Virus record (IMG/VR): IMGVR_UViG_3300031993_000006
Coordinates: 32,001-96,000 of that record
DNA: 64,000 nucleotides
Direction: 5' to 3' (one strand)
From: a virus
Taxonomy: Duplodnaviria > Caudoviricetes
Part shown: positions 1 to 64,000 of the stretch, one piece after another
Numbering within the stretch: position 1 is the stretch's first letter
How the letters are laid out: every line of letters begins with the position of its first letter
Made by a program: the position numbers and the translations under genes
Notes under the pieces: generated by a model
Database searches by the model: none
What the model saw: the letters and a program-made list of their open reading frames with translations, nothing else
What the model was told of the DNA's origin: nothing

Positions 1-930
1 CCAGTCGATTTGCCCGGTGACCGGTAGAGGAATCCTGGAGAAGAAATACAATCCGAACGGGACATACACGCTCTTGCAGTCGTGGAATTCCTGCGAGATG
101 AAATACCGGAGCCTTCTCGGGTCCATTGCGATTACATTCCGATAGAGCTTCGCGATTGATTCCTCGCGGATTACATTCGGGTGGCCGACAATGCTGCCAC
201 CGTGTTCAAGGAAGGTAAGGTGCATCGCGTTGACCATCGCGCGGACATCCGGATAGCAAGCATTGATTGTTTCCACCAATGTTTCCTTGGACACCTGTCC
301 ACCAGTAATTGCGGTTTCCTTCTTAGCAATTTTCTTTAAATGCTTGTATATACGATTCTTGTAACCCTTGTCGTCACCCGGATGGTCGAACGGGATTTCC
401 TTACACCGTGAGCGAATTGCCGCCGGAAGACGACCAATATCATTACAGGTCAAGATAAAACGGAGATTACTGGATGTCGCCTCGATAAGAGACTGCAGCT
501 TACGATAGAAGGAATCCGGATTGGACGGATTATCCGCCTCGTCAATTACGAAGTATTTAGGCAACCCGTTACCGGAACGATACATTCCGCCTTCGGAAAT
601 TGCATCGATAATCTCGGAATCGCGCTGTGCATAGAGAACTTCTCGTTCGGCACCCATCAACAGCGGGAGCGCTTCGGCCAAGCTAGTCTTTCCAGTTCCC
701 GGCACACCCGAATAGAAAATGTAGTTATTGTAGCCACCGAGCTGAAGCATACCGATAACCCAGTTCCGCATCTTATCCGGCAAGATTATTGCCCGGACAT
801 CGGATTCATCAAGGGTAATCCCACGGTACTTTTCCACCCATGCCTTGGTAGGGTCATCATCGGCAACCGGACGCCCCGTAATAGTAGACTGCACGGGAAG
901 GCCCGTAATAAAATCAATTTCGTCGTTCAT
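1..930 (-). CDS. Sliding-clamp loader large subunit (T4 gp44/RFC-like AAA+ ATPase), truncated by the window edge
   Basis: Not in the ORF track. Manual translation from the ATG at 930 gives MNDEIDFITG...WVEKYRG...YSGVPGTGKTS (Walker A)...FVIDEAD (Walker B)...RFILTCN...AIRSRC (SRC motif). Confidence 0.92.
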   Translation of the reverse strand, partial: MNDEIDFITGLPVQSTITGRPVADDDPTKAWVEKYRGITLDESDVRAIILPDKMRNWVIGMLQLGGYNNYIFYSGVPGTGKTSLAEALPLLMGAEREVLYAQRDSEIIDAISEGGMYRSGNGLPKYFVIDEADNPSNPDSFYRKLQSLIEATSSNLRFILTCNDIGRLPAAIRSRCKEIPFDHPGDDKGYKNRIYKHLKKIAKKETAITGGQVSKETLVETINACYPDVRAMVNAMHLTFLEHGGSIVGHPNVIREESIAKLYRNVIAMDPRRLRYFISQEFHDCKSVYVPFGLYFFSRIPLPVTGQIDW

Positions 931-968
931 AGCGCACTATCCATAGGTTGAAAGATATCTTTACCTAC

Positions 969-985
969 AAATATAGCAATAAACT
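969..985. promoter_or_regulatory. Overlapping divergent promoters: TTGCTATATTT (- strand, 969-979) and late-type ATAAACT (+ strand, 979-985)
   Basis: Both motifs recur upstream of many genes in the window. Confidence 0.65.
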
Positions 986-992
986 TCGTTTT

Positions 993-1346
993 ATGAAAAG
1001 CGTCATTCTCGAATTTATCACCGCATCGACCAATGAGCAGCCTGTCCTGCAAGAACAGGTCACCACCATATACAAAAAACTTTTCGAACAGGCCGCTACC
1101 GACATCAACAAGAAGCAGATAGCGGCGGACCCGGGCACCTGCTCACAAGGAATCGTGCAAAACGAAATCCTATCCAACGACAAGTCTGTGCCAGACGGAG
1201 TAGTGGGTGACCTAATGAATACATCGTACGCCAGCCGGTTCGGACAAGAGAAGAGCGTGGTGGAACCCGGGCGGTCTTCTACAGGTATTGGCGGTGGTCT
1301 CAATAACGAGAATGTCAATGCATCAGTATCCGGTTCCAATGCTTAA
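993..1346 (+). CDS. Hypothetical late protein, candidate internal head protein
   Basis: ATG at 993 directly after the ATAAACT motif; N-terminal ILEF/LQEQ/LFEQ motifs. Confidence 0.65.
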   Translation: MKSVILEFITASTNEQPVLQEQVTTIYKKLFEQAATDINKKQIAADPGTCSQGIVQNEILSNDKSVPDGVVGDLMNTSYASRFGQEKSVVEPGRSSTGIGGGLNNENVNASVSGSNA

Positions 1347-1354
1347 TTAACCGG

Positions 1355-2284
1355 CTAGGCCCCGAGCCAGTTGATATTTTCCGGATGGTATTCGATAACG
1401 AACTCGCCATTGGTATATTGCATTTCGAATTCCATTCCGACATCGAGCATTCCCCGTAAAGTCCGGGAAGAATCAATGTCGGAAATCACCTTGAATGTCA
1501 TCATGTAACCCCCGTGCTCGCCCGCCCGGAGATTCTTCATCATTCCAACTATGCGACCATCCATGAACTTGACAGGGTAAATGCCCTTGGAATACTTTTC
1601 AATAAATTCGGCATTAGCTTCAGGCTCTTCTCGCTGCCATGCCGGCCGAGGGTTGCTGAAAGGAATATCTATCCAGTCGCCATACAGGCTAAGCGAGCGG
1701 TTAATATTCCCGTAGCCGCACGGAACAATCCGATTACGAATACGGAAACAACTTTCATACTCATTATCGGCATCCTTCTTGACAACTTCTTGGTTTTCAG
1801 AATCGACATCATACCAAATTTTGGTGTTCAGATAATGCTTCATACGAGGCGAAAGATATACCGTACCTTCATTGCTCAACTCACCATCGTAAACAACAGT
1901 TTCGTATATACGGTCAGTAACCACAATAGCCTGTTCAAACAGTGCCGCGCCACCAATGAAGAAACACTCGGTTTCTTCGAAACGCTCGGCCATCGAAAGC
2001 GCTGCCCAGATAGAATTCGTGCAATAAACCGGGCAATCTCCGGTACCTATGGTTGCCAGTTGCAAATTATGCATATAAGCGTCATCCCGGGTAACCACGA
2101 TAAGTTTCCTACCAGGAAGCTTCCCCGGAAGCGACTCGTAGGTCTTCCTGCCCATTATAAGGGTATGCCCCATAGTAATCTTCTTGAACCTAGCAAGGTC
2201 CGCCTTGAGTTTCCACGGGAGCTTACTGTTGATTCCGATGTGGGAATCAGTGTAGGAACGGGCAAGAATCATCGACCTAATCAT
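1355..2284 (-). CDS. folA: Dihydrofolate reductase with a C-terminal extension of about 125 aa
   Basis: IGINSKLPWKLKADLARFKKITMGHTLIMGRKTYESLP, LPGRKLIVVTR, FFIGGAALF; adjacent to thyA. Confidence 0.93.
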   Translation of the reverse strand: MIRSMILARSYTDSHIGINSKLPWKLKADLARFKKITMGHTLIMGRKTYESLPGKLPGRKLIVVTRDDAYMHNLQLATIGTGDCPVYCTNSIWAALSMAERFEETECFFIGGAALFEQAIVVTDRIYETVVYDGELSNEGTVYLSPRMKHYLNTKIWYDVDSENQEVVKKDADNEYESCFRIRNRIVPCGYGNINRSLSLYGDWIDIPFSNPRPAWQREEPEANAEFIEKYSKGIYPVKFMDGRIVGMMKNLRAGEHGGYMMTFKVISDIDSSRTLRGMLDVGMEFEMQYTNGEFVIEYHPENINWLGA

Positions 2285-2331
2285 AGTCTTTCCTCAACAA
2301 AAAAGCAGCGGCCGTAATTAGCCACCGCTTC

Positions 2332-2342
2332 AAATATAGCAA
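2332..2342 (-). promoter_or_regulatory. TTGCTATATTT promoter upstream of DHFR
   Basis: Exact copy of the recurring motif. Confidence 0.65.
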
Positions 2343-2352
2343 TTTCGGGATT

Positions 2353-3165
2353 CTATACCGCAATCGGCGCCTTGATGACCGGCCACGGGTCATAATCGAC
2401 CAAGGTAAAGTCGTCAAAGCTGAAATCGAATATGTCCTTAACATCAGGATTGATAGCCATCTTGGGCAACGGACGCGGTTCACGGGTAAGCTGAAGCTTC
2501 GCCTGCTCGAAATGGTTGGAATACAGATGGGTATCCCCGAGAGTATGGATGAACTCGCCCGGTTCATAACCGCAAACCTGAGCAAGCATCATCGTCAACA
2601 AGGAATAGGACACGATGTTGAACGGAACACCGAGGAAAGTATCGGCCGAGCGCTGATACAACTGGCAGCTAAGCTTGCGCTTCCCGGATTCGCCAACTCC
2701 CCCGACATAGAACTGGAAGAGGCAATGACAGGGAGGCAATGCCATATCCTTGATATCGGCCACATTCCAAGCGCAAACAAGATGTCTACGGGAATCCGGG
2801 TTATTCTTCAAGCCCTGCACGAGTTCGGAAATCTGGTCAATCGTGCGGCCATCCGGAGCATCCCAGCTTCTCCACTGCTTGCTGTAGATTGGACCGAGGT
2901 CGCCCTTTTCGTCTGCCCATTCATCCCAAATAGTAACACCGTTATCATTCAGGAACTTGATATTGGTGTCGCCCTTGAGGAACCAGAGCAATTCATAGAT
3001 GATACTGCGGAGGTGCAGCTTCTTGGTGGTCAAGCACGGGAATCCCTTGGACAAGTCAAACCGCATCTGGCGCCCGAACACGGACCGAGTACCGGTACCC
3101 GTGCGGTCGCTACGGTCGACCCCGTTTTCCAATATATCCTTAAGCAAATCAAGATATTGCTTCAT
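2353..3165 (-). CDS. thyA: Thymidylate synthase
   Basis: [49 protein letters not shown] motifs. Confidence 0.98.
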
Positions 3166-3176
3166 AACAAATCTCC

Positions 3177-6110
3177 TTAGATAAATTCAAGCATTGCGTC
3201 AGTTTCGTCATACTCGAGGTCTTCCGGCCATCCGACAGCCTTGAACAGACGCCCGAGAATGTTGGACACTGACTTTTCCCACTGGTCGTTCCAGTCCACA
3301 TAGAACAGCTCGAACAGGCGCTCCGGGCATTCCTCGCCGGTGTAGCACATGATTGTCACATCATATTCATTCTCGGCAACCTTAATGAACTTCATCTTCT
3401 CGCCGGCGGCGATAGGTTCATAGGTACTCTGAGACAGAACCGGGTCAGTATCGATAAGGTAGTTCCAGACGGAAGCCGCACGGCGACGGAAGTCAAGCTT
3501 CGCGTATTCCTCACGCGGCAAACGGCACTGAAGAGGATACGGAATCGGCTCTTCCTTCATGCCGGACGGAATGGAAATATACGAATACTTGTGCTTATCG
3601 ACCGCCTCGAAAAATTCCTTCTTGATTTCAAGAACACGGGAGCGGACGACTTCCTTGTCCATCGTACGGAGCATCAGCTTGACGGTATCCATCATGCGCT
3701 CGCGGCTGAACATCGTGGTAGAGCTTCGGACAATTTCGAGACCCGTAACGGCGAAGTCCGGGGTAATCTCGAGGGTACCGGTCTTGATAATCTTACCGGT
3801 CTCGTCCTTCACAGGTTCCTTGTCGAGATACACGATGTCTTCGTTGGATTCCACTTCGCAGATGTACTTCTTCTTGGCAGTGACGATTGCCTTGTAGATG
3901 CACTTTTCACGCTTCAGGAAGAGTTCGTTCGTAAGGTATCCCCACCGGGTAGCATACGAAAGCATGAACTCGTCGAGCTTCTCCTCGAGAATCACGGCGT
4001 CCATAATGCGGCAGAAGTCGGTGATGCGGTAGCGGTTATAGATGATTCGGTAACCGTCACCCCACACAATTCCATCGTAGAACATAATCTTGACCTTGGT
4101 GAGGCCGCTCTTCTTGTCCACCGCGCGGTTTTCCGGGTCATGCCAGGTGGAATGCGCATACTTGTTGCACATACGGTTGAAGCACTTACGGGACTCGAGG
4201 TCCTCCTCGTCGGTCTTACCGAACGCATAGCGCTCGACCTGCTCGTGACCCTTGAACACGATGACCTCGGTACCGGTACCCTGCTTCTGGCGGAACTGTT
4301 CAAAGAGGTCGCCGACCTTGCAGTAGAACGAGTCGGTATCGCCGTGTGACATTCTCTTGTACAGAAGCTGCCCATCTTCATCCTCGGTAGTCCCGAGGAA
4401 TTCCGGGTTGATTGTCGGGCTGTAACCGAATGCGTTGATAAAGCGCGGGTCGGTGGCGACTTCCTCGTTGAGATACTTGGCAAGCTGCTCGATGGTGTAC
4501 TTGATGAGGTTTCTTCCGTAAGCCGTAATAGATGCGGCGTTGTCCACATCGTACAATGGGAAGAAGTTGGAACCGAGAAGACCGTATAGCGAGTTACCGA
4601 GGACCTTGTAGACCTTCTGCATCATATCGTAGATGGCAGTCATCTCGTGGTCGCCCGCCTTCTTGGCAGCCTTCATCTTGTTCTTGAGGCTTGCACGGCC
4701 ATCGAAGAGTAAACGGGTAACCTGCGGAACGATACCTTCCTTGTCCTTGCGGAAATACACCTTGTAACGGCCATTGTGGTCCCACGGGCTCTCGATGAGG
4801 TACTTCCTCTCCTCCTCGGTAAGCACATAGTCAATCGGCTTGGTGACCTTGACTTCCGGAGAAGTATTGAAGGTCATCATAATTGACGGATATAGCGAAC
4901 GGTAGTCGTAGGACACGAGCCAAGTGTAGAAGCCCGGGATTGAATAAACGAATGCACCTGGGTATTCTTCCTTGGACTGTTCGCGGAATGCCGGGAACAC
5001 AAGGTTATGCTGATGCAGGTGGTTCATCACGAACCCGACGAGCATCTTCTTGCTTTCAAAAACAAACGAGAACGGAACATGGGCTTCCGAAGCAGCGGTC
5101 ACACAGAGCTGGAACATCCGCTCGTGCATCTCGATGAGCTTCAAAAGGCGCACGTCCTGCCAGTTATACTTGATGAAGAGAGTCCAATCAGTGCGCCAGG
5201 TCTGGTAACCGTCCTTCAACGGCTCCTTGTGCTCACCGGTAACCTTGCCACCAATGTAGTCAAGCTTGTAGGACGGTTCTTCGGAGAATGTATACTTGCG
5301 ATAGAGGGCGAGGAAATCGATAACTTCCGTTCCGGCAATCATCAGGCAGTCTTCGCGTTCGTCCCACCACGCCTTCTTGAACTGGGCCGGGAGGCGGGAC
5401 ATAAGGTTGAGCGGGACGCCGAGCTTCTCCGCGCGGTTCACCATGTAGGTGGTATCGTACGAGAAGTTCCAACCGGAAAGAATGGCGACTTCATTACTAC
5501 CAATCTCGGTAAACAACCGGCGCAGGAGGTCCGCCTCGTCCGAGCAGAGAACATAGACAGCATTTTCCTTTGCCATCTCGTCCTTGAGGGACTGGTCGAT
5601 GTCCTGTCCGACACCGTATGTGATGTAATTGTCAGTCGCCGAAAAATAAATCGTTACACAGTTAATCGGGTATTCGGCACGGTGGGCTACGGGGAATCTT
5701 CCGGTAGTAGCCACCTCAATATCAAGGAAGCAGATATTGATTTTCTTCATGTCCGGCTTGAGCATCCCGGACTTCGCGTAGTGCTTCTGGAGGAACCTTG
5801 CACGGGGGTCGATGTCGATTTCGGCCAGGTGGTTCTGTGGGCCGCGCGCATCGTTGTATATCTTTCGTTCGGCTGTCGTATGCCGCTGGACGGCATACAT
5901 CTCTCGACCGTAGATATCCTTCATGCCACAAGGGACTGCGCCGAGTTCTCCCCGGTTCGGGGTATAGAATGTGTTGACGATGCGAGTCTGCTCCATCGTT
6001 CCGTCATCGTACCACAGGAACAGGTTGTCAGTATCCCTGTCGTGATAGATGGCCGACCACATTCGAGTCTCGGCGGTCTTGTCCGCCGGGCGTGTTATCG
6101 TAGCTTCCAT
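3177..6110 (-). CDS. Family B DNA polymerase (T4 gp43-like), no intein seen
   Basis: Exo I LDIEV, Exo II GWNFSYD, Exo III YNWQD; polymerase motifs [38 protein letters not shown]. Confidence 0.97.
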
Positions 6111-6122
6111 AGGTTCTTATTG

Positions 6123-6133
6123 AAATATAGCAA
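6123..6133 (-). promoter_or_regulatory. TTGCTATATTT promoter of the DNA polymerase gene
   Basis: Exact motif 12 nt upstream of the ATG. Confidence 0.7.
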
Positions 6134-6154
6134 GAAATTTGTGTTTATCAACAG

Positions 6155-6181
6155 AAAATCCCAGGTTTCCCCGGGATTTTT
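6155..6181. terminator. Intrinsic terminator-like hairpin
   Basis: AAAATCCCAGG-TTTC-CCCGGGATTTT, downstream of the 6237-6842 gene. Confidence 0.6.
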
Positions 6182-6236
6182 AATAACCGTGTCGAACACT
6201 GACTTAATAGAGCTACCGTCGACTAGGTTTGCTGAT

Positions 6237-6842
6237 TTACTTTGAGGTTGTTTTAATCTTAAAGTGCTTGTCGATACGGGTGCAAACCGCTTCGGCAGCA
6301 TCCTCAGTCTTCTTGTCTACCGCGAGGCTCCGCATAAAACCCTTGAGAACTTCCGCCTTGCGCTGATTCTTGGACTCCTCGCTGAACTTCTTGTTGCTCT
6401 CGGCCTTAGACTGGCTAGCCTTTTCGGCACTCTTTGCAGCAGCGTCGAAATTGCCGCTCTTCGGCTTCGGTGCCTTCTTGGATTCCTCAGTGTTATCCTC
6501 GACGACCACCTTGGTCACCTGGCCCTTTTCCTTCTTTTCGGTCACGGTGTCGTTTTCCGTTTCCTGCTTGCTGGAAGCCTTGGTAGCCTTGATGATTTCA
6601 TCGGTATTGTTGTTGCCCTTGGTAAGGTCCGGATTGGAAGCCGTCTTTGCCTTGCCGACTTTCTTGGAATCGGTCGACCACTTGTTAAGGTCTACCTTAG
6701 TACCTTCGAAGAAGGTGGTGGACTCTACAATAGGCTTGGCAACGCGGACTTCATTGTACGGACGCTGTTCCACAATAGGCTGGTTAGCGATGCTTTCGAA
6801 AAGCTGCTTCACTCTATCTTCTTCTTCGATACTGTATGCCAT
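6237..6842 (-). CDS. Lys/Glu-rich late protein, candidate internal head protein
   Basis: TATAAACT at 6879-6886 upstream; LFES, IVEQ, IVES and FFEG motifs. Confidence 0.7.
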   Translation of the reverse strand: MAYSIEEEDRVKQLFESIANQPIVEQRPYNEVRVAKPIVESTTFFEGTKVDLNKWSTDSKKVGKAKTASNPDLTKGNNNTDEIIKATKASSKQETENDTVTEKKEKGQVTKVVVEDNTEESKKAPKPKSGNFDAAAKSAEKASQSKAESNKKFSEESKNQRKAEVLKGFMRSLAVDKKTEDAAEAVCTRIDKHFKIKTTSK

Positions 6843-6890
6843 ATTCTATACCATCCAACGGATTAAGATTTACCGGTAAGTTTATATTAT

Positions 6891-8150
6891 AGTGACGGGA
6901 AAACTCACCGCCTTTTAGGCGGTGAGATGAAAGCTCTTTTCATAAACTATTAAAATAGAGTATATTTGAGATATGTTTCAACGGGCATACCACATCCGGC
7001 TATATCCAAGCCGGCAGCAGACGGTCTTGCTAGGCAAGACATTCGGCTGTTGCCGCAAAGTGTACAACTGCATGCTGGACGCTCGTTTGAAGTCGTATGA
7101 GTCGACCGGCACACAGTGCCGGACGAAACCTACCGACTACTATGCCGAGTTTCCGTTCCTTAAAGAAGTTGACAGCAACGCCCTCACGGGTGAGGTGCTC
7201 AACCTGAACGCGGCATTCAAGAACTTTTTCGAACGTAAGGCCGATGGAGTCGGGCTTCCGAAGTTCAAGGCTAAACATCACGACCGCGATTCTTATACCA
7301 CTTATCGGACAAAAGAAAATATCCGAATCGAGAACGGCAGGCTGCGCCTGCCGAAAATCGGCTTCGTCAAGTTCAAGGATTATAAGAATATCGACTGGAG
7401 CGAGAAAGATATCAAGCACGCGACCGTAAGCCGGTCGCGTTCGGGAAAGTTCTACGCCTCGATACTGGTTGAAGAGGAAGCGCCGAAGGCGCTTCCAAAA
7501 TCCGATTATTCCGTAGGCGTCGACCTCGGAATCAAGGATTTCTGCGTGACGAGCGACGGTGAAGCCGTCGCCAACCCACGCTATATGAAACAGGCTGAGG
7601 ACCGCCTAGCGGTCCTCCAGAAAGCGTTTTCAAAGAAAAATGGCAAGTCTGCTCGTCGCGAGTCGCTGCGCAAGCGCATCGCCCGCCTCCACGAGCACAT
7701 TGCTAGCCAACGCAAGGATTTTCTCCACAAGCTGTCCACCAGACTCATTCGCGAGAACCAAACGATTGCGGTCGAGAACCTGGATGTAAGGCAGGTCGCC
7801 GAAGGCGACCTTGCCAAGTCCGAGCACGATGCCGGATGGGGAATGTTCCTGAACATGCTTAAGTACAAGGCTGATTGGTATGGGAGGACCATCGTCCGTG
7901 TCGGACGATGGTTCCCTTCCTCCCAAATCTGCCACTGCTGCGGCTTCAGGAATGAAGTTGTTAAAGACTTGAATGTCCGGGAGTGGAAGTGTCCACAATG
8001 CGGCACTTCCCACGACAGGGACTTCAACGCCGCCATCAACATCCTTACCGAAGGTAAAAGAATTCTCGCCGCCGGAACGGCGGTTCAAGGCGCGGGCGCC
8101 CCTACGGGGCTAACGCGAAGCGCGCAGCTTTCAAGCTGCGCGTAGTTCAC
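6891..8150 (+). mobile_element. Non-autonomous IS200/IS605-family (IS1341-like) tnpB element
   Basis: Left-end hairpin CTCACCGCC-TTTTA-GGCGGTGAG (6904-6926); right-end hairpin GCGCAGCTT-TC-AAGCTGCGC followed by GTAGTTCAC ending at 8150; no tnpA. The left boundary is approximate. Confidence 0.85.
6973..8145 (+). CDS. tnpB: TnpB RNA-guided endonuclease, catalytic triad intact
   Basis: HTH_OrfB N-terminus ([18 protein letters not shown]), RuvC VGVDLG / AVENL / [10 protein letters not shown], Zn ribbon CHCCG..CPQC. Confidence 0.95.
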
Positions 8151-8221
8151 ATATCTCCGATATTTTTTGAACACCAACCGCGACCAGTATAAACTCCTGA
8201 AGTAAGAACACGGATAAAACT

Positions 8222-8869
8222 ATGGAACTCAACATACCCAAAGCCACGACAGCAAGCCACGAAGTCCCTATCTTCAACGATTTGGCAAAGGAAGCTAACC
8301 TCCCGGTCAGCGAAATAAAGGCACGATTCCGGAAAAAGATGCTCGAGCTTCACGAAAAAGCAATGGACGACCCTTCCATACTGAGTCTCGGCGGCGGACA
8401 TGACGAGCTCGTTGAAAAAGCGATTACCGAACTCCGTACGGAACTCCAGCACCCCGAAGAAACAAACAGCGATAACGACGAATACAGCCAACTGATGGGA
8501 TTCGACCCAAATGAACCTTCTCCCGTCGGAGACATCTTCGACGCGCCGAGTGGCGACGGCGGATTTGGCGGTGGAATCGGCGGTGGTGGCGGAGGCAGCT
8601 TTGGTGGCGGCGGTGGCGGACTTGGAAGCACCGGCGGCACCGGCGGCGGAATTGATAACCTTGACCTTGGATTCTCCGATGAAGGAATGGCTGCGGTCAA
8701 CAGCGTCGAAAACAACGAGAACAATGAATCGCTGGATGCCGGTAGCGTAAATGCGATATCCGAAACTGAACCGGGCGGCGCCGAACTGTCCGAAAATAAC
8801 GAAACGGAGTCCGACAAATCGCCGAACCCCGTTGAAAATTCAAGCGGTGATGACCTAGCTGAACTTTAA
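8222..8869 (+). CDS. Acidic, Gly-rich late protein
   Basis: TATAAACT at 8188-8195 upstream; poly-Gly tract and acidic tail. Confidence 0.7.
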   Translation: MELNIPKATTASHEVPIFNDLAKEANLPVSEIKARFRKKMLELHEKAMDDPSILSLGGGHDELVEKAITELRTELQHPEETNSDNDEYSQLMGFDPNEPSPVGDIFDAPSGDGGFGGGIGGGGGGSFGGGGGGLGSTGGTGGGIDNLDLGFSDEGMAAVNSVENNENNESLDAGSVNAISETEPGGAELSENNETESDKSPNPVENSSGDDLAEL

Positions 8870-10077
8870 CCCCCGAAGTACATACACTTGCGGGAGAACT
8901 TCGGGCACGAGAATGTCATGAAGATTCTCCCATCTTCAGAATAGAGCATCTCGAGGACGGCGGTCGCGGCATAACGAACCATCATCGTACTCACATCCAT
9001 AGGGAGCGTAAGGCTCTTGTCCGTTTCATTCACCAAGACGCCGCTCATCGTAATGACACCAGAGTAACGGTTCACCTTGGTCTTCTTCTTAGTCTTGCTC
9101 TTTGCCCTCTGGACGACTACTTCCTTCACATCGTCGTAGGAATAACGGATTTCTACCGTCTTCTCGTCAATCGGCTTGATTTTGACCGGAGCTGTCGGGT
9201 CAAGGTAGTTCAACCCGTAGACCATATCGATAGTAGCCATCATGCCGAGGGTATCGAACTTCATATACGGCTTCATCCCTTCAGTTGTACCCGTGCGCAG
9301 CTTGCCTTCCGCAAAGGAATACACGATGCTGTACAGACGGCCAGCCACGCGGAGCTTCTTGCGTTCCCAGTCGAAATCGATGGTGCAATAAGGCATCATG
9401 TTGGAATCAGCCGGAGTTACATAAGAGAAACACTTGAATACATTGGACGGAACGGCAACCGCGAAATCCCTTAGTTGTTCGCGGTCTTGAGCACCGAGCT
9501 GGCCAATCTTTGCCGGGAGAGTCGCAATGCAAACCCGCTCATCACCGGTGCGGATAGAAAATGTACCTTCAGTACGAACAAGTTCAACATTCTTGAAGTT
9601 ATAACAAGTTTCGAGGACGGAACCGACAATCATCTGTTCCACCTGGATAGTCTCATCCGGAGTAAAATCGAGATTGATTTCAAACGGGTCGAGGAGAGGA
9701 AGGCTAGCTTCGGACTCGAAGCATTGCAAAGATTCGTTAAAAGAAGAACCGACATAGATGCGCCCACCAGAAACCCACATAGCAACCAAGCCGTCCTTGA
9801 CGCCCTTGTCACACATCACGAAGAAGTCCTGAAGGCGAACATAGGCATCACTGTCAAGACACTGGGACTTGAGAGTACTGTCAATAAGGACGCTGAAACC
9901 GGTATCGGTCGTAATCCGCATATAGACGAGCCCGTCCTCCGCTTCATTGGAGAAAGTCTCGATATGAATCTTGCTGTCCGGAGACTCACAGGACTCGCCA
10001 ATAAATGAAACCGCTTCACGGAACCCTGTGACCGTGTTGAACATGATAAGATTTGGTGTTTTTGCTTCTTCGCTCAT
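8866..10077 (-). CDS. Putative divergent DnaN (beta-clamp)-like protein
   Basis: 403 aa from the ATG at 10077; three-domain pattern resembling the beta clamp (MRITTDT, AYVRLQDF, SLPLLDPFE, SIRTGDERV, VAVPSNVF, YSFAEG). Recognised by eye only. Confidence 0.5.
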   Translation of the reverse strand: MSEEAKTPNLIMFNTVTGFREAVSFIGESCESPDSKIHIETFSNEAEDGLVYMRITTDTGFSVLIDSTLKSQCLDSDAYVRLQDFFVMCDKGVKDGLVAMWVSGGRIYVGSSFNESLQCFESEASLPLLDPFEINLDFTPDETIQVEQMIVGSVLETCYNFKNVELVRTEGTFSIRTGDERVCIATLPAKIGQLGAQDREQLRDFAVAVPSNVFKCFSYVTPADSNMMPYCTIDFDWERKKLRVAGRLYSIVYSFAEGKLRTGTTEGMKPYMKFDTLGMMATIDMVYGLNYLDPTAPVKIKPIDEKTVEIRYSYDDVKEVVVQRAKSKTKKKTKVNRYSGVITMSGVLVNETDKSLTLPMDVSTMMVRYAATAVLEMLYSEDGRIFMTFSCPKFSRKCMYFGG

Positions 10078-10112
10078 AGAAAAATCCTTTTGTACGATTA
10101 GGAAACTAATGC

Positions 10113-10140
10113 AAAAAGCGGCAGCCGAAGCCACCGCCTT
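10113..10140 (-). terminator. Intrinsic terminator with a cUUCGg tetraloop
   Basis: Minus strand GGCGGTGGC-TTCG-GCTGCCGCT-TTTT after the 10164-11651 gene. Confidence 0.8.
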
Positions 10141-10163
10141 CTGTATCTCATCGTAAATTTCGA

Positions 10164-11651
10164 TTAAAATATGTTGCCAAGACCGCCGAGCGCGAAGTCT
10201 GTCTTGTCCTGTTCCCCGGAGCCCCCGTGGGTTTCCCCGGTCTCGTTCATATCGACACCCGGGTTGGTCACATTTTCAGCAGCCTGCCCGAACTGGCTCT
10301 GGGCATTATCCATCATATCGCCCATCTCGCCCGGATTGTTGAGGTTAACGCTTTCGTCAGGAGAAAGTCCGCCGCCGACACCAGTCTGGTCATCAGCCGG
10401 GAATATCGTAGAAGCAGCTTCCTTGGCAGTATCGTGCATAGCAGTTCCGTCAGCGTTGTACACTTCCGGGAACCACTTCCCGAGATTCGTCTTGAACTTG
10501 ACGACATCGACATTGCCCTCTTCAAGAGCCTTGCCCATTTCCTGCAGACCCTTAACCGGCAACGGCTGTTCACCGAGAGCCTTGAATTCATCAAATGCCA
10601 AGAACTGCTCGACAAGTTCGCTAGCAATCATCTTGTCGACACCCGGGAACCCTTCGCGCCATTCCTTGGCACTGAGCTTAGCACCGGCTGAACCATTTTC
10701 GGTCAAATCAGACAAGCCGTCGGCAACTATCTGAGACAAACCGTCGAGCGCAGCCTGAGAGAACGCCGTCTGAGCATATTCAGCAAATTCTTTCATATCT
10801 TCGCCCTTACCGTTACCATCAGATACCCCATTAACCTGGCCAGCATTCTGAGGAGCGTCGGTACCGTCGCCTGACGGAGGCGGCGTCGGCGCATTACCAT
10901 CAGCGGGTCCGGTAGAACCATCAGCTGGAGCAGCAAAATCAGCCGCACCGAAATCATCAGCTTCATTCAGTGCACACATCTCGCAAAGGTTACGGAGCTG
11001 ATGGAGACGCCAGTCGACTGACTCGTAAGCAGTAATGTTATTCGGGTCATTCGTAGCAATATTCAACGTATCGTTAAAGTTGTTGCCCGGAGCCTTGATG
11101 ACTTCCCCGCCATAGATATTGTTGTTTCGAAGTTCATCAGCATTGCGCGCAATCAATTCCCTTGCCTGCTGGAAAATGAACTGAGAGAAGTTAATTCGGA
11201 ACTGGTCCGATTCCGGGGACACATCGATAAATGTATTGGCATCGTTGCTCAAGGCAAGCTCAACCGTGATTTCGCCCTTCGGAGTCGGATACTTCATATT
11301 CATATCGACATGCTGGCCATCGCAATCAAACTCTCCGTGCATCGAAGTCTCGTTGAAATCGATACCGTCGAGGTTAATGCGGATGCCGGTATTCTGCCGA
11401 GCCGTGGAAGTCGCCTCTGTAAGGAACTTTATCCCGATATCCTTCATCGAGAGATAGTTCTTGTGTCCAAGAAGACTCTTGTTTTCGTATGTACGGTGGT
11501 CAAAGTCTTCCTTGGTCTGGTCGCCTACGGGGCCCAAAGTCCCCTTCATCATAGAAATAGACGCGGTACGAGCCGGAGTAACCGGCCCGCTCTTGGTCGT
11601 AGTATATTCGAAGGTATTCCTAAAATCCTTCAACGAAACGCCTTTACTCAC
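10164..11651 (-). CDS. Acidic late protein, candidate head-associated protein
   Basis: TATAAACT at 11680-11687; GAGG Shine-Dalgarno before the GTG; LTEA, AYES and LNEA motifs. Confidence 0.75.
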   Translation of the reverse strand: MSKGVSLKDFRNTFEYTTTKSGPVTPARTASISMMKGTLGPVGDQTKEDFDHRTYENKSLLGHKNYLSMKDIGIKFLTEATSTARQNTGIRINLDGIDFNETSMHGEFDCDGQHVDMNMKYPTPKGEITVELALSNDANTFIDVSPESDQFRINFSQFIFQQARELIARNADELRNNNIYGGEVIKAPGNNFNDTLNIATNDPNNITAYESVDWRLHQLRNLCEMCALNEADDFGAADFAAPADGSTGPADGNAPTPPPSGDGTDAPQNAGQVNGVSDGNGKGEDMKEFAEYAQTAFSQAALDGLSQIVADGLSDLTENGSAGAKLSAKEWREGFPGVDKMIASELVEQFLAFDEFKALGEQPLPVKGLQEMGKALEEGNVDVVKFKTNLGKWFPEVYNADGTAMHDTAKEAASTIFPADDQTGVGGGLSPDESVNLNNPGEMGDMMDNAQSQFGQAAENVTNPGVDMNETGETHGGSGEQDKTDFALGGLGNIF

Positions 11652-11699
11652 GGGAACCTCGTAGAAACTGTTTTCCGCAAGTTTATATGGCGAGCTTTC

Positions 11700-12584
11700 C
11701 TATTCTACCAGGAATTCGTGGTTAATTTCGCCACCGTCACTTTCCATGCCGGCCACATAGAGGGAAATCGGGTCAGCCGGATTGGCACCCGGTATCGAAG
11801 CGAATCCCTTCAATGCAATCTTGTCGCGCTTCTCGTTCTTTCCGTGGCGGATGTCAATCTCGTAGTCGGTGTCGATACCCTTCAGGATATTAAAGTAAAT
11901 GGCCGGAATCTTGCGGAACTTGTCATGCGAGCTAGCGTAGGCCTGGTCGATGAAATCGGCAGACCCCATACGGGTTAGGTTCCTCGGCACGGTATTGGTA
12001 ATCTGCTGGCCAGTACGGCCTTTCATATAGATGTTAATCTTGGTATGGGTAAGCACGACGGACACGAACTGGCAACCCGGAACCATCCTGAGTTCATCGC
12101 AGGTAGTCTTGAGCTCATCCTTGTTCATAACGAATGTAGCAAGGAGGTGCATCGGGTCAACATTCCTGTCCAACGGGCAGTGCCTAGCCCTCTGGTCAAA
12201 GCGGGTAGGGTCGGCGCATATCGTACGGGCCGTCTTAGTCGCGGTCGCATCGGTGCCGTTCATGAACTTAACCATCGGGTACACATGACCGTTGGTAAGC
12301 ATTTCGTCAAGCACGGTAATGTTGGCTTCCGGATTGTTCGGATACCCGACCAACTCGCAGAAGCGGATAAATTCCATTAATGATGCAATACACACTTCCC
12401 TCCCACCGAAATTGAAATCGTCCGCCCCGGCAGATATGTGGAGGAAGGTAGCCGTCGTAGGTACCGTGATGCGGCAACGACCGTTAGCCTTGAAGAAAAC
12501 AGTTGACTTTGACTTACTCACCATCGTAAGTTTCTTCAACAAAGAGAAGAACTGTGGCGACATCTTGATAATCTGTGGTTCCAT
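11700..12584 (-). CDS. Sliding clamp (T4 gp45-like)
   Basis: KMSPQFFSLLKKLTMVS and EVCIASLMEFIRFCELV match the gp45 N-terminal pattern (KLSKDTTALLKNFATIN; VAIYDLNGFLGILSLV); replisome context. Confidence 0.7.
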   Translation of the reverse strand: MEPQIIKMSPQFFSLLKKLTMVSKSKSTVFFKANGRCRITVPTTATFLHISAGADDFNFGGREVCIASLMEFIRFCELVGYPNNPEANITVLDEMLTNGHVYPMVKFMNGTDATATKTARTICADPTRFDQRARHCPLDRNVDPMHLLATFVMNKDELKTTCDELRMVPGCQFVSVVLTHTKINIYMKGRTGQQITNTVPRNLTRMGSADFIDQAYASSHDKFRKIPAIYFNILKGIDTDYEIDIRHGKNEKRDKIALKGFASIPGANPADPISLYVAGMESDGGEINHEFLVE

Positions 12585-12587
12585 AGG

Positions 12588-14606
12588 TTAGACATCCTTT
12601 AATGAGCCAAGCGGCTTCTTGATAAAGTTAGCAATTCTTTCGACACCGAGGTTCATTTCCGGTGTCCTCGGGCGCACGACATACTCCAAACTCCCCCAAC
12701 TTTCGACCGATATCTGCATCATCGGTATACTGAACTTCAAGCAGAGCGCAGATACCGACGGACCGAGAAGCCCCCTCTGGTCGCCGAGCTGCTGGAAAAA
12801 GCTGATATACCCAAGTTCCCTAAGGTATTCCCCGCGAAGCGCGACAAACGGGCCGTCCATCACCTGCACCAGGTGCATACCGTCAATAGCCCTCGTACCG
12901 AAAACCCTGCGGTGCTCCCCGGTTATCTCGCTGTACAACCCGTAGAACCCGTAGGTATTCGGGCATCCTATCCAGCTGCCGTCAGCAAGACGGTACTCGT
13001 AGCCAAACGGGGCTACCGCGCCTACTTCGGCGGGAACTTCGTCGAGGCACTTGTGGAACATCGGGTCGGAAATGAACGAAGTCGACGACGCGAGAATTAC
13101 CCACTTCGGGGTAAACCGCACACTGAGGGACTTAAACTTGGCAATCGCGTTGTTAATGGCACGGGCGAACGAAGGCGGAATCTTGCGGCGGCCATAGACC
13201 TTCCCGCAGGTCATCCGGAATACACACTCGTCCTTCACATGCGGATATTCATCGTAGCGCCCATGCAGCCCGTCCGAGCTGAACAGGAAGGTGACAATCT
13301 GGCGCTCGTCGGAAAGGCGGAGAATATCGTTTCGGGTAGCCACGGTACGGCGGACCTCCGGACCGGAACTGAGAATGTTCCTGATTGCGTTGAGCTGTTC
13401 GTACTCACGGTTAACCTTGTCCAGCACCGCACGAGACTTCTTCTGCTTTTCGGCCTCCCGTTCCTGTATGGATGCGGCGATTGCGGCTTCCATCTGCTCG
13501 ACCGGATTAGCAAATATGACCGGCGGGGTAGCCAGCGCAGCCTTGCTGCACCCGGTACGGACATAGAGCTTCATCGGCTGCTTCTTGCGAATCTTGCACT
13601 CGACACCCTTGGCGACAACCTTCTCCACATCGGCCTTCACCCATCCCCTGATGACCATCCCGGGTTTCGCGGTAGGCGGCGCTATCGAGCCATCATTCAG
13701 GACGTACCGACACTTGCCACTGATGAACTCATCAATCCACCGTTCGGACTTCAAGAACTTATACTGTATTGCACGACGGGTATAGTAGGTATATCCCTCG
13801 CAATAGTACACCCTGTCATTGTGGGTGTCAATAAGGTCGTCAAGGAAGGCCCGGCTATATAGATAAGTGTGCGCATCCTTGGTTTCCGGTGTCGGCTTTA
13901 CCTCGTGGTACTCGCGCATCTTACGGAAGTAGCTGTTAGTCCATCCCATATAGATTGCGGCGATTTCCGCGGGAATCGATTCCGGAAGCGGAGTCTTCCT
14001 GAACCATCGACGCCCGCTACGGTCAGGATTCAAATAGGCAAGCATGGCAGCCTTGCTATACTTGTACGGCTGACGGCGCTCCCTCGGCTCGTGGTGTATC
14101 TTCCCTTCCTTGGTGAGAATCTTCAAGCGCTTTATCGAGATTCCCATAAGCATCGCGGCAACCGAGCGTCGGACTGGCGCAGTCATCTGCATTATGAGGT
14201 AGTACGGGTACCACTCGCGGTAGAACCGTTCGATATCCCGGCGGTAGACCACGGTCTTCCCGGTCTTCTCCGACTTGTGCGTACGGAGCTTCCCGCTCTT
14301 GACAAACCTAATGTACTGCCCGGGCTTAAACTTCAGTTCAAGCATCGCTTCAGCCTGAGTGAACTCGTGTCGGGGATGCAGGTTGTCCGGCGGCGTGATG
14401 CGATATTTTGCGACAGCATCCATAGCCGCAGTAAAGCGGAACATCTTCATCCCATTCTCGTTGTAACGGAAAGGAACATCGTCGAACATCCGGCTGCTCT
14501 TCAACTTGGATGTCGGGATGTTGAGGTACTTCGACAGGTACTGGAACCCGACGAACTCCGGAGTCACATTCCGGTTCTTGTAAGCCTGATGCAGAATAGC
14601 CGGCAT
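12588..14606 (-). CDS. Protein with about five tandem MerR/excisionase-like HTH repeats fused to a degenerate GT-A glycosyltransferase-like domain
   Basis: HTH repeats such as FTQAEAMLEL..FVKSGKL..YRRDIERF and RSVAAMLMGISIKRLKILTKEGKI; C-terminal SFARAINNAI..KWVIL..VGAVAPFG..VQVMDGPFVALRG. Confidence 0.6.
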   Translation of the reverse strand: MPAILHQAYKNRNVTPEFVGFQYLSKYLNIPTSKLKSSRMFDDVPFRYNENGMKMFRFTAAMDAVAKYRITPPDNLHPRHEFTQAEAMLELKFKPGQYIRFVKSGKLRTHKSEKTGKTVVYRRDIERFYREWYPYYLIMQMTAPVRRSVAAMLMGISIKRLKILTKEGKIHHEPRERRQPYKYSKAAMLAYLNPDRSGRRWFRKTPLPESIPAEIAAIYMGWTNSYFRKMREYHEVKPTPETKDAHTYLYSRAFLDDLIDTHNDRVYYCEGYTYYTRRAIQYKFLKSERWIDEFISGKCRYVLNDGSIAPPTAKPGMVIRGWVKADVEKVVAKGVECKIRKKQPMKLYVRTGCSKAALATPPVIFANPVEQMEAAIAASIQEREAEKQKKSRAVLDKVNREYEQLNAIRNILSSGPEVRRTVATRNDILRLSDERQIVTFLFSSDGLHGRYDEYPHVKDECVFRMTCGKVYGRRKIPPSFARAINNAIAKFKSLSVRFTPKWVILASSTSFISDPMFHKCLDEVPAEVGAVAPFGYEYRLADGSWIGCPNTYGFYGLYSEITGEHRRVFGTRAIDGMHLVQVMDGPFVALRGEYLRELGYISFFQQLGDQRGLLGPSVSALCLKFSIPMMQISVESWGSLEYVVRPRTPEMNLGVERIANFIKKPLGSLKDV

Positions 14607-15796
14607 TAGAACACTACCTCCGCCCGATTGCTTTCCTTCTTCTGACGGAACGCGCGGATTCCCTCGTAGCGCTTCTTTGAAGCTTCCTTGCGCATATTCC
14701 CGTATTTCAGAGCGAACAGGATAGAAGCCCCGTCCGGCGCCCTAGTCCTCGACTCAAGGACTTCCCGGCACACATACCCGTCACGGTCAAGCGGCATTTC
14801 TCCCATCATCACGGCCTTGTTGATATCCTTGCTCTGCAAACCTTCCCAGGTGAACCAGCGGAACCCCATGCGGCAAGTCGCTTCACGGGCTTCACGCCCC
14901 TTATCATCGTTATCCCAAAGAACCACGATGTTGTTCTTGTGTTCGGCAAGCCGCGGATTCTCGTTGATAATCTCGAGGAAGTGCGGAATGCCACCGATAG
15001 CGATTGAATTGCGTATAAAGGTAGAATCTATCGTACCCTCAAGGATATAGATAGTTTCGTCGTAGTTGATAAAGTCAATATTATACGCAGTGCGCTTGAC
15101 TCCGGCGAAGTTCAGGTAGCGCAACGGATTCTTCTCGTCGATTGCGCGGGCGTCGAACTGCCCCCACTTACCCCCGAACTGGTAAAACGGGATTATAATG
15201 CGGTTGCGGTACTCGTTCCCTCTCGGGTAGCCCTTCTCGTTCAGTACGAGATTCCCCATAGCGTCACGGTCGTAGAACTGCTCGCCCGCCTGGCATACGA
15301 ACCAGTCGTGATACACCTCCTCGCGGATTCTACGGTATTGGCAAAGCTGCAGACCGGCAATCGCCAAAGGATGATGCGCTGTTATCGGAATTATTTCCCC
15401 GGGCTTGAACGGGAGTACGGGCTGCGGAGGAGGTGGAGGGGGTGGAGGAAGCTTTGCTTCCCCATTATGCGTACCAACCTTGAAGCTCTTCTTTTCCGGG
15501 CCGAACGCATTGAACAGCAGCTGCCTATAGGCATCCTCGTCCCGCTCCTTCAGCCACATCGCATACGGCTTGATTGGCGTACACTTGTAACACACATACA
15601 TCCATGTATCGGTGTATATGTACGCCTTCTTCTCGTTAGGCCGTGTAGGGTCGCCACATTCAGGGTTCGGACAAACAAAGTTGAAGAATCTCGGATTAGA
15701 GTCATCAAGTGTATTTGCCGCCACCTGGTCTGCCAACTGCTCGTGAATAGAGTCGATGTACACGGCGGCCGGTATGTCGGAAAAATCATGCTGCAT
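14606..15796 (-). CDS. DNA primase (T4 gp61-like)
   Basis: Zn finger NFVCPNPECGD..YVCYKC; RIIIPFY..FDARA; TOPRIM ILEGTIDS and WDNDDKG; KDIN. Confidence 0.95.
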   Translation of the reverse strand: MQHDFSDIPAAVYIDSIHEQLADQVAANTLDDSNPRFFNFVCPNPECGDPTRPNEKKAYIYTDTWMYVCYKCTPIKPYAMWLKERDEDAYRQLLFNAFGPEKKSFKVGTHNGEAKLPPPPPPPPQPVLPFKPGEIIPITAHHPLAIAGLQLCQYRRIREEVYHDWFVCQAGEQFYDRDAMGNLVLNEKGYPRGNEYRNRIIIPFYQFGGKWGQFDARAIDEKNPLRYLNFAGVKRTAYNIDFINYDETIYILEGTIDSTFIRNSIAIGGIPHFLEIINENPRLAEHKNNIVVLWDNDDKGREAREATCRMGFRWFTWEGLQSKDINKAVMMGEMPLDRDGYVCREVLESRTRAPDGASILFALKYGNMRKEASKKRYEGIRAFRQKKESNRAEVVF

Positions 15797-15803
15797 GTAT
15801 TAC

Positions 15804-15847
15804 AAATATAGCAAAGAAAAAGGAGCCGACTGACGCCGACCCCTTTC
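15804..15847 (-). promoter_or_regulatory. gp32 terminator hairpin abutting the primase TTGCTATATTT promoter (15804-15814)
   Basis: Minus strand AAAGGGGTCGGC-GTCA-GTCGGCTCCTTTTTCTTTGCTATATTTG; the ATG is 7 nt after the motif. Confidence 0.7.
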
Positions 15848-15867
15848 TATTGTTGCGTTGTACCTAT

Positions 15868-17691
15868 TTAGAATGGCAATGTGTCGTCACCGTCGGTTTC
15901 ATAGGTCGGAACTTGCTGCTGTGCAGTGGCGGCCTGTTGCTGGACCGGAGCGGACGGAGATACACCTTGGCTTGGGACCGTGAAAGCCGGCATTGCCGGT
16001 GCGGTTGCTGGAGCCGGAGCTGGCCTATAAGGTTCAGCGGGCTGAGCTGCCGGGGCGGCTGCCGTGGCTGCCGGGGCGCCCATCTGGACACCCTGCAGGG
16101 CAAACTGGGCTGCGGTCGGAGCCTTAAACTGCGTAGCCGCCGGAGCTGCTACCTGTACACCCGGCTGTGCAAACTGAGATGCCGCCTGAGCAGGTGCTAC
16201 AGAAGCCGGAGCGACAAATGTCGGTGCGGCTGGTGCAGCTGCCGGCTGACCAAACTGAGGTGCGGCGGCGACAGCCGGCTGAATATTGTCCGGCTGAGTC
16301 GGGTTCACCGGAGCCCGCATCACTGCAGGAGTCGGGGAATACGCGGTTGTTGCCGGGGTATTCGGGACCTGCCCAAAGGAAAGACCTGTCTGAACCTTAG
16401 TCGTAGGCGGGACCTTCGGGATATTGCCCTGCAGCACATAACCCTGAGCGCCTGTCTGGAACGGCTGAGCGGCGTATGTCGGGTTGTACGGGGAAGCTGC
16501 GCCCGGCATCTGCTGTGCGCCCAAGCCGAAGTTGCCTGCGGCAGCGCTCTGCTGCTTACTTGCAATGTCTGCGTTGACTTCCTGCCAGAACTTAGCCAAT
16601 GTTGCACGAGCCTGTTCCGGAGTCGGTGTATCTTCGTAAACGATAGTCAAGTCATGGCAACGCTGCAAAATGTCGTACATTTGATTTTCGTCAAATACGA
16701 CTTCCTGCATACCGGTCTGCGGATTGACAACAGTCTTTGTAGCAAGCATAGAGGAATAACCGGCAAAGCCACTACCCTGATAGGTCGGTGCACCCTTCTT
16801 GCCGGTACCCATACTCTTCTTTTCGTCCCAGACGCCAGCAATCTGATAGTTTCTTCCCTGAACAGGGTCATACGGAATGAAACAGTTACCCTTATCGAAG
16901 TACTGCTTTCCTTCCTTGATAGCTTCGGCCCTCTTGTTATATTCGGTAACCGGTTCCTGAAGCGTATTGTGCTGGAACTTATTCATTTCCCAGAGCTTCA
17001 CCTGGCCAGCAAGTTCATTATGGTTTTCATCGGAAATAATTAATGCATTTCCATACCATACATCTTCAGGCAACATCTGAAGATATTTCTTCAATGTATT
17101 ATCATCGGCGCCGGCTTCCTTAGCAGCATTGCGGCGATTCCATACATCCTGGCAGTACGGGCAGCTGAACTTGTCTACACCCGGAATTATCTTGCCATCC
17201 GGAGTCTTGGTCGGATTCTGGCAGCACTTTGCTATAAGAAGCTTACCGGTGACCAAATCACGAATATAGTGGAACTTTACGCATACATACGGATAGCTTG
17301 CGAAATTAGTGCCATTCGGAAGCGGTCGGACCGTAGCCGTATAAGTCTTGTTCTTTTTAGTAACGCGCGGACGATAGATTCGCGGGTCTGGCGGTGGTTC
17401 ACCGTTACCGGTATTTTCAGTCGGTTCCGGTTCAGCGGCCGGAGCTGTAATATAAAGCATACCGCCATTGGGTACCGCCGGATTACCCGGGGCAGCACCC
17501 GGAGCCATACCCTGGGACATGCCTTGCGGCATACCCTGAGCCATACCCTGAGCCATACCCGGGGTCATACCCGGCGCCATCATCTGGGCCGGTGCGGATG
17601 GGTCCTGACCCTGTGCATATTGGAATTGTGTCGGCCGAGCAGCCGCCGGATTGGGCATCACGTCCTGCATTTGTTGCATTGATTGTGTCAT
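15868..17691 (-). CDS. Single-stranded DNA-binding protein (T4 gp32-like) with long Q/A/P-rich disordered arms and a bacterial-SSB-like DDTLPF tail
   Basis: Core ATVRPLP..FHY..KCC..CPYCQ..YGNALIISD..GQVKLW..PYDPVQGRNY..PTYQGSGF matches the gp32 pattern. Confidence 0.88.
   Translation of the reverse strand: MTQSMQQMQDVMPNPAAARPTQFQYAQGQDPSAPAQMMAPGMTPGMAQGMAQGMPQGMSQGMAPGAAPGNPAVPNGGMLYITAPAAEPEPTENTGNGEPPPDPRIYRPRVTKKNKTYTATVRPLPNGTNFASYPYVCVKFHYIRDLVTGKLLIAKCCQNPTKTPDGKIIPGVDKFSCPYCQDVWNRRNAAKEAGADDNTLKKYLQMLPEDVWYGNALIISDENHNELAGQVKLWEMNKFQHNTLQEPVTEYNKRAEAIKEGKQYFDKGNCFIPYDPVQGRNYQIAGVWDEKKSMGTGKKGAPTYQGSGFAGYSSMLATKTVVNPQTGMQEVVFDENQMYDILQRCHDLTIVYEDTPTPEQARATLAKFWQEVNADIASKQQSAAAGNFGLGAQQMPGAASPYNPTYAAQPFQTGAQGYVLQGNIPKVPPTTKVQTGLSFGQVPNTPATTAYSPTPAVMRAPVNPTQPDNIQPAVAAAPQFGQPAAAPAAPTFVAPASVAPAQAASQFAQPGVQVAAPAATQFKAPTAAQFALQGVQMGAPAATAAAPAAQPAEPYRPAPAPATAPAMPAFTVPSQGVSPSAPVQQQAATAQQQVPTYETDGDDTLPF
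17502..17580 (-). repeat. 12-bp coding tandem repeats (GMxQ/GMxP) in the gp32 N-terminal arm
   Basis: ccataccctgag-type units encoding PGMTPGMAQGMAQGMPQGMSQGMAP. Confidence 0.8.
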
Positions 17692-17716
17692 AAATAGGTT
17701 CCTTCAACTTTTCCTA

Positions 17717-17803
17717 AGCAGCTCACAAAATTAAGGGCATCTCATGGCGTTGTTTCGATGCCATGAAATGCCCGATGAACCGCTACATATCAAAATATAG
17801 CAA
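17717..17803 (-). promoter_or_regulatory. gp32 promoter (17793-17803) and structured 5' leader
   Basis: Nested stems AGCGGTTCA/TGAGCTGCT and GGGCATTTCATGGC/GCCATGAGATGCCC between the promoter and the ATG. Confidence 0.75.
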
Positions 17804-17827
17804 ATGTTTTGACACTTAGTGTCAAAA

Positions 17828-18517
17828 TTAAGATTTTTTATCCCCGGTTTCTATATTTTTTACGGCCGAGAGATTCGGAATCGCCAACTTAGGACCGGTA
17901 TCATGCCCGAGAAGTCGCATATGCTCATACTTTTCGAGAGAAGCTTCGACCAACTGGTCAACATCTTCAGGAACCTCATAATCGGGGTCATTCTTAAACG
18001 CCTCGTCAAGTTCCTTGACAGCTTCGTTGAGCAAGTCCTCGAACTTCCAGTCGATGCACTTGGCAACCGTATTGTCGATTGTACAAGCCTGGACAAACCG
18101 GCGGGACATCTCGTCATGGCTGAGAGCCTCTTCGGTGATATTCGGGTTGTACTCGTCGTCGATATGCTTGACGCCTTCGTGCTTTTCGTCATTGACGGTA
18201 AGAATCTTCCCGGCTTCCTTGTCATCCATATAGGACCCGGCATTGACTTCTTCGCTGTCACGCTCGAATTCCGGCGCGCGCATCATATAGTCCTTCCCGA
18301 GGAACTGGTTATGCCTTGATTCGCGCAAATCGGCAAGCCACTTCTTGCAGGTTTCGGTCTGCACAAGCTGGCCGTGGGACGACTTACTGAAGTCAGAGTT
18401 GACAATCAGCGCCGAAGTAGTCTCAATCTCCTTTTCACGGCTAGCAAACTTCTTTTCAAACGCCTCGTTTTCTTCCCTCAGCGTTTCAGCGTATTTCGGA
18501 AACTTAAAGTCCGACAT
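17828..18517 (-). CDS. Hypothetical acidic protein
   Basis: 229-aa ORF overlapping the upstream gene, in the replication operon. Confidence 0.75.
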   Translation of the reverse strand: MSDFKFPKYAETLREENEAFEKKFASREKEIETTSALIVNSDFSKSSHGQLVQTETCKKWLADLRESRHNQFLGKDYMMRAPEFERDSEEVNAGSYMDDKEAGKILTVNDEKHEGVKHIDDEYNPNITEEALSHDEMSRRFVQACTIDNTVAKCIDWKFEDLLNEAVKELDEAFKNDPDYEVPEDVDQLVEASLEKYEHMRLLGHDTGPKLAIPNLSAVKNIETGDKKS

Positions 18518-19367
18518 TTTCTAAACCCCCATTCTTCATATCCTTTGCTGCCTCAAGAACAGTCTCAATCTTCTCGATATCGATGTCCATAGAGTCAATC
18601 TGTTCCTCGACAGATGTGCCGGCCGCCTCGTCCGGAATATCCTCGATAATTCGCTGGACGAACCCACCACCGAGACACATCGGGCATACTTCCCCTGCAT
18701 CGGTAGTACCGACGCCGTGGCAAATCGGGCATTCGATAATACTGTCGGCAACTTTCTGCTTGACCGTACCGGTACCCGCACATAGAGGACAGACTTCATT
18801 ACCGTGAACCTTTCCCATTCCGCAGCAAACCGGACATTCGACTTCGCCGGCCTTGCGACGCTTCTTCTTTTCCTCGTCCACCGGATGCTTGGCGACATAT
18901 TCAAGTTCATCGTCGCTTATCTTGATATTCAGTTCCTCGGCAATCTTCTGCTTTATCTCGATATCGAGAACCTGTGCAAACTTCTGAGGGTCAACCTCGT
19001 TCACCAAAGTCATCACGATATCGTGCATCCCAAATCCCGGAACCTTATATACATTCCCGTTTCGGTCAGTACGCTCGACAGTCCTCGCATATTTCTTGTA
19101 TGCATTCCACAAAGCCAGGTTAATCTTGTCCCTAGCCTTCTTGAGTACCGTATCCGGCATCTTGAAGGTAATGCAAATATCACCAGTAAACCGAGGTTTC
19201 ATCAAAAAGCGCTTAATTTCGCTGGCAATGTCCTCGTTGCCAAACTTCTTCTGCGCATCGGAGTCCGAGGCCTCCATGTCGTCACCACGGTTGATACCGT
19301 CAGTCTCCTGCGGTTCACCGGAAGCGGCGTCTTCATTTTCTTCATAGTCGCTATTGTAGCTCATCAT
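18504..19367 (-). CDS. Protein with four CxxCxGxG (DnaJ-type) zinc-finger repeats; central region weakly resembles the gp33 late co-activator
   Basis: CPVCCGMG, CPLCAGTG, CPICHGVG, CPMCLGGG; DIVMTLVNEVDPQKFAQVLDIEIKQKIAEEL. Confidence 0.7.
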   Translation of the reverse strand: MMSYNSDYEENEDAASGEPQETDGINRGDDMEASDSDAQKKFGNEDIASEIKRFLMKPRFTGDICITFKMPDTVLKKARDKINLALWNAYKKYARTVERTDRNGNVYKVPGFGMHDIVMTLVNEVDPQKFAQVLDIEIKQKIAEELNIKISDDELEYVAKHPVDEEKKKRRKAGEVECPVCCGMGKVHGNEVCPLCAGTGTVKQKVADSIIECPICHGVGTTDAGEVCPMCLGGGFVQRIIEDIPDEAAGTSVEEQIDSMDIDIEKIETVLEAAKDMKNGGLENVGL

Positions 19368-19397
19368 TCCACCCGATATTTCTATACGGTATGGAAA

Positions 19398-20168
19398 CTA
19401 TGGCTTTTTGGCTGCACTGCGCGGCTTGCGGACCGGCTTACGGCGCTCGGCAAGCTTTTCCAAGTCAACCGGCCAGTCACCCATCCTGACCATAGAGTAG
19501 TCCACCAGAGCCCGCCGGTCGAACTGCTTCTTTGGCGTATGGTAGGTAAGCATCGTCAGTATGTCCGGCGGGAGACTTTCCGGACCGAGTATGTCGTGCT
19601 TGATATGATTCCTGAGAATCTCGCACATCCAAAATGCATCGCAAAGGTCAGAATGAGGACTTTCGTACTGCTTCGGGAATTTATCGAATTCCGGATAGTA
19701 GAATTGCGGGTACAGTGCCCTCATCGCCTCACACATGGCCGGCTTCCCGGCATCGCCGTCACCGGTAGCAAAATGTTTAATCTGAGTAATTCCATAAGTA
19801 ATAATTCCCTTGCCCTGCAAATAGAAATGACGGCGATAAACACCGCAGAACTCCCCTATCTGGAAAATCGAATTACTGTTTCCCTCGTTAGCCTTTTCGT
19901 AGGCATAATCTTCAAAGGACACATACTGCACATCCTCCATGTCCCGCTCAAGAATCTTTATCGCCCGCTCCTGTCGAACAAGCATAGGAACCTTGACGTA
20001 ATCCGTACCGCTGCACATAATATGGACATGCTCGGTTTCGAGAATAGCGTTGATATGTGGCTGGAACCCGTAAAACTGGATGTCCTTGATATCAAAAGTC
20101 TCGTCGTCGAGGTCCATTATGACTTTTCCTGACGAGTTCATCGAAGGGTCAATACCGGCAATCTTCAT
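19398..20168 (-). CDS. RuvC-like Holliday junction resolvase (phage type)
   Basis: MKIAGIDPSMNSSG, VSFEDYAY, IGEFCG, IKHFATGDGDAGK, SDLCDAFW. Confidence 0.88.
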   Translation of the reverse strand: MKIAGIDPSMNSSGKVIMDLDDETFDIKDIQFYGFQPHINAILETEHVHIMCSGTDYVKVPMLVRQERAIKILERDMEDVQYVSFEDYAYEKANEGNSNSIFQIGEFCGVYRRHFYLQGKGIITYGITQIKHFATGDGDAGKPAMCEAMRALYPQFYYPEFDKFPKQYESPHSDLCDAFWMCEILRNHIKHDILGPESLPPDILTMLTYHTPKKQFDRRALVDYSMVRMGDWPVDLEKLAERRKPVRKPRSAAKKP

Positions 20169-20237
20169 TTGTACTCCTATGATAAAGAGGGTGGGAACCC
20201 CCACCCTCCTATCCTACCTACCATGCAACAAACTAAT

Positions 20238-21974
20238 CTATTTCGCCTCGGCTTCCTCTCCGGGTGCCACCAGCATATCAAACATTTCATCGCTAGGGCT
20301 AACCGATACCTTGGGCATTTCGAAACCAGCCGGTATGTTCTGCATTTCAGGAGCCTTGCTATTGGCCCGCTTCGGCCCGTTACCCTTTCCTGAACGCTGC
20401 GGAGCATTTATCTGCGGTTCGGCGTTAGCGACTGCAGTCTTGTAGGCATTAGACTGCTCGTCAGTCGGACTGTACCAAGTCATCGTCTTGAAGTCGCTGC
20501 AGGTAACAAACGAAACATTTGCCGGTCCGAGACGGGACTTCAGGATGCAGTTAAGGTACATACTGAGGCTTCTTGCGGTATCGTCGGTCGTAATGGACAT
20601 CAGGAAGTCCGCCGTTTCAGCATAACCGGAAGAACCTTCAATGGATTCGATACCGGCATCGGTATTGTGGTAACCGGTGCGGTTAAACTGCACAGCTGAA
20701 AGACAGGCGAAGTTACGGGCGATAGCAATATCCCTGAGCTGCTCGGCCTTCATAACGCCGTCGCTATACATACTGCTTTCGGTCATACGGCCACGGTATG
20801 ACGGCTTCATGATACCGATGTAGTCAATCACCAAAAGGTCAAGCTTGCCGTGCGCGATTTCGAACGAATCGATGATAGCCTCGATTTCCACCGGGGTTGT
20901 CGTCGTCTTCATATACTTGACCTGCAACTGGCCGTGACGGTTGCCGACATTAGCCATATCAGCGCAGCTCTTGTCAATCTTGGCACGGATTTCTTCACCG
21001 GTCATCGTGATGACCTTGTAGAACTCAGTCCCGGTAATATTGGCCGCGATTCGCTGCCATACATAATCTTCAGCAAGTTCAAGAGTAATATAAAGGACAT
21101 TGAAACCGCTCTTATATGCATAAGCGGCTTCACTACAAAGCGCCAACGACTTACCGATATTCGGCTGGCCGACAAGTAAAGATAAAGTCTTTCGATAGTA
21201 ACCGCCACCGCATATCGTGCCGTCCGGATTCGGGCGTCCGGTATAATATCGAACTTCGTTAAGACCTGAAGGTATGCACTGTTTCTGCTCACGGAGCTTC
21301 GCGAGTGCCACTTCAATATCACTATAAAAGTTCAACCCAAGGTCAGTATGGAGGCTAAAATTGACCGCGGCATGCAGTCTGGGTACAAGGTCGTGAATCC
21401 CATCAACATGCTTGTCGTGGATTGATTCTGCGACACTAATCAAAACTTCTTCAGCAAGCCGTTCACGGAAGAAATTTTCCATCATCAGGACGATGAAGTC
21501 CTGGTGCATCCCCGGGAGCTGCGTATTATAGATAAAAATCAGCTTATCGCGAGCCTGAAGAGCATACTCGTTCTGCCCCATGCCTGTTATAAGTTCCTGC
21601 GCAGTCGGAAGCCGGGAATGCTGGTTCTCATAACGGTTAATGATGTCGACAATATTACGGTTATTCCCGTCTTTAAACAAGGAAGGGCGCAATGCATCCC
21701 TTATCTTCGGCGCCAACGCCGAATCCTGAAAAAAGACGCGCAGTACCAAATCTTCCTGCGTAAGCGCCACCACCTGCTGTGTAGGCTGCAGATACCCCGG
21801 CTGTACGGGCATATTGCCCTGCACCGGCATACCGACACCACCATAGACAGGCATTCCCGCATGAGCTTGCTGCATCTCAGGGGCTGCACCCGCCGTTACG
21901 ACGGGCATCACCGGCTGGACCATCTGCTGCATAGTGGGTACCGCTACCGCAGGATTTTGCATAGTATATTCCAT
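20238..21974 (-). CDS. Replicative DnaB-like helicase (T4 gp41-like)
   Basis: GQPNIGKS, VLYITLEL, LVIDYIGIM, AEQLRDIA, SAVQFNR, LKSRLG; Q/P/V-rich N-terminal extension. Confidence 0.95.
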   Translation of the reverse strand: MEYTMQNPAVAVPTMQQMVQPVMPVVTAGAAPEMQQAHAGMPVYGGVGMPVQGNMPVQPGYLQPTQQVVALTQEDLVLRVFFQDSALAPKIRDALRPSLFKDGNNRNIVDIINRYENQHSRLPTAQELITGMGQNEYALQARDKLIFIYNTQLPGMHQDFIVLMMENFFRERLAEEVLISVAESIHDKHVDGIHDLVPRLHAAVNFSLHTDLGLNFYSDIEVALAKLREQKQCIPSGLNEVRYYTGRPNPDGTICGGGYYRKTLSLLVGQPNIGKSLALCSEAAYAYKSGFNVLYITLELAEDYVWQRIAANITGTEFYKVITMTGEEIRAKIDKSCADMANVGNRHGQLQVKYMKTTTTPVEIEAIIDSFEIAHGKLDLLVIDYIGIMKPSYRGRMTESSMYSDGVMKAEQLRDIAIARNFACLSAVQFNRTGYHNTDAGIESIEGSSGYAETADFLMSITTDDTARSLSMYLNCILKSRLGPANVSFVTCSDFKTMTWYSPTDEQSNAYKTAVANAEPQINAPQRSGKGNGPKRANSKAPEMQNIPAGFEMPKVSVSPSDEMFDMLVAPGEEAEAK

Positions 21975-22002
21975 AGGTTCGCAAATCCTGTTATTTCATT
22001 TT

Positions 22003-22041
22003 AAATATAGCAAGAAAAAAGCGGCCCAGACCGGACCGCCT
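22003..22041 (-). promoter_or_regulatory. uvsX terminator abutting the helicase TTGCTATATTT promoter (22003-22013)
   Basis: Minus strand AGGCGGTCC-GGTCT-GGGCCGCTTTTTTCTTGCTATATTT. Confidence 0.75.
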
Positions 22042-22070
22042 CGACTTTTTCGGGTCGAATTGACACTTCA

Positions 22071-23438
22071 CTAGGTTTCCGGAGTGACAGGAGCCATTCC
22101 GTCACCGTCAATAAGTCCAAGAGCCTGAGCCTGAGACAACGCCTTCTGCTGCATCTTTGCGATTTCGCTGTCATTAGCGGCATCGAGTACAGATTCATCA
22201 AGGTCGGCGAGTTCCCGTTCAGTAGCTTCCTCTGCAGCTTCGTCACCGAATATGCCGAGCTTCTGGTTCTTGTACTTGTTCTGGATATACTCGTTAATCG
22301 GGTCGAGAATCGTACCGATATAACGGGCACTATGAAGCTGCGGTTCCGGTGCGACAAGCCAAGTGCTCTTGTCACGGCGCGGGTCGCAAATGACCCACTT
22401 CTTGCCCCTGAAAGTCTCCCCATTGACCTTCGGGAGTTCAAGACCCGGCCACTCTTCCTTCTTGGTGTAAGGAACGATGAGGCCAGCCTCTTCAGCCCAG
22501 ACATGCAAGCCATAGTAGCGGCTGAGGCCGTTCTGATAGCTGAGGTAGAGACGGGTACCGAACCCTTCGTGAACCATTCGGTTCTTGATGTTGCTGACCT
22601 GAATGAAAATACCGCGTACTTCCTTCTCTTTCTTCTCCCCTTCCTTCTTCGGAGCGTTGGGGTCCTTGTCGACACGTTCGGCAATCTTGTATACGGACAA
22701 GATAACAGAAGCAGAATACTTCGCACCTTCACCGCCGGCGACCTTCTTGGTCTCTGTATGGGTCTGAGCGGCATTAGGGTCGAGATAGAGGTGGTTGGTG
22801 ACATACATCGGGGCACCCATTTCGCCAAGGCGGAATGTAATGTCGCGGTACATAGCGGAAAGCTTCTTGGCCTTGGTAAGGTCAACCTTGTCCTGACCGG
22901 AAAGCACATCGTTCACATTCTTGTCGGTGGACAACATACCCTGTGAGTCAAGAACGAACGCCAGCTTGTTCGGGTTCACAAAGAGCTTATTCTTCTCAAC
23001 GTAGTCCTCGAGCTGCTTCAAAATCACGGAGATACCGTGGTGGCACTGCTCGACCGTATGGAAGTGGAGAACCTTGAACTGTCTCGGCGGGAACGCCGCG
23101 TAGTTAATGAGGTCTTCACGGGTGGTTTCGTTTTCGGTGTCGATGTAGTAGATGAAGTATCCATCCGCAAACAATGGCGGGCAGAAATTGTACTTGCCGA
23201 GCAACGACTTACCGGAACCCTGCAAGCCAGCCGCCTGCACAATCTTGTTCTTCGGGAAGCCACCTCGGACATCGCCGCAAACCACCGCATTAAGGGCATA
23301 GCAGCCGCTGTCTGCGAAACCATATGTCGGACGCTCCACATGGGCATCGACATACCTATCCGTCGTCGTGACGGTATCAAAGAACGCCCACGGATTTTCA
23401 ATCGCGGGGTCCGCGCCTTTTGTTGCTTTTTTAGCCAT
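22071..23438 (-). CDS. uvsX: RecA-like recombinase UvsX
   Basis: DSGCYALN, AGLQGSGKS, YIDTEN, VLDSQGML, VTNHLY, GGEGAKYSAS, KNR. Confidence 0.93.
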   Translation of the reverse strand: MAKKATKGADPAIENPWAFFDTVTTTDRYVDAHVERPTYGFADSGCYALNAVVCGDVRGGFPKNKIVQAAGLQGSGKSLLGKYNFCPPLFADGYFIYYIDTENETTREDLINYAAFPPRQFKVLHFHTVEQCHHGISVILKQLEDYVEKNKLFVNPNKLAFVLDSQGMLSTDKNVNDVLSGQDKVDLTKAKKLSAMYRDITFRLGEMGAPMYVTNHLYLDPNAAQTHTETKKVAGGEGAKYSASVILSVYKIAERVDKDPNAPKKEGEKKEKEVRGIFIQVSNIKNRMVHEGFGTRLYLSYQNGLSRYYGLHVWAEEAGLIVPYTKKEEWPGLELPKVNGETFRGKKWVICDPRRDKSTWLVAPEPQLHSARYIGTILDPINEYIQNKYKNQKLGIFGDEAAEEATERELADLDESVLDAANDSEIAKMQQKALSQAQALGLIDGDGMAPVTPET

Positions 23439-23455
23439 AATTATCCTCGTTAAAT

Positions 23456-23487
23456 AAAAAACACTTGCCGCATATCCCGCGACAAGT
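23456..23487 (-). terminator. Intrinsic terminator immediately upstream of the uvsX RBS
   Basis: Minus strand ACTTGTCGCG-GGATA-TGCGGCAAGT-GTTTTTTATTT. Confidence 0.75.
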
Positions 23488-23693
23488 ACAGGTTAAAACA
23501 GAAATATTCTCGATAAAAGCCAAAAGGGCCGCACCAGAGATGGCGCGAACCCGAGCGGCGCGCCCGGCTAGCGAGCGTACGCAGTCAACAGCCGGCCGGC
23601 ATATAGCACGGGCCAGTTTTGCACAAGTGGCTTCCATAGGTTCTACAGTCAATATAGGATTATTTTTTCGGGAATGCAACAGTACCATACGAA

Positions 23694-24614
23694 TTATGCC
23701 TGGATTTGGGTAGTTGACAGAAGGTCAAACATATTGAGCATATTGCGCCAAGTACCGTGCAGGCACATTACGGGCATCAAGAAAATCGGGTGCTTGTCTA
23801 CCACGACCCGCTTCCACTCGAACCTCACTTCCTGCCTAAGCTCGAACGGGCGATTGGCCACAAGGACATAAGGCTTAAAGGAATCATCCTTGGACCTATC
23901 AATCACAGTAACATCCTTCAGCTCGATTATCGCCTGATTCGTCCTCGGGTCTATCCCGGTAACCACCACATACGGCTCCTTGCCGAACTGTATATCGACA
24001 AGCGCATCGCCAGACTGACGGCTAAACATATGACGGCGGTCGTCCTTCAATACCTGGAGATAACGGTGAAGGTCAAAATATCCCACCGGCTGAAACTTGG
24101 ATGGGCGTCCCTTCATATGCCAGATGAACCAGAGGTACCGGGCGATAACCGGATGAAATATCGCACCCCCGTCGTGGTCAAGGTTCGCCATCAGGGCGAA
24201 TATCCCGGGCAAGTCCTTGAGCAAGTCCCCAGAAGTAGTCATCTTGCGCCCCATCTTGTCAGATACGGTATAGCGGTCGTCCGCCCCGCTGAACTTCCCT
24301 GTAAACACATAGCGGTCAAAGGTATATTTCGGGGAATTGAACGAATTTAGCGCCCTAGCGAAATCGCTCGACTTGGGCCCTTCAATCTTCACCCGGTCAG
24401 GAACCACCATAAAGTTGACGGTCTGACCGACAAGATTCCACGCATCGACGGCTACCCCGCAATCGGTAGTATAGCGCATCTTCTTCACTATAGCATGAAG
24501 AGCTGGCTTCCCTTGGATATCGCATATACCCATACGCTCGCCGAGCACGATGTGCCCCGCATCTATATCAGGCATATAGACTACCCGTGTCTCCCCTCTC
24601 TGCTGAAGAATCAT
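23694..24614 (-). CDS. Hypothetical protein
   Basis: 306-aa ORF with an ATGA overlap to the gp25-fusion gene. Confidence 0.75.
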   Translation of the reverse strand: MILQQRGETRVVYMPDIDAGHIVLGERMGICDIQGKPALHAIVKKMRYTTDCGVAVDAWNLVGQTVNFMVVPDRVKIEGPKSSDFARALNSFNSPKYTFDRYVFTGKFSGADDRYTVSDKMGRKMTTSGDLLKDLPGIFALMANLDHDGGAIFHPVIARYLWFIWHMKGRPSKFQPVGYFDLHRYLQVLKDDRRHMFSRQSGDALVDIQFGKEPYVVVTGIDPRTNQAIIELKDVTVIDRSKDDSFKPYVLVANRPFELRQEVRFEWKRVVVDKHPIFLMPVMCLHGTWRNMLNMFDLLSTTQIQA

Positions 24615-27031
24615 ACCATGCGGCCCCTATACTTGAACGGGAGCATTATCTCCCTTACCTCACCGGCAGGGACGATTACGCCAAGAATCAGGTAAATCCC
24701 GTGCGGACCCATATCCTGTATGTCACAGCGTTCATAGACAATGCGGATTCGCGGTTCATACTTCTCGATTGCAGAAACGCATTCCTTGAGAACATCGTTC
24801 GGGTTACCGCCAGCGCGGAGGGCAAATATGCGCTCCTCGATGGTAGTGCCGAAGTCCGGATTGAACAGGCGTTCCCCCTTCCGGGTCAACAGGCAATTAT
24901 ACAGGTTCTGGATAATGCTGTTCTCGTCGGTAATCTCGGTAAATCCGTTAAACGCGAAGTCCCTATTATATGACGCGCTTCGGCTTATCGTGGCATCGCT
25001 ATCCCCGGGCTTCATCCGCTCATTCAGCTTGACCACCTTCGGCGCAGCATAATACGCGGTGAGCTGAACAGTCTCGGAACACGCCTTTGCCGTTTCGGCA
25101 TCCCATTCCTCCTCACTACGCTTCGTCATCACGGTAAGCTGGACTTTACCATTGTATTCGTCCGGCATAAAGAATGTAATCTCGTTCTCGCTCATCGTGT
25201 AGACAGGAACCCACTTGTCGGCAGGGTCGCCATCACGGAGACGGATTCGTGTATTCCCGGCGAGTGAATTGAATATCTTTGCATTGAGCGAATCGATAGT
25301 GATGAGTTCGCCAGCGGTCAGAAAATCCGGGTACACCTTGATTGGTATAAGGGATTCGTCCCCAGCATCGCTAGCAGAAGTAAGCTCTATCCTGAAACTG
25401 TCGTCAGGTTCTTGACCGGCGGCATTCAATACAGGAACCCTAAGCGCCACCTTAGCCCCGGTGCGCCCATACAAGGTAAACCCAAGAGATACCGGGCGGC
25501 CAGTAGCAACCCACTTGTTCCCTATCGAAGACGGGATGTCAATGGTGAACTGTACACCAGGTTCACCATAATAACAGGTCTGCGGGCACACGTCGGAGTG
25601 CCCGTCACAAGGGTCAGACTTCACTTCGACCTTTCCAATCGGCGACTTCGAAATCTTGGCATATACATCGGAAGCCTTGCCCGTCACATCCCAGTAACTA
25701 TCCGACAGCTGAGACATACAAATCTCGGTAGCTACCTCGGTGCTACGTTTGACACACAAGGTTATAACGAACCCGTTTGTATCGGTAGCATCAGTGGATA
25801 CCGGAGGAACAAATGTAATTACTCCGAACTTCCGCGCAGAAATTTCAATCTCGTTACGCCATACGGAACCGGTTGCATCATTGTCCAAGTCGAAAGCCCC
25901 GAACTTTACCGGGTACATCGTCTTCGGATTATTTTCACGGGTGGACGAATTGTCTACCGAGGTAGTATCAAAGGTATTCCTCGCGCGTTTCCGTGTAGTA
26001 ACCGGTGCCGCATTGACAATGTAATTTGCCGGAACATCAGATACAGGCGTACGGGGCGCGTAGATAACCGAATCAAATGACGATGTTATTTCGATATCCG
26101 GCGAACGGCAGATAAAGGAGTTCGGCGCAACCGACTCTATCACCGCATTGTACACTACAGGTTCGCCGCCTTGACAAAGCGTCACCCTATCCTTTTCCTG
26201 GAATGTATGCGCGGGCCAGGCGACAAGCGCCTCGTGATAGCTACAGTATACTTGTCTATCAACAATATATTCACATACTATCCACTTACTACTAACAAGT
26301 CCGGGAAAATCCTCGTAGGAATACCGAGGTTCCGCGCCAATGGCAAAAAAGCTGGTCCTGTAGGTGTAGGAATCAGGAGAAACCACGGAAACCTTAAATG
26401 TTCCGTTAAAGCGCTCGCCGTTGACCCCGCAAGAATGGTCGGTAACCGGGAACCCGGATACGGCAATCGCATCCCCATCGGAATACCCGTGCGGTCCATC
26501 GGTCACGACGGTCACCGTGTAGGTTACCGGGTCGAACACGGCAGACTTTATGCCGACAGAAGAATAGCGCCGTTCAAGAAGAATGCCAACCGGCAAATTG
26601 TCCGACTGATACATTCCATGCAAGGCGGATTCGCCATAGGTGGTAACCGCGCGGCCCTTGTAATCAAACAGTTCAATCGTGTGTTCAAGGCTATCGCCGG
26701 AAAAACTGCAGCAGATTGAAGTATTGAACGAGGAGTCATGCTTTCCGGGAGTCCTTGCGGCATCCGTATCATAGAACGGATGGCGGAACACGCCATTCCA
26801 TTCCTCGTACGAAATCACATCGCACGGATTGTCGGATACCGCATACAGGCCAGTACGGGTAGCTGACGACAGGTCGTTGACCCCATCATAACGAAGAAAG
26901 AGGCGAACCCGGTAGTTCCCGGGGTCAGCCATCCCCTCTGTAAAGGCAAAGGAATAACAAGTATTGCCATTAGCGGCAACAAAGCTATTCACACTATCCA
27001 GTATCCGAGTAATTCCCATATTACACACCAT
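24611..27031 (-). CDS. Baseplate wedge gp25-like domain (C-terminal) fused to about 680 aa of beta-rich modules
   Basis: SIIQNLYNCLLTRKGERLFNPDFG..IEKYEPRI is the gp25/GPW signature; N-terminal VTDGPHGYSDGDAIAVSG..FNGTFKV module and an IPT/TIG-like segment. Confidence 0.85.
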   Translation of the reverse strand: MVCNMGITRILDSVNSFVAANGNTCYSFAFTEGMADPGNYRVRLFLRYDGVNDLSSATRTGLYAVSDNPCDVISYEEWNGVFRHPFYDTDAARTPGKHDSSFNTSICCSFSGDSLEHTIELFDYKGRAVTTYGESALHGMYQSDNLPVGILLERRYSSVGIKSAVFDPVTYTVTVVTDGPHGYSDGDAIAVSGFPVTDHSCGVNGERFNGTFKVSVVSPDSYTYRTSFFAIGAEPRYSYEDFPGLVSSKWIVCEYIVDRQVYCSYHEALVAWPAHTFQEKDRVTLCQGGEPVVYNAVIESVAPNSFICRSPDIEITSSFDSVIYAPRTPVSDVPANYIVNAAPVTTRKRARNTFDTTSVDNSSTRENNPKTMYPVKFGAFDLDNDATGSVWRNEIEISARKFGVITFVPPVSTDATDTNGFVITLCVKRSTEVATEICMSQLSDSYWDVTGKASDVYAKISKSPIGKVEVKSDPCDGHSDVCPQTCYYGEPGVQFTIDIPSSIGNKWVATGRPVSLGFTLYGRTGAKVALRVPVLNAAGQEPDDSFRIELTSASDAGDESLIPIKVYPDFLTAGELITIDSLNAKIFNSLAGNTRIRLRDGDPADKWVPVYTMSENEITFFMPDEYNGKVQLTVMTKRSEEEWDAETAKACSETVQLTAYYAAPKVVKLNERMKPGDSDATISRSASYNRDFAFNGFTEITDENSIIQNLYNCLLTRKGERLFNPDFGTTIEERIFALRAGGNPNDVLKECVSAIEKYEPRIRIVYERCDIQDMGPHGIYLILGVIVPAGEVREIMLPFKYRGRMV

Positions 27032-29933
27032 TCTGCAGTGACGGGAAGTCGCCTAGACCACTATCGCTAATCGTCTTGATTGCATCCGGTATAGCGGCAA
27101 GTAAATCACGGTCAGCTTCCTCATCAAACGGTTCCTTGGCGGAAACAACCTGCTCAATCACAGTTACCGCTTTCGGAGAAGTCACTCCACCGATTACACT
27201 ATGCGCAAGCGAATCACCTAATACGCTATAGACTGTCTCCATCGGAACAAAGTCATTCGCAAACGAATCCGAACCGGAATCGTGCATATACATCATAGCC
27301 AATTTTGACAGAATACGGTCTTCGGGCAACCCATACTTGAGGAAGGTATTTTCATACCAGTCACGCAACTCGGAATCATTGTAGTAGAACAACATGTTCG
27401 AATCGTCATAGTTCTCCGGGTCATCCGGATATATCAGCCTAGCAGGATTGGACTCATCAACCGTAGCGCTCAAGAATCTCGCACCAAGCCATATAAAGTA
27501 TGACGACCAGTCAGGAGCACCGCCGCTAACATACTGAACAACACTGTCGCCGTCATTATCAAACTCAGCCTTGATACCGTCAACGAATCTAGGGAACGAA
27601 AGACTTGAAAGATTATGGTTCCGCATCAAGTAAACCAACGCCTTGTTCACAAACGCGCGAACATCAGCGGCCGATACGCCGGCGTCTGAAATTCCTTTAC
27701 TGACATACCCATTGAGTGCCAATGTGGCTACAATCCTAGCCAAGCTGAAGTTCGGAATAAGTTTCCGACGCACCAGACCAAAATAGGTATCGGTCGTCAA
27801 GTTCACAACAAGGTCACTTTCCGTTGCAGAGACGCCACCCGAATATGAATTGAGCAATTCAATAAACGGCTTCACCGCGCTGGCAAAGCGTGTCGGAGGA
27901 ATCGAAGCAAGTTGCCGCCCAATTTCACTGTTGGTACCCGGCCCATTAAATTTACCAGCAGCAAGCTGCTTAATCGTTTCAGCCCATACCCTAACGATAT
28001 CCCGAGTTTCTCCCTTGGGGTCACCCGGGTCAACGCTCACCTGCATATTGAAGCCATTCGGGAATTCAACCTTGCTAAAGCATCCAACACGGGTAAACGC
28101 ATTGGATATACGCTTCAAAGAACTAATAGCATACTTAAGTTTTGCATCAGGGCCATCATCCACAGTAGGAACATTTGGGCCAAGCAATCCAGCACGAAGC
28201 AAGTCACCCACGCCACTCTTACTTTCAGCATCGCCGGCACCGGCAAGAATATTATCAAACACCGCGTCAGCCATCGCAATAGCGTCATTGCCCGAATCGG
28301 TGTTTTCCATATTCATATCTTGAGCAGCAGTATCGCTACCCACCGTCTCGCCAACTCCACCGCCCTTCTTGTCATCGTCATCATCGCCATCAGATAATTC
28401 CGAGAATGATTTGCTACCCATCGTACGGGTACAGATATCAAAAAACGGTTCATTAGTTTTTGTTTTCGGGTTAAACCAAGTATATTGACCCCTGATAAGT
28501 TCGCACAACGCAGGAGACACTATGTCAAACTGTCCACCCGGCTTAGCCTGTTCCTTAATATCTTTCAGTACCTGAGCAATTACACTCTTACCCGCATTGC
28601 GCCCATTCTTCTTCAGGACGGCATCCTTATTAGTCATCAAAGGAGCCAATTCCTTTTCGAGGAGTTTAGCGCATACAGTCGACATGGTAACTTTCTTGGT
28701 AGTGTCCATCGATTGCAGGCCTGTTATGTACGCCGCACTCTGCAGACTCTTGTCAAGACCTGATGTTGCCGGCTTGAATTTATACTTATCGGAAAACCCG
28801 GAGAAGCCGAGCAATGCAAATTCGGAAGCCAAGTCCTTAATATCATGTTGACGGTCAAGCAAAGCCTTCATCTTTACGGCAGCAGCCTTGGGTTTTGCCG
28901 AAGCGATTCCACTATTGTAATTATCCTCAATATTCGAAACGATAATATGCGGAACGACAGCGACATATTCGCCGCCACCCTTAGTTGTTACCGGGTCCAT
29001 CACATCACTAGTTCCGATATGCTTCACGGTCTGCTCGCCGAGCTTAGCCTTGATAGAACCATCCGCTTTTGTAGCCTTCTGTGTAGATGCAGCCACAGTC
29101 CCGCGAGACAGTACAGATGACTTATAGTTCGGTTCAAGCCGCTTGATAAGCGCATTTTCGGAATACGGGTGAATAACAGGTATTCCACCTTCCTTACCGG
29201 AAACATGTCTTGATGCGCGTTCAGCAAGTTTCTGCACGGCACCCTTGTCGAAATCCAGTATTGTATCGTTGCGCAATTTACTGAGTATAGCAGAATCACT
29301 CAGGCCGAGGTAGCACAAGGCCGATATAATTTCGCTTGTTATCAGATTATCCGGAATACCTTCAGCGGTAATCTCGGCATCGTGGCCAAAGATACCGACT
29401 TGCTCCATAATCCACACAAGGTCCTGCGCAGTATGGATTGATTCGGACTTATCGTCAAGAGATGTCTTGAAGAATTCAAGAGCTTCTTTCAAATCAGCAT
29501 TGTCCGGTGCCTGTTCAGCCGCCTTGTTCCAGCTGTCATATACGGAAAGACCTATCATATAGACCTTACGATATATCGCAGCACGAGCATTGGCTATCAT
29601 TATCTTTTGGTTTGCGGTCACCTTAAAATCAGAGGTCTCTGCAGTCTTTGCCTTACTTCCTTTCTTGGCAGGAGTCTCATCCTCATCTTCATAAGGCATA
29701 CCCGGGATATCAACCTGAGCCGGCTCGTCAAGGTCATATGCTTCAGTGGAATCCTCATCCCCATCGCCAAGATAAGATGCCGAATCATCGTTTAAAAAAC
29801 CATTACCAAACTCGATTTCCTCGGTATCGTCATCGATACCCTCAAGTTTAGGCTTGCCGACAGGCTTCTTGGCAATCTGTTGAGACAATAAAATCCACGA
29901 TTCAAGCAATGTTTTGGGGTAGAGTAATTTCAT
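27021..29933 (-). CDS. Large late hypothetical protein (970 aa)
   Basis: TATAAACT at 29961-29968; GAGG Shine-Dalgarno; N-terminal LLES and KLEG motifs. Confidence 0.8.
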   Translation of the reverse strand: MKLLYPKTLLESWILLSQQIAKKPVGKPKLEGIDDDTEEIEFGNGFLNDDSASYLGDGDEDSTEAYDLDEPAQVDIPGMPYEDEDETPAKKGSKAKTAETSDFKVTANQKIMIANARAAIYRKVYMIGLSVYDSWNKAAEQAPDNADLKEALEFFKTSLDDKSESIHTAQDLVWIMEQVGIFGHDAEITAEGIPDNLITSEIISALCYLGLSDSAILSKLRNDTILDFDKGAVQKLAERASRHVSGKEGGIPVIHPYSENALIKRLEPNYKSSVLSRGTVAASTQKATKADGSIKAKLGEQTVKHIGTSDVMDPVTTKGGGEYVAVVPHIIVSNIEDNYNSGIASAKPKAAAVKMKALLDRQHDIKDLASEFALLGFSGFSDKYKFKPATSGLDKSLQSAAYITGLQSMDTTKKVTMSTVCAKLLEKELAPLMTNKDAVLKKNGRNAGKSVIAQVLKDIKEQAKPGGQFDIVSPALCELIRGQYTWFNPKTKTNEPFFDICTRTMGSKSFSELSDGDDDDDKKGGGVGETVGSDTAAQDMNMENTDSGNDAIAMADAVFDNILAGAGDAESKSGVGDLLRAGLLGPNVPTVDDGPDAKLKYAISSLKRISNAFTRVGCFSKVEFPNGFNMQVSVDPGDPKGETRDIVRVWAETIKQLAAGKFNGPGTNSEIGRQLASIPPTRFASAVKPFIELLNSYSGGVSATESDLVVNLTTDTYFGLVRRKLIPNFSLARIVATLALNGYVSKGISDAGVSAADVRAFVNKALVYLMRNHNLSSLSFPRFVDGIKAEFDNDGDSVVQYVSGGAPDWSSYFIWLGARFLSATVDESNPARLIYPDDPENYDDSNMLFYYNDSELRDWYENTFLKYGLPEDRILSKLAMMYMHDSGSDSFANDFVPMETVYSVLGDSLAHSVIGGVTSPKAVTVIEQVVSAKEPFDEEADRDLLAAIPDAIKTISDSGLGDFPSLQNGV

Positions 29934-29971
29934 CCGGACATCCTCAGATTAGATATCCGTAGTTTATACTT

Positions 29972-30958
29972 TTACGGCAACTCAGGGATGTCCTGCGCAG
30001 GCCGCTCGCCACGCTCCGAGGCATAGTATTCATCATAATCGAAGTCAGGAACGTCATCCTTTTCCGGCGGAACATCATTCTCGTCGGCCACCCGGGCATC
30101 TTCCTGGAGCTTCTGCGAGTACATATAGAACGCCTGTTCCAGTTCAACCTCGTCGATATACATTACATCGTGAGGAATATCCCCCTGCGCAAGCATACGG
30201 AGCCCGCACTCCACGAAACCAGTCTCATTCGGGACCCATACGGTAAACATCCAGCCATCAAGTCCAGTAATGACCCCGATTGGTACAATATCCGGATTTC
30301 CCCCTACCAGAATCACCTCGTAGCGCCCGTGCTGCCCCTCGGTATCATCCTCGGCATCCGGCTCGCCACCGATAAAATCCTTGTTGGAGCGGAACATAGC
30401 AGATTCGGTCGCCGATATTGCGTAGACATCAAAACGGGTACCACCCATACGCTGGACAGTACCGACAAAATCCATTGAATCCGGGTTGGAAGCAATATAG
30501 CTGTTGACCAATCCGGCATCTATACCGGAATCCTTGCTAGGTACATGCTTCTTGGTATAGTCGACCGCATATCCGTAGGCTTCACAGGGGTCATCCACAT
30601 AGCCTATGCTGAATACGAAGTCATTGTTCTGCATGTACATTTCGGAAATGAAAGAACCGGTCTCGTTGCTAACCACGGCATCAGACACTTCTATGCCGCT
30701 TGCAACAATCCCGGGGTCGAGTATAAGCGGGACTCCCCCGAGCATATACAAAAAGACGACCTCGGTCTTGACAAGTTCTACAGAGCCCCTCATGATGTAA
30801 AAAGGTACCGGACGACCCTTGCATTCGGGTTCATCCGATATCTTGTCCATTTCGGCCTTAATCTCGTCCAGCATATTCCCGCCGTCGTAGTCCGAATAAA
30901 GTACGGCAAACGGGGCACACACGGACGAGCTACCGTTCATGTAGCTCTTGGAAGGCAT
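29972..30958 (-). CDS. Hypothetical acidic protein
   Basis: 328-aa ORF, operon-spaced. Confidence 0.75.
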   Translation of the reverse strand: MPSKSYMNGSSSVCAPFAVLYSDYDGGNMLDEIKAEMDKISDEPECKGRPVPFYIMRGSVELVKTEVVFLYMLGGVPLILDPGIVASGIEVSDAVVSNETGSFISEMYMQNNDFVFSIGYVDDPCEAYGYAVDYTKKHVPSKDSGIDAGLVNSYIASNPDSMDFVGTVQRMGGTRFDVYAISATESAMFRSNKDFIGGEPDAEDDTEGQHGRYEVILVGGNPDIVPIGVITGLDGWMFTVWVPNETGFVECGLRMLAQGDIPHDVMYIDEVELEQAFYMYSQKLQEDARVADENDVPPEKDDVPDFDYDEYYASERGERPAQDIPELP

Positions 30959-30963
30959 CTAGC

Positions 30964-31509
30964 TTACTTCTTGATACCGTTCTTAATCAAGGTAAACACC
31001 GGATTGCTGGTCGGCTTCTTTTCACCAAGCTTTTCAGCCAAAGACGGTTCCTTCATATTGTTCTTGACATCGATATCGCTAAGTTCAGCATCGGTAAGAA
31101 GCTTCGAAAGCGTATTTACGATTGCCGTAAGGAGCGGAGAATCGGTATAGCCCTTGATATTCTTGTTGGCTTCACGAAGACGAGCGATTTCCTTCTTGTA
31201 TTCGCCGACACGAAGACGGATTGCATCCATGATTCCTTCCGGAGCCGTCGTAATGTCGATATCGAACACCATGTCCGGTGCATCGGAAACAATCTTACCG
31301 TCTTCAAAACGGATTCCGTACTGTTTCTCTTCCTCATCGGTAAATTCGAAGAGCTCGACGAACTGGCCGAACGGGAAAAATGTAGCCATCGTGCTCGGCA
31401 AATTGTGAGCATACTTGATTACATCGTGGCGCTCGACGATATTGAGGGAAACGATACGCTTTTCAACCTGGTTACCAGCCGCATCCGTTGTCTTGATAAT
31501 CTTTGCCAT
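30964..31509 (-). CDS. Hypothetical protein
   Basis: 181-aa ORF with a GAGG Shine-Dalgarno. Confidence 0.75.
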   Translation of the reverse strand: MAKIIKTTDAAGNQVEKRIVSLNIVERHDVIKYAHNLPSTMATFFPFGQFVELFEFTDEEEKQYGIRFEDGKIVSDAPDMVFDIDITTAPEGIMDAIRLRVGEYKKEIARLREANKNIKGYTDSPLLTAIVNTLSKLLTDAELSDIDVKNNMKEPSLAEKLGEKKPTSNPVFTLIKNGIKK

Positions 31510-31535
31510 TTTAAAACCTCGTTTTGATATTGAAA

Positions 31536-32540
31536 TTATGTCTTTTTGCTGTACTTGGCGGCGATTCTGGCATCTCTTATGCCTTCATACGCCTTTTTGA
31601 GCCATTCGGCAGGTTCCTCCGGGGCCAATTCGATATTCACCATAGCCTTTACCCCGGTTCCAAGCAGGTCATCAACGGCCTGGGAGTAGTAGAAGCCATA
31701 AGTTTCAGGCGGAACGGTAACCACGAATAGCCTACCATAGACATCGAAGTCCACATTGGTACCCAAGATAAAGTCCTCAGGGTGAATCTGCTTGGTCATG
31801 CTGATAAACGGGAACCCTTCGTTCGACATATAGGCAGCCAAACCGCGGGATTCATCGGGAATCGGGTTCAATTCGATATTCAGGTCACCATTCGGACCCC
31901 CCTTGAACCCATCGTTACCCTTTCCGACGACACTCAGGTTGGTCATGCCCGGGGTGATATCGAACGAGAAGGTACAATCCTTGAAAATCTTACCCTCGCC
32001 GCCACAAATTTCGCACACGCCGACCATTTCATGGCCGGACCCGTGGCATTTCGGGCACACCTTTTCCTTCTTTCGGAACACGATTTTACCCGTGGCGCCA
32101 CAACGGGGACAATTTACCACCTTGGCGGCACCCTGCCCGGAACACATCAGGCATTCGCTGCTCTTCTGATAGTGTATTTCGTGCGCCTGCTTTCCGAAAA
32201 TGAAGTCCCTGAGTGAAATTTCCTCTGTAAGGTTGATGTCATCGCCCCGGTTCTGCGAGCGGTCGTCCACTGGCGGCTTCCCAAAATTAGCCGCGACATC
32301 GGACTTACCGAAAACCTGCTCCATCCACTTGAACTTCACGGTAAATTCGTTCCCGTTGAAATACTTCTTGCGCAGTTCAGGGGTCTTGATGAGGGAATAC
32401 GCCTCGTTCAAGGTAGCCATCTTTTCCGGGTCCCCGCCGTGGTCCGGGTGAAGCTCCCGGGAGAGCCGCTTGTAAGCCTTCAGAATCTCCTCGTCGGTCG
32501 CCTGTTCGGTCAACCCGAGTACACCATATGCATCGCTCAT
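31536..32540 (-). CDS. dnaJ: DnaJ co-chaperone
   Basis: J domain AYGVLGL..AYKRLSRELHPD..NEAY; four CxxCxGxG-type repeats; GNDG..GPNGDL. Start at ATG 32540 after GGAGG. Confidence 0.93.
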   Translation of the reverse strand: MSDAYGVLGLTEQATDEEILKAYKRLSRELHPDHGGDPEKMATLNEAYSLIKTPELRKKYFNGNEFTVKFKWMEQVFGKSDVAANFGKPPVDDRSQNRGDDINLTEEISLRDFIFGKQAHEIHYQKSSECLMCSGQGAAKVVNCPRCGATGKIVFRKKEKVCPKCHGSGHEMVGVCEICGGEGKIFKDCTFSFDITPGMTNLSVVGKGNDGFKGGPNGDLNIELNPIPDESRGLAAYMSNEGFPFISMTKQIHPEDFILGTNVDFDVYGRLFVVTVPPETYGFYYSQAVDDLLGTGVKAMVNIELAPEEPAEWLKKAYEGIRDARIAAKYSKKT

Positions 32541-32596
32541 AAAAATCCTCCACTGCATAAACTACGATAAACTGTTAGAAAATTGAGGTATTCAGC

Positions 32597-33172
32597 ATGA
32601 CACCGGAAGATTTCATCAAGATTTACAACCAGCCAGCAGCAGAACCGACCGTTTCCGAGCCGGTTGACGGACTTACCGAAGCCAAGGACAGCATCGCAGA
32701 CCCTAAAAATATCACTCATGCCGTAGACCTCAATAACAAGAAGCATCCGAAGACCGCCTGCGCTTGGGACGCAATGGGGCCACTCGCCGGTTCTGGGGAA
32801 TCCGGCCCGTTCGACGGTCTTTCCGATGGAGAAGGAGCAATGATTGGCGAAACCGCACCGGCACCGGCCGGAGGCGGCGATATGCAATCGCTCAATACCA
32901 GGATGCTGAACGCCTGCCTCGAAGGCCTGCAAAAGACATACCCCTCATCGGAAGCAATCCCGCAAATCAAGAAAATGGTCGATGGGCTACACGCGGGTCA
33001 CCCGGCGAAGCTCTACTGTGGGGCAGACGGGTGCGAAGCATTGGATGCCGACCCCCTCATGAGTGACGATGACCAGGCAATTTCCGCGGCAGCCGCTGCC
33101 GTAGAAGCTACACTGATGACATACCGGAAGCTAACCGGGCACGAGTACCCGGGATTCACCCGAATGAACTAA
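32597..33172 (+). CDS. Late hypothetical protein, candidate internal head protein
   Basis: Tandem ATAAACT at 32557 and 32567; GAGG Shine-Dalgarno; LTEA and CLEG motifs. Confidence 0.75.
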   Translation: MTPEDFIKIYNQPAAEPTVSEPVDGLTEAKDSIADPKNITHAVDLNNKKHPKTACAWDAMGPLAGSGESGPFDGLSDGEGAMIGETAPAPAGGGDMQSLNTRMLNACLEGLQKTYPSSEAIPQIKKMVDGLHAGHPAKLYCGADGCEALDADPLMSDDDQAISAAAAAVEATLMTYRKLTGHEYPGFTRMN

Positions 33173-33196
33173 GCATTTCTCTTAAACCACAAATTG

Positions 33197-33222
33197 AAAA
33201 GGGGCCTTTCGGCCCCTTTGTT
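33197..33222. terminator. Bidirectional intrinsic terminator between convergent genes
   Basis: AAAAGGGGCC-TTTC-GGCCCCTTTGTT. Confidence 0.88.
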
Positions 33223-33224
33223 AT

Positions 33225-36200
33225 TTAGAACTCATCCTCTTCAGGATTTCCTTCCGGTTTCGGAGGTTCACCCCCTTCAGGATTTACCGCCGGTTGCTCT
33301 TCGTCCGGTTCATCCGGATTGACATATCCAATCTCGGCATCAGGATTATGCCTGTTAAGGGCTATGTTTTGGTTGCCGGTGTCAAATTTAGGATTAGCGA
33401 CAGGTTCATTGACGCGGGTAATCTTGATACCGTCGTCAGTCGTTACCGTACCGCCGGCGTGAGAAAGAACCTCACGCTCCTCATCGCTCAATCCACCAAG
33501 GGCAGCATTCAAACGAGTCGGAATACGGGTATCGTTAACAGACATGAACAGTTTAAGCAACTGGTTCTTCAAACGTTCGTCACCAATCGTTTCATCGATT
33601 TCCTTAGCACCCTTCAAGGTATACTTTGAAAGTTCCCGAGCAAACGATTCCCATTCATTAGCACTTCCGGTAAACGAAGTATCGTTCAATGCGTCGTCAA
33701 CCAACTCGTGAATGATGGACGCCGGAACATCAAAGATGCAAGCATCCTTCTTACGACCCTGGCGAACAATTTCATTCTTCGGACGGCCCGCATTAGCGAT
33801 ATCGACCGTCCTCTTGATACGGACACAACCAGGTATCGGAGAAAGCGACAACATATGGCGAGCATGCAATGTGCCGATAAGCAATGCCGTAATACCATCA
33901 GTATTCATACTGATATCCGGCTTGAACGAAGTGCACTGATTCACACAAGCGATGAACTTGGCAACATTTTCATCCGCACTAAGTTCAGACATATTCGTAT
34001 CGCCGGTTTCATCACAGTACTTCTGAAGTGCTGCCCTAAGGACCGCAATGCATTCATTTTCGGTAGCATATGAATCGCCGATAATATACTTGTCTGAGCC
34101 GTTAGAGAGTACATCGCTCTCGTTCTTGTTTTCCTTTATCGGGAACCCACGGACCTTACTGAAGGTACGAATCAATTCGCGGGCTTGAGCCCTCGTCAGG
34201 TTCACATCAGGAGCATACACGCCACGACTAGCACTGGCGGCGTTAGCCAAGGATTCGGCACCCTTAGTGTATAACCCGGAGTCGTTCGCAAACTCACTAG
34301 CGAGCACATCACGAATTTCGACAAACTGCTTAGCCATTTCTTCCTTAGCCTGCTGAGACATCCTCTTACCATAGAAGGTATTCCACTGTTCCAAACGTTC
34401 GCGGTTATCAGAATTTTCGACATTGCAGTAGGTATCGATAAAGCGGTTGACCGCCACATCGATAGGATTGTTTCCCCAAGAAATACGATGGGTTTCCGGG
34501 TCACTCTTTTGAGCACCGTACAAGTCAATCGACTTATCATTCGGATTCTTGTAGCCCAGCGAATCCTTGATGGAAGATACCACAGCTTCCAGTTCATCAA
34601 GAGCTCTACGACGAACAATACCAGTAGTATTAGTATCTCGGTCACGAGGCGTCGCTCCGATACGATACATCGCCGCCCTAGCAAGAAGTTTAGGATTCCC
34701 GGCTCCCTGCAACTTAGCCATCACAAATCGCACGGTCGCATCGTACAAAGCAAGAAGCTTGCTCTTAAGATTATTCACCTTATCGTTGAACTTTTCCAAA
34801 GCGCCCGCACCATTTACATGGTCAATAGAGAACTGCAAATCCTTCAATAGGCTTGCTTCCTCAGCGTCATTTTCAGACAAAATATTGTAGACCTTACGGT
34901 GCAATTCGCTAGCACCACCAATAGAGCCTTCATCAGTCTTAAGATAGCTCATATCGCTTACCGGCGAATAACCGTGCATAGTACGATATGCCTTCAAGTC
35001 GTCAGCTTCAGATGAAGTATGCTTCTTGATATACTGCCGTGAAAACTCAGACTCGCGGTTGTATAACTTGTCCAGAATGTCATTAGCAATATTCTTGCGA
35101 ACGGCATCGTTGACCGGTTTCCCGCTGGCCTCATACCTATTGAGAGTGCGAGCGTACTCATTCAAGATGTTCTCGGCGACATCATCCATATTGCCATTAG
35201 GGTCAATCATTTCGCCGATATCCTTAACCGCAGTAGCCTTAGGTACGCTCCCGTTACCAAAGCTGACCATCGCCGTAGAAATCTCGTTAAACACACCCGT
35301 ATTTTCTGTAGGCGCGTGTTCAGCGAATACCTGATTAACAATATGGTCAGCGATTTCATTTATCTGTTCTACGGTAAGGGCACCGGCATTTTCCAGCGGT
35401 ATCCGGTCCATACACATCGAGATAAAGTCATTCGCCGCAGTATCGTTACCCTTGAACAAGCCAAGAAGATTAGTGCCTTGCTCGTCACGAGCTTTAAGCG
35501 CATTCCTCTTCTTGATTGACGGAGAAATACCGGTCTGACACATTTCGCCAAGAGCAACAGAAAGTACACTCTTTAGCTTTTCAGGTGCAAGGCCTTCCAA
35601 AGTATCGTCATCAATCTGAGGGGCATCGCTATAGTGGTTACCGAATACCCGGCGCATGATGTCATTACTCTGCGCGGTACGCTGTCTAGTTTTAAGCAAA
35701 TCAGCGGAGCGGTCAGCAGTAGCCTTCATTGCATCTTCAATAGCACCGTAATCAACACAGCTATAGAGACGAGCCAATGGAGCATAGCCGGTTTCACCGC
35801 AAGTGCGAGCCGCGCTTGCCTGAATCGATTTTTCGAAAGCATTTATCCTTTCCTTGAAGAGAGGACGGCTAGTTTCGCTATCACGCTTTCTAAGGTCATC
35901 AAGAACCGGATTATTGGCTAGCATACGATTGATTACTTTAGTACGAATCGTTCTCACGATAGACATAACGATATCTTCAGTAATCTCAGTCGCGTTTCCC
36001 CCTTGATTAGGTTCAAAGGTACCAATAAACCCACCGGTCGCCTGAGCAATTTCGCCAATATTAGCGAACGGCTTTGCTATCTTAGCTGTCGTATCACGGC
36101 TGCCGTCTTCCGCAAAGGTGACATTTGACGGTTCATCTGAATCTTCCCGCTGCACACCGCTGAACACATATTCAGGGAAATCGATGGAATGCACTTGACC

Positions 36201-39200
36201 ATCCTCATCAACTTGGCCAAGCAGCTTCTTGAGGAACCACCCAACACTAGCATATGCCCTGCTGTAGCCGCTCTCATCACGCATCAACATGTACACGAAG
36301 GCGGAGGCCAAATCATTATTAACTACCCCGTTATAAATCGCGCGAGTTTCTTTGTTAGCTTTATTGTCCAGCTTGCTAAGAATATCATCAAACGGAATCA
36401 AGGCACCACGATAACCCATCGTATCGCTCATGCCCAACGCATTATAGATACCGGCCAAAGTATCAGAATAATCTTCCTCTTGATACAAGTCTCTAATATG
36501 GCTACCAAAGACTGAATGGCGCAAGTCCGAAGTCTTTTCCGTATTAATACGAGAGCTACCGCCGGTCGCTACACCCGGAAGCATACCTACAGCAGCATAC
36601 TTGTTTGTGCGCTCGCCAGGACGGCTAGCAAAATCGTTGAACTTTCCAAGACCATTTACTTCGCCCGAAACAGTTTCAGTACGCTGATATGCTTCCAACT
36701 TCAATATGATATTTGCCACGGCCGTACTTAACTTATGTGCAACTTCATATATCACCTCAGGGTCACCATTGTTGACCTCTTCACGGTTGCTCAACCCATT
36801 GACCAATTTATCGAAACTGTCGCGAACATCATTGACGACATCGGCAATAATATAGTTATTAGCCTTTGCCACTCTACTATCGATAGCTTCCTTAATAGCA
36901 GCTGCCTCAGCCACAATGTTACGACGATAGATATCCCGCTTAGATGTCATAAATACATAGAAGGCATCGATTATCTTGGTAATAATCGTATGGGCATCTG
37001 TATTCTGTGCATAAGCCGTAATCGCGGCATTCCCGCTCGACACGTCATCGTTAAGTTCCTTAGCATCCGCGTGGGCTGAATCAAGAGCAGCAGCAAGCTT
37101 CTTAAAGTCAGTCTGACTTATGCGGTCATTTAACCGAAGACGCCCGCTTCCCGTATGATAAGCATCATCGCCAAACAGGATATAGCTCATCATCGTGCAA
37201 TCAGTTGCATCCTCAAAATCATTGGCATTATCATTAGACATCCGGAGCAACGCAGACTCGTCAATAGAATCCGTAGCTTCAGCCGTCTCATCGTCAGTAC
37301 CCATATAGGATTCCGGACTCACCAACCGGTCGATAGCGTTTTCCTCACCCTCACGTCCAAGCAACTCGTCATCTTCATGACCGGTAACTCGGCGAGGGTC
37401 ACTATGGCCATAACCCTTATTGTAATCAGTCTCCTGATGTCTAGACATATTAAGTTCATCAGGAACATCCTTGGCAGCCTGCATTGCTATGATAATATCA
37501 CCCAACGAACGCTGCATAATGACAGGATTGCGCTTAGCATACGGCTCAATAATTTCAAGGAGTTGCTGCATAGATTGCACAGCATCCGGAGAAAGGGCTA
37601 CGTTATCCAAATACTGAAGCAAAACATTGTATGCCGCGACATCAGCTTTCTGGTTTGTCTTGGCTTCTCTTGGAATAGCTCCCTTGATATGCTCAAGATG
37701 AACCCGAATCAAATCCTTAAGAGCCTTGATACTCTTCGCATACAATTCGTGTCGAGTGTCGGTATCGGCATTTTCAGGATTGTCCGCAATTTCCACAAAC
37801 CGTGTAGTTATTTCGCGCATTGCGGTGCGAACGGAATCCATACCTTCATAATAGTCAAAGGTCTCACCAATATTTGCCAGAGGATGGAAAACATGTTCAG
37901 CGTCAAGCTCAGTATTATTAACAGTTATCGCATACGCATCGCGCTCTTTTTCACCATTTTCACCCACCACGAAACTGCCATCCTCGTTACGGATACAGTA
38001 TTCGTTATCTTCCAGAGCACCCAATTCAGCCGCAGGAACTATCACAAACGGATAGTCGACACCATACAAATGGTTAGTGTCTTCGGCTTCAGTTCCGAAT
38101 GCCTTGATAAGTCTCATTAAGCGTACAAAATTAGCACCATCGGGACCGTGTTCAACCCATTTAAGAACGGATTCCAATTTGCGTACATTATCGAGACCAA
38201 TATTAAAGTCCTTATTCGAAGAATAATGCTTAATGTTTGCCATCAAAGCATCAGTAAGTTCGCTAACAGCAGTCGTGGCACCTTCATGCAGATTACCGTT
38301 CAACAAATTATACAGCTTCAAGTTTTCCCAAAGACCGTCAGGAATCTCATCGGCCAGTTGGCTCCGCTTTAAATCCTTGATGCCACTTCGTTCCTTATTG
38401 AAGAAGGTCAACGCATCAGCGATTGTCCCAAACTCGTTAACATCGATTCCGCTATGTTCAACGGCATCACTCATTTCCTGAATCAAGGAAATCGTTTTCG
38501 CTGAAGCCGTACCCATCGCCCAGGTAAACTTATTCATCGAAGGAGTAAACAGTTTACCCTGCGCAGAACCGCTATTGTCCGTAAGATGAACTTCGTTGGA
38601 AGCTCCATAGTAGTCATCGGACTTGCGGTAGGTGTTAGACGGACCGCTTTCGATTGACTTCGATGCAATAAACCGAATACCACGCCACACTGCATAGCAC
38701 TTAGTAGAGTCACCCGGGTCATCCATATATACGGCACGAGGGAATACCCAAGTATCAGCAGCGCTTTCCTGAACATCATAAGTAGCACTAAGTTGTCCTG
38801 ACTCAAATCGGATTCGATAAGTATTGTCGCCGTCATTTGAATGCAAAGCCTTGAGCACCGTACCGTGCATATACTTCAAAACCTCTTTACCAGCTTTGGT
38901 AATAGAGTCTTCGGCACCACCAGTCAGGCGAAGTCGACCACGCTCGCTCTTATTAATCACATACAAAGGCTGAGCATCATCCATTGTCAAACTAGAATCC
39001 AGTTCAACATTAAGTGACTGCTGCTTCACCTCAAATACATAGCGCAATATGTAAGCACGGATTTTGCCCATCCATGTCTCTGTATATGTTGTATTAAACG
39101 ACTCGACATCATCCTTTCGTGCAGGCACATTACGGTTCCGCACAGTTTCAAGTACAATTCGAGCAATATTATACCATTCACTTGTTTCAAGCGTTTCAAG

Positions 39201-41336
39201 CCAACGGTTACGGAGTTCAATTGCGTTCGCGACAGAAGAAGAACCGGAAGCAAGAGTATACAAGTAACTCTCGACCGCCGTAATAACCTCATCTATTTTG
39301 ATTCTCGGAGAAATCGACTGCAAAGTTAATGCATTTACAGCTTGTTCATCATCTTCAACAGTTTCGGTCGGCCTAGCGGCATCAATACCATCTATCTTCT
39401 GGATACGGGCATTAGTAGAACCTACATCGGTAACAAAGATAACCGCATAGGTAGCCAAAGCTATAGCATCCCTCCACATCGCCGTTTCAAAAGGCGATAC
39501 ATCAGAACCCGGAAACACCATTCGAGTGCAAAACAACGGAATTACGCATTCCGGAGCGACCAATGCATTAGTCACATCGTCTTCACCCGAATTCAAAGTT
39601 GCCATTTCCTGACCGGGCCACTTTAACGGATTGAGAGAATCACTATCAGTAAGACGCTGAGCATATGACCCAGCGTTCTCTGCCGGAGTCGATACATCGT
39701 TAGCTTTAGCAATAGTTTCACTGCTAGGAGTCTCAACCTTTGATGGCTTGGTACCAACATTCTCAGCGATATGCGTCAAGTCATCGTCAGAAGTAACACC
39801 GGTGGTAGCTTCGCTAGCATCAGGCGTCAAGCCAGTAACAAGACTAGCAGAAAACTCGCCAGAATGCATATTATCGACTAAGGTACCCACGAGAGCGGCA
39901 ATACGCAGCGAATGATAGTAATTACCCGTCTTTTCCTTGTTGGTCAAATTTGTGAGCAACTTATTAACAGAATCGCTCAAATAGGACCCTACCTGCTTCG
40001 AAAGAGGTGCAAGCAATTCAGTATAAAGCTTGCTCGAGCGTTCTACAGATTCGCCATCACTATTGTATTCACCGCTAGCATTTTTGCCAACGACATCGCC
40101 AATTCTAGCCAAAGTCCAGTTACTTATACCACTCTTGTATATTCTGCCATCACCGGCGGAAGCTACCCTAAATGCACGGATTGCATCCATTGCAGAAGCA
40201 TATTCGGCAAGGTCATCTTCAGTTGCGCCACTTTCGCGCAATACCTTCATCGCATAAGAGTTGTCGTTGTTATCACCGACCAACGGTTCCCGCTCGGGCC
40301 CGCAAGGCATAATCGGAGCAATAACCATCAATGCAGCCAACTGGCCGATACTATAATGCTTATTCAGTTCTCCGTCCACGGCGTTATCGTTAGCCTGTTC
40401 CTGAATAGTGCTGCTCAGTACACTATCGAGAGTCCTAAGCATTTTCTGCACGGAACCATTCGCGCCATTCTGAATCAAGTCAGCCAATTTTACCGTCAAG
40501 GCAAACACCGAGTTTGCTATATTAAGGTTTGCATCGGCATCGTTCTCATCATCACTGGACTTTAGCATAATTGATGCATAGAAAATATGCTCACGCAACT
40601 TAAGCTGCGCCCACTGCTCGGCGTTGACCAGTTTAAACCGGCCGTCCGCCTTAAGCTGAGCTTCCTGCTCCTCATCTTGAGGGCATTTATACCCAAACAA
40701 AGAATCAAAGTCTATACTATCCTTAATACGCCCAAGCATTTCGAGCTTAGCATTGGCGTTTTCCTTTTGAGAAGCCGATGCACGACCGCTTGAAGTAATC
40801 TTATTTAGCTTAGTCGACATGTAGTTAAGGAAACCGATAGTCGTATAACGAGTATCGTTAAGCTTTCGGTAAATGTCGCTCAGCTGATTGTTGACCATCC
40901 GGTTGCTAAAGGCAGTATCGGTTTCACCTTTACGGCCACCTTCGGTAACATGCAACAGGATACCGCCATAAAGATTATCCAACATCTTGCACAACGGATG
41001 TGCTTCCGGATTTATTGGCGTCTCACTCGGGATATATTCACTTCGAAGCGTATCGAAGGTAATACCCGGAATCTTCTTCACGGTTTCAGGTGACCTATCA
41101 GTCGGAAACCCGGTCGGGCGCCCAGCAGTGTATGTACCGTTGCTAAGCTCCGTATAGATATCGGCCACTTCAGGATGCACAAATGATACCAAGTATGCAA
41201 CTTCAGTACCTGTATTGAACATACTGGGCAGCTGGGATTTATAACCATTCTTTATAAACCGAATGTCATTGCTTGCGTTTGCATAGTTTCTAAGCAATTC
41301 CTTCCTGGTTTCTGCATCCATCGATAGATTGGCCAT
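33225..41336 (-). CDS. Giant late protein (2703 aa), function unknown, probably virion-associated
   Basis: Uninterrupted ORF; TATAAACT at 41373-41380; GAGG Shine-Dalgarno; no recognisable catalytic motif. Confidence 0.85.
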   Translation of the reverse strand: MANLSMDAETRKELLRNYANASNDIRFIKNGYKSQLPSMFNTGTEVAYLVSFVHPEVADIYTELSNGTYTAGRPTGFPTDRSPETVKKIPGITFDTLRSEYIPSETPINPEAHPLCKMLDNLYGGILLHVTEGGRKGETDTAFSNRMVNNQLSDIYRKLNDTRYTTIGFLNYMSTKLNKITSSGRASASQKENANAKLEMLGRIKDSIDFDSLFGYKCPQDEEQEAQLKADGRFKLVNAEQWAQLKLREHIFYASIMLKSSDDENDADANLNIANSVFALTVKLADLIQNGANGSVQKMLRTLDSVLSSTIQEQANDNAVDGELNKHYSIGQLAALMVIAPIMPCGPEREPLVGDNNDNSYAMKVLRESGATEDDLAEYASAMDAIRAFRVASAGDGRIYKSGISNWTLARIGDVVGKNASGEYNSDGESVERSSKLYTELLAPLSKQVGSYLSDSVNKLLTNLTNKEKTGNYYHSLRIAALVGTLVDNMHSGEFSASLVTGLTPDASEATTGVTSDDDLTHIAENVGTKPSKVETPSSETIAKANDVSTPAENAGSYAQRLTDSDSLNPLKWPGQEMATLNSGEDDVTNALVAPECVIPLFCTRMVFPGSDVSPFETAMWRDAIALATYAVIFVTDVGSTNARIQKIDGIDAARPTETVEDDEQAVNALTLQSISPRIKIDEVITAVESYLYTLASGSSSVANAIELRNRWLETLETSEWYNIARIVLETVRNRNVPARKDDVESFNTTYTETWMGKIRAYILRYVFEVKQQSLNVELDSSLTMDDAQPLYVINKSERGRLRLTGGAEDSITKAGKEVLKYMHGTVLKALHSNDGDNTYRIRFESGQLSATYDVQESAADTWVFPRAVYMDDPGDSTKCYAVWRGIRFIASKSIESGPSNTYRKSDDYYGASNEVHLTDNSGSAQGKLFTPSMNKFTWAMGTASAKTISLIQEMSDAVEHSGIDVNEFGTIADALTFFNKERSGIKDLKRSQLADEIPDGLWENLKLYNLLNGNLHEGATTAVSELTDALMANIKHYSSNKDFNIGLDNVRKLESVLKWVEHGPDGANFVRLMRLIKAFGTEAEDTNHLYGVDYPFVIVPAAELGALEDNEYCIRNEDGSFVVGENGEKERDAYAITVNNTELDAEHVFHPLANIGETFDYYEGMDSVRTAMREITTRFVEIADNPENADTDTRHELYAKSIKALKDLIRVHLEHIKGAIPREAKTNQKADVAAYNVLLQYLDNVALSPDAVQSMQQLLEIIEPYAKRNPVIMQRSLGDIIIAMQAAKDVPDELNMSRHQETDYNKGYGHSDPRRVTGHEDDELLGREGEENAIDRLVSPESYMGTDDETAEATDSIDESALLRMSNDNANDFEDATDCTMMSYILFGDDAYHTGSGRLRLNDRISQTDFKKLAAALDSAHADAKELNDDVSSGNAAITAYAQNTDAHTIITKIIDAFYVFMTSKRDIYRRNIVAEAAAIKEAIDSRVAKANNYIIADVVNDVRDSFDKLVNGLSNREEVNNGDPEVIYEVAHKLSTAVANIILKLEAYQRTETVSGEVNGLGKFNDFASRPGERTNKYAAVGMLPGVATGGSSRINTEKTSDLRHSVFGSHIRDLYQEEDYSDTLAGIYNALGMSDTMGYRGALIPFDDILSKLDNKANKETRAIYNGVVNNDLASAFVYMLMRDESGYSRAYASVGWFLKKLLGQVDEDGQVHSIDFPEYVFSGVQREDSDEPSNVTFAEDGSRDTTAKIAKPFANIGEIAQATGGFIGTFEPNQGGNATEITEDIVMSIVRTIRTKVINRMLANNPVLDDLRKRDSETSRPLFKERINAFEKSIQASAARTCGETGYAPLARLYSCVDYGAIEDAMKATADRSADLLKTRQRTAQSNDIMRRVFGNHYSDAPQIDDDTLEGLAPEKLKSVLSVALGEMCQTGISPSIKKRNALKARDEQGTNLLGLFKGNDTAANDFISMCMDRIPLENAGALTVEQINEIADHIVNQVFAEHAPTENTGVFNEISTAMVSFGNGSVPKATAVKDIGEMIDPNGNMDDVAENILNEYARTLNRYEASGKPVNDAVRKNIANDILDKLYNRESEFSRQYIKKHTSSEADDLKAYRTMHGYSPVSDMSYLKTDEGSIGGASELHRKVYNILSENDAEEASLLKDLQFSIDHVNGAGALEKFNDKVNNLKSKLLALYDATVRFVMAKLQGAGNPKLLARAAMYRIGATPRDRDTNTTGIVRRRALDELEAVVSSIKDSLGYKNPNDKSIDLYGAQKSDPETHRISWGNNPIDVAVNRFIDTYCNVENSDNRERLEQWNTFYGKRMSQQAKEEMAKQFVEIRDVLASEFANDSGLYTKGAESLANAASASRGVYAPDVNLTRAQARELIRTFSKVRGFPIKENKNESDVLSNGSDKYIIGDSYATENECIAVLRAALQKYCDETGDTNMSELSADENVAKFIACVNQCTSFKPDISMNTDGITALLIGTLHARHMLSLSPIPGCVRIKRTVDIANAGRPKNEIVRQGRKKDACIFDVPASIIHELVDDALNDTSFTGSANEWESFARELSKYTLKGAKEIDETIGDERLKNQLLKLFMSVNDTRIPTRLNAALGGLSDEEREVLSHAGGTVTTDDGIKITRVNEPVANPKFDTGNQNIALNRHNPDAEIGYVNPDEPDEEQPAVNPEGGEPPKPEGNPEEDEF

Positions 41337-41372
41337 CGGGCACCTCTAGACTAAAGTCGTTCATTTTGCTCA

Positions 41373-41443
41373 AGTTTATACACCGGGAACCATATTTTTA
41401 GCCCCATCCGGAGCCTTCTGAATACCCGGACGCCATATAAACT
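41373..41443. promoter_or_regulatory. Divergent pair of late-type TATAAACT promoters
   Basis: AGTTTATA at 41373-41380 and TATAAACT at 41436-41443. Confidence 0.75.
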
Positions 41444-41466
41444 TGCCTAAATAGAGGGTTAAGAAT

Positions 41467-43443
41467 ATGGGAAACGCAAGATTTCAACAGTTAAACGATA
41501 CGATAAAGGCAGCCATACCAGGTGTCATTCCCGGTAGCGCAACCTCGGGACCCATCCTACAGTTCCTTGTAGCCGAGTTACTCGCAACAGAATATGCCAA
41601 GATGAATCCGACCGGTATCGCACCGGGCGACTTTTTTACGCGAGTCTATAACGGAATAAAAAGTAATCCGGGCCTGTTAGCTAGCGTATCCAATTACAAC
41701 TACCCGTTCAAGCATGTATACCCGTTTGCTTCCCAGCCGTTATCGCTCAGTCAAGCATCGGCCGAACTTTTCGCATTCTTCAAGGAATATGAAATTCCCG
41801 TTACACTAACCGGGGCTAGCATAAATCCAACACAAGCCGCGCAAATCAAGACGAATATCACTAATTTCGCTGCAGCCGACCCTGCCGATGCCCAAACATA
41901 TGCCAATGCATTCAATCAAGTAGTAACACCTGGCTTAGTCGGTGTCGTTAAACGATTTTTCCCTAACCTAATCTATAACGTACTTGGTTTTGCCCAAGCT
42001 TCAACGGGAACCAACCGTCCGGCCCCGGAACTTAAACTCCTCGAGGTCAGCAACTTAATCTGCAACAATGACCAGCAGAAAGCGTTTGCTGCGATACGAC
42101 CGCTAACCCAATATTGCTATCTATCCCAATTCGACACCGATGCGCCGAATTCTGTCCAACTGGATAGTTCCAAGCTAGAAGCTACCCTTGAATCCATCAA
42201 GACAGCATTTAGCAATGCTTCAGCCGCCGCACAAGATACCCTGCGAACGGCACTGAAACAACCGGCAATTAATATCAACAGTACGGCAGATTCAATTGAT
42301 TCTTTCTTAGGGGCAGGTGCAAATCCTCCTCCCCCGGGTGGCAATAATCCGCCCCCAGGCGGCAATAACACTCCGCCGAGTGGTGACAATAATCCGCCGC
42401 CGGGTGGCAATAATCCGCCCCCAAGTGGCGATAATCCTCCACCGAGTGACGATAACACTCCGCCGGCTGGCAACAATACTCCCGCAGATAACAATGCTAA
42501 CCAAGCAAACCAATCGAACCCACAGTTGAACACCTACGGGCTCCACCCGACTGCGTTCGAGATTCTACAGGGTATGTCCATTGACAATGCACAGCTCAAG
42601 GAAGCGCTTGAGGTATTGGCTGGGAGCAACTACTATGCCACCCCGTACTTTACCACATACATGCCCGGTATTACCGAAAAAGCAGCCGCGCAACTCCTGG
42701 ATAACCAGACAGAAAAGGGCTCCCATAGGCCGTTCAAGGTCTCTGCAGGTGAACCCGGGGCTAGGAAAACTATCCTCATCCCGCCGGCATTCAAGATTGA
42801 CAACTCGCAGACCATCTGGTCCCGCGCCGTCATCAACAACCTTGGATTCCCGTTCATCAACTTCAGCTCCCCTGCAGTCCTTGCCCTTATCAAGAGCAAC
42901 GACCCGAAGGAAGTGAAGGCCGCATACAAGAATGTCAAGGCCCTGTTCAAGGAATGCCACCTGAAACGCCCGATTGACACGCTGAAGGACTTTGCCAAGG
43001 CGAAATACCGGAACAGCGCACTGAACGCCCTTGCCGTACAGGCCGACGAACTCTACAATGCGGAGTCCGGTATGAAGGTAACTGCTTCAATCATCGCACC
43101 TTACACAAAGAACCTGTCAATTAAGGGTACCGTCGAACTTCCAATGGACTTCCTTACGGCATTCTACACGGTCCTGTCCCCGGTACAAGCTACCCGGCAA
43201 TATACCGAACTCTGCGAAATGGGGGTTACCGAGTATCTCAACTTCCTTTCCGTGAACGCGAAACCGCCAATCTACATCCTGAACCCGAAAAACCTAATTT
43301 TCCGTAGGGGACCCAAGGCAGGGCTCCTCCACGAGCTGTTCAGTTCCAAGACGGCACCTATCCTCGTAAGGGCTAGGGTCAGCGGACGCGACGGCGGCTT
43401 CATGATACCCGAAAGAGTAGCTGACAAGATTTTCACCACCTAA
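41467..43443 (+). CDS. Late protein with PPP(G/S)GNN repeats; C-terminal domain paralogous to the next gene
   Basis: Late promoter upstream; shared WxxxVIxxxGxPxIN..PAV and PPxYxLxPK motifs. Confidence 0.82.
   Translation: MGNARFQQLNDTIKAAIPGVIPGSATSGPILQFLVAELLATEYAKMNPTGIAPGDFFTRVYNGIKSNPGLLASVSNYNYPFKHVYPFASQPLSLSQASAELFAFFKEYEIPVTLTGASINPTQAAQIKTNITNFAAADPADAQTYANAFNQVVTPGLVGVVKRFFPNLIYNVLGFAQASTGTNRPAPELKLLEVSNLICNNDQQKAFAAIRPLTQYCYLSQFDTDAPNSVQLDSSKLEATLESIKTAFSNASAAAQDTLRTALKQPAININSTADSIDSFLGAGANPPPPGGNNPPPGGNNTPPSGDNNPPPGGNNPPPSGDNPPPSDDNTPPAGNNTPADNNANQANQSNPQLNTYGLHPTAFEILQGMSIDNAQLKEALEVLAGSNYYATPYFTTYMPGITEKAAAQLLDNQTEKGSHRPFKVSAGEPGARKTILIPPAFKIDNSQTIWSRAVINNLGFPFINFSSPAVLALIKSNDPKEVKAAYKNVKALFKECHLKRPIDTLKDFAKAKYRNSALNALAVQADELYNAESGMKVTASIIAPYTKNLSIKGTVELPMDFLTAFYTVLSPVQATRQYTELCEMGVTEYLNFLSVNAKPPIYILNPKNLIFRRGPKAGLLHELFSSKTAPILVRARVSGRDGGFMIPERVADKIFTT
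42322..42495 (+). repeat. About 21-bp coding tandem repeats (PPPGGNN / PPSGDNN)
   Basis: ccgccgggtggcaataat-type units, about 7-8 copies. Confidence 0.85.
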
Positions 43444-43482
43444 GGCAAAATAAACTACCATCAACCAATAAGGAATTTCAAT

Positions 43483-45444
43483 ATGTCATCATACCTCTGG
43501 GAACTACCTAACCGCGGCGGCACTCTTTTCGAGCAGGCTATATTTGAAGCTAACCAGCCTCACTGGGAGTCATTCCAGTTTACAGCCAAGGGTACACAAG
43601 ATTTTTCAGCGATAGAACCCAATTTGAAAAATCTTGGGCAAAATGTGCAAGTCACCGCACCTTCTGCCAATAACCCAGGCAAGGTCATTTTCAATACCAA
43701 TGCCCCGAATGTTCAACAGTTTGTTGACCAGTTGAAAAATAACGGAACGATTGAGCCAATTCAAGTAAATAGCCAGCAGGCCCAGCAAGGAAATATCACG
43801 TTCTCGCTGAAAGAAGATAATGAACAGACGCGCAACCTGATTAAACAGAAACTCGCTGACCTCGGGCTCAAAGAAAATACCGATTTCCGCTTCCAGAATC
43901 CCCAGAACCAAGGCGACCCGGCTACATTGATTGTACGAAAACCGAATGATGCATCTATCATTGAAAAGTTTAAGCAATCATGCGGTGCATTGGTCACCGA
44001 TACCCGTTCCCAGGATGACCAGTCTAAAGAAGAACTTGGACAGCGCGAAAAATTCATAGCCTCTCTAATTGACCAGTACCCTCCAAAAATTAAGACCGAT
44101 GTCGCTCTTGCGGTATACTTCCTATCTCAAGGCAAATGGTTCAACGGACAGAATCCGGCCGATGAAAAACAGGCGAATATTGTCAATACCTTTGTTGATG
44201 CAATCGGAAAGCATAATGCTGAACAGGTAAAAATGGCAATTCAGCACATAGTTTCGCTAATTACCGAAGGAAAAATCACGGTAGACCCGAACAATATCGG
44301 TCTATACTCGGTCCCTAATATCGAGAAACAGGTTACAGGCAATATCCAGATGCCGGCGATGTTTGAATCCGAACCGGACGATTCAATGTGGAACGAAATC
44401 GTCATTACAGATTTCGGCATCCCGATGATTAACCTCGGGCATCCGGCAGTCAAAAAGGTAATCGCATCAGAAAATCCGGAGGAAGACTGCCCGGGTGAAC
44501 TCAAGATGTTCAAGAGCAAGGTCTACGAAAACCCAGGACTTCAGAAAGTATTCGGCAAGGGCGGGTTCAACCGTGTCATCGTCGACAAGGCGTTCAACCT
44601 TCTTACCCTCGGTGTAGCCGGTGCTACTACCGATGCAGGCAAGCGCGCTGACCGTATCGTGAAGGAACTCAAGGAAAAGGGTGGCATGAGCACTCACCGC
44701 AACCTCCTCCTTGTCAAGTATGACGATATTGTCGATGCTGACCCTGAAAATGCCGATATCACCATCAAGGCACTCGCTTATAACAGAGCCAACAAGAAGT
44801 TCATGGGTGAACTCGATGTTCCGGCCCGGACGCTCGCCCAGTTCTACAGCGCGGTAGACCCGGTGAAGTCCTCGAAGATTTACATCGAAATGTATAATAA
44901 CGAGGATGTCGGCGACTACGGGTTTGCCGGCACTCAGAACTCCGGTTCCGGCACATACGACCAGAAGTCCCGCAATAACATCCTCTCCCATATCGGCGAA
45001 GCAAACTCTGTCGATAAGGGCGAACCCCTGTTTGAATATGCAGGTGCACCTGCACAATCCGAAAACAAGAAGCCGCTTTACGAATACATCCTCGCGACAG
45101 CTCTTGCCGTAGGCGCAACCGCTGCTGTTCCTCAAATCAAGAACCTCGTTGCCGGCGTAAGGGGTGGAAACAAGAATAACACCGTCGGTAACGCAAAGGA
45201 AAACAACGGCGAACAGTTTGCCCAGCTCAAGAAGGAATATGTCGAGATGCTTTCCAAGGAAGGCCATCCGCCTTCCTACGTCCTGAAGCCAAAGAGTGCC
45301 AACAAGGAAGTCGTCGTGATTTCCAAGGCAAGCACCGGCCATATCCACGGCGGAAAGGTCCTGATGGTTTCCCTCAAGATTGGCGAACACCAGGCAGCCT
45401 GCTTCATGAGCCCGGAAACGGTCAAGAAATACTTCTCGGTGTAA
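43483..45444 (+). CDS. Late protein, paralog of 41467-43443 in its C-terminal half
   Basis: ATAAACT at 43450; N-terminal LFEQAIFEA motif; shared C-terminal motifs. Confidence 0.82.
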   Translation: MSSYLWELPNRGGTLFEQAIFEANQPHWESFQFTAKGTQDFSAIEPNLKNLGQNVQVTAPSANNPGKVIFNTNAPNVQQFVDQLKNNGTIEPIQVNSQQAQQGNITFSLKEDNEQTRNLIKQKLADLGLKENTDFRFQNPQNQGDPATLIVRKPNDASIIEKFKQSCGALVTDTRSQDDQSKEELGQREKFIASLIDQYPPKIKTDVALAVYFLSQGKWFNGQNPADEKQANIVNTFVDAIGKHNAEQVKMAIQHIVSLITEGKITVDPNNIGLYSVPNIEKQVTGNIQMPAMFESEPDDSMWNEIVITDFGIPMINLGHPAVKKVIASENPEEDCPGELKMFKSKVYENPGLQKVFGKGGFNRVIVDKAFNLLTLGVAGATTDAGKRADRIVKELKEKGGMSTHRNLLLVKYDDIVDADPENADITIKALAYNRANKKFMGELDVPARTLAQFYSAVDPVKSSKIYIEMYNNEDVGDYGFAGTQNSGSGTYDQKSRNNILSHIGEANSVDKGEPLFEYAGAPAQSENKKPLYEYILATALAVGATAAVPQIKNLVAGVRGGNKNNTVGNAKENNGEQFAQLKKEYVEMLSKEGHPPSYVLKPKSANKEVVVISKASTGHIHGGKVLMVSLKIGEHQAACFMSPETVKKYFSV

Positions 45445-45446
45445 TA

Positions 45447-46526
45447 ATGAAGCTCGATACTTTCCTACATAACTCAAAGGCCATCGTCGAGAACAACATG
45501 GCCTTTTACTCCCGGAAGGCGGATTCCGGGCGCAAGCTCCGTTCCAAGTCAATGGTCCGGTATTTCCAGGGTATTACCCGGAATTCCTCGGGCCAGGCGG
45601 TTACCGAATGGAAAGTGCCGTCCGCTTCCGACCCCGAAAAGGCTTACCGCTGCTACATCTCGATAGAGCCACAGCAGGGTAACCTTTTTGTACTCGCCCG
45701 TTCGGGAGGGCGCATGAAGGAAAGGATGGAGCTAATCAAGACCGCAGATGTAAGGTGCTTCTGTACCTGCCCGGACTTCAACTGGAGCGGGATGAAATAC
45801 AATATGAAGCACCGCTATGGCGGCTACGAGGAGGGGCATACATCATCCGACGGAGTACCTGACGGGTCCGATATCCGCCCAAGGGTCAGGGACCCCCGGG
45901 GCAGAAACACGGTATGCAAGCACTTACTTGCCTGCTTCAACGGCATAATGCTCAGTGCCCCAACCATCCTCAAGGCTACCCGTGAAGCCAAGTTCCCCCA
46001 GGAATACACCAAGAAACCCGAAACGCCGACAACGCTCGACAAGGACAAGTCAGCCAATGACAAGCTGAGCGGAAAGCTTACCGTAATGAATGACGGAAAG
46101 AAAGATACAAAGGCTACGGGTGAAGTCAAGACGGTCGGAGGCAGCAAACCGGAAGATACAAAGACTACAGGCGACATTACCGTTCTCAGTAAGGACAAGA
46201 AGGCGGTAGTCGACTACCCGTCCAAGGACGACGAAATCAAGGCGCTCGGCGAGTCTGCCCCAGTGAAGATTCCGGAAGCCCAACAGGCCCTCGATGCACT
46301 CGCAACCAGCCTCGGACAATCCAAAGGTGCTGCCGCTACACCGACTACCGGGGAAATCACCGCCGTCGGTAACCCGGAAACCGGTAAAGAATCCGGTGAA
46401 AATAGTGAAATCACCGTTCTCGGCAATGGCGAAGATGCCGATTTCAGCAATCCTCTAACAGATATAGAGGATGCCGCACAGATGCCAATGTTCAACCCCG
46501 ATGACGATGACGACGATATGCAATAG
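45447..46526 (+). CDS. SWIM-type zinc-finger protein with a low-complexity C-terminus
   Basis: KVPSASDPEKAYRC..CFCTCPDF..VCKHLLA. Confidence 0.78.
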   Translation: MKLDTFLHNSKAIVENNMAFYSRKADSGRKLRSKSMVRYFQGITRNSSGQAVTEWKVPSASDPEKAYRCYISIEPQQGNLFVLARSGGRMKERMELIKTADVRCFCTCPDFNWSGMKYNMKHRYGGYEEGHTSSDGVPDGSDIRPRVRDPRGRNTVCKHLLACFNGIMLSAPTILKATREAKFPQEYTKKPETPTTLDKDKSANDKLSGKLTVMNDGKKDTKATGEVKTVGGSKPEDTKTTGDITVLSKDKKAVVDYPSKDDEIKALGESAPVKIPEAQQALDALATSLGQSKGAAATPTTGEITAVGNPETGKESGENSEITVLGNGEDADFSNPLTDIEDAAQMPMFNPDDDDDDMQ

Positions 46527-46552
46527 TTTCCTAGCTGAAAGGAAATTTGCAT

Positions 46553-47248
46553 ATGTCTATTTATGTTGTCGGCTCATCAAAGAACATGTTTCCCGAACTA
46601 GACGCCGGGAGAGAAAAATTCATCGTAGATAACCCGCACGAAGGCGACAATATCGACCGCCTTAACAAGTGGTACTGCGAGCTTACCGGTCTTTACCATC
46701 TCTGGAAGAATACGGATGCCGGATATATCGGACTTGAACATTACCGTCGCTTCTTCGCATCCCTCAAGCACGAAAAACAGCGTATGGGAATCGAAGAAGC
46801 CCAGGAAATCCTCGAAAAGCACGACATTATAGTGACCGAATACCATCACGGCCCGCGCTATACCGCCCTACAGTGGTTCAAGGACTCGTCCAGGAACAGA
46901 ATCTCCTATATAGTCTACCTACAGAAATTCCTCGAAGTGCTTAGCGAGGAAGACCGGGTGGGCTTCTCTGAATATCTAAACCGTCACTCCCTCATTCAGT
47001 GCAATATGTTCATCGGGAAGCGTCCCGTAATTGACCGTTGGTGCCGATTTATATTCGATGCGCTCGCGAAATATGACAAGATTTGCCCGCCGACGGAAAA
47101 CAACATCCGCATGAACGGCTACCTGTCAGAACACATATTCGGGTACTGGCTAGAAAAAGAGAAGGTACCCTATTACAGGGTACCCAAGGTTGAAATCGAA
47201 TATATCGTCCGTCAGGGAAACGGACCGGTCTCTATTGGACCAGCTTAA
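46553..47248 (+). CDS. DUF4422-family putative glycosyltransferase
   Basis: GDNIDRLNKWYCELTGLYHLWKN..YIGLEHYRRFF..CNMFI..RMNGYLSE signature. Confidence 0.85.
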   Translation: MSIYVVGSSKNMFPELDAGREKFIVDNPHEGDNIDRLNKWYCELTGLYHLWKNTDAGYIGLEHYRRFFASLKHEKQRMGIEEAQEILEKHDIIVTEYHHGPRYTALQWFKDSSRNRISYIVYLQKFLEVLSEEDRVGFSEYLNRHSLIQCNMFIGKRPVIDRWCRFIFDALAKYDKICPPTENNIRMNGYLSEHIFGYWLEKEKVPYYRVPKVEIEYIVRQGNGPVSIGPA

Positions 47249-50200
47249 TTGCCAATGACTCGGTTGCCGTATCGACCATGAAGTCATCCGGTTCCACGGC
47301 ATTGTTGACAACGGAATACGCGGTGAGCTCATCCCCGTTGGTACACCAAGCGTAGCAGCCGAATGTATCGACGAGCTCGCCATTTTCATCCATACGCCCA
47401 GTCGGTTCAAAACCAAGATGCTTCTTTGCGACTACCTCAGGGTCATTACCGAGATGCTCGATTTCAGAAAGCGTCGGGAGACGCCATCCGGACGGCAACC
47501 CATTGGCAATATACTGACGAGCCTCGTCCATACTGAACAAGGTGGCATTCCGGCTCGTATTCATCTTGCCATTGTTCAACCTGACAAAACCGTCCATCCA
47601 GTTAAGCCCGTTAGCCACATGGTACTGAATCGAACCCTGCCCCTTAGATGCCGCAGCAACGCCGCCCGATACCGCAAACTGTGAAGTATTGCCGGCAAGC
47701 TCCTTTACCTTTTTGGCAAGAACAGCTGCCTCATCCGGCGGCAAGGTATCGATTAGCTTATTGATATTCATCTCGTTTGCCCGGATGAACTGACGGCTAA
47801 ACAATTCCCACCCAGCCCGGGCGCCGAGACGGATAAGCATCAGCAATCCGTCGGATGTAGAACTCATCTTTTGAAGCTTGTCCGGAGTGATGTACTTCTG
47901 GCAAAGTTCTCTTGCGATATTGAGTGGTATCTTATCAATCTGTGAAAGCATCGCATCGGAATGCGTTTCCATAAAGGTCGCCAAGTCTTCAGGCTCGATT
48001 ACCCGCTTACCAGGTTCAACATCCTTATCATATCTATTAGATATTTCAAACAGACTACTCAAGGCTAAATCTTGCGCTTTGATTGCATCTTCCTCACCAC
48101 GAATATTTCCATCGTATAGAGGCTTCGTAAGAATTCTTGCCCCAGCGAAACATGTCCCAATGAGAGCAATCTCAGCTTTTTCATCCGTCGTTTCTAGCAA
48201 TGTATGGTGCAGCTTATCATATATTCGCATCAGTTTCAGACGAACAGTATCCAATGGGATTACAACCATCTTCTTTACTGTCTTTTCGCCATTACCAACA
48301 GAGACATCTTTCAATTCACTCTTAGTACACTTGAATATACCAGTCTTTCGGTCAAGAAACATCTTTGTTGCAAGTACTTCATCTGCACTGAATAGCGCAA
48401 AATAAAACTTTAGCATCACAAGGTACATCTGTAAGATATCAGAATCGCATATAGCAAACTTATCCTTGTTAGGCTCGATAAAGACTTTGATATATTGGGT
48501 TTCAGTATACTTATCTTCAACCAGCAAATATCTATCATTGAAATTGCTATCCACGATATTACGGAATACATCCTTTAATCGACGCCCCCACACCGTATTC
48601 TTTTCAACATCATACAATACATCAGGTGAATCGGCATAAGTCTTAAAGATATATAGCAATTCATTTTGATTTATTACACCTGAATCAGCACGGTAGCGAA
48701 TCATGCGAACCAAGTTTTTGGCATCAACCGATTTCATATATAAAGGATTATTATCATTTCCAATCTGAGAAAGCCACCGAAGTTTCGGCCAGACCTGCAG
48801 CCCGCGAACTCGAGTAACCAGCACACCAATCTCATGCACTAAATTATCAGTTTCATCCGTCGCATGTCCATTACCATCACAAGTTTCTTTATAAGCAATC
48901 TCCTGTAACTGCGGAGTAACCACACGGCGGCAATCATCCATAATCCGTTTAGCAAGAGCAGCATCTTGTTGTTCATACGTATTACCGGCATCGGTAAGAA
49001 ACTGTGGAGAGAATTCAGTACGATTAAAAATATATAATATCCAAGAAGTAAAGTAATGGATAATAGCCACCGCGGTACCATACTCTACCGATGGTGACCC
49101 CATATCATAAATCGATTCGATTGCGTCATCAGATATCGATACATACTCGCCTGTTTTCTTAGCCATATCATTAAGCAAGTCAACGAAATACCCAATAGAC
49201 GTATTCTTAATAAGAGCTACCTGATACTCTGGGTTATTCAACCTCCTGGCACTTTCAGTTGTTGTATTTGACCCAATCGAGCCGACCAGGCCACCGATTT
49301 TATGTCTAGCTGAAATAGTATCGCCTTCCTTTCCATCGGTAAGCGCGTATAGAGTCTCATCCGGATATTCCACTAGAGCAGCAAACCCTATCTCAGGTTC
49401 ATTACCAAAAATATCCCGGACAATACTTTTCATGCGAGCATCGAGAATCGACTCCGCATCGTCATAAGTTGCGCCATTATTTACAAAATCTTTCAAGTCA
49501 TCGATATCAAGTATCTTCGCCTCGAGACACTCAACAAGTAGAGCCAATGACTTCAGAACACTAATTCCGTATTCAAGCTCATTATCTTCAAATAACCTGC
49601 CACCAATATTGACTATACGACCAGTAGTCACATTACTAAGCTTCCCATAATAATCATTCTTTGCCAAAATCTTGGCCAAGCGACAGTACAGCAAGAACTT
49701 AATCGACTTATTATTACGAGCTGTACACGCTCTACGGACATCTTTAATAAATCCTTGCCAAACTGTATGTTCTGTTACATTATAGGATTTATAATAAATA
49801 TCGCATTGATGCGAAATATTATTAAAATACCCGGCTTCCCCTAGCGTTAAAATAGAACTGAAGGCCTGAATATAATCAGATAACAGAGCGTAACCCTTGT
49901 CAGAAACAAACTTTACCCTCGCTAAAGTATTACCACCAACAGTATCAGTCCATACATCGGCATAACCGTCAGTTTGACTTTCATCGGTTATTTGATTAGT
50001 TCGACTATTACCAAAATCATTCATTATTAGCCAAGCGACCTTAGACTTAGCATTCTTCGGGTCACCATCTACAGTACCAATAGACGGAATATCCCACCAT
50101 TCGCTCCCGTCACTATTTCTTGCAATGCATGATGCGCCCTCGCCGGTGATATTTTTATGTAACGGTGACACAATAGCATGGTCAAAAAAATCATCATCAG

Positions 50201-50807
50201 GATTTACCCTATTAGATGCCGATAACGCTCGCTTTGATATCAAATCTTGAAATCGATTCATTACACTCAGGCCAAGCCTACGACCAGCCACCTTGGCATC
50301 AATCCTATTCACAAATTCAACGGCTTCGTCAGAAGTGCTCGGCGATTCGTGGAATCTTGTCGCAACGATTTCACCGATTCTTCCCATCATTACGGTCTTA
50401 ATATTTTCAATCGTATTCTGTAAATCATTATTGCGACGCACCTCAGGATAGACATATTCGATAGTGCCACCTGAGGTACGATACCCGATTCCACTAGCTT
50501 TAAGTCCAGCATCAACTATATCGCTGACTTTCTGGTCGATTGCCCGGAAACACGGGGATTCATTAAGCTTACGAATCATTTTTGAATTATTAAGCGACCC
50601 ATCCTCATTCAGACATTCGGTAACATCCAGGTTTAACATACTGGCCATCTTGCCATACGGGAAAGGAATCAACTGAACACCCTTCGGAGCAGGGGTACCG
50701 GCTTCGAATAATACCCGGTAGGCACATTCAGTCAATGCGACCATTGCCGCGTCCACACCTTCAGAAATCAATTCCTTGTATTCACCTGCTGAAAACATAT
50801 CGTACAC
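47232..50807 (-). CDS. Large late protein with a C-terminal degenerate Fib_succ_major (FISUMP)-like domain
   Basis: TATAAACT at 50829-50836; C-terminal GLNWMDG..LFSMDEA..LPSGWRLPTLSE..GFEPTGR..YAW..SLAIKLVQ. Confidence 0.75.
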   Translation of the reverse strand: MYDMFSAGEYKELISEGVDAAMVALTECAYRVLFEAGTPAPKGVQLIPFPYGKMASMLNLDVTECLNEDGSLNNSKMIRKLNESPCFRAIDQKVSDIVDAGLKASGIGYRTSGGTIEYVYPEVRRNNDLQNTIENIKTVMMGRIGEIVATRFHESPSTSDEAVEFVNRIDAKVAGRRLGLSVMNRFQDLISKRALSASNRVNPDDDFFDHAIVSPLHKNITGEGASCIARNSDGSEWWDIPSIGTVDGDPKNAKSKVAWLIMNDFGNSRTNQITDESQTDGYADVWTDTVGGNTLARVKFVSDKGYALLSDYIQAFSSILTLGEAGYFNNISHQCDIYYKSYNVTEHTVWQGFIKDVRRACTARNNKSIKFLLYCRLAKILAKNDYYGKLSNVTTGRIVNIGGRLFEDNELEYGISVLKSLALLVECLEAKILDIDDLKDFVNNGATYDDAESILDARMKSIVRDIFGNEPEIGFAALVEYPDETLYALTDGKEGDTISARHKIGGLVGSIGSNTTTESARRLNNPEYQVALIKNTSIGYFVDLLNDMAKKTGEYVSISDDAIESIYDMGSPSVEYGTAVAIIHYFTSWILYIFNRTEFSPQFLTDAGNTYEQQDAALAKRIMDDCRRVVTPQLQEIAYKETCDGNGHATDETDNLVHEIGVLVTRVRGLQVWPKLRWLSQIGNDNNPLYMKSVDAKNLVRMIRYRADSGVINQNELLYIFKTYADSPDVLYDVEKNTVWGRRLKDVFRNIVDSNFNDRYLLVEDKYTETQYIKVFIEPNKDKFAICDSDILQMYLVMLKFYFALFSADEVLATKMFLDRKTGIFKCTKSELKDVSVGNGEKTVKKMVVIPLDTVRLKLMRIYDKLHHTLLETTDEKAEIALIGTCFAGARILTKPLYDGNIRGEEDAIKAQDLALSSLFEISNRYDKDVEPGKRVIEPEDLATFMETHSDAMLSQIDKIPLNIARELCQKYITPDKLQKMSSTSDGLLMLIRLGARAGWELFSRQFIRANEMNINKLIDTLPPDEAAVLAKKVKELAGNTSQFAVSGGVAAASKGQGSIQYHVANGLNWMDGFVRLNNGKMNTSRNATLFSMDEARQYIANGLPSGWRLPTLSEIEHLGNDPEVVAKKHLGFEPTGRMDENGELVDTFGCYAWCTNGDELTAYSVVNNAVEPDDFMVDTATESLAIKLVQ

Positions 50808-50898
50808 CCGGGTTGCTTAATTATCCATAGTTTATATATCGAATCTTTGCCCCAATATGATAAACTATCGATTAACCAGATTCCAGTCAGGTACGGAA

Positions 50899-52158
50899 AT
50901 GTCGGAACAGAAACAGTATATCCTCCCGAAAGCAATGGTTGAATGTGTCAAGGAAGCATACCATGAACTCTTTGGCGAACCTATGTTAGAGAGCCTTCTT
51001 CTCGAAGCTAATCAGCGTGAAATCGACGCCAAAACCCGCGAGGCTATATACAAGGCTATCGTAATCAACATTATCGGTCAGGAACCCGAAGACTGGAATG
51101 ACCCCCGTGTCCAACAGCTTTACCAGCAAATCCGAGCCGACCATGCCCAGCCGGTAAGCCAATTCCTTGGCCGGGTGCAAAACGAACGCATAATCGAGCT
51201 TCCGGACTATGACGCAAATACCTTTACTAACCGTCGTGGCCATGAACTTACCCTGATGGAATCAACAAAAAATAACCTCAGGCAGACCTTCTTCAACTTT
51301 GAAGGTGCCAATACTGACTATATGCCCGGTGTTGCTAGAATAGCTGTCCTACGTACCGGTTTTGGCGGTTGTAGCTTCGGAACTCCCGAACAGGACCCCG
51401 GCGATATCAAGCTTCTCAAAGCTTTTATAAAGTATGTCTGTGAAGTGTGCCCGGACCCTGCAGCAGAAGATGCTCAATTTAACTTCGACCTTAACGGAAT
51501 GACCCTTCGTGACATACGCGGTGGATTCGGTAATACACTCAATCAAGATATCGAAGCCCGAAAGGATGCCGTCCGCAACTATACCCCACAAGGTGAAGCT
51601 CGCGGAAACTACCGTATTGTCCATATTCCAGACTTCCAGACCGCATCCCAATACCGTCGTTATTTTACGGTATCCCCTTGGTGCATATGCACTTCCCAAA
51701 TGATGTGGGACTCATACACCCTCGAAGGAGCCAATACAGTATACTTCTGTCTCCGAGACGGGTTCGAAGATGTTCCGCCCGAACCAGGTCCAGATGCTCC
51801 GCTTGATGACTACGGCACCAGCATGATTGCCGTCATTGTTGAACCAGACGGCGACCTCTGCACCGCAACACCAAGATGGAACGATGCCAACGGAAGCAGT
51901 GACTATCTCCTGACCGAAGAAAATGTGATGGATATCATCGGCCGACGCTTCTCGGAAGCATTTCCTCCGGTTGAACACGAACAGCCGGAATACCTTAGGA
52001 ACATGCCGCCAATGCGTGACGGTATGCCCCCGCGCGGAATGATACCTCCAATGCGTGGCGGTATGCCACCCCGAGGAATGATGCCACCGCGCGGAATGAT
52101 GCTACCTCCGAATGGCGCATTCGATGACGATATGCCGCCGCGTGGTTTCCGTCGTTAA
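50899..52158 (+). CDS. Late protein with a WC-motif domain and a PPRGM-repeat tail
   Basis: ATAAACT at 50860; MLESLLLEA; PWCIC..WDSY..VYFCL..DDYGTS..RWN. Confidence 0.8.
   Translation: MSEQKQYILPKAMVECVKEAYHELFGEPMLESLLLEANQREIDAKTREAIYKAIVINIIGQEPEDWNDPRVQQLYQQIRADHAQPVSQFLGRVQNERIIELPDYDANTFTNRRGHELTLMESTKNNLRQTFFNFEGANTDYMPGVARIAVLRTGFGGCSFGTPEQDPGDIKLLKAFIKYVCEVCPDPAAEDAQFNFDLNGMTLRDIRGGFGNTLNQDIEARKDAVRNYTPQGEARGNYRIVHIPDFQTASQYRRYFTVSPWCICTSQMMWDSYTLEGANTVYFCLRDGFEDVPPEPGPDAPLDDYGTSMIAVIVEPDGDLCTATPRWNDANGSSDYLLTEENVMDIIGRRFSEAFPPVEHEQPEYLRNMPPMRDGMPPRGMIPPMRGGMPPRGMMPPRGMMLPPNGAFDDDMPPRGFRR
52003..52155 (+). repeat. Coding repeats PP(M)RG(G)M
   Basis: MPPMRDGMPPRGMIPPMRGGMPPRGMMPPRGMM..PPRGFRR. 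Confidence 0.8.
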
Positions 52159-52179
52159 TTATCTCACACAGGATTTTCT

Positions 52180-55100
52180 ATGAACGCATCAATCAACTTA
52201 AGCCTATTTGAAAGTGTCCGTATTCTCTTCGAAGCGGCCGCTACGGAAAACGAACTTTTCCGCATCATTGACGAAGATATCAGAAAGAACTTCTTTATTG
52301 AAGGCGACCCGACTATGCAGGCCGAGCAAGTCGACGAAGTTAACGATGTAGCCGAAATTTTCCGTACCGTAAGCGCTGCGGAAGCCCGACGCATTACCGG
52401 AAATGAAGAAATCCCAGATGTCGAAGATAACGATGCACCGGCCAACCCGGAAAATAATGCACCGAATGGCAACAATGGTACAATTTCAATCGTAGACTAC
52501 ATCCGTGCAAAGGCAATCGAAACCCTTACATATCCATCGAATCACCCAGGGTGCATGGGTATCGGTAATTCCCGCGAAGCAAAAATTAGACTTGGCAAAT
52601 TCTATGGAAGCAAACAAAAGCCGAAACCGCTGGACCCGAAAAACCCAGCAGGCAAATGGATATTGCCGCCGGATGAACCAGCTGCATTATCACAAACAAA
52701 ATATGCGCTCGTGTCCAATCCGGACCAATTGCCGCCAGACTTCAAAAATTATATCAGCCTGGTAGCTAGGCAATATCTACCCGGTTTAATCCGTATAGCA
52801 TTTGAGGATTGCGGTCTTGCTAGTTATCTATTCTATACATTTGATACACTCAGACGAGCACTATTGGTTTACTACGGCGAGCGTTTCGACAATAATTCAA
52901 AAAAACTACAGGACTTCCTTCGAGTGGAATTTCCACGGGAATGGGACTACGACCGTATGTTCCACCTAGCACATATTGTGATTCCGCAACTCGTCATCAA
53001 GTCTAAATTAGCACCGATGGAAGCAACGCCAAATTGCGACAAGGGTCTACTAAAGCAAAATATCGATTACCTCGGTAAAAACAATGTCGAGCTCATCCAA
53101 GAACTCATCGACCCAATCGAAACGCCGGTCGGACCAAACATTGATATAGGCGGTTCCCGTCCATTATCCTACAAAAACCTACTGAAACTTGCCGATGTTA
53201 ATGGAGTAAACCATTCTCAAGTTATTGACCAGCGAATGAAACGCCCTGATGGGACCTTGGATTATTATATTCCTCCGGAAAACAATAATGAGGATGATAA
53301 AAATAATGAAGATGAACAGGTCAAATTCCAGCTTGCCGGTCCGATAGTAACTGATGAAATGCGCCAATCTTATAACGATAACGCTCTTAAAGAAAAGTTA
53401 AAAAATGAAGCTAAATTAGAATTTCCTTCGATAAAGATAGGCGATTGGTATGTCGAACAAATCGGAAACGGCGTATCCGATGCAGAAAACTATCCAGATG
53501 GCTGGTTTACTTTTAATGAACCATCTGCCGGCAAACGACATCAATTCATTCACCGCACACCAAATGAGGAATACGGTGAAGGTGGCGTAGGATACTGGTG
53601 CTGGTGCCGCGGAATGCTCGAAAATTACCGGTCGTCTAAGTTGAAGGATGTCGCCTATGCGCTAGTCCATAAATCAGCACTTGACCCAGCAGTACTTAAA
53701 GACAAAGCATGGAACCATAAGCATAACGGAACTCGTTATGATGCATCAGCATTCGGTATTGTTATTGCCGGTGGTAAAGACCATAATCCTAACGAAGGCC
53801 ATATCCCTGGACTTGTTAAGGCAGATTGCTTCGAATCTAGAAATAACACGACATACGAAAGCGGTCGTCCCGGCCGTCCTAGCGCTGTATCATATCCACC
53901 CGACATGGTACCTAATGGCGGAAAAATTCCTGGTCTTGTCCCCATTAGAGACAGTATGTCCCTTAAAACAATGAACATTGCACAGGCTATCAATAACTCA
54001 ATCTTTTCATTAGCATTGATAGGCAAATGGGACTCCAACATAAATGTATACGATAGCGACGGAACACTGCACCCGGAAAATCTAGTACCCCTCATGCAAA
54101 AATGGTTCCCTGCCGATATTTCAGATGCCGAGCTTTTACCGGCACCGGAGAATATATATCATAGGCCAATTCGAATAAAGAGCATCGATATCAATGAAAT
54201 GGCGAAAGATATCGAACATATTATCACGACAAAGGGAACGCGTGTAAACGGTTTCCACCGCAGCGGAAACGATACTAGCGGCGATATATTTAAGTTCGAC
54301 GATTCTATTTTCAGAGGAAATGTATTTCAGTTTAAGGGAACCGACTATAGTGTATTAGCTAAGAATGATGCAACTCTTATTGCAGTTCCTACCGAAGTAT
54401 ACGATTCTACCCGTAAAAATTGTGATGGGAAGCTAGAAAATATCTTATTCTTCATGCAAGAAGATATTGACCCGCCGGCATTATTATTCCTCTATTTCAA
54501 CTATCCTGGCCAGAAGAAACATGTCGTTCCATTCCAAACAGAGCCAATCGCCTTGAGCGATGCACTATCGCTTAACGTCGATTCAGTAATAGACAAGCTC
54601 CAGCTCGACCAAATGAATAGAGATAAGCAAAAGAATCCACGCACTCTTCCTACACCGGATGAGCATGGCATCACCTGGTATGCTCCTATATTAGGCGAAA
54701 CACTCAAGAAAAATAGAATCGGCGTAGATATTAAGAACGGGGGAAAGGTATATCTTTCGGGACCGGATACAAATAATGAAGCCGTGCCTATCGAATGCAA
54801 AATACCCGGGCGCCTTCGGACATTCACCGCAAGAGGAAGTTTTATCAAGGTAGGTGACTCTGGATATAACCTATTTTTTAACGCACACCGCCGGAGCTAT
54901 ATCGGCTATGTAAGAAACAATAAAACTACTTGGTTCGAAGTCTTGTTCAGAACAACCTTCCCGGGAACCGATAATGCGCTTCTGAGCTACATCGATGATG
55001 AGGGGGAACGAGTCAAGAAACTGACGTTAGGCAACATCTATGGAAATCTAGCAAACCGTATGCGAATGTCCTCAAAAGACCGCTATACAGGATGCATCGA

Positions 55101-55326
55101 CTGGGTATCCACCGATGACACTATAGATGATGTCAATATATCCGATGACTTCAAGAATGAACAGTACGAGAATCATCCAAAAGATATCGGTCTATGCGTA
55201 ATCGCCGGCGATTTCAACGGAGACGCCCATAAGGCGGTGGGATATATCGACTGGTACAGTACCAGTACACTTGAATACCTCGATACGACTCCGGTATTCC
55301 TCAATGACCTATATCACAACGATTAA
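52180..55326 (+). CDS. Large late protein, distant paralog of 50899-52158
   Basis: LFESVRILFEA N-terminus; YLPGLIRIA versus YMPGVARIA; YWCWC..Y..AYAL..RYDASAFGIVI..SRNN. Confidence 0.8.
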   Translation: MNASINLSLFESVRILFEAAATENELFRIIDEDIRKNFFIEGDPTMQAEQVDEVNDVAEIFRTVSAAEARRITGNEEIPDVEDNDAPANPENNAPNGNNGTISIVDYIRAKAIETLTYPSNHPGCMGIGNSREAKIRLGKFYGSKQKPKPLDPKNPAGKWILPPDEPAALSQTKYALVSNPDQLPPDFKNYISLVARQYLPGLIRIAFEDCGLASYLFYTFDTLRRALLVYYGERFDNNSKKLQDFLRVEFPREWDYDRMFHLAHIVIPQLVIKSKLAPMEATPNCDKGLLKQNIDYLGKNNVELIQELIDPIETPVGPNIDIGGSRPLSYKNLLKLADVNGVNHSQVIDQRMKRPDGTLDYYIPPENNNEDDKNNEDEQVKFQLAGPIVTDEMRQSYNDNALKEKLKNEAKLEFPSIKIGDWYVEQIGNGVSDAENYPDGWFTFNEPSAGKRHQFIHRTPNEEYGEGGVGYWCWCRGMLENYRSSKLKDVAYALVHKSALDPAVLKDKAWNHKHNGTRYDASAFGIVIAGGKDHNPNEGHIPGLVKADCFESRNNTTYESGRPGRPSAVSYPPDMVPNGGKIPGLVPIRDSMSLKTMNIAQAINNSIFSLALIGKWDSNINVYDSDGTLHPENLVPLMQKWFPADISDAELLPAPENIYHRPIRIKSIDINEMAKDIEHIITTKGTRVNGFHRSGNDTSGDIFKFDDSIFRGNVFQFKGTDYSVLAKNDATLIAVPTEVYDSTRKNCDGKLENILFFMQEDIDPPALLFLYFNYPGQKKHVVPFQTEPIALSDALSLNVDSVIDKLQLDQMNRDKQKNPRTLPTPDEHGITWYAPILGETLKKNRIGVDIKNGGKVYLSGPDTNNEAVPIECKIPGRLRTFTARGSFIKVGDSGYNLFFNAHRRSYIGYVRNNKTTWFEVLFRTTFPGTDNALLSYIDDEGERVKKLTLGNIYGNLANRMRMSSKDRYTGCIDWVSTDDTIDDVNISDDFKNEQYENHPKDIGLCVIAGDFNGDAHKAVGYIDWYSTSTLEYLDTTPVFLNDLYHND

Positions 55327-55340
55327 CCAAATCAAAGACA

Positions 55341-55372
55341 AATAAGAAAGGCGGTCCGGTGGGCCGCCTTTC
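55341..55372. terminator. Bidirectional intrinsic terminator
   Basis: GAAAGGCGGTCC-GGT-GGGCCGCCTTTC; minus-strand tail TTTCTTATTT. Confidence 0.85.
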
Positions 55373-55585
55373 CCGTTTAAACCGTTAACTGAAACCTACC
55401 TAAATCTACCAAGAGATAGACCTATGTGATTTCCTACCTTGCCCATCGCTGGGTAGGCCGTAACGGCACTTAATCAACCGCATCTACGCCATATTCCTAA
55501 TATGCATCAAACAACACGGCTGGCTTGCCTAGTCCTACTCCATTGCTGGAGAGCCTTAACACGGTCGGCATATCAGACTAGACAT
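55341..55585 (-). ncRNA. Candidate structured non-coding RNA (about 240 nt)
   Basis: Promoter variant CCTATATTTAG at 55588-55598, terminator at 55341-55372, no ORF in the track, multiple helices with G-U pairs and two GNRA tetraloops. Confidence 0.65.
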
Positions 55586-55662
55586 TTCTAAATATAGGTT
55601 ATTTTCTATATATTTCAATAGCAGATTTCGCTATATTTAGTTAAATTTTGCTAACATTTTCG

Positions 55663-56130
55663 TTAACAGCTAGCAACCCGCACCATCTTCAGCGCAGACT
55701 TTCCGGCATTGTTCCCTACATCCCCCCAGTGGCTCTTAGTCCACCCGGCAAAGAACAACGCCATATCCACAAGAGATGCCTTCCACCGGGGAAGCCCGTT
55801 TTCCCGCAACGCGCCCCTGTACAGGTCATCGCATTCCTCGCGGTTCAACTGTCCGAACCCCTTCTCGCCATAGAGTGCATCATGCAGCAACGCCGCAACA
55901 TTGAACCCGGCACCGCCATGTTCCTTCCAAGACGGGAGAATCCACTGGAAAGCCTTCGGGACGGAGGCCCCGTCAGACTCGAAACCAGCCTTGATGAGGA
56001 TATGCATCCGGTAAGGTACATAGTTAGCATCGTGTGCAGTAATATCGATGGAAAGGTCCCGTGAAAGGATATACTTTCCACCAACCTTTTCATATTCGAG
56101 CGGACTATACATCATTGAATCGAGTGTCAT
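55663..56130 (-). CDS. DUF1353-family protein
   Basis: IKAGFESDGASVP..AALLHDALY..REECDDLY; TATAAACT at 56158-56165. Confidence 0.85.
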   Translation of the reverse strand: MTLDSMMYSPLEYEKVGGKYILSRDLSIDITAHDANYVPYRMHILIKAGFESDGASVPKAFQWILPSWKEHGGAGFNVAALLHDALYGEKGFGQLNREECDDLYRGALRENGLPRWKASLVDMALFFAGWTKSHWGDVGNNAGKSALKMVRVASC

Positions 56131-56169
56131 AGCAAACCTTCCGATAAACAATCCACTAGTTTATAGAAT

Positions 56170-57243
56170 TTACCACGGCATACCATTGGACGGCTTACTG
56201 CGATTAGCCGCCTTTGCGAGGTCACTCAGGTTTGGTGGTTCCCGACGAGCAGTGCTGAACGGTACGAATGCCTGAGTCGGACTTGGTTCTTCGCCTTCAT
56301 CAGAATCCGGTTCAATCGCCTTGATGTCGCTAGGTTTCTTTCCAAGGAAACCACGGACAAGGTTAGGGTCAAGTCCACCAAAGATATCGTCGAGCGAAAC
56401 AACCTCTTGTTCCGGTGCATTTTCCGGCTTACCAAAGGTCTCGTTCATTGCGTCGTTGTATTCCTTAGTATACACGACATTGACGCCCGGGTCTATCTGC
56501 ATTATCGAATTATCGATGCCGGTAACCTGTGCGACAGTCTTGTACTTCTTCGGGTCCTTCACGCCGCAACGGATGAGAATGTCATAGTCAGAGTCGTCAA
56601 GCTCACGATTGAAATCGATGCCCTTCTGCGCGATAATGAGAGAACCCGCACGGGCGAGCTTCTCGCTTTCGGAATCGGCATCCATCGCATCCTGATAACC
56701 CTTCGGGTCGAACTTCTTGAAGACTTCAGTAATCGTAATCTTAGACGGGTCAGTGACACCGAAAATCGCAAGGAACTTTGGATACTTCGGAAGCCAGCTC
56801 ATCTTCTCCTTATCGCTAACCGGCGACTTGTAGTAGAACGGTATGCTGGATGTATACTCGGCTAGTCGTGCCGGAGATACCGCACCATTGCTGACGACAT
56901 CAGAAAAGTCATCGTATGTCGGCTTGGTAAGTTCCTTAGCCTGTTCACGGGTATAATGAGCGGCAATCATCTTAGCCTTTGGTGAAGCCGGCCAGTCGGA
57001 TTTCTTGTCTTCATCGGAAGGTTCATCCTTCTGTACTTTCACCGGCTTCGGCGCTTTAGACTTCTTCACTTCAGGTGCGCCCAATATTACAGTACCGGTA
57101 CTTTCGCCGGAAATCGTCGCTGGGCCACCCGCCTCTTTATCATTCTTGCCTGACTGGGACTCAATCGCAGCATCCCACTCGTCAAGCTCATCAAAAGCCT
57201 GTACTGCCTTCTCTATGGTTTCGTCATCAATCTTCTCAGCCAT
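56170..57243 (-). CDS. Hypothetical protein
   Basis: 357 aa from the ATG at 57243 after GAGGAG. Confidence 0.75.
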   Translation of the reverse strand: MAEKIDDETIEKAVQAFDELDEWDAAIESQSGKNDKEAGGPATISGESTGTVILGAPEVKKSKAPKPVKVQKDEPSDEDKKSDWPASPKAKMIAAHYTREQAKELTKPTYDDFSDVVSNGAVSPARLAEYTSSIPFYYKSPVSDKEKMSWLPKYPKFLAIFGVTDPSKITITEVFKKFDPKGYQDAMDADSESEKLARAGSLIIAQKGIDFNRELDDSDYDILIRCGVKDPKKYKTVAQVTGIDNSIMQIDPGVNVVYTKEYNDAMNETFGKPENAPEQEVVSLDDIFGGLDPNLVRGFLGKKPSDIKAIEPDSDEGEEPSPTQAFVPFSTARREPPNLSDLAKAANRSKPSNGMPW

Positions 57244-57280
57244 ATGGCGTCTCCTCATTTTACAAATAGAAAACTATACC

Positions 57281-57305
57281 AAAAATGCCCGGTGTAACCG
57301 GGCAT
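57281..57305 (-). terminator. Intrinsic terminator
   Basis: Minus strand ATGCCCGG-TTACA-CCGGGCAT-TTTT. Confidence 0.75.
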
Positions 57306-57334
57306 CAATATGGAACAGTATTCAGAAAATGCGA

Positions 57335-58054
57335 TTAGTTCGCAGGGACCGCATTTTGAAGAACCATATCGGCAAGGGCGTCGTAATCGACTCCATCATC
57401 ACCAATAGATTCCTGAAGGCTCTTCTCGCCGCACTCTTCTATCGGAGTATCGGAATTCGGCTTTTTCGAATCCTTTTCGTCTTCCTTCTTGTCATCAGAC
57501 TTTTCGGAATCCTTCTTGACCGCATTTTTCGGGAACGGTGGCTTCGGTTTAACAACCGGCTTTTCGCCTTCCTTTTCACAGACTGTTTCGCACTTGTCGC
57601 CATCACAGACGGTCGTGCATTCGCCATCCTTGCATTTACCTTCGGCGCATTCCGGTGCACCGCCGACTTCCGGCTCGGCTACCACGACTTCGGTTTCATC
57701 CGCAGATTCCTCATCATCGTCGCTATTTCCAAAAAACACTTCGGCCGGATTCTTGCCGGAAGCGACAGCCTTATCGAATTCTTCCATCACGCCACCAACG
57801 ATAGCCTGTTCATCAGTATCGAGAAGCGGCATAAACACCTGGAGAAGACCGTTAATCCCTTCCTTGAGATTTTCAGCGGTGAACCCGCCAGCAGCTTCGA
57901 GCTTAGGCTTAATGTAACCTTCACGAACGGCCATGTTATACTTGAACTTATTGAGTGCGTCATTGTTCGTCCCGTCTTTCAGGGAATCAGCAAATCCCAT
58001 AAATGCTTCAAACTGAGCAGGGCCGAGAGTACGCTTAGGTTTGATGGTGGACAT
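57335..58054 (-). CDS. Late acidic protein, candidate internal head protein
   Basis: TATAAACT at 58089-58096; QFEA, KLEA and LQES motifs; Cys-rich CxxGxC repeats. Confidence 0.75.
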   Translation of the reverse strand: MSTIKPKRTLGPAQFEAFMGFADSLKDGTNNDALNKFKYNMAVREGYIKPKLEAAGGFTAENLKEGINGLLQVFMPLLDTDEQAIVGGVMEEFDKAVASGKNPAEVFFGNSDDDEESADETEVVVAEPEVGGAPECAEGKCKDGECTTVCDGDKCETVCEKEGEKPVVKPKPPFPKNAVKKDSEKSDDKKEDEKDSKKPNSDTPIEECGEKSLQESIGDDGVDYDALADMVLQNAVPAN

Positions 58055-58113
58055 AAAAACTACCTCGTATGGTATTCAGTTATGTCCAAGTTTATATAAG
58101 TGGATAATTTTCG

Positions 58114-59661
58114 TTAACCGGCGGCAAATACGAATTCAGGTTCAGTAGCAATCCCAAGCATTTCAAGGTTGACCTCACGGTTGTACTGAGCGACATTCTT
58201 GTCGACCACGTGCTGCCTGAACTCCTCGACGGTCATGGTCGGAATGCTGAGAAGCTGCAGTTCATCATTGGCAAGGTCGTTCACCCTATGGGATAATCCC
58301 TCAGGAACGATAAGGGAATCGTGTACGGTACAATACGGGCATCCGACCTCTCGAGTAACCCTCGGTATCAACCGGTCGAACACAAAGAAACTTTCAATGC
58401 GCTGCATCTCACGAGCTAAAGCAGGGTAATTTGTAGACTTCATCTGTTCGATAGCGCATAAAAGTCTAGGGAAATGCTCGACCCAGACACGTCTTGTAGC
58501 CGCCCTTAGCTCATTTGGGTCATTTTCGATGTTAACTGGACCAAATAGGAACACGAAGAATGCCTGTTTTGCCTCATCTCGGTCAATATTTCGGTCGATA
58601 TCGCAATCTTCTGACAGCTCATTTGCGAAAAACTCGTATAATTTACCATGTTTTAGGATTGAGTCGTACTTGTCGCACTCCAAAAGGTACTTTTCGGGGT
58701 CATTTATCTTGACTTTTTGCTGCAGCTCGCATAAAGTTGGTGATGAACGGAGGTCAAAGAAGCTATGATTCTCTACAATGGCCCGCAAAATTACACCAAG
58801 AAACGCACCCTGACTTGACTTGATATCGATTGAGCTAGTTGGGTGCCCGTCGCAGGTAAGGCATTCACTACGAACTTCCTTCTTCATCTGCGTAACATTG
58901 GTATGGATTCTACCGAAACGGTCCTTCTTCACGAACAGGGCGGTATTGCTTTTCCCTATCTGGTTAAAGCGCTCGACCTTCTTCATTTCAAGACGCATCT
59001 TCTTGGGTGTCATCTTCCCGGAATCCACCATTTCCCGCAAGAGCATTTCTGCCCTATCTTCCTCTATGGCGAAATGGGTCAGCTCATCATGACACTTCCT
59101 GATTCGAGGGTCTTCAAGCTGATGTGTCTTCACATCAGCCGCACAGAGCTCAAGCCGCTTGAGGAAAGGCTTGGACTTAATCATATAAGGACGCGTCCTG
59201 CCGAACTTCTTCATCGTCCCCGTCGTATCCGACATCCGGAACTCACGGGTAAAACAGTATTTGTCCCAATAGGACGCATACGGCTTGCAGAACCAGAATG
59301 CCTTGCTCTTTCCGGGACTCGATTTTGTCCCCACAAGGTATGTACGGCTTCTACCGATGAAGCCCCAACTTTCGAGGTCCTCGATGATTCTGTTATAGTC
59401 ATTGCCTATAGCGTTTCGGAGATATAGGGAATGCAGATTACAGTGCCAAGTGTTGATATCTACCGTGTTTCCCGCCATTCGGGAATCGTGGTAGACCCGC
59501 CTAAGCTGTCGGGAAACTAAGTGAAGTACGAAAAGATACTTCTCCCTATTACGTACACAGCCGGGATGCTTCTCAAGCTTCTGCTTGAGAGGGGTCATCA
59601 CGACCTCCGGAATGCGGATTTTGTACTCAAATTTGGGTAGCATGTCCTTAAAATTAGTCAA
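58114..59661 (-). CDS. Winged-helix plus superfamily-A polymerase palm (T7-RNAP/TV-Pol-like), no exonuclease; candidate origin primase or initiator (start may be the ATG at 59643)
   Basis: DRFGRIH (DxxGR), IDIKSSQ (motif A), RDEAKQAFFVFLFG (motif B), MQRIES, TVHDSLIV (motif C); N-terminal YNRIIEDLESWGFI..Y..G..SKAF. Confidence 0.75.
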   Translation of the reverse strand: MTNFKDMLPKFEYKIRIPEVVMTPLKQKLEKHPGCVRNREKYLFVLHLVSRQLRRVYHDSRMAGNTVDINTWHCNLHSLYLRNAIGNDYNRIIEDLESWGFIGRSRTYLVGTKSSPGKSKAFWFCKPYASYWDKYCFTREFRMSDTTGTMKKFGRTRPYMIKSKPFLKRLELCAADVKTHQLEDPRIRKCHDELTHFAIEEDRAEMLLREMVDSGKMTPKKMRLEMKKVERFNQIGKSNTALFVKKDRFGRIHTNVTQMKKEVRSECLTCDGHPTSSIDIKSSQGAFLGVILRAIVENHSFFDLRSSPTLCELQQKVKINDPEKYLLECDKYDSILKHGKLYEFFANELSEDCDIDRNIDRDEAKQAFFVFLFGPVNIENDPNELRAATRRVWVEHFPRLLCAIEQMKSTNYPALAREMQRIESFFVFDRLIPRVTREVGCPYCTVHDSLIVPEGLSHRVNDLANDELQLLSIPTMTVEEFRQHVVDKNVAQYNREVNLEMLGIATEPEFVFAAG

Positions 59662-59793
59662 CCGAACGCCTTCTGGCAGGAGTTTATTTCAAAATTGCGG
59701 ACCCCATTGGTCCTTTCTATTCAAATAATAGCAAAAACTTACTTTCTTGGTGCATAGGGCTTACGCCATGTGATGGCCGATGCCATAAGCAAC

Positions 59794-59916
59794 ATCAGGT
59801 ACTATAAATATGTTTCAGGATTGAGGGTGGTTTAGGTGCTAATCCCAGGTTCCCCTGAGGATTCCCCCATGATGCAATAATGGATACAGAGTATCAAGTA
59901 CTATAAATATGTTTCA
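59794..59916 (+). repeat. Two 24-bp direct repeats ATCARGTACTATAAATATGTTTCA in a candidate origin region
   Basis: 59794-59817 and 59893-59916, one mismatch, 99-bp period. Confidence 0.9.
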
Positions 59917-60026
59917 TGATTTGAAACACAAATTCAAGCTATCGGAGGGGCTCGGAACGGCCTAAAGTCGGGGCTCCCGGGTTGCCCCCGGGGCCAATTT
60001 TAATTATATTCCATAATATGGAACCT

Positions 60027-60539
60027 ATGGATATTCGGAGGCTGACGGCCTCCAAGCTAGAGCTGTGCCCAGCGCGGGATTTCTTCGCCGGTATTACCCG
60101 GTGGTGTACCGAGTTTTCCATTATGCGACCGGCTACGATGAGTTTCCAGTATGGGAATAAGGGGAGCATCATTGTCACACCGTATGGTGAGCCGTTGGAA
60201 CTCGCCGATACCGTCACTGACCCGGAAAGGTTTAGGAAAGCCCTGTCGATGGCGGTGTTCGAGTATGTCGGCCAGTGTAACCGGGTGATTGCGAGGCTTC
60301 CGTATATGCCAAACCAGCGATACAATATGTACCGGGGTGCAGGTGAGCCTAGCAGGCCCGGTCAGGTGTATCGAGTAGTTCTCTGGACGGGGATAGGCGA
60401 TGCCGGGGAATACAAGTTCTACTTCCTGCCTGAACGGGAAGCTGACCGCAAGACGATGGGTGCCGACAACGCCCCGAAGGTAGCCTATATGGTTCCCGAA
60501 TGGGTCTACAATGACCAGGCCGGGGTCGGGAGGGGATAA
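60027..60539 (+). CDS. Hypothetical protein
   Basis: ATG within an AACCTATGGA box; TAATG overlap with uvsW. Confidence 0.7.
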   Translation: MDIRRLTASKLELCPARDFFAGITRWCTEFSIMRPATMSFQYGNKGSIIVTPYGEPLELADTVTDPERFRKALSMAVFEYVGQCNRVIARLPYMPNQRYNMYRGAGEPSRPGQVYRVVLWTGIGDAGEYKFYFLPEREADRKTMGADNAPKVAYMVPEWVYNDQAGVGRG

Positions 60540-62512
60540 TGGGAGTCGCTCCGTTCAAGGTAGTATTCGACAATGTTGATGGCGTTCTAGGCAAGATGTA
60601 TGTCCAGTGCTCGGATGTGTATACCCGTAAGACCGTGTTTGCGTTTGTGCTCGACACGATGACTTACCACAGCAAGGAAAAGGAGCGCACATGGGAAGGC
60701 CAGTTCGGGTACCACGATTGTATCGAGAAGTTCTTCAACGGGGTGGAGCATACCTTGCCGATTGGGCTTATACCCCGAGTCAAGAATTACCTTAAGGAAA
60801 CGTTTGGCGAAAATGCCCATATCGGGATTACTGACTCCATCCGGCAGATGTTTTCGCCGCCATTCGGGAAGATTACCAGTGAGACCGTGCAGAAGTATGC
60901 CGACTCGCTCGGAATGTGGAGAAAGGCGGCGTATCTTAGGGATTTGGGTAAGGCTAATGCCGCGATTGCCCGCGGGGAAAGTGTGGAGGTTCCGGACAAG
61001 TCTAAGTATGGCCTCAAGCTGTTCGACCACCAGGAGCAGATTGTGCTCGAGGCGCTCAACCGCCGACGGATATCCCTGCTGGCCTGTACGAGTTCGGGCA
61101 AGTCGCTTTCGATGATGGTTATTGCCCGGTACCTTGTCGACCGGGAGAACCGGAAGGTATTGGTGGTCGTTCCGAACGCCGCGCTGGTGCAGCAGTTGTT
61201 CCGAAACTTTGCCGAGGACTATGGATGGGAGGAGGCTGGGGAACATTGCATCAGGATGTATGCCAACTCACCGGACAAGCTAAAGAAGAAGCAGAAGGAT
61301 GAGTTGAAGCGCCTCAAGCTTGGCGAAGAGGCGATGCTGAAGGATATCACCATTTCTACCTGGCAGTCCCTCAGGACGAAGCCGGACGCCTTCTTTAAGG
61401 TGTTTACTGCGGTGATGGTGGATGAGGCGCATACGGCAAAGGGTAAGGAACTCCGCGATATTCTCGCCAAGTGTACCAACGCCAACAATCTAAAGGTAGG
61501 CTTTTCCGGGACTCTCCCGGATGCCGAGCTTACCGCCGAGATTACTTCGTCTCCCAGGCTCCGTGCGATGCTTGGTGATGTACTCCCGGGTCAGCAGATG
61601 GATGAGAGTGAAGTACGAAAAGCTGACTTGAGCAAGTATATCGACGCTGGCTTTATCGAGGGGGGTATCGGTCCCCGTAAGGATATCGTTCACCTGTGGG
61701 AGCTTATTGCGAAAGGAATCCTTACCCCTGTCAAGGTGAAGGCTATATTCATTCCGTATCCCCAGTCGGTGCGTCCAAGTATATGTTCGGCGAAGTGCCA
61801 CTATGATACCGAGCGGGATATCGTGGTCGGCAACAGTTCTCGGAAGGATGTTATCGGCAGTATGTTCGACAACGGGTATGTCACTGCTGAACAGAACACG
61901 GTAATCCTCTACAACTTCAAGGAGAACATGTATTCTCTGCTGGAGCACCTGAAGGTGAAGCATCCTGAGTTCACTTATCATGTAGTCGAGGGCGATGTCG
62001 ATGTAGACGACCGAGACGATATCAGCGTGAAGCTTGAGGACGGTGTTGGTAATGTACTGATTGCCACTTATCAGTGCCTCCGGCAGGGCGTGAACATAAC
62101 CTTGCTCCATAACCTCATTATGGCTGAGCCGGTAAAGTCCCCGTATACCGTGATGCAGTCCATCGGCCGCATTGTTCGCAAGAACTCGACCAAAACTAGT
62201 GCGACCGTGTATGACCTCGTTGATGATGCGTCGTATTACACGAGTCCGTACGGGGGAGGCCCGGGTAGACTCAAGCTCAACTATATGATGAAGCATTTCT
62301 ATATTCGGGCGGGCTATTACGAGAAGGAGAAAATTCCCATTGAGGAAGAACACTTGGATGGTATATACGAGGCGCAGGTGACACCGGACGATGTTAAGCA
62401 GCGCCGCGATGCTGCTATCAAGAAAGCGCAGGAGAATATGGCCAAGCGTCGTTCTCAGCAGCACTTCAGCGCGATTCAGCAGTTCGGGCCCCGTACGATG
62501 TTCACAAAATAG
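60539..62512 (+). CDS. uvsW: UvsW-like SF2 DNA helicase
   Basis: WEGQ..LPIGL N-domain; CTSSGKS, VVVPNAALVQQ, ISTWQS, VDEAH, GFSGT, QSIGR, YDLVDD. Confidence 0.93.
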   Translation: MGVAPFKVVFDNVDGVLGKMYVQCSDVYTRKTVFAFVLDTMTYHSKEKERTWEGQFGYHDCIEKFFNGVEHTLPIGLIPRVKNYLKETFGENAHIGITDSIRQMFSPPFGKITSETVQKYADSLGMWRKAAYLRDLGKANAAIARGESVEVPDKSKYGLKLFDHQEQIVLEALNRRRISLLACTSSGKSLSMMVIARYLVDRENRKVLVVVPNAALVQQLFRNFAEDYGWEEAGEHCIRMYANSPDKLKKKQKDELKRLKLGEEAMLKDITISTWQSLRTKPDAFFKVFTAVMVDEAHTAKGKELRDILAKCTNANNLKVGFSGTLPDAELTAEITSSPRLRAMLGDVLPGQQMDESEVRKADLSKYIDAGFIEGGIGPRKDIVHLWELIAKGILTPVKVKAIFIPYPQSVRPSICSAKCHYDTERDIVVGNSSRKDVIGSMFDNGYVTAEQNTVILYNFKENMYSLLEHLKVKHPEFTYHVVEGDVDVDDRDDISVKLEDGVGNVLIATYQCLRQGVNITLLHNLIMAEPVKSPYTVMQSIGRIVRKNSTKTSATVYDLVDDASYYTSPYGGGPGRLKLNYMMKHFYIRAGYYEKEKIPIEEEHLDGIYEAQVTPDDVKQRRDAAIKKAQENMAKRRSQQHFSAIQQFGPRTMFTK

Positions 62513-63903
62513 TGGGCAGGAAGATGCCACCCTTTAGGGTGGCTTAGGAATGCCCACGAGAACACTTTGGGAACACTTTCTTGGTTTCTTGCAGAGAAAT
62601 GAGTACAAAACGGTTGCAATTAGCACTGTACTTTTATAAACTTTAAGCTGAACACGGGTGAAAGTATGTGTACGATAACTTACGATAACTTATAATGCAG
62701 AGCTCCGCTTCAAGGATAGAGCAGACCAAGAATACTGGTCTAGTCTTCTTGGAACGGCTAGACTCGCATACAATGAGTGTGCCAACATACTAGATTCCAA
62801 CAAGATACACCTGGACTTGAAGTCCGTACACAATGCGGTGTACTATATATTACGGGAAGACTTTCCGACAATACCATCCCAAGGTATCATCAAAATATAT
62901 AAGGAGTGCATATCAGCATTCCGTTCAATCAACTCCAATGGACATATAGAACACAAGATTCCGACCAAGAAGAACCTGTCTATGCGGTTGGACAAGCGGC
63001 TCTACTCCAAAATGAGTATTGATGGAATATCGCTTTGCTCGGAGAAATCCAATCGTAGGGCAGTTGCCGAAATAGTCAAGTTTCCCCGACTGGTTGATTT
63101 GTTCAAGAAATTTCCGACCCAGGACCCACTCATCTTCAAGCGAGACGGCAAGTTCTACTTGTCCATTCCGTTTGATGCACCAGAAATTCCAGTACAGAAC
63201 GACACCTGCATCGGCGTAGACTTGGGAGAGCGTAGGTTTGCGATTACCTCGGATGGCATCATGTTCAACGACAAGGAATACAATGCCCGTAGGCGTAAAC
63301 TCCGCTACTTGAAGCGTTGCTTACAGAAGAAGGGAACCAAGTCTGCTAGACGGCATAAACGCAACTTATCAGTTAAGGAAATGAACCAGTCCACAGATAT
63401 GTGCTATAAAGTTGCTAATGCAATTATTGAAATCACGGTGGATAGCTTCATCGTCCTAGAAGATTTAAGCAATATCAAGAAGAATACTTCCAAGTCCAAG
63501 GAAGGGTTCAAGAAGAAAAATCATAACCGTAGAATTGGGCAGGTTCCGTTCTACAAATTCAAACAAATCTTGTCATACAAGGCACTACTCAATGGAAAAC
63601 GGGTAGAAACAGTTTCTCCGTTTATGACAAGCCAAACCGACTGCACGACAGGCAAGAAAGACGGAACACGCAAGAACCGAAGATTCTATTGCAAGAATGG
63701 TACCGTCCTTGATGCCGACTGGAATGGTGCAGTCAATATCGCTCAAAAGAGCAAACATCCTTTCTCGTTCAAGATGCCGCTAGACGGTACTCTGAAAACC
63801 TGGAAGGCAGGGTGCAAGTCAACCACCCAATCGTGTATCAGTCTCCCTCTGGAAACACCGGGAGCCGTACAAGCTCACCGCCTTTAGTCGGTGGGTAGTT
63901 GAC
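62510..63903 (+). mobile_element. Second non-autonomous IS200/IS605-family tnpB element
   Basis: Left-end hairpin GCCACCCT-TT-AGGGTGGC (62526-62543); right-end hairpin CTCACCGCCTTTAGTCGGTGGG followed by TAGTTGAC ending at 63903; no tnpA. The left boundary is approximate. Confidence 0.82.
62666..63887 (+). pseudogene. tnpB: tnpB frameshifted near its 5' end by a 10-bp tandem duplication
   Basis: The ATG at 62666 reads MCTITYDNL*; removing one TACGATAACT copy restores MCTITYNAELRF..., in frame with the RuvC motifs IGVDLG / VLEDL / DADWNG. Confidence 0.75.
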
Positions 63904-63914
63904 CCGTTAGATTT

Positions 63915-63925
63915 TTGCTATATTT
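63915..63925 (+). promoter_or_regulatory. TTGCTATATTT promoter, near-leaderless
   Basis: Exact motif 6 nt before the ATG at 63932. Confidence 0.7.
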
Positions 63926-63931
63926 GCTGAT

Positions 63932-64000
63932 ATGAAACAGAGCTTATTTACGAAGTACTTGAATGACCTGCTCAATGTCGAGCAGTTTGCTGGTAAGGAT
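63932..64000 (+). CDS. Partial ORF, possibly NIF3/YbgI-like
   Basis: MKQSLFTKYLNDLLNVEQFAGKD resembles NIF3 N-termini; only 23 codons are visible. Confidence 0.4.
   Translation, partial: MKQSLFTKYLNDLLNVEQFAGKD

Follow-up and report, generated by a model that had tools for sequence, protein, structure and literature searches.

In the IS607-type element CboIStron, the transposase TnpA needs a GG core, TGGG lies next to the left end of the element and the omega RNA ends in UCGG (bioRxiv 10.1101/2023.11.20.567912). Omega RNAs, also termed reRNAs, are furthermore encoded by protein-less elements, PATEs, and these RNAs need TnpB in trans (bioRxiv 10.1101/2023.03.14.532601). TldRs are described as nuclease-dead TnpBs with adjacent natural guide RNAs (bioRxiv 10.1101/2023.11.30.569447). 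RAGATH-18-derived reRNAs are guides of IS607 TnpBs, which average ~390 aa (Cell Res 2024, PMC11061315). The locus described in the following lies in a window of 64,000 nucleotides (positions 32,001 to 96,000 of the IMG/VR record IMGVR_UViG_3300031993_000006), and the complete phage record, called G000, has 259,974 bp. Our most likely reading of the element at this locus is a PATE-like mini-transposon with IS607-like ends. We consider it probable that positions 55381-55679 (minus strand) derive from a TnpB transposon and form a protein-less element of ~300 bp, composed of a left end and, directly joined to it, a right end that encodes a guide-RNA scaffold (omega RNA).

A sequence-only reading of the window had proposed a highly structured non-coding RNA at this site, specific to the minus strand, without open reading frame, neither tRNA nor tmRNA and of no recognised family, and in all these points it was borne out. 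The minus strand folds with a minimum free energy of -89.8 kcal/mol (z = -3.4), which was reached by none of 200 shuffles, whereas the plus strand of the same region shows z = -1.7. The minus strand between 55327 and 55662 contains no open reading frame of at least 30 aa, and the first ATG, at 55585, indeed opens only 9 codons that are followed by TAA. ARAGORN found neither a tRNA nor a tmRNA in the window. A cmscan of the whole window against Rfam 15 at the gathering threshold returned no match (GOLLD, ROOL, HEARO, RAGATH-18, tmRNA and tRNA included), and when E-values up to 10 were allowed for 55200-55800 the best scores were 13-16 bits with E >1, none of them credible and all of them sub-threshold noise. 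Searching the intergenic region with blastn against 50,697 GenBank phage records gave no match.

Related copies were collected from IMG/VR and JGI metagenomes, first with pattern scans and then with a covariance model, R1, which was built from 11 gene-less copies alone. The copies fall into two types, the gene-less type A and type B, which overlaps a tnpB gene. With respect to its being a stand-alone new class, the sequence-only reading did not hold up, as the window RNA is one of four related copies in G000 and one of ~65 copies overall on phage and metagenome contigs, namely ~37 of type A and ~30 of type B. In the window, the omega-RNA-like scaffold of type A comprises 206 nt in three domains at 55381-55586 (minus), as delimited by the R1 score (234 bits), the pairing, the homology and the element boundary. 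R1 matches G000 in four places only, that is three type-A copies with identities of 85-100% and one diverged type-B copy. The second type-A copy (G000:198816-199097, 93% identity) lies in a tRNA array directly after tRNA-Arg CCG, the third (G000:237950-238219) is 85% identical to the window region, and the type-B copy (G000:147311-147515) is found by R1 with 48 bits and an E-value of 4e-12. Three further phage records carry one type-B copy each according to R1. Nearly all of the ~37 type-A copies are exactly 206 nt long. Six of the seven contigs of at least 100 kb that carry type A also carry type B, and each large phage has three RNA copies and one tnpB. The family is spread over large phages (~250 kb) from a set of related metagenomes; a scan for the family signature in one genome per prokaryotic species gave no match. 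On the related contig IMGVR_UViG_3300028797_002668, 29 tRNA genes are arrayed on one strand (L005:239-5926), and a type-A copy without most of the left end and without the promoter-like box is located between tRNA-Ala GGC and tRNA-Ala CGC. The contig IMGVR_UViG_3300045988_160431 (31.7 kb) has the same type-A RNA at both ends, at positions 1-125 (truncated) and 31377-31582, which points to a terminal repeat or else to an assembly that broke within the repeated element.

Covariation among the homologues supports the fold, as 97-99% of the cells pair and 7-11 pairs are compensated in the alignments of the two types. For the 11 type-A sequences of the initial set 99.4% of the cells are paired and seven pairs are changed on both sides, a result reached by none of 500 shuffles; for 32 distinct type-A sequences the values are 99.0% and nine pairs, with 41 cells changed on both sides, and for eight type-B sequences 97.3% and 11 pairs. 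In controls in which the 3' partners were slid by 1-3 columns, pairing falls to 30-40% of the cells in type A, and to 30-44% when the controls of both types are taken together. Within the 32 type-A sequences, pair 40-45 occurs as AU (18), CG (11) and GC (2), pair 135-144 as CG (19) and UA (11), and pair 137-142 as AU (25) and GC (6). RNAalifold run on type B alone yields the same three-domain architecture as in type A, so that both types possess the conserved, covarying secondary structure that characterises an omega RNA. All helices differ in sequence between the types, which have ~60% of the positions in common; invariant in both are the 11-nt loop GACCGUGUUAA, AGGAAAUCAC, GUAGRUUUCAG and the terminal AACGGU. 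A candidate for the pairing partner of this loop is the CAC within AGGAAAUCAC.

The individual helices proposed earlier could mostly be retained. Domain 1 is a three-way junction, with a stem of 8-9 bp, GCC/GGC closing the 11-nt loop and the hairpin CUYCN-GNRA-NGRAG, and domain 2 is a long stem capped by CAUAU/AUAU(C)G, both as previously drawn and both with covariation. For the loop in domain 1, RNAalifold suggested a hairpin UGAUAUG/CGUGUUA; it was ruled out in favour of a stem of 3-4 bp around the invariant loop, which is the better reading since the identical 11-nt loop is enclosed by CCUC/GAGG in type B. Domain 3 needs revision in part: the hairpin CCCA-GNRA-UGGG and the long GAAAUC...GGUUUC hairpin are backed by covariation, and the GCCG-UUA-CGGC hairpin and the register CCUAC/GUAGG are replaced. 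GCCGUUA pairs instead with the 3'-terminal UAACGGU and thereby closes domain 3, with compensation from G-C to A-U within type A and from A-U to G-C when the two types are compared. CCUAC/GUAGG gives way to GCCU/AGGU, the register preferred by covariation, whose type-B counterpart is AUGG/CCAU. The pseudoknot that had been considered between the loop of domain 1 and the 3' end is rejected, since the covariation partner of the 3' segment is GCCGUUR rather than the invariant loop.

The relation of the RNA to TnpB is given by the type-B loci. Although derived from gene-less copies only, R1 matches the RNA over the tnpB 3' end in every case, in full length and with E-values of 1e-10 to 1e-17. At all loci (9 from IMG/VR and 21 from metagenomes) the type-B RNA overlaps the last ~63 codons of a gene for a TnpB of 555-616 aa, whose C-termini show CxxC...CxxC and the RuvC-III motif; the complete frames at these loci measure 583-616 aa. 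In G000 this long tnpB (G000:145767-147500) encodes 577 aa with GIDVN, VMENL and NADCNSSINI at the three RuvC positions. The protein matches the Pfam family Cas12f1-like_TNB with an E-value of 2e-12 and the NCBIfam model guided_TnpB with an E-value of 3e-24 over profile positions 153-388, the latter below the curated cut-off; its nearest solved relatives are Cas12f and TnpB, and ~250 aa precede the RuvC region. The G000 type-B RNA starts right after the sequence encoding ...CxxCG...CxxC...HADNADCNSSINIK, i.e., the zinc ribbon and the RuvC-III end of TnpB, ~63 codons of the tnpB frame run through it, and the stop codon lies 15 nt short of the RNA 3' end. The type-B RNA ends exactly where homology between the elements stops. 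Since the RNA lies over the tnpB 3' end, ends at the boundary and is followed by a variable flank, it is by position and by design a TnpB omega RNA (reRNA). The cis arrangement, i.e., the overlap with the tnpB 3' end, is present at ~30 of ~30 type-B loci and absent at the window copy; the longest frame over any of the ~37 type-A copies has 44 codons and no tnpB lies in cis. Because there is no tnpB at this site, the window RNA is classified as an omega-RNA homologue and not as a cis-encoded omega RNA. The last ~63 TnpB codons in G000 are thus encoded by the omega-RNA scaffold itself (G000:147311-147500; L023:1501-1690). The corresponding tail, FRLTSTVLRG...CLEKCRCDGLFK..., is conserved as protein across ~30 loci, which places the same 190 nt under both coding and RNA-structure constraint.

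Two more TnpB genes are found in the window, one at 6973-8145 (plus) encoding 390 aa with HTH, OrfB_IS605 and TNB domains and one at 62817-63887 (plus) encoding 356 aa. They belong to other families, and R1 has no match at their 3' ends. The 356-aa TnpB was considered as owner of the window RNA and was ruled out, as the four places matched by R1 in G000 exclude this gene. Altogether, at least four distinct tnpB lineages are present in the phage.

Both ends of the element are sharply defined. The left end comprises 93 nt (55587-55679, minus), as deduced from the alignment with the tnpB element and from a sharp boundary in 21 distinct flanks, and opens with an invariant GGGT (55679-55676). Phased AAAT motifs are found within it, as is an inverted repeat of 10 nt, CTAAATATAG (55640-55631) and CTATATTTAG (55597-55588). 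In the three G000 copies the conserved block extends from GGGTTG..., ~93 nt upstream of the RNA, to ...UUAACGGU, which is the 3' end of the window scaffold and coincides exactly with the right boundary of the element. The 21 distinct left junctions are random in sequence up to the invariant GGGT, and the 31 distinct right junctions consist of an invariant TAACGGT followed by random sequence from the very next base, so that, as in an omega RNA, the scaffold ends at the boundary and continues into variable sequence derived from the flank. The tnpB elements begin with GGGTTACTAACAGCTAACC...AAATATAGCAAAATCT..., which is aligned to GGGTTGCTAGCTGTTAACG...AAATATAGCGAAATCT... upstream of type A, the homology of the left ends extending over ~65 nt. 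Given these homologous left ends, type A can be understood as a left end joined to the omega-RNA right end after deletion of tnpB. The junction between left end and RNA is identical across the type-A copies.

Consistent with a discrete mobile unit, when queries of 2.5-3 kb around the three type-A copies of a second, 253-kb phage were matched to three other phage records, only the ~290-bp element was found, with 92-99% identity. Like PATEs and MITEs, the element shows homology to a protein-coding element at both ends and lacks an open reading frame in between, and it occurs in many contexts with sharp boundaries; on this basis it appears to behave as a discrete mobile unit of ~300 bp. The two genes that flank the window copy, for the DUF1353 protein and for the 1048-aa protein, were searched for homologues in five related phage records, the DUF1353 gene also in IMG/VR; none was found, and no empty site. 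All three relatives seen carry the element at one orthologous locus. When L052:9710-10290, the orthologue of the copy-3 locus, was aligned to L003 and L066, a relative was noted in which the RNA and the right flank match almost completely and the sequence is unrelated outward from the middle of the left end, which indicates a recombination breakpoint inside the left end.

Concerning the transposon family, the ends resemble those of IS607 elements, as the left junction reads GGGT and the right end CGGT in all copies, with flanks lacking a target-site duplication. Another IS607 feature, a serine TnpA inside the element, is missing, as the left end of the long-tnpB element runs straight into tnpB. 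[quoted passage not shown] A Y1 transposase (PF01797) gave no match in G000. The phage encodes an IS607-type pair at G000:195290-197196 (L044:155-2061, minus), a serine tnpA of 195 aa (Resolvase, E-value 8e-21) followed directly by a 438-aa tnpB (Cas12f1-like TNB). This pair adjoins the tRNA island, and its TnpA is the only transposase-like recombinase found in G000. The GGGT/CGGT ends, the lack of a Y1 transposase and the presence of a serine tnpA-tnpB element together favour IS607-type mobilisation of the mini-element as the more likely mode, the resident serine TnpA being only a candidate for the enzyme.

The signals for expression overlap with the left end. The promoter-like box CCTATATTTAG pointed out earlier on the minus strand is present at 55598-55588; together with TTGAAA-16-TATATT (55618-55591) the box, TATATTTAG, forms a promoter-like region (55588-55618, minus) scoring 10/12 in a sigma-70-type scan. 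Relative to the first base of R1 (55586) the box ends 1-2 nt upstream, and relative to the first base that is paired 4-5 nt upstream, and what looks like a promoter region upstream of the RNA is the left end of the tnpB transposon. The box resembles TTGCTATATTTG, whose reverse complement AAATATAGC is over-represented in G000 (37 occurrences, ~2 expected; for example at window position 63925, G000:95925, minus). TTGCTATATTTG is located 5-15 nt upstream of many start codons, which would leave very short leaders, and resembles the -7 box of Bacteroidota, TAnnTTTG, which suggests a Bacteroidota host for the phage. A strong terminator downstream of the RNA had been proposed as well. A bulged G+C hairpin followed by the U-tract UUUCUUAUUU is indeed predicted by folding at ~55374-55341 (minus), outside the conserved element; a strict terminator scan that allows no bulge did not call the hairpin at 55341-55374. 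It is probably a bidirectional terminator of convergent genes. The terminators downstream of the G000 copies are unrelated to each other, and what follows the element varies from copy to copy.

Upstream of the window copy lies a co-oriented gene (55663-56151, minus) for a protein of 162 aa (DUF1353; PHROG 'tail assembly chaperone'), the last 17 nt of which, five codons and the stop, are inside the left end of the element. Downstream, a convergent gene for 1048 aa without family match (52180-55326, plus) bounds the convergent intergenic site. The earlier suggestion that the RNA is expressed with the replication genes is not supported, no link to such genes having been found. The arrangement is typical, as at most other type-A loci a co-oriented gene ends in or just before the left end, and type-A copies usually stand ahead of a terminator or a convergent gene. 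The upstream genes of the type-A copies share no common family, so that a conserved protein partner in cis is lacking. The window furthermore encodes a 2703-aa protein at 33225-41336 (minus) and others of >900 aa at 3177-6110, 27021-29933 and 47232-50807, none of which matched among the Pfam and PHROG families tested. Huge phages typically encode such large proteins without annotation.

From these observations the following mechanism is proposed. The RNA would be transcribed from the TAnnTTT(A/G) box of the left end or, as type-A copies follow co-oriented genes, via read-through from the upstream gene. It would then be trimmed and loaded in trans onto the 577-aa TnpB of the phage. The ~16-20 nt after AACGGU would serve as guide, and TnpB would cut copies of the locus that lack the element, recognised by a G-rich motif and the flank. 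By analogy with IS605 and IS607 TnpB elements, repair from the occupied genome would restore or spread the element, and such restoring and spreading by repair has already been demonstrated for these elements. At the window copy the candidate guide comprises the 20 nt directly 3' of the scaffold (55361-55380, minus), the sequence of which varies between copies; this role is assigned because TnpB omega RNAs are built in this way. With the terminator stem beginning 9 nt beyond the scaffold end, a part of the presumed guide would be base-paired. Because types A and B share only ~60% of their positions, we infer loading of type A on the 577-aa TnpB from the shared invariant motifs and from the co-occurrence of both types on the same contigs.

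The RNA might instead be a domesticated guide-RNA gene, one of several immobile and independently promoted guides that serve the phage via TnpB, for example in cutting competitors at the loci in question or in TldR-like regulation by DNA binding. Such a role would explain why the spacing of a TAnnTTT(A/G) box to the RNA is constant in most type-A copies, including those in which the remainder of the left end is altered or replaced, and why many type-A copies have intrinsic terminators 5-27 nt downstream; it would also fit the strong purifying selection on the fold in the absence of coding constraint and the presence of three copies next to one tnpB in each large phage. Some copies have lost the outer left end and kept the RNA and the promoter box, which hints at a retained RNA gene rather than an active transposon. 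However, the 3' flanks are local sequence, which at the window copy is the resident terminator, and the four putative guides of G000, the window 16-20-mer included, match only their own flanks in this genome with no second target. The boundaries and the varied flanks resemble recent transposition, and the long TnpB has kept motifs at all three RuvC positions, so that it is not a TldR-like inactivated form. Overall, we regard domestication as unlikely.

Still less probably, the element is inert, a functionless solo relic of a transposon that has lost tnpB by deletion, transcribed at most by read-through. The element contains no protein gene and the left ends of some copies are damaged, as would be expected of a relic. 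In contrast, 32 distinct type-A copies have kept a length of 206-207 nt (one has 201 nt), a mean column identity of 94% and 99% pairing, with changes on both sides retained in nine pairs such as 40-45, and one junction of left end and RNA is common to all copies, which points to spread as a unit. A stable structured RNA without a role for TnpB, for instance a tRNA-array RNA like GOLLD or ROOL or the species 1/2 RNAs of T4, is very improbable, as only its invariant 11-nt loop and two copies located inside tRNA arrays and co-oriented with the tRNAs speak for it, while most copies are not near tRNAs, Rfam gives no match to GOLLD, ROOL or others, and the full-length homology to the RNA at the tnpB 3' end together with the transposon-like ends accounts for the distribution.

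If the protein-less TnpB-transposon derivative is the correct reading, an apparent orphan phage RNA becomes an interpretable element. Its gene-less copies, being under structural selection, provided with a promoter-like box and placed beside terminators, constitute a natural test case for trans-loading of TnpB guides and for RNA-guided homing between co-infecting phages. For annotation, R1 can be used to label ~300-bp intergenic blocks, including those in tRNA arrays. In a more speculative extension, which we put forward as a tentative idea that is rather doubtful at present, the ~250-kb phages would run a system of one protein and many guides: a single long TnpB would be served by dispersed omega-RNA genes with promoters of their own, which would mark their loci, and rival genomes lacking the cassette would be cut and converted during co-infection. 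This would amount to an RNA-guided version of the marker exclusion by homing endonucleases that is known from T4-like phages, and those copies that have kept box and RNA without the outer left end would in this case represent domesticated guides, not transposons.

Compared with the described systems, the RNA family shares the main features of the TnpB omega RNAs (reRNAs) of IS200/IS605 and IS607 elements, such as ISDra2 and CboIStron: type B starts inside the tnpB 3' end, and a multi-stem scaffold of ~200 nt ends at the right boundary and is followed by a variable flank as would-be guide. With CboIStron in particular it shares the type of ends, in that its left GGGT and the CGGT that closes the scaffold correspond to TGGG and UCGG. 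In contrast to ISDra2 and CboIStron, the window copy lacks a tnpB in cis, its guide activity is putative, no Rfam family covers it (the type-B locus likewise matched none in a cmscan at gathering score and at E-values up to 10), and the associated TnpB is unusually long (577-616 aa) with its ~250 aa before the RuvC region. As for TldR, a TnpB-family protein is combined with a genomically encoded guide that possibly has a non-transposon purpose; the differences are that the motifs at the RuvC positions are kept, that the guides do not lie beside the protein gene and that the own flank is the sole target found. The RAGATH-18 reRNAs are similar in being structured RNAs downstream of or overlapping an IS607-type tnpB and in their use as guide, which is putative for the family described here; they differ in that types A and B have no match in Rfam and in the length of the TnpB (555-616 aa compared with ~390 aa). 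Another close counterpart are the PATEs, protein-less elements of the IS200/IS605 type (Meers et al., bioRxiv 10.1101/2023.03.14.532601); like them, the element described here is made up of a left and a right end without a gene, occurs in many copies and would rely on TnpB in trans. PATEs reside in a bacterial chromosome and have Y1-type hairpin ends, whereas the elements described here reside in ~250-kb phages, have IS607-like ends with a GG core and a phased A-rich left end, and carry a promoter-like box that abuts the RNA start. Although Rfam gives no match, the novelty of the RNA is largely removed, because TnpB omega RNAs carried by PATE-like elements without a protein gene are already known; what is new is an RNA family absent from Rfam, with two subfamilies and ~65 copies, that is tied to an unusually long TnpB in large phages.

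Follow-up and report, generated by a model that had tools for sequence, protein, structure and literature searches.

A minimal exonuclease-less polymerase beside two genome-unique boxes at the GC-skew minimum probably starts replication of a jumbo phage

We analysed a 64,000-nt stretch of viral DNA (the window; positions 32,001 to 96,000 of IMG/VR record IMGVR_UViG_3300031993_000006) around a polymerase gene and a helicase gene that are transcribed away from each other. The intergenic region and the flanking genes contain the following features, in window coordinates:

58114..59643, minus strand: minimal exonuclease-less polymerase gene, 509 aa from ATG 59643, in an ORF open from TTG 59661
59644..60017, no strand: divergent intergenic region of about 375 bp, candidate bidirectional origin, covered together with the polymerase 5' end by the skew minimum
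59794..59822, minus strand: origin element copy 1, polymerase-proximal, reading AATCCTGAAACATATTTATAGTACCTGAT on the minus (polymerase-sense) strand, with the core AAACAT-N4-ATAG
59893..59921, minus strand: origin element copy 2, distal, in the same orientation as copy 1 and identical to it at 27/29 positions
59910..59928, no strand: short inverted repeat TGTTTCA-TGATT-TGAAACA, read from the sequence and a stem in the predicted fold
59970..59997, no strand: GC-rich palindrome or hairpin followed by AATTTTAATT, from the sequence and the predicted fold
60018..60539, plus strand: small divergent gene P0205, 173 aa, with homologues by sequence in the closest relatives only
60539..62512, plus strand: UvsW-like SF2 helicase gene, matching PDB 2OCA with E 4e-40

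The PDB match bears out the UvsW homologue that the first-pass annotation had placed about 600 bp from the site. The divergent pair of UvsW-like helicase and polymerase genes was kept in nearly all loci examined with 31–62% identical homologues. Some of the subfamily lack the P0205 gene between them, so that the helicase gene directly borders the intergenic region, and similarly sized ORFs occupy its place in many of the more distant loci. Searches with P0205 gave no family and no Atlas match, and comparison with the small ORF preceding the polymerase in integrative islands (see below) gave no similarity; its weak model (pLDDT 69 from 4 sequences) had its best structural match at Z 3.5, which is not an OB fold. 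Downstream of the polymerase, P0206 and P0207 are acidic proteins of low complexity for which no family was found, and the genes at this position are not conserved in size in relatives. A 5'-3' exonuclease gene lies near the polymerase locus in relatives. The phage also encodes PolB, primase, DnaB-like helicase, SSB and UvsX, a T4-like replisome set of which PolB and primase had been recognised earlier. With a conventional primase in the phage, the need for a second priming enzyme is not obvious. A TnpB gene is found 3 kb from the polymerase locus in this phage and is absent there in relatives.

Two of the hairpins noticed earlier in the intergenic region exist. The inverted repeat at 59910–59928 supplies a third GAAACA core, inverted and adjoining copy 2. 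The GC-rich hairpin at 59970–59997 immediately precedes a TATATT box and the ATG at 60018, and L001 and L002, two relatives, retain part of this hairpin. The folding of the intergenic region overall was not unusual (z −1.86), an Rfam search of it returned no match, sigma-70 and terminator scans of it were not above chance, and no consistent AT-rich unwinding element was found downstream of the elements.

A switch of strand skew had been judged by eye at this site, and the cumulative GC skew of the whole genome confirmed it. The profile has a single V shape with its global minimum at genome position 91,373, which is window position 59,373, compared with 91,643 for the 5' end of the polymerase gene. 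Because the bottom is flat over about ±0.5 kb, the origin is resolved only to that distance. The skew goes with position and not with transcription, since genes on the plus strand to the left are rich in C and those on the minus strand to the right rich in G. In three relatives (37–39% identity; genomes of 253–355 kb), the change point fell at most 270 bp from the 5' end of the polymerase homologue, and it was the global minimum in two of them: 83,551 versus 83,740 in G004 (308 kb) and 154,213 versus 153,967 in G006 (355 kb), with a local change point at 80,896 versus 80,686 in G002 (253 kb). For 40 loci, both flanks reached 1.5 kb or more, and in 38 of these the skew was negative to the left of the polymerase gene start and higher to the right. 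In the distant carriers G010 (572 kb) and G003, the polymerase homologue is not marked by a V, and the skew goes with gene strand instead. The related genomes are syntenic, and the repeated coincidence of gene and skew minimum does not amount to four independent events. On composition in four genomes, the intergenic site is the best candidate for a bidirectional replication origin. About 30% of huge-phage genomes have bidirectional skew, yet the initiator is unnamed (PMC7162821).

The intergenic region holds two 29-nt direct repeats, 99 bp apart from start to start, upstream of the polymerase gene. The window holds the 19-nt core of the repeat two times, where 0.01 occurrences are expected, and a search of the 259,974-bp genome allowing up to 6 mismatches yielded no further copy. 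Two repeats at this spacing had been reported in the first pass, and their pairing stands; the TATAAATA part is not conserved in relatives, among which the conserved part of the repeat is AAACAT-N4-WTRG. The linkage of gene and repeats likewise extends to relatives, with element pairs in at least 13 related loci, invariably in the polymerase sense and spaced by 87–205 bp; in about half of the related loci, the patterns used gave no clear element copy. Genome-wide, the degenerate pattern of the element matched 4 times in G000 and 3 times in G002, including 2 matches at the origin in each. Reading the repeats as general promoters was rejected, with TATAAATA occurring 5 times versus 7 expected. 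The real general intergenic boxes are GCTATATTT and TATAAACTG.

These boxes bear on whether the elements could be bound by another initiator, namely P0205, a factor from the host, or host RNA polymerase aided by a phage activator, while the polymerase only extends or processes the product or is merely expressed from these promoters. T4-type origins such as oriF and oriG are promoters that form R-loops and are served by host RNA polymerase together with an activator from the phage. The elements face the polymerase gene, which has no general GCTATATTT box, and could simply be its promoters; moreover, the element in the window includes CATATTTA, which differs from the general TATATTTA box at a single position, and host RNA polymerase could thus read the element. 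Against this, both general boxes are kept in all four genomes while the origin element differs among them, the pattern to be expected if a site evolves together with the protein that recognises it. There are also only two element copies per genome, and P0205, besides being missing in part of the subfamily, has no recognisable DNA-binding fold in its weak model. We regard initiation by such another factor as unlikely.

The polymerase ORF (58114–59661, minus strand) is intact. Its first ATG is at 59643, the point at which the homologues begin (509 aa), and this is probably the start codon. The protein consists of an N-terminal winged-helix-like domain (about residues 17–164), a thumb, and a palm and fingers with motifs A, B and C, and an exonuclease domain is absent. 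In P0001 numbering, the DxxGR region reads D247-x-x-G250-R251-x-H253-T254-N255, motif A D279...S283-Q284, motif B R361...K365...F373-G and motif C H447-D448-S. R251, D279, Q284, K365, H447 and D448 are invariant in 132 diverse members of the family, a large, unannotated one of 1,516 clusters at 50% identity. The first-pass annotation had called an exonuclease-less, T7-RNAP/PolA-like polymerase with these motifs and a winged-helix-like segment at its N-terminus. This is supported, and the AF2 model (pLDDT 85) has a palm, fingers and thumb of family-A/T7-RNAP type. Residues 17–164 of the model had winged-helix-type matches at Z 5–6.6 (Fur, ORC/Cdc6 and plasmid RepA). Among DNA polymerases, the model matched Klenow at Z 13.7 (rmsd 3.9, 256 residues aligned), Pol theta at 13.2 and T7 DNAP at 12.6; among RNA polymerases, it matched yeast mtRNAP at 11.8, T7 RNAP at 10.3 and N4 RNAPII at 8.7. 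Yeast mtRNAP and T7 RNAP superpose over about 350 residues of the model, but with rmsd 9. Foldseek gave probability 1.0 to KlenTaq and apPOL. Since Klenow scored Z 13.7 versus 10.3–11.8 for T7 and mitochondrial RNAP, the modelled fold is nearer DNA polymerase I than either RNA polymerase. With fold and catalytic residues intact in the model, we hold with moderate confidence that the protein is a catalytically competent minimal enzyme of the PolA/T7-RNAP superfamily.

The residues that discriminate between nucleotides were compared with those of well-known polymerases. In Klenow, the Glu steric gate E710 lies five residues past the motif A Asp and shuts out rNTPs. The motif A context here is D279-I-K-S-S-Q284-G-A286, which puts Q284 (ungapped alignment) or A286 (helix N-cap Ser aligned) at the steric-gate position, and Glu in neither. 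T7 RNAP selects rNTPs with Y639, the Tyr that ends motif B; Phe373 takes its place here, with LFG as the consensus of the broad family. Tyr342 falls where T7 RNAP has DIY.

The protein has what defines family A: a palm/fingers/thumb fold, the motif A Asp, motif B RxxxK...[YF]G and motif C HD. Profile searches gave little to name it by. Pfam, PHROGs and NCBIfam matched neither the polymerase nor any of 10 distant relatives; PF00476 (DNA_pol_A) had no match anywhere in the phage genome, though 10 control genomes gave matches; PF00940 (RNA_pol) had none for the protein or the genome, and the control genomes were without a match as well. No PDB sequence matched the polymerase in a phmmer search, and the only one to match the family profile was N4 RNAPII (E 0.009). 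An hhalign comparison of the family with T7 RNAP aligned motif B alone (E 0.18). Searching the ESM Atlas with the polymerase returned unnamed clusters only, and tblastn against 50,697 phage records matched only in six uncultured huge phages.

The closest named groups are divPolA2 and TV-Pol, with weak signs of membership by sequence. The nearest of them is divPolA2, described as having a novel N-terminal globular domain and being encoded besides a regular PolB in Rheinheimera barbaviruses, Vibrio phage 1.063.O and ICP1-like phages (Yutin et al. 2024, Virol J 21:200; PMC11348598). As here, it is a second, exonuclease-less PolA-like protein (about 430–510 aa) with an N-terminal globular domain in a phage that already has PolB. 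A Foldseek search of BFVD matched the Barba31A protein with E 4e-7, and the Barba31A and Aeromonas phage proteins span E 4e-7 to 1e-8. Over 53 columns (E 8e-4, probability 24%), hhalign of the family profile paired the GR hairpin and motif A with those of AUR84708, a divPolA2 protein; the carrier genome of that protein, MG592441, gave no match in an HMM search. Unlike divPolA2, the jumbo-phage clade keeps one position, the skew minimum, where paired elements and a UvsW-like helicase gene in divergent orientation accompany it. TV-Pol is a predicted primase-polymerase with an optional all-helical N-terminal domain (Iyer, Abhiman and Aravind 2008; PMC2579912). Its minimal unit, a helical thumb, a beta-hairpin Arg, two Asp and RxxxK fingers without a nuclease domain, is shared: the secondary structure of the model and R251, D279, D448, R361 and K365 supply it. 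Membership in TV-Pol, a family brought up in the first pass, could not be demonstrated by sequence. An HMM search of the genome of Microcystis phage Ma-LMM01, which carries a TV-Pol element, gave no match to the family, and hhalign to its TV-Pol, taken by context as the 506-aa ORF adjoining transposases, covered the N-terminal domain only (E 0.047; E 0.004 and probability 8% when its relatives were included). TV-Pol neighbourhoods also hold a D5-like helicase, or else an integrase, resolvase or transposase, and the partner in the jumbo phage is a divergently transcribed SF2 UvsW-like helicase.

Distant members of the polymerase family adjoin phage-type integrases or IS110 transposase, as TV-Pol adjoins integrases and transposases, and are the sole replication-type gene of small islands bearing an integrase or IS110. 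A search for iterons in one such island, L136, found nothing convincing. In ICP1, the divPolA2 homologue lies at 57.7–59.0 kb, and an early theta-replication peak was measured near 60 kb (PMC7145576); ICP1 offers a cultivable setting for a distant relative of the polymerase.

The polymerase might also be an accessory DNA polymerase for gap filling, repair or translesion synthesis that only extends primers, with its proximity to the origin an accident of conserved gene order. The fold closest to DNA polymerase I, the phage's own primase and the 5'-3' exonuclease gene nearby in relatives agree with such a role, and repair is what Yutin et al. 2024 (PMC11348598) suggest for divPolA2, for which they report variable neighbourhoods and draw no link to an origin. 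It would leave the winged-helix head unexplained, however, and the linkage to the skew switch and the paired elements persists over 31–62% identity. In addition, relatives are the only replication-type gene of their small integrative islands, and the Glu steric gate of Pol I is absent under both plausible alignments. An accessory role of this kind is improbable in our view. Less probable still is a specialised single-subunit RNA polymerase that uses two cognate promoters solely to transcribe the small operon it belongs to and plays no part in replication: the T7-like signatures DxxGR, HDS and Tyr342, the single PDB match to N4 RNAPII and the promoter-sized, tandem elements of one orientation speak for it, but a regulon of one operon, made up of the polymerase and two acidic low-complexity proteins, would be odd, the downstream genes vary in size across relatives, Phe373 replaces T7 Y639, and the exact coincidence with the skew switch is left unexplained.

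We conclude that the polymerase beside two genome-unique boxes at the skew minimum probably starts replication there. The fuller reading, that the 375-bp region between the polymerase gene and the P0205/UvsW operon is the bidirectional origin of a T4-like jumbo phage of about 260 kb and is served by a dedicated initiator or primer-making polymerase, is the one we favour, with moderate confidence. It builds on the position of the origin, the fold and catalytic residues of the enzyme, the uniqueness, pairing, orientation and drift of the elements, and the linkage of gene, elements and helicase; what we infer from these is that the polymerase binds the elements, starts chains de novo, yielding RNA or DNA, and hands over to the replisome. 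The winged-helix head, the catalytic core or both would recognise the two promoter-sized elements (AAACAT-N4-WTRG and flanks), from which the polymerase would make the first primer, RNA or DNA, toward its own gene. Priming would open the duplex, and PolB, DnaB-like helicase, primase and SSB could then proceed both ways; the UvsW-like helicase next door may later clear such R-loops or D-loops. Part of the first-pass reading of the locus is upheld, in the origin site, the fold and the genome-unique paired repeats, and part is amended, in that the fold is nearer Pol I and TV-Pol is not reached by sequence.

Hardly any replication origins or initiators are known for jumbo and huge phages, and the polymerase gene, its putatively cognate element pair and the UvsW-like helicase form a testable origin module. 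If the polymerase primes at its own sites, the divPolA2/TV-Pol-like branch would have its first functional assignment outside SCCmec. The enzyme would then be a present-day intermediate linking DNA polymerase I with the RNA polymerases of T7 type and, being compact and sequence-specific, might serve as a tool. More tentatively, the locus may exemplify an undescribed kind of phage initiation, in which a minimal Pol I/T7-RNAP intermediate reads two private elements through its winged-helix head and lays the first primer, and members of the same family initiate many small bacterial integrative elements.

The proposed module has likenesses to three known initiation systems. It shares with T4 the replisome genes and a UvsW-like helicase, here adjoining the site; T4 UvsW removes origin R-loops. 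T4 differs in having several origins and in relying on middle promoters read by host RNA polymerase, and it lacks the strong genome-wide skew that forms a single V in this phage. At the primary origin of T7, T7 RNA polymerase makes the primer by reading two promoters in tandem, phi1.1A and phi1.1B. There, as here, two tandem promoter-sized elements adjoin the polymerase gene: phi1.1A lies 26 bp past T7 gene 1, and the repeats described here are T7-promoter-sized. Mitochondrial DNA is likewise primed by mtRNAP (PMC11346463), and in both cases the primer comes from a single-subunit enzyme of the superfamily shared with the phage polymerase, for which priming is proposed. T7 RNAP differs in having 17 promoters that serve to transcribe most of the genome, compared with only two sites here, and in its size (883 aa versus 509 aa), and the fold here is nearer Pol I. 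The third system is CCPol-MP/Cch2, the replication module of the mobile element SCCmec, in which an A-family polymerase primes at a preferred site (Bebel et al. 2020, PMC7581432). The CCPol-MP type needs a small OB-fold ssDNA-binding partner, and none was recognised here among the neighbours modelled (P0205, weak model). The likeness lies in an exonuclease-less A-family polymerase, with a helicase gene adjoining, that primes de novo at a preferred site in SCCmec and would do so here (PMC7581432; Rice 2023, PMC10061031).

The cumulative G-C skew of the whole contig from which the window derives (a single IMG/VR virus contig of 259,974 bp, of which the window covers 32,001-96,000; CheckV completeness 91%) declines from ~255 kb through the contig ends to 91,373, window position 59,373, and then increases, with a bottom that is flat across ~91.2-91.9 kb. 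This curve, which the first-pass annotation had named as a check, has its minimum near the 5' end of the polymerase gene. Plus-strand genes to the left of the minimum have negative skew and minus-strand genes to the right mostly positive skew, so the signal is positional. Gene directions diverge from the site, and G-rich leading strands together with a minimum identify it as an origin and not a terminus. On the basis of composition, it is very probably the replication origin. The features around it are as follows.

Features of the window
56170-57258 (-) and 57335-58054 (-), two acidic proteins of low complexity, no family
58114-59661 (-), polymerase ORF
59644-60017, intergenic region, candidate origin
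59794-59822 and 59893-59921, 29-nt origin element copies
60018-60539 (+), small divergent gene
60539-62512 (+), UvsW-like helicase (E 4e-40 against T4 UvsW)
6973-8145 (+) and 62817-63887 (+), two TnpB/OrfB_IS605-like genes
33225-41336 (-), 2,703-aa ORF

The second TnpB/OrfB_IS605-like gene lies 300 bp past the helicase, ~3 kb from the origin, and is absent there in the relatives examined; at the position downstream of the polymerase gene, gene sizes vary among relatives.

Homologues of the polymerase were found in 42 IMG/VR loci. Gene order is conserved among relatives: the UvsW-like helicase comes first, in some loci followed by a gene for 150-185 aa, then the intergenic region and the polymerase. 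Forty loci extend 1.5 kb or more to either side, and in 38 of them skew was negative on the helicase side and higher on the polymerase side. Five relatives were analysed for skew over whole contigs. With the window, the lineages whose skew minimum is placed at base-pair level number four.

Skew in whole contigs of relatives
G004, 308 kb: global minimum 83,551; gene 5' end 83,740
G006, 355 kb: global minimum 154,213; gene 5' end 153,967
G002, 253 kb: descending arm to change point 80,896, plateau until ~107 kb; gene 5' end 80,686
G010, 572 kb, ~26% identity: skew tracks gene strand, no V at gene
G003, 187 kb, ~26% identity: skew tracks gene strand, no V at gene

The cumulative skew of G002 (loci L073-L085) is flat for ~27 kb at ~80-107 kb, directly next to the origin on its helicase side, which is not so in the window's genome (G000), G004 or G006; this stretch may be a recent insertion or inversion.

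The two repeats reported upstream of the polymerase are indeed present, 27/29 identical and 99 bp apart. Their 19-nt core has two occurrences in the window, where chance would give 0.01, and no further copy was found in the 260-kb genome with up to 6 mismatches allowed. Gene and repeats are also conserved together in related phages, another check named at the outset: not counting the window, a direct pair of copies precedes the polymerase gene in at least 13 related loci, with a spacing of 87-205 bp and without exception in the polymerase-sense orientation. The elements share the core AAACAT-N4-[AT]T[AG]G, often after an A-rich run and often with GTAG(G) ~10 nt downstream. A degenerate pattern gave 3-5 matches per genome, with 2 at the origin in G000, 2 in G002 and 1 in G006; with the patterns used here, a clear copy is absent in about half of the loci, chiefly the 34-36% identity group. 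The two copies inside one genome agree over 18-37 nt, and the sequence drifts between lineages (e.g., GAAACATATTTATAGTAC, GTAAACATCTTTATGGA, GAAACATTAACATGGTC and GAAACATATATTTGGTAC). Such drift fits a private recognition site co-evolving with its reader, and in size and bipartite shape the elements are reminiscent of single-subunit RNAP promoters.

The elements were rejected as general promoters: TATAAATA was found 5 times against 7 expected, and other intergenic boxes are over-represented, namely GCTATATTT (48 found, ~8 expected) and TATAAACT. Both boxes are unchanged in G000, G002, G004 and G006, and GCTATATTT and TATAAACT(G), the commonest intergenic 8-mers of these four diverged jumbo genomes, are probably two promoter classes. 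The window thereby sets drifting origin elements against conserved general promoters. In one related locus (L002:9861-9894), an extra tandem pair of ATTATGTAAACCTG, 20 bp apart, lies between two long origin elements, and the similar ATTATGTAAACTT occurs in L006, L008 and L009; these units look like additional short GTAAAC sites, iteron-like.

The polymerase ORF is stop-free on translation, and homologues begin at a Met matching ATG 59643. Curated family libraries gave the protein no name and PDB sequences no match. Its close relatives form 58 clusters, most of them on contigs of up to 440 kb, within a wider family of 1,516 clusters (50% identity, E <= 1e-3), whose profile had N4 RNAPII as its only PDB sequence match (motifs B and C, E 0.009). 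Across 132 diverse members R251, D279, Q284, Y342, K365, Q420, E423, H447 and D448 are invariant and D-x-[YF]-G-R-x-H-[TS] and T-[IV]-H-D-S near-universal; DxxGR, the motif A Asp and HDS had initially been read in the window protein. The signatures mix Pol I-like (GRxHT) and RNAP-like features: DxxGR is RNAP-like in its Asp and HDS in its Ser, as is Tyr342, which takes the place of the His in the DIH of Pol I. Because of this mixture, with Phe at the T7 Y639 equivalent and Gln284 or Ala286, by choice of alignment, at the steric-gate Glu position of Pol I, substrate choice cannot be read from sequence.

An AlphaFold2 model (pLDDT 85, built from 31 sequences) had KlenTaq, apicoplast Pol, Bst Pol I and T7 DNAP as best Foldseek matches (probability ~1), and a second, independent aligner was applied to residues 180-485.

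Structural matches of residues 180-485
Klenow: Z 13.7 (rmsd 3.9, 256 residues)
Pol theta: Z 13.2
T7 DNAP: Z 12.6
Yeast mtRNAP: Z 11.8
T7 RNAP: Z 10.3
N4 RNAPII: Z 8.7

Within the proposed T7-RNAP/PolA-like fold, the PolA type is matched best, with Klenow ranking above T7 RNAP; yeast mtRNAP and T7 RNAP align over about 350 residues at an rmsd of 9. The winged-helix-like N-terminus and the lack of an exonuclease domain were borne out, residues 17-164 matching winged-helix domains, among them those of Fur, MarR, ORC and Cdc6 and a plasmid RepA, at Z 5-6.6. The Pfam profiles for T7-type RNAP (unmatched in control genomes too), DNA_pol_A (matched in 10 control genomes) and the RNAP beta subunit had no match in the whole genome. 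The replication genes of the contig form a T4-like set, including the PolB and primase that the phage had been said to possess already.

Replication genes on the contig
3177-6110, PolB
14606-15796, primase
15868-17691, SSB-like protein
20238-21974, DnaB-like helicase
22071-23438, UvsX

The distant family members P0110 and P0127 lie in ~5-6 kb islands between housekeeping genes, with phage-type integrases and small ORFs, and P0084 adjoins an IS110 transposase. The polymerase is the sole replication-type gene around all three, which argues for self-sufficient initiators; this integrative-island context is a further contribution of the window. Small islands in bacterial contigs at L136:3841-7371 and L138:3457-10527 hold distant members together with integrases of the phage type. 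In L136 the polymerase gene is directly adjoined by an ORF of 149 aa; in L138 its divergent neighbour is RadC-like.

These results indicate a minimal polymerase of the PolA/ssRNAP superfamily that is predicted to be active, an assignment as well supported as that of the origin. The conserved module is best explained by an inferred functional link, in which the enzyme would recognise the paired elements and lay the first primer. The whole statement, joining origin, active minimal polymerase and this functional link, appears somewhat better than evenly balanced.

Among known systems, CCPol-MP of SCCmec shows that de novo priming with a site preference is within the reach of an A-family polymerase (PMC7581432); it has an OB-fold partner, whereas no counterpart was recognised beside the window polymerase. 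TV-Pol, defined by a minimal polymerase architecture (Iyer 2008, PMC2579912), shares that architecture and has similar contexts; the Ma-LMM01 TV-Pol element was not matched by the window family profile, and profile-profile comparison with its group aligned the N-terminal domain only, weakly (E 0.004). In the comparison with divPolA2 (Yutin 2024, PMC11348598), BFVD structure matches were proteins of barbaviruses and Aeromonas phages. For the divPolA2 protein AUR84708, hhalign aligned the GR hairpin and motif A with the family (E 8e-4), and an HMM search of its carrier genome with the family profile gave no match. Its ICP1 homologue (42% identical; 57,709-59,013) is annotated hypothetical, among small early genes (L141; MW794156 53709-62998), and lies within 1-2 kb of the early bidirectional coverage peak published 'near the 60 kb position' (Barth et al., PMC7145576). 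At a resolution of ~1-2 kb and on a distant branch, this proximity is suggestive experimental support.
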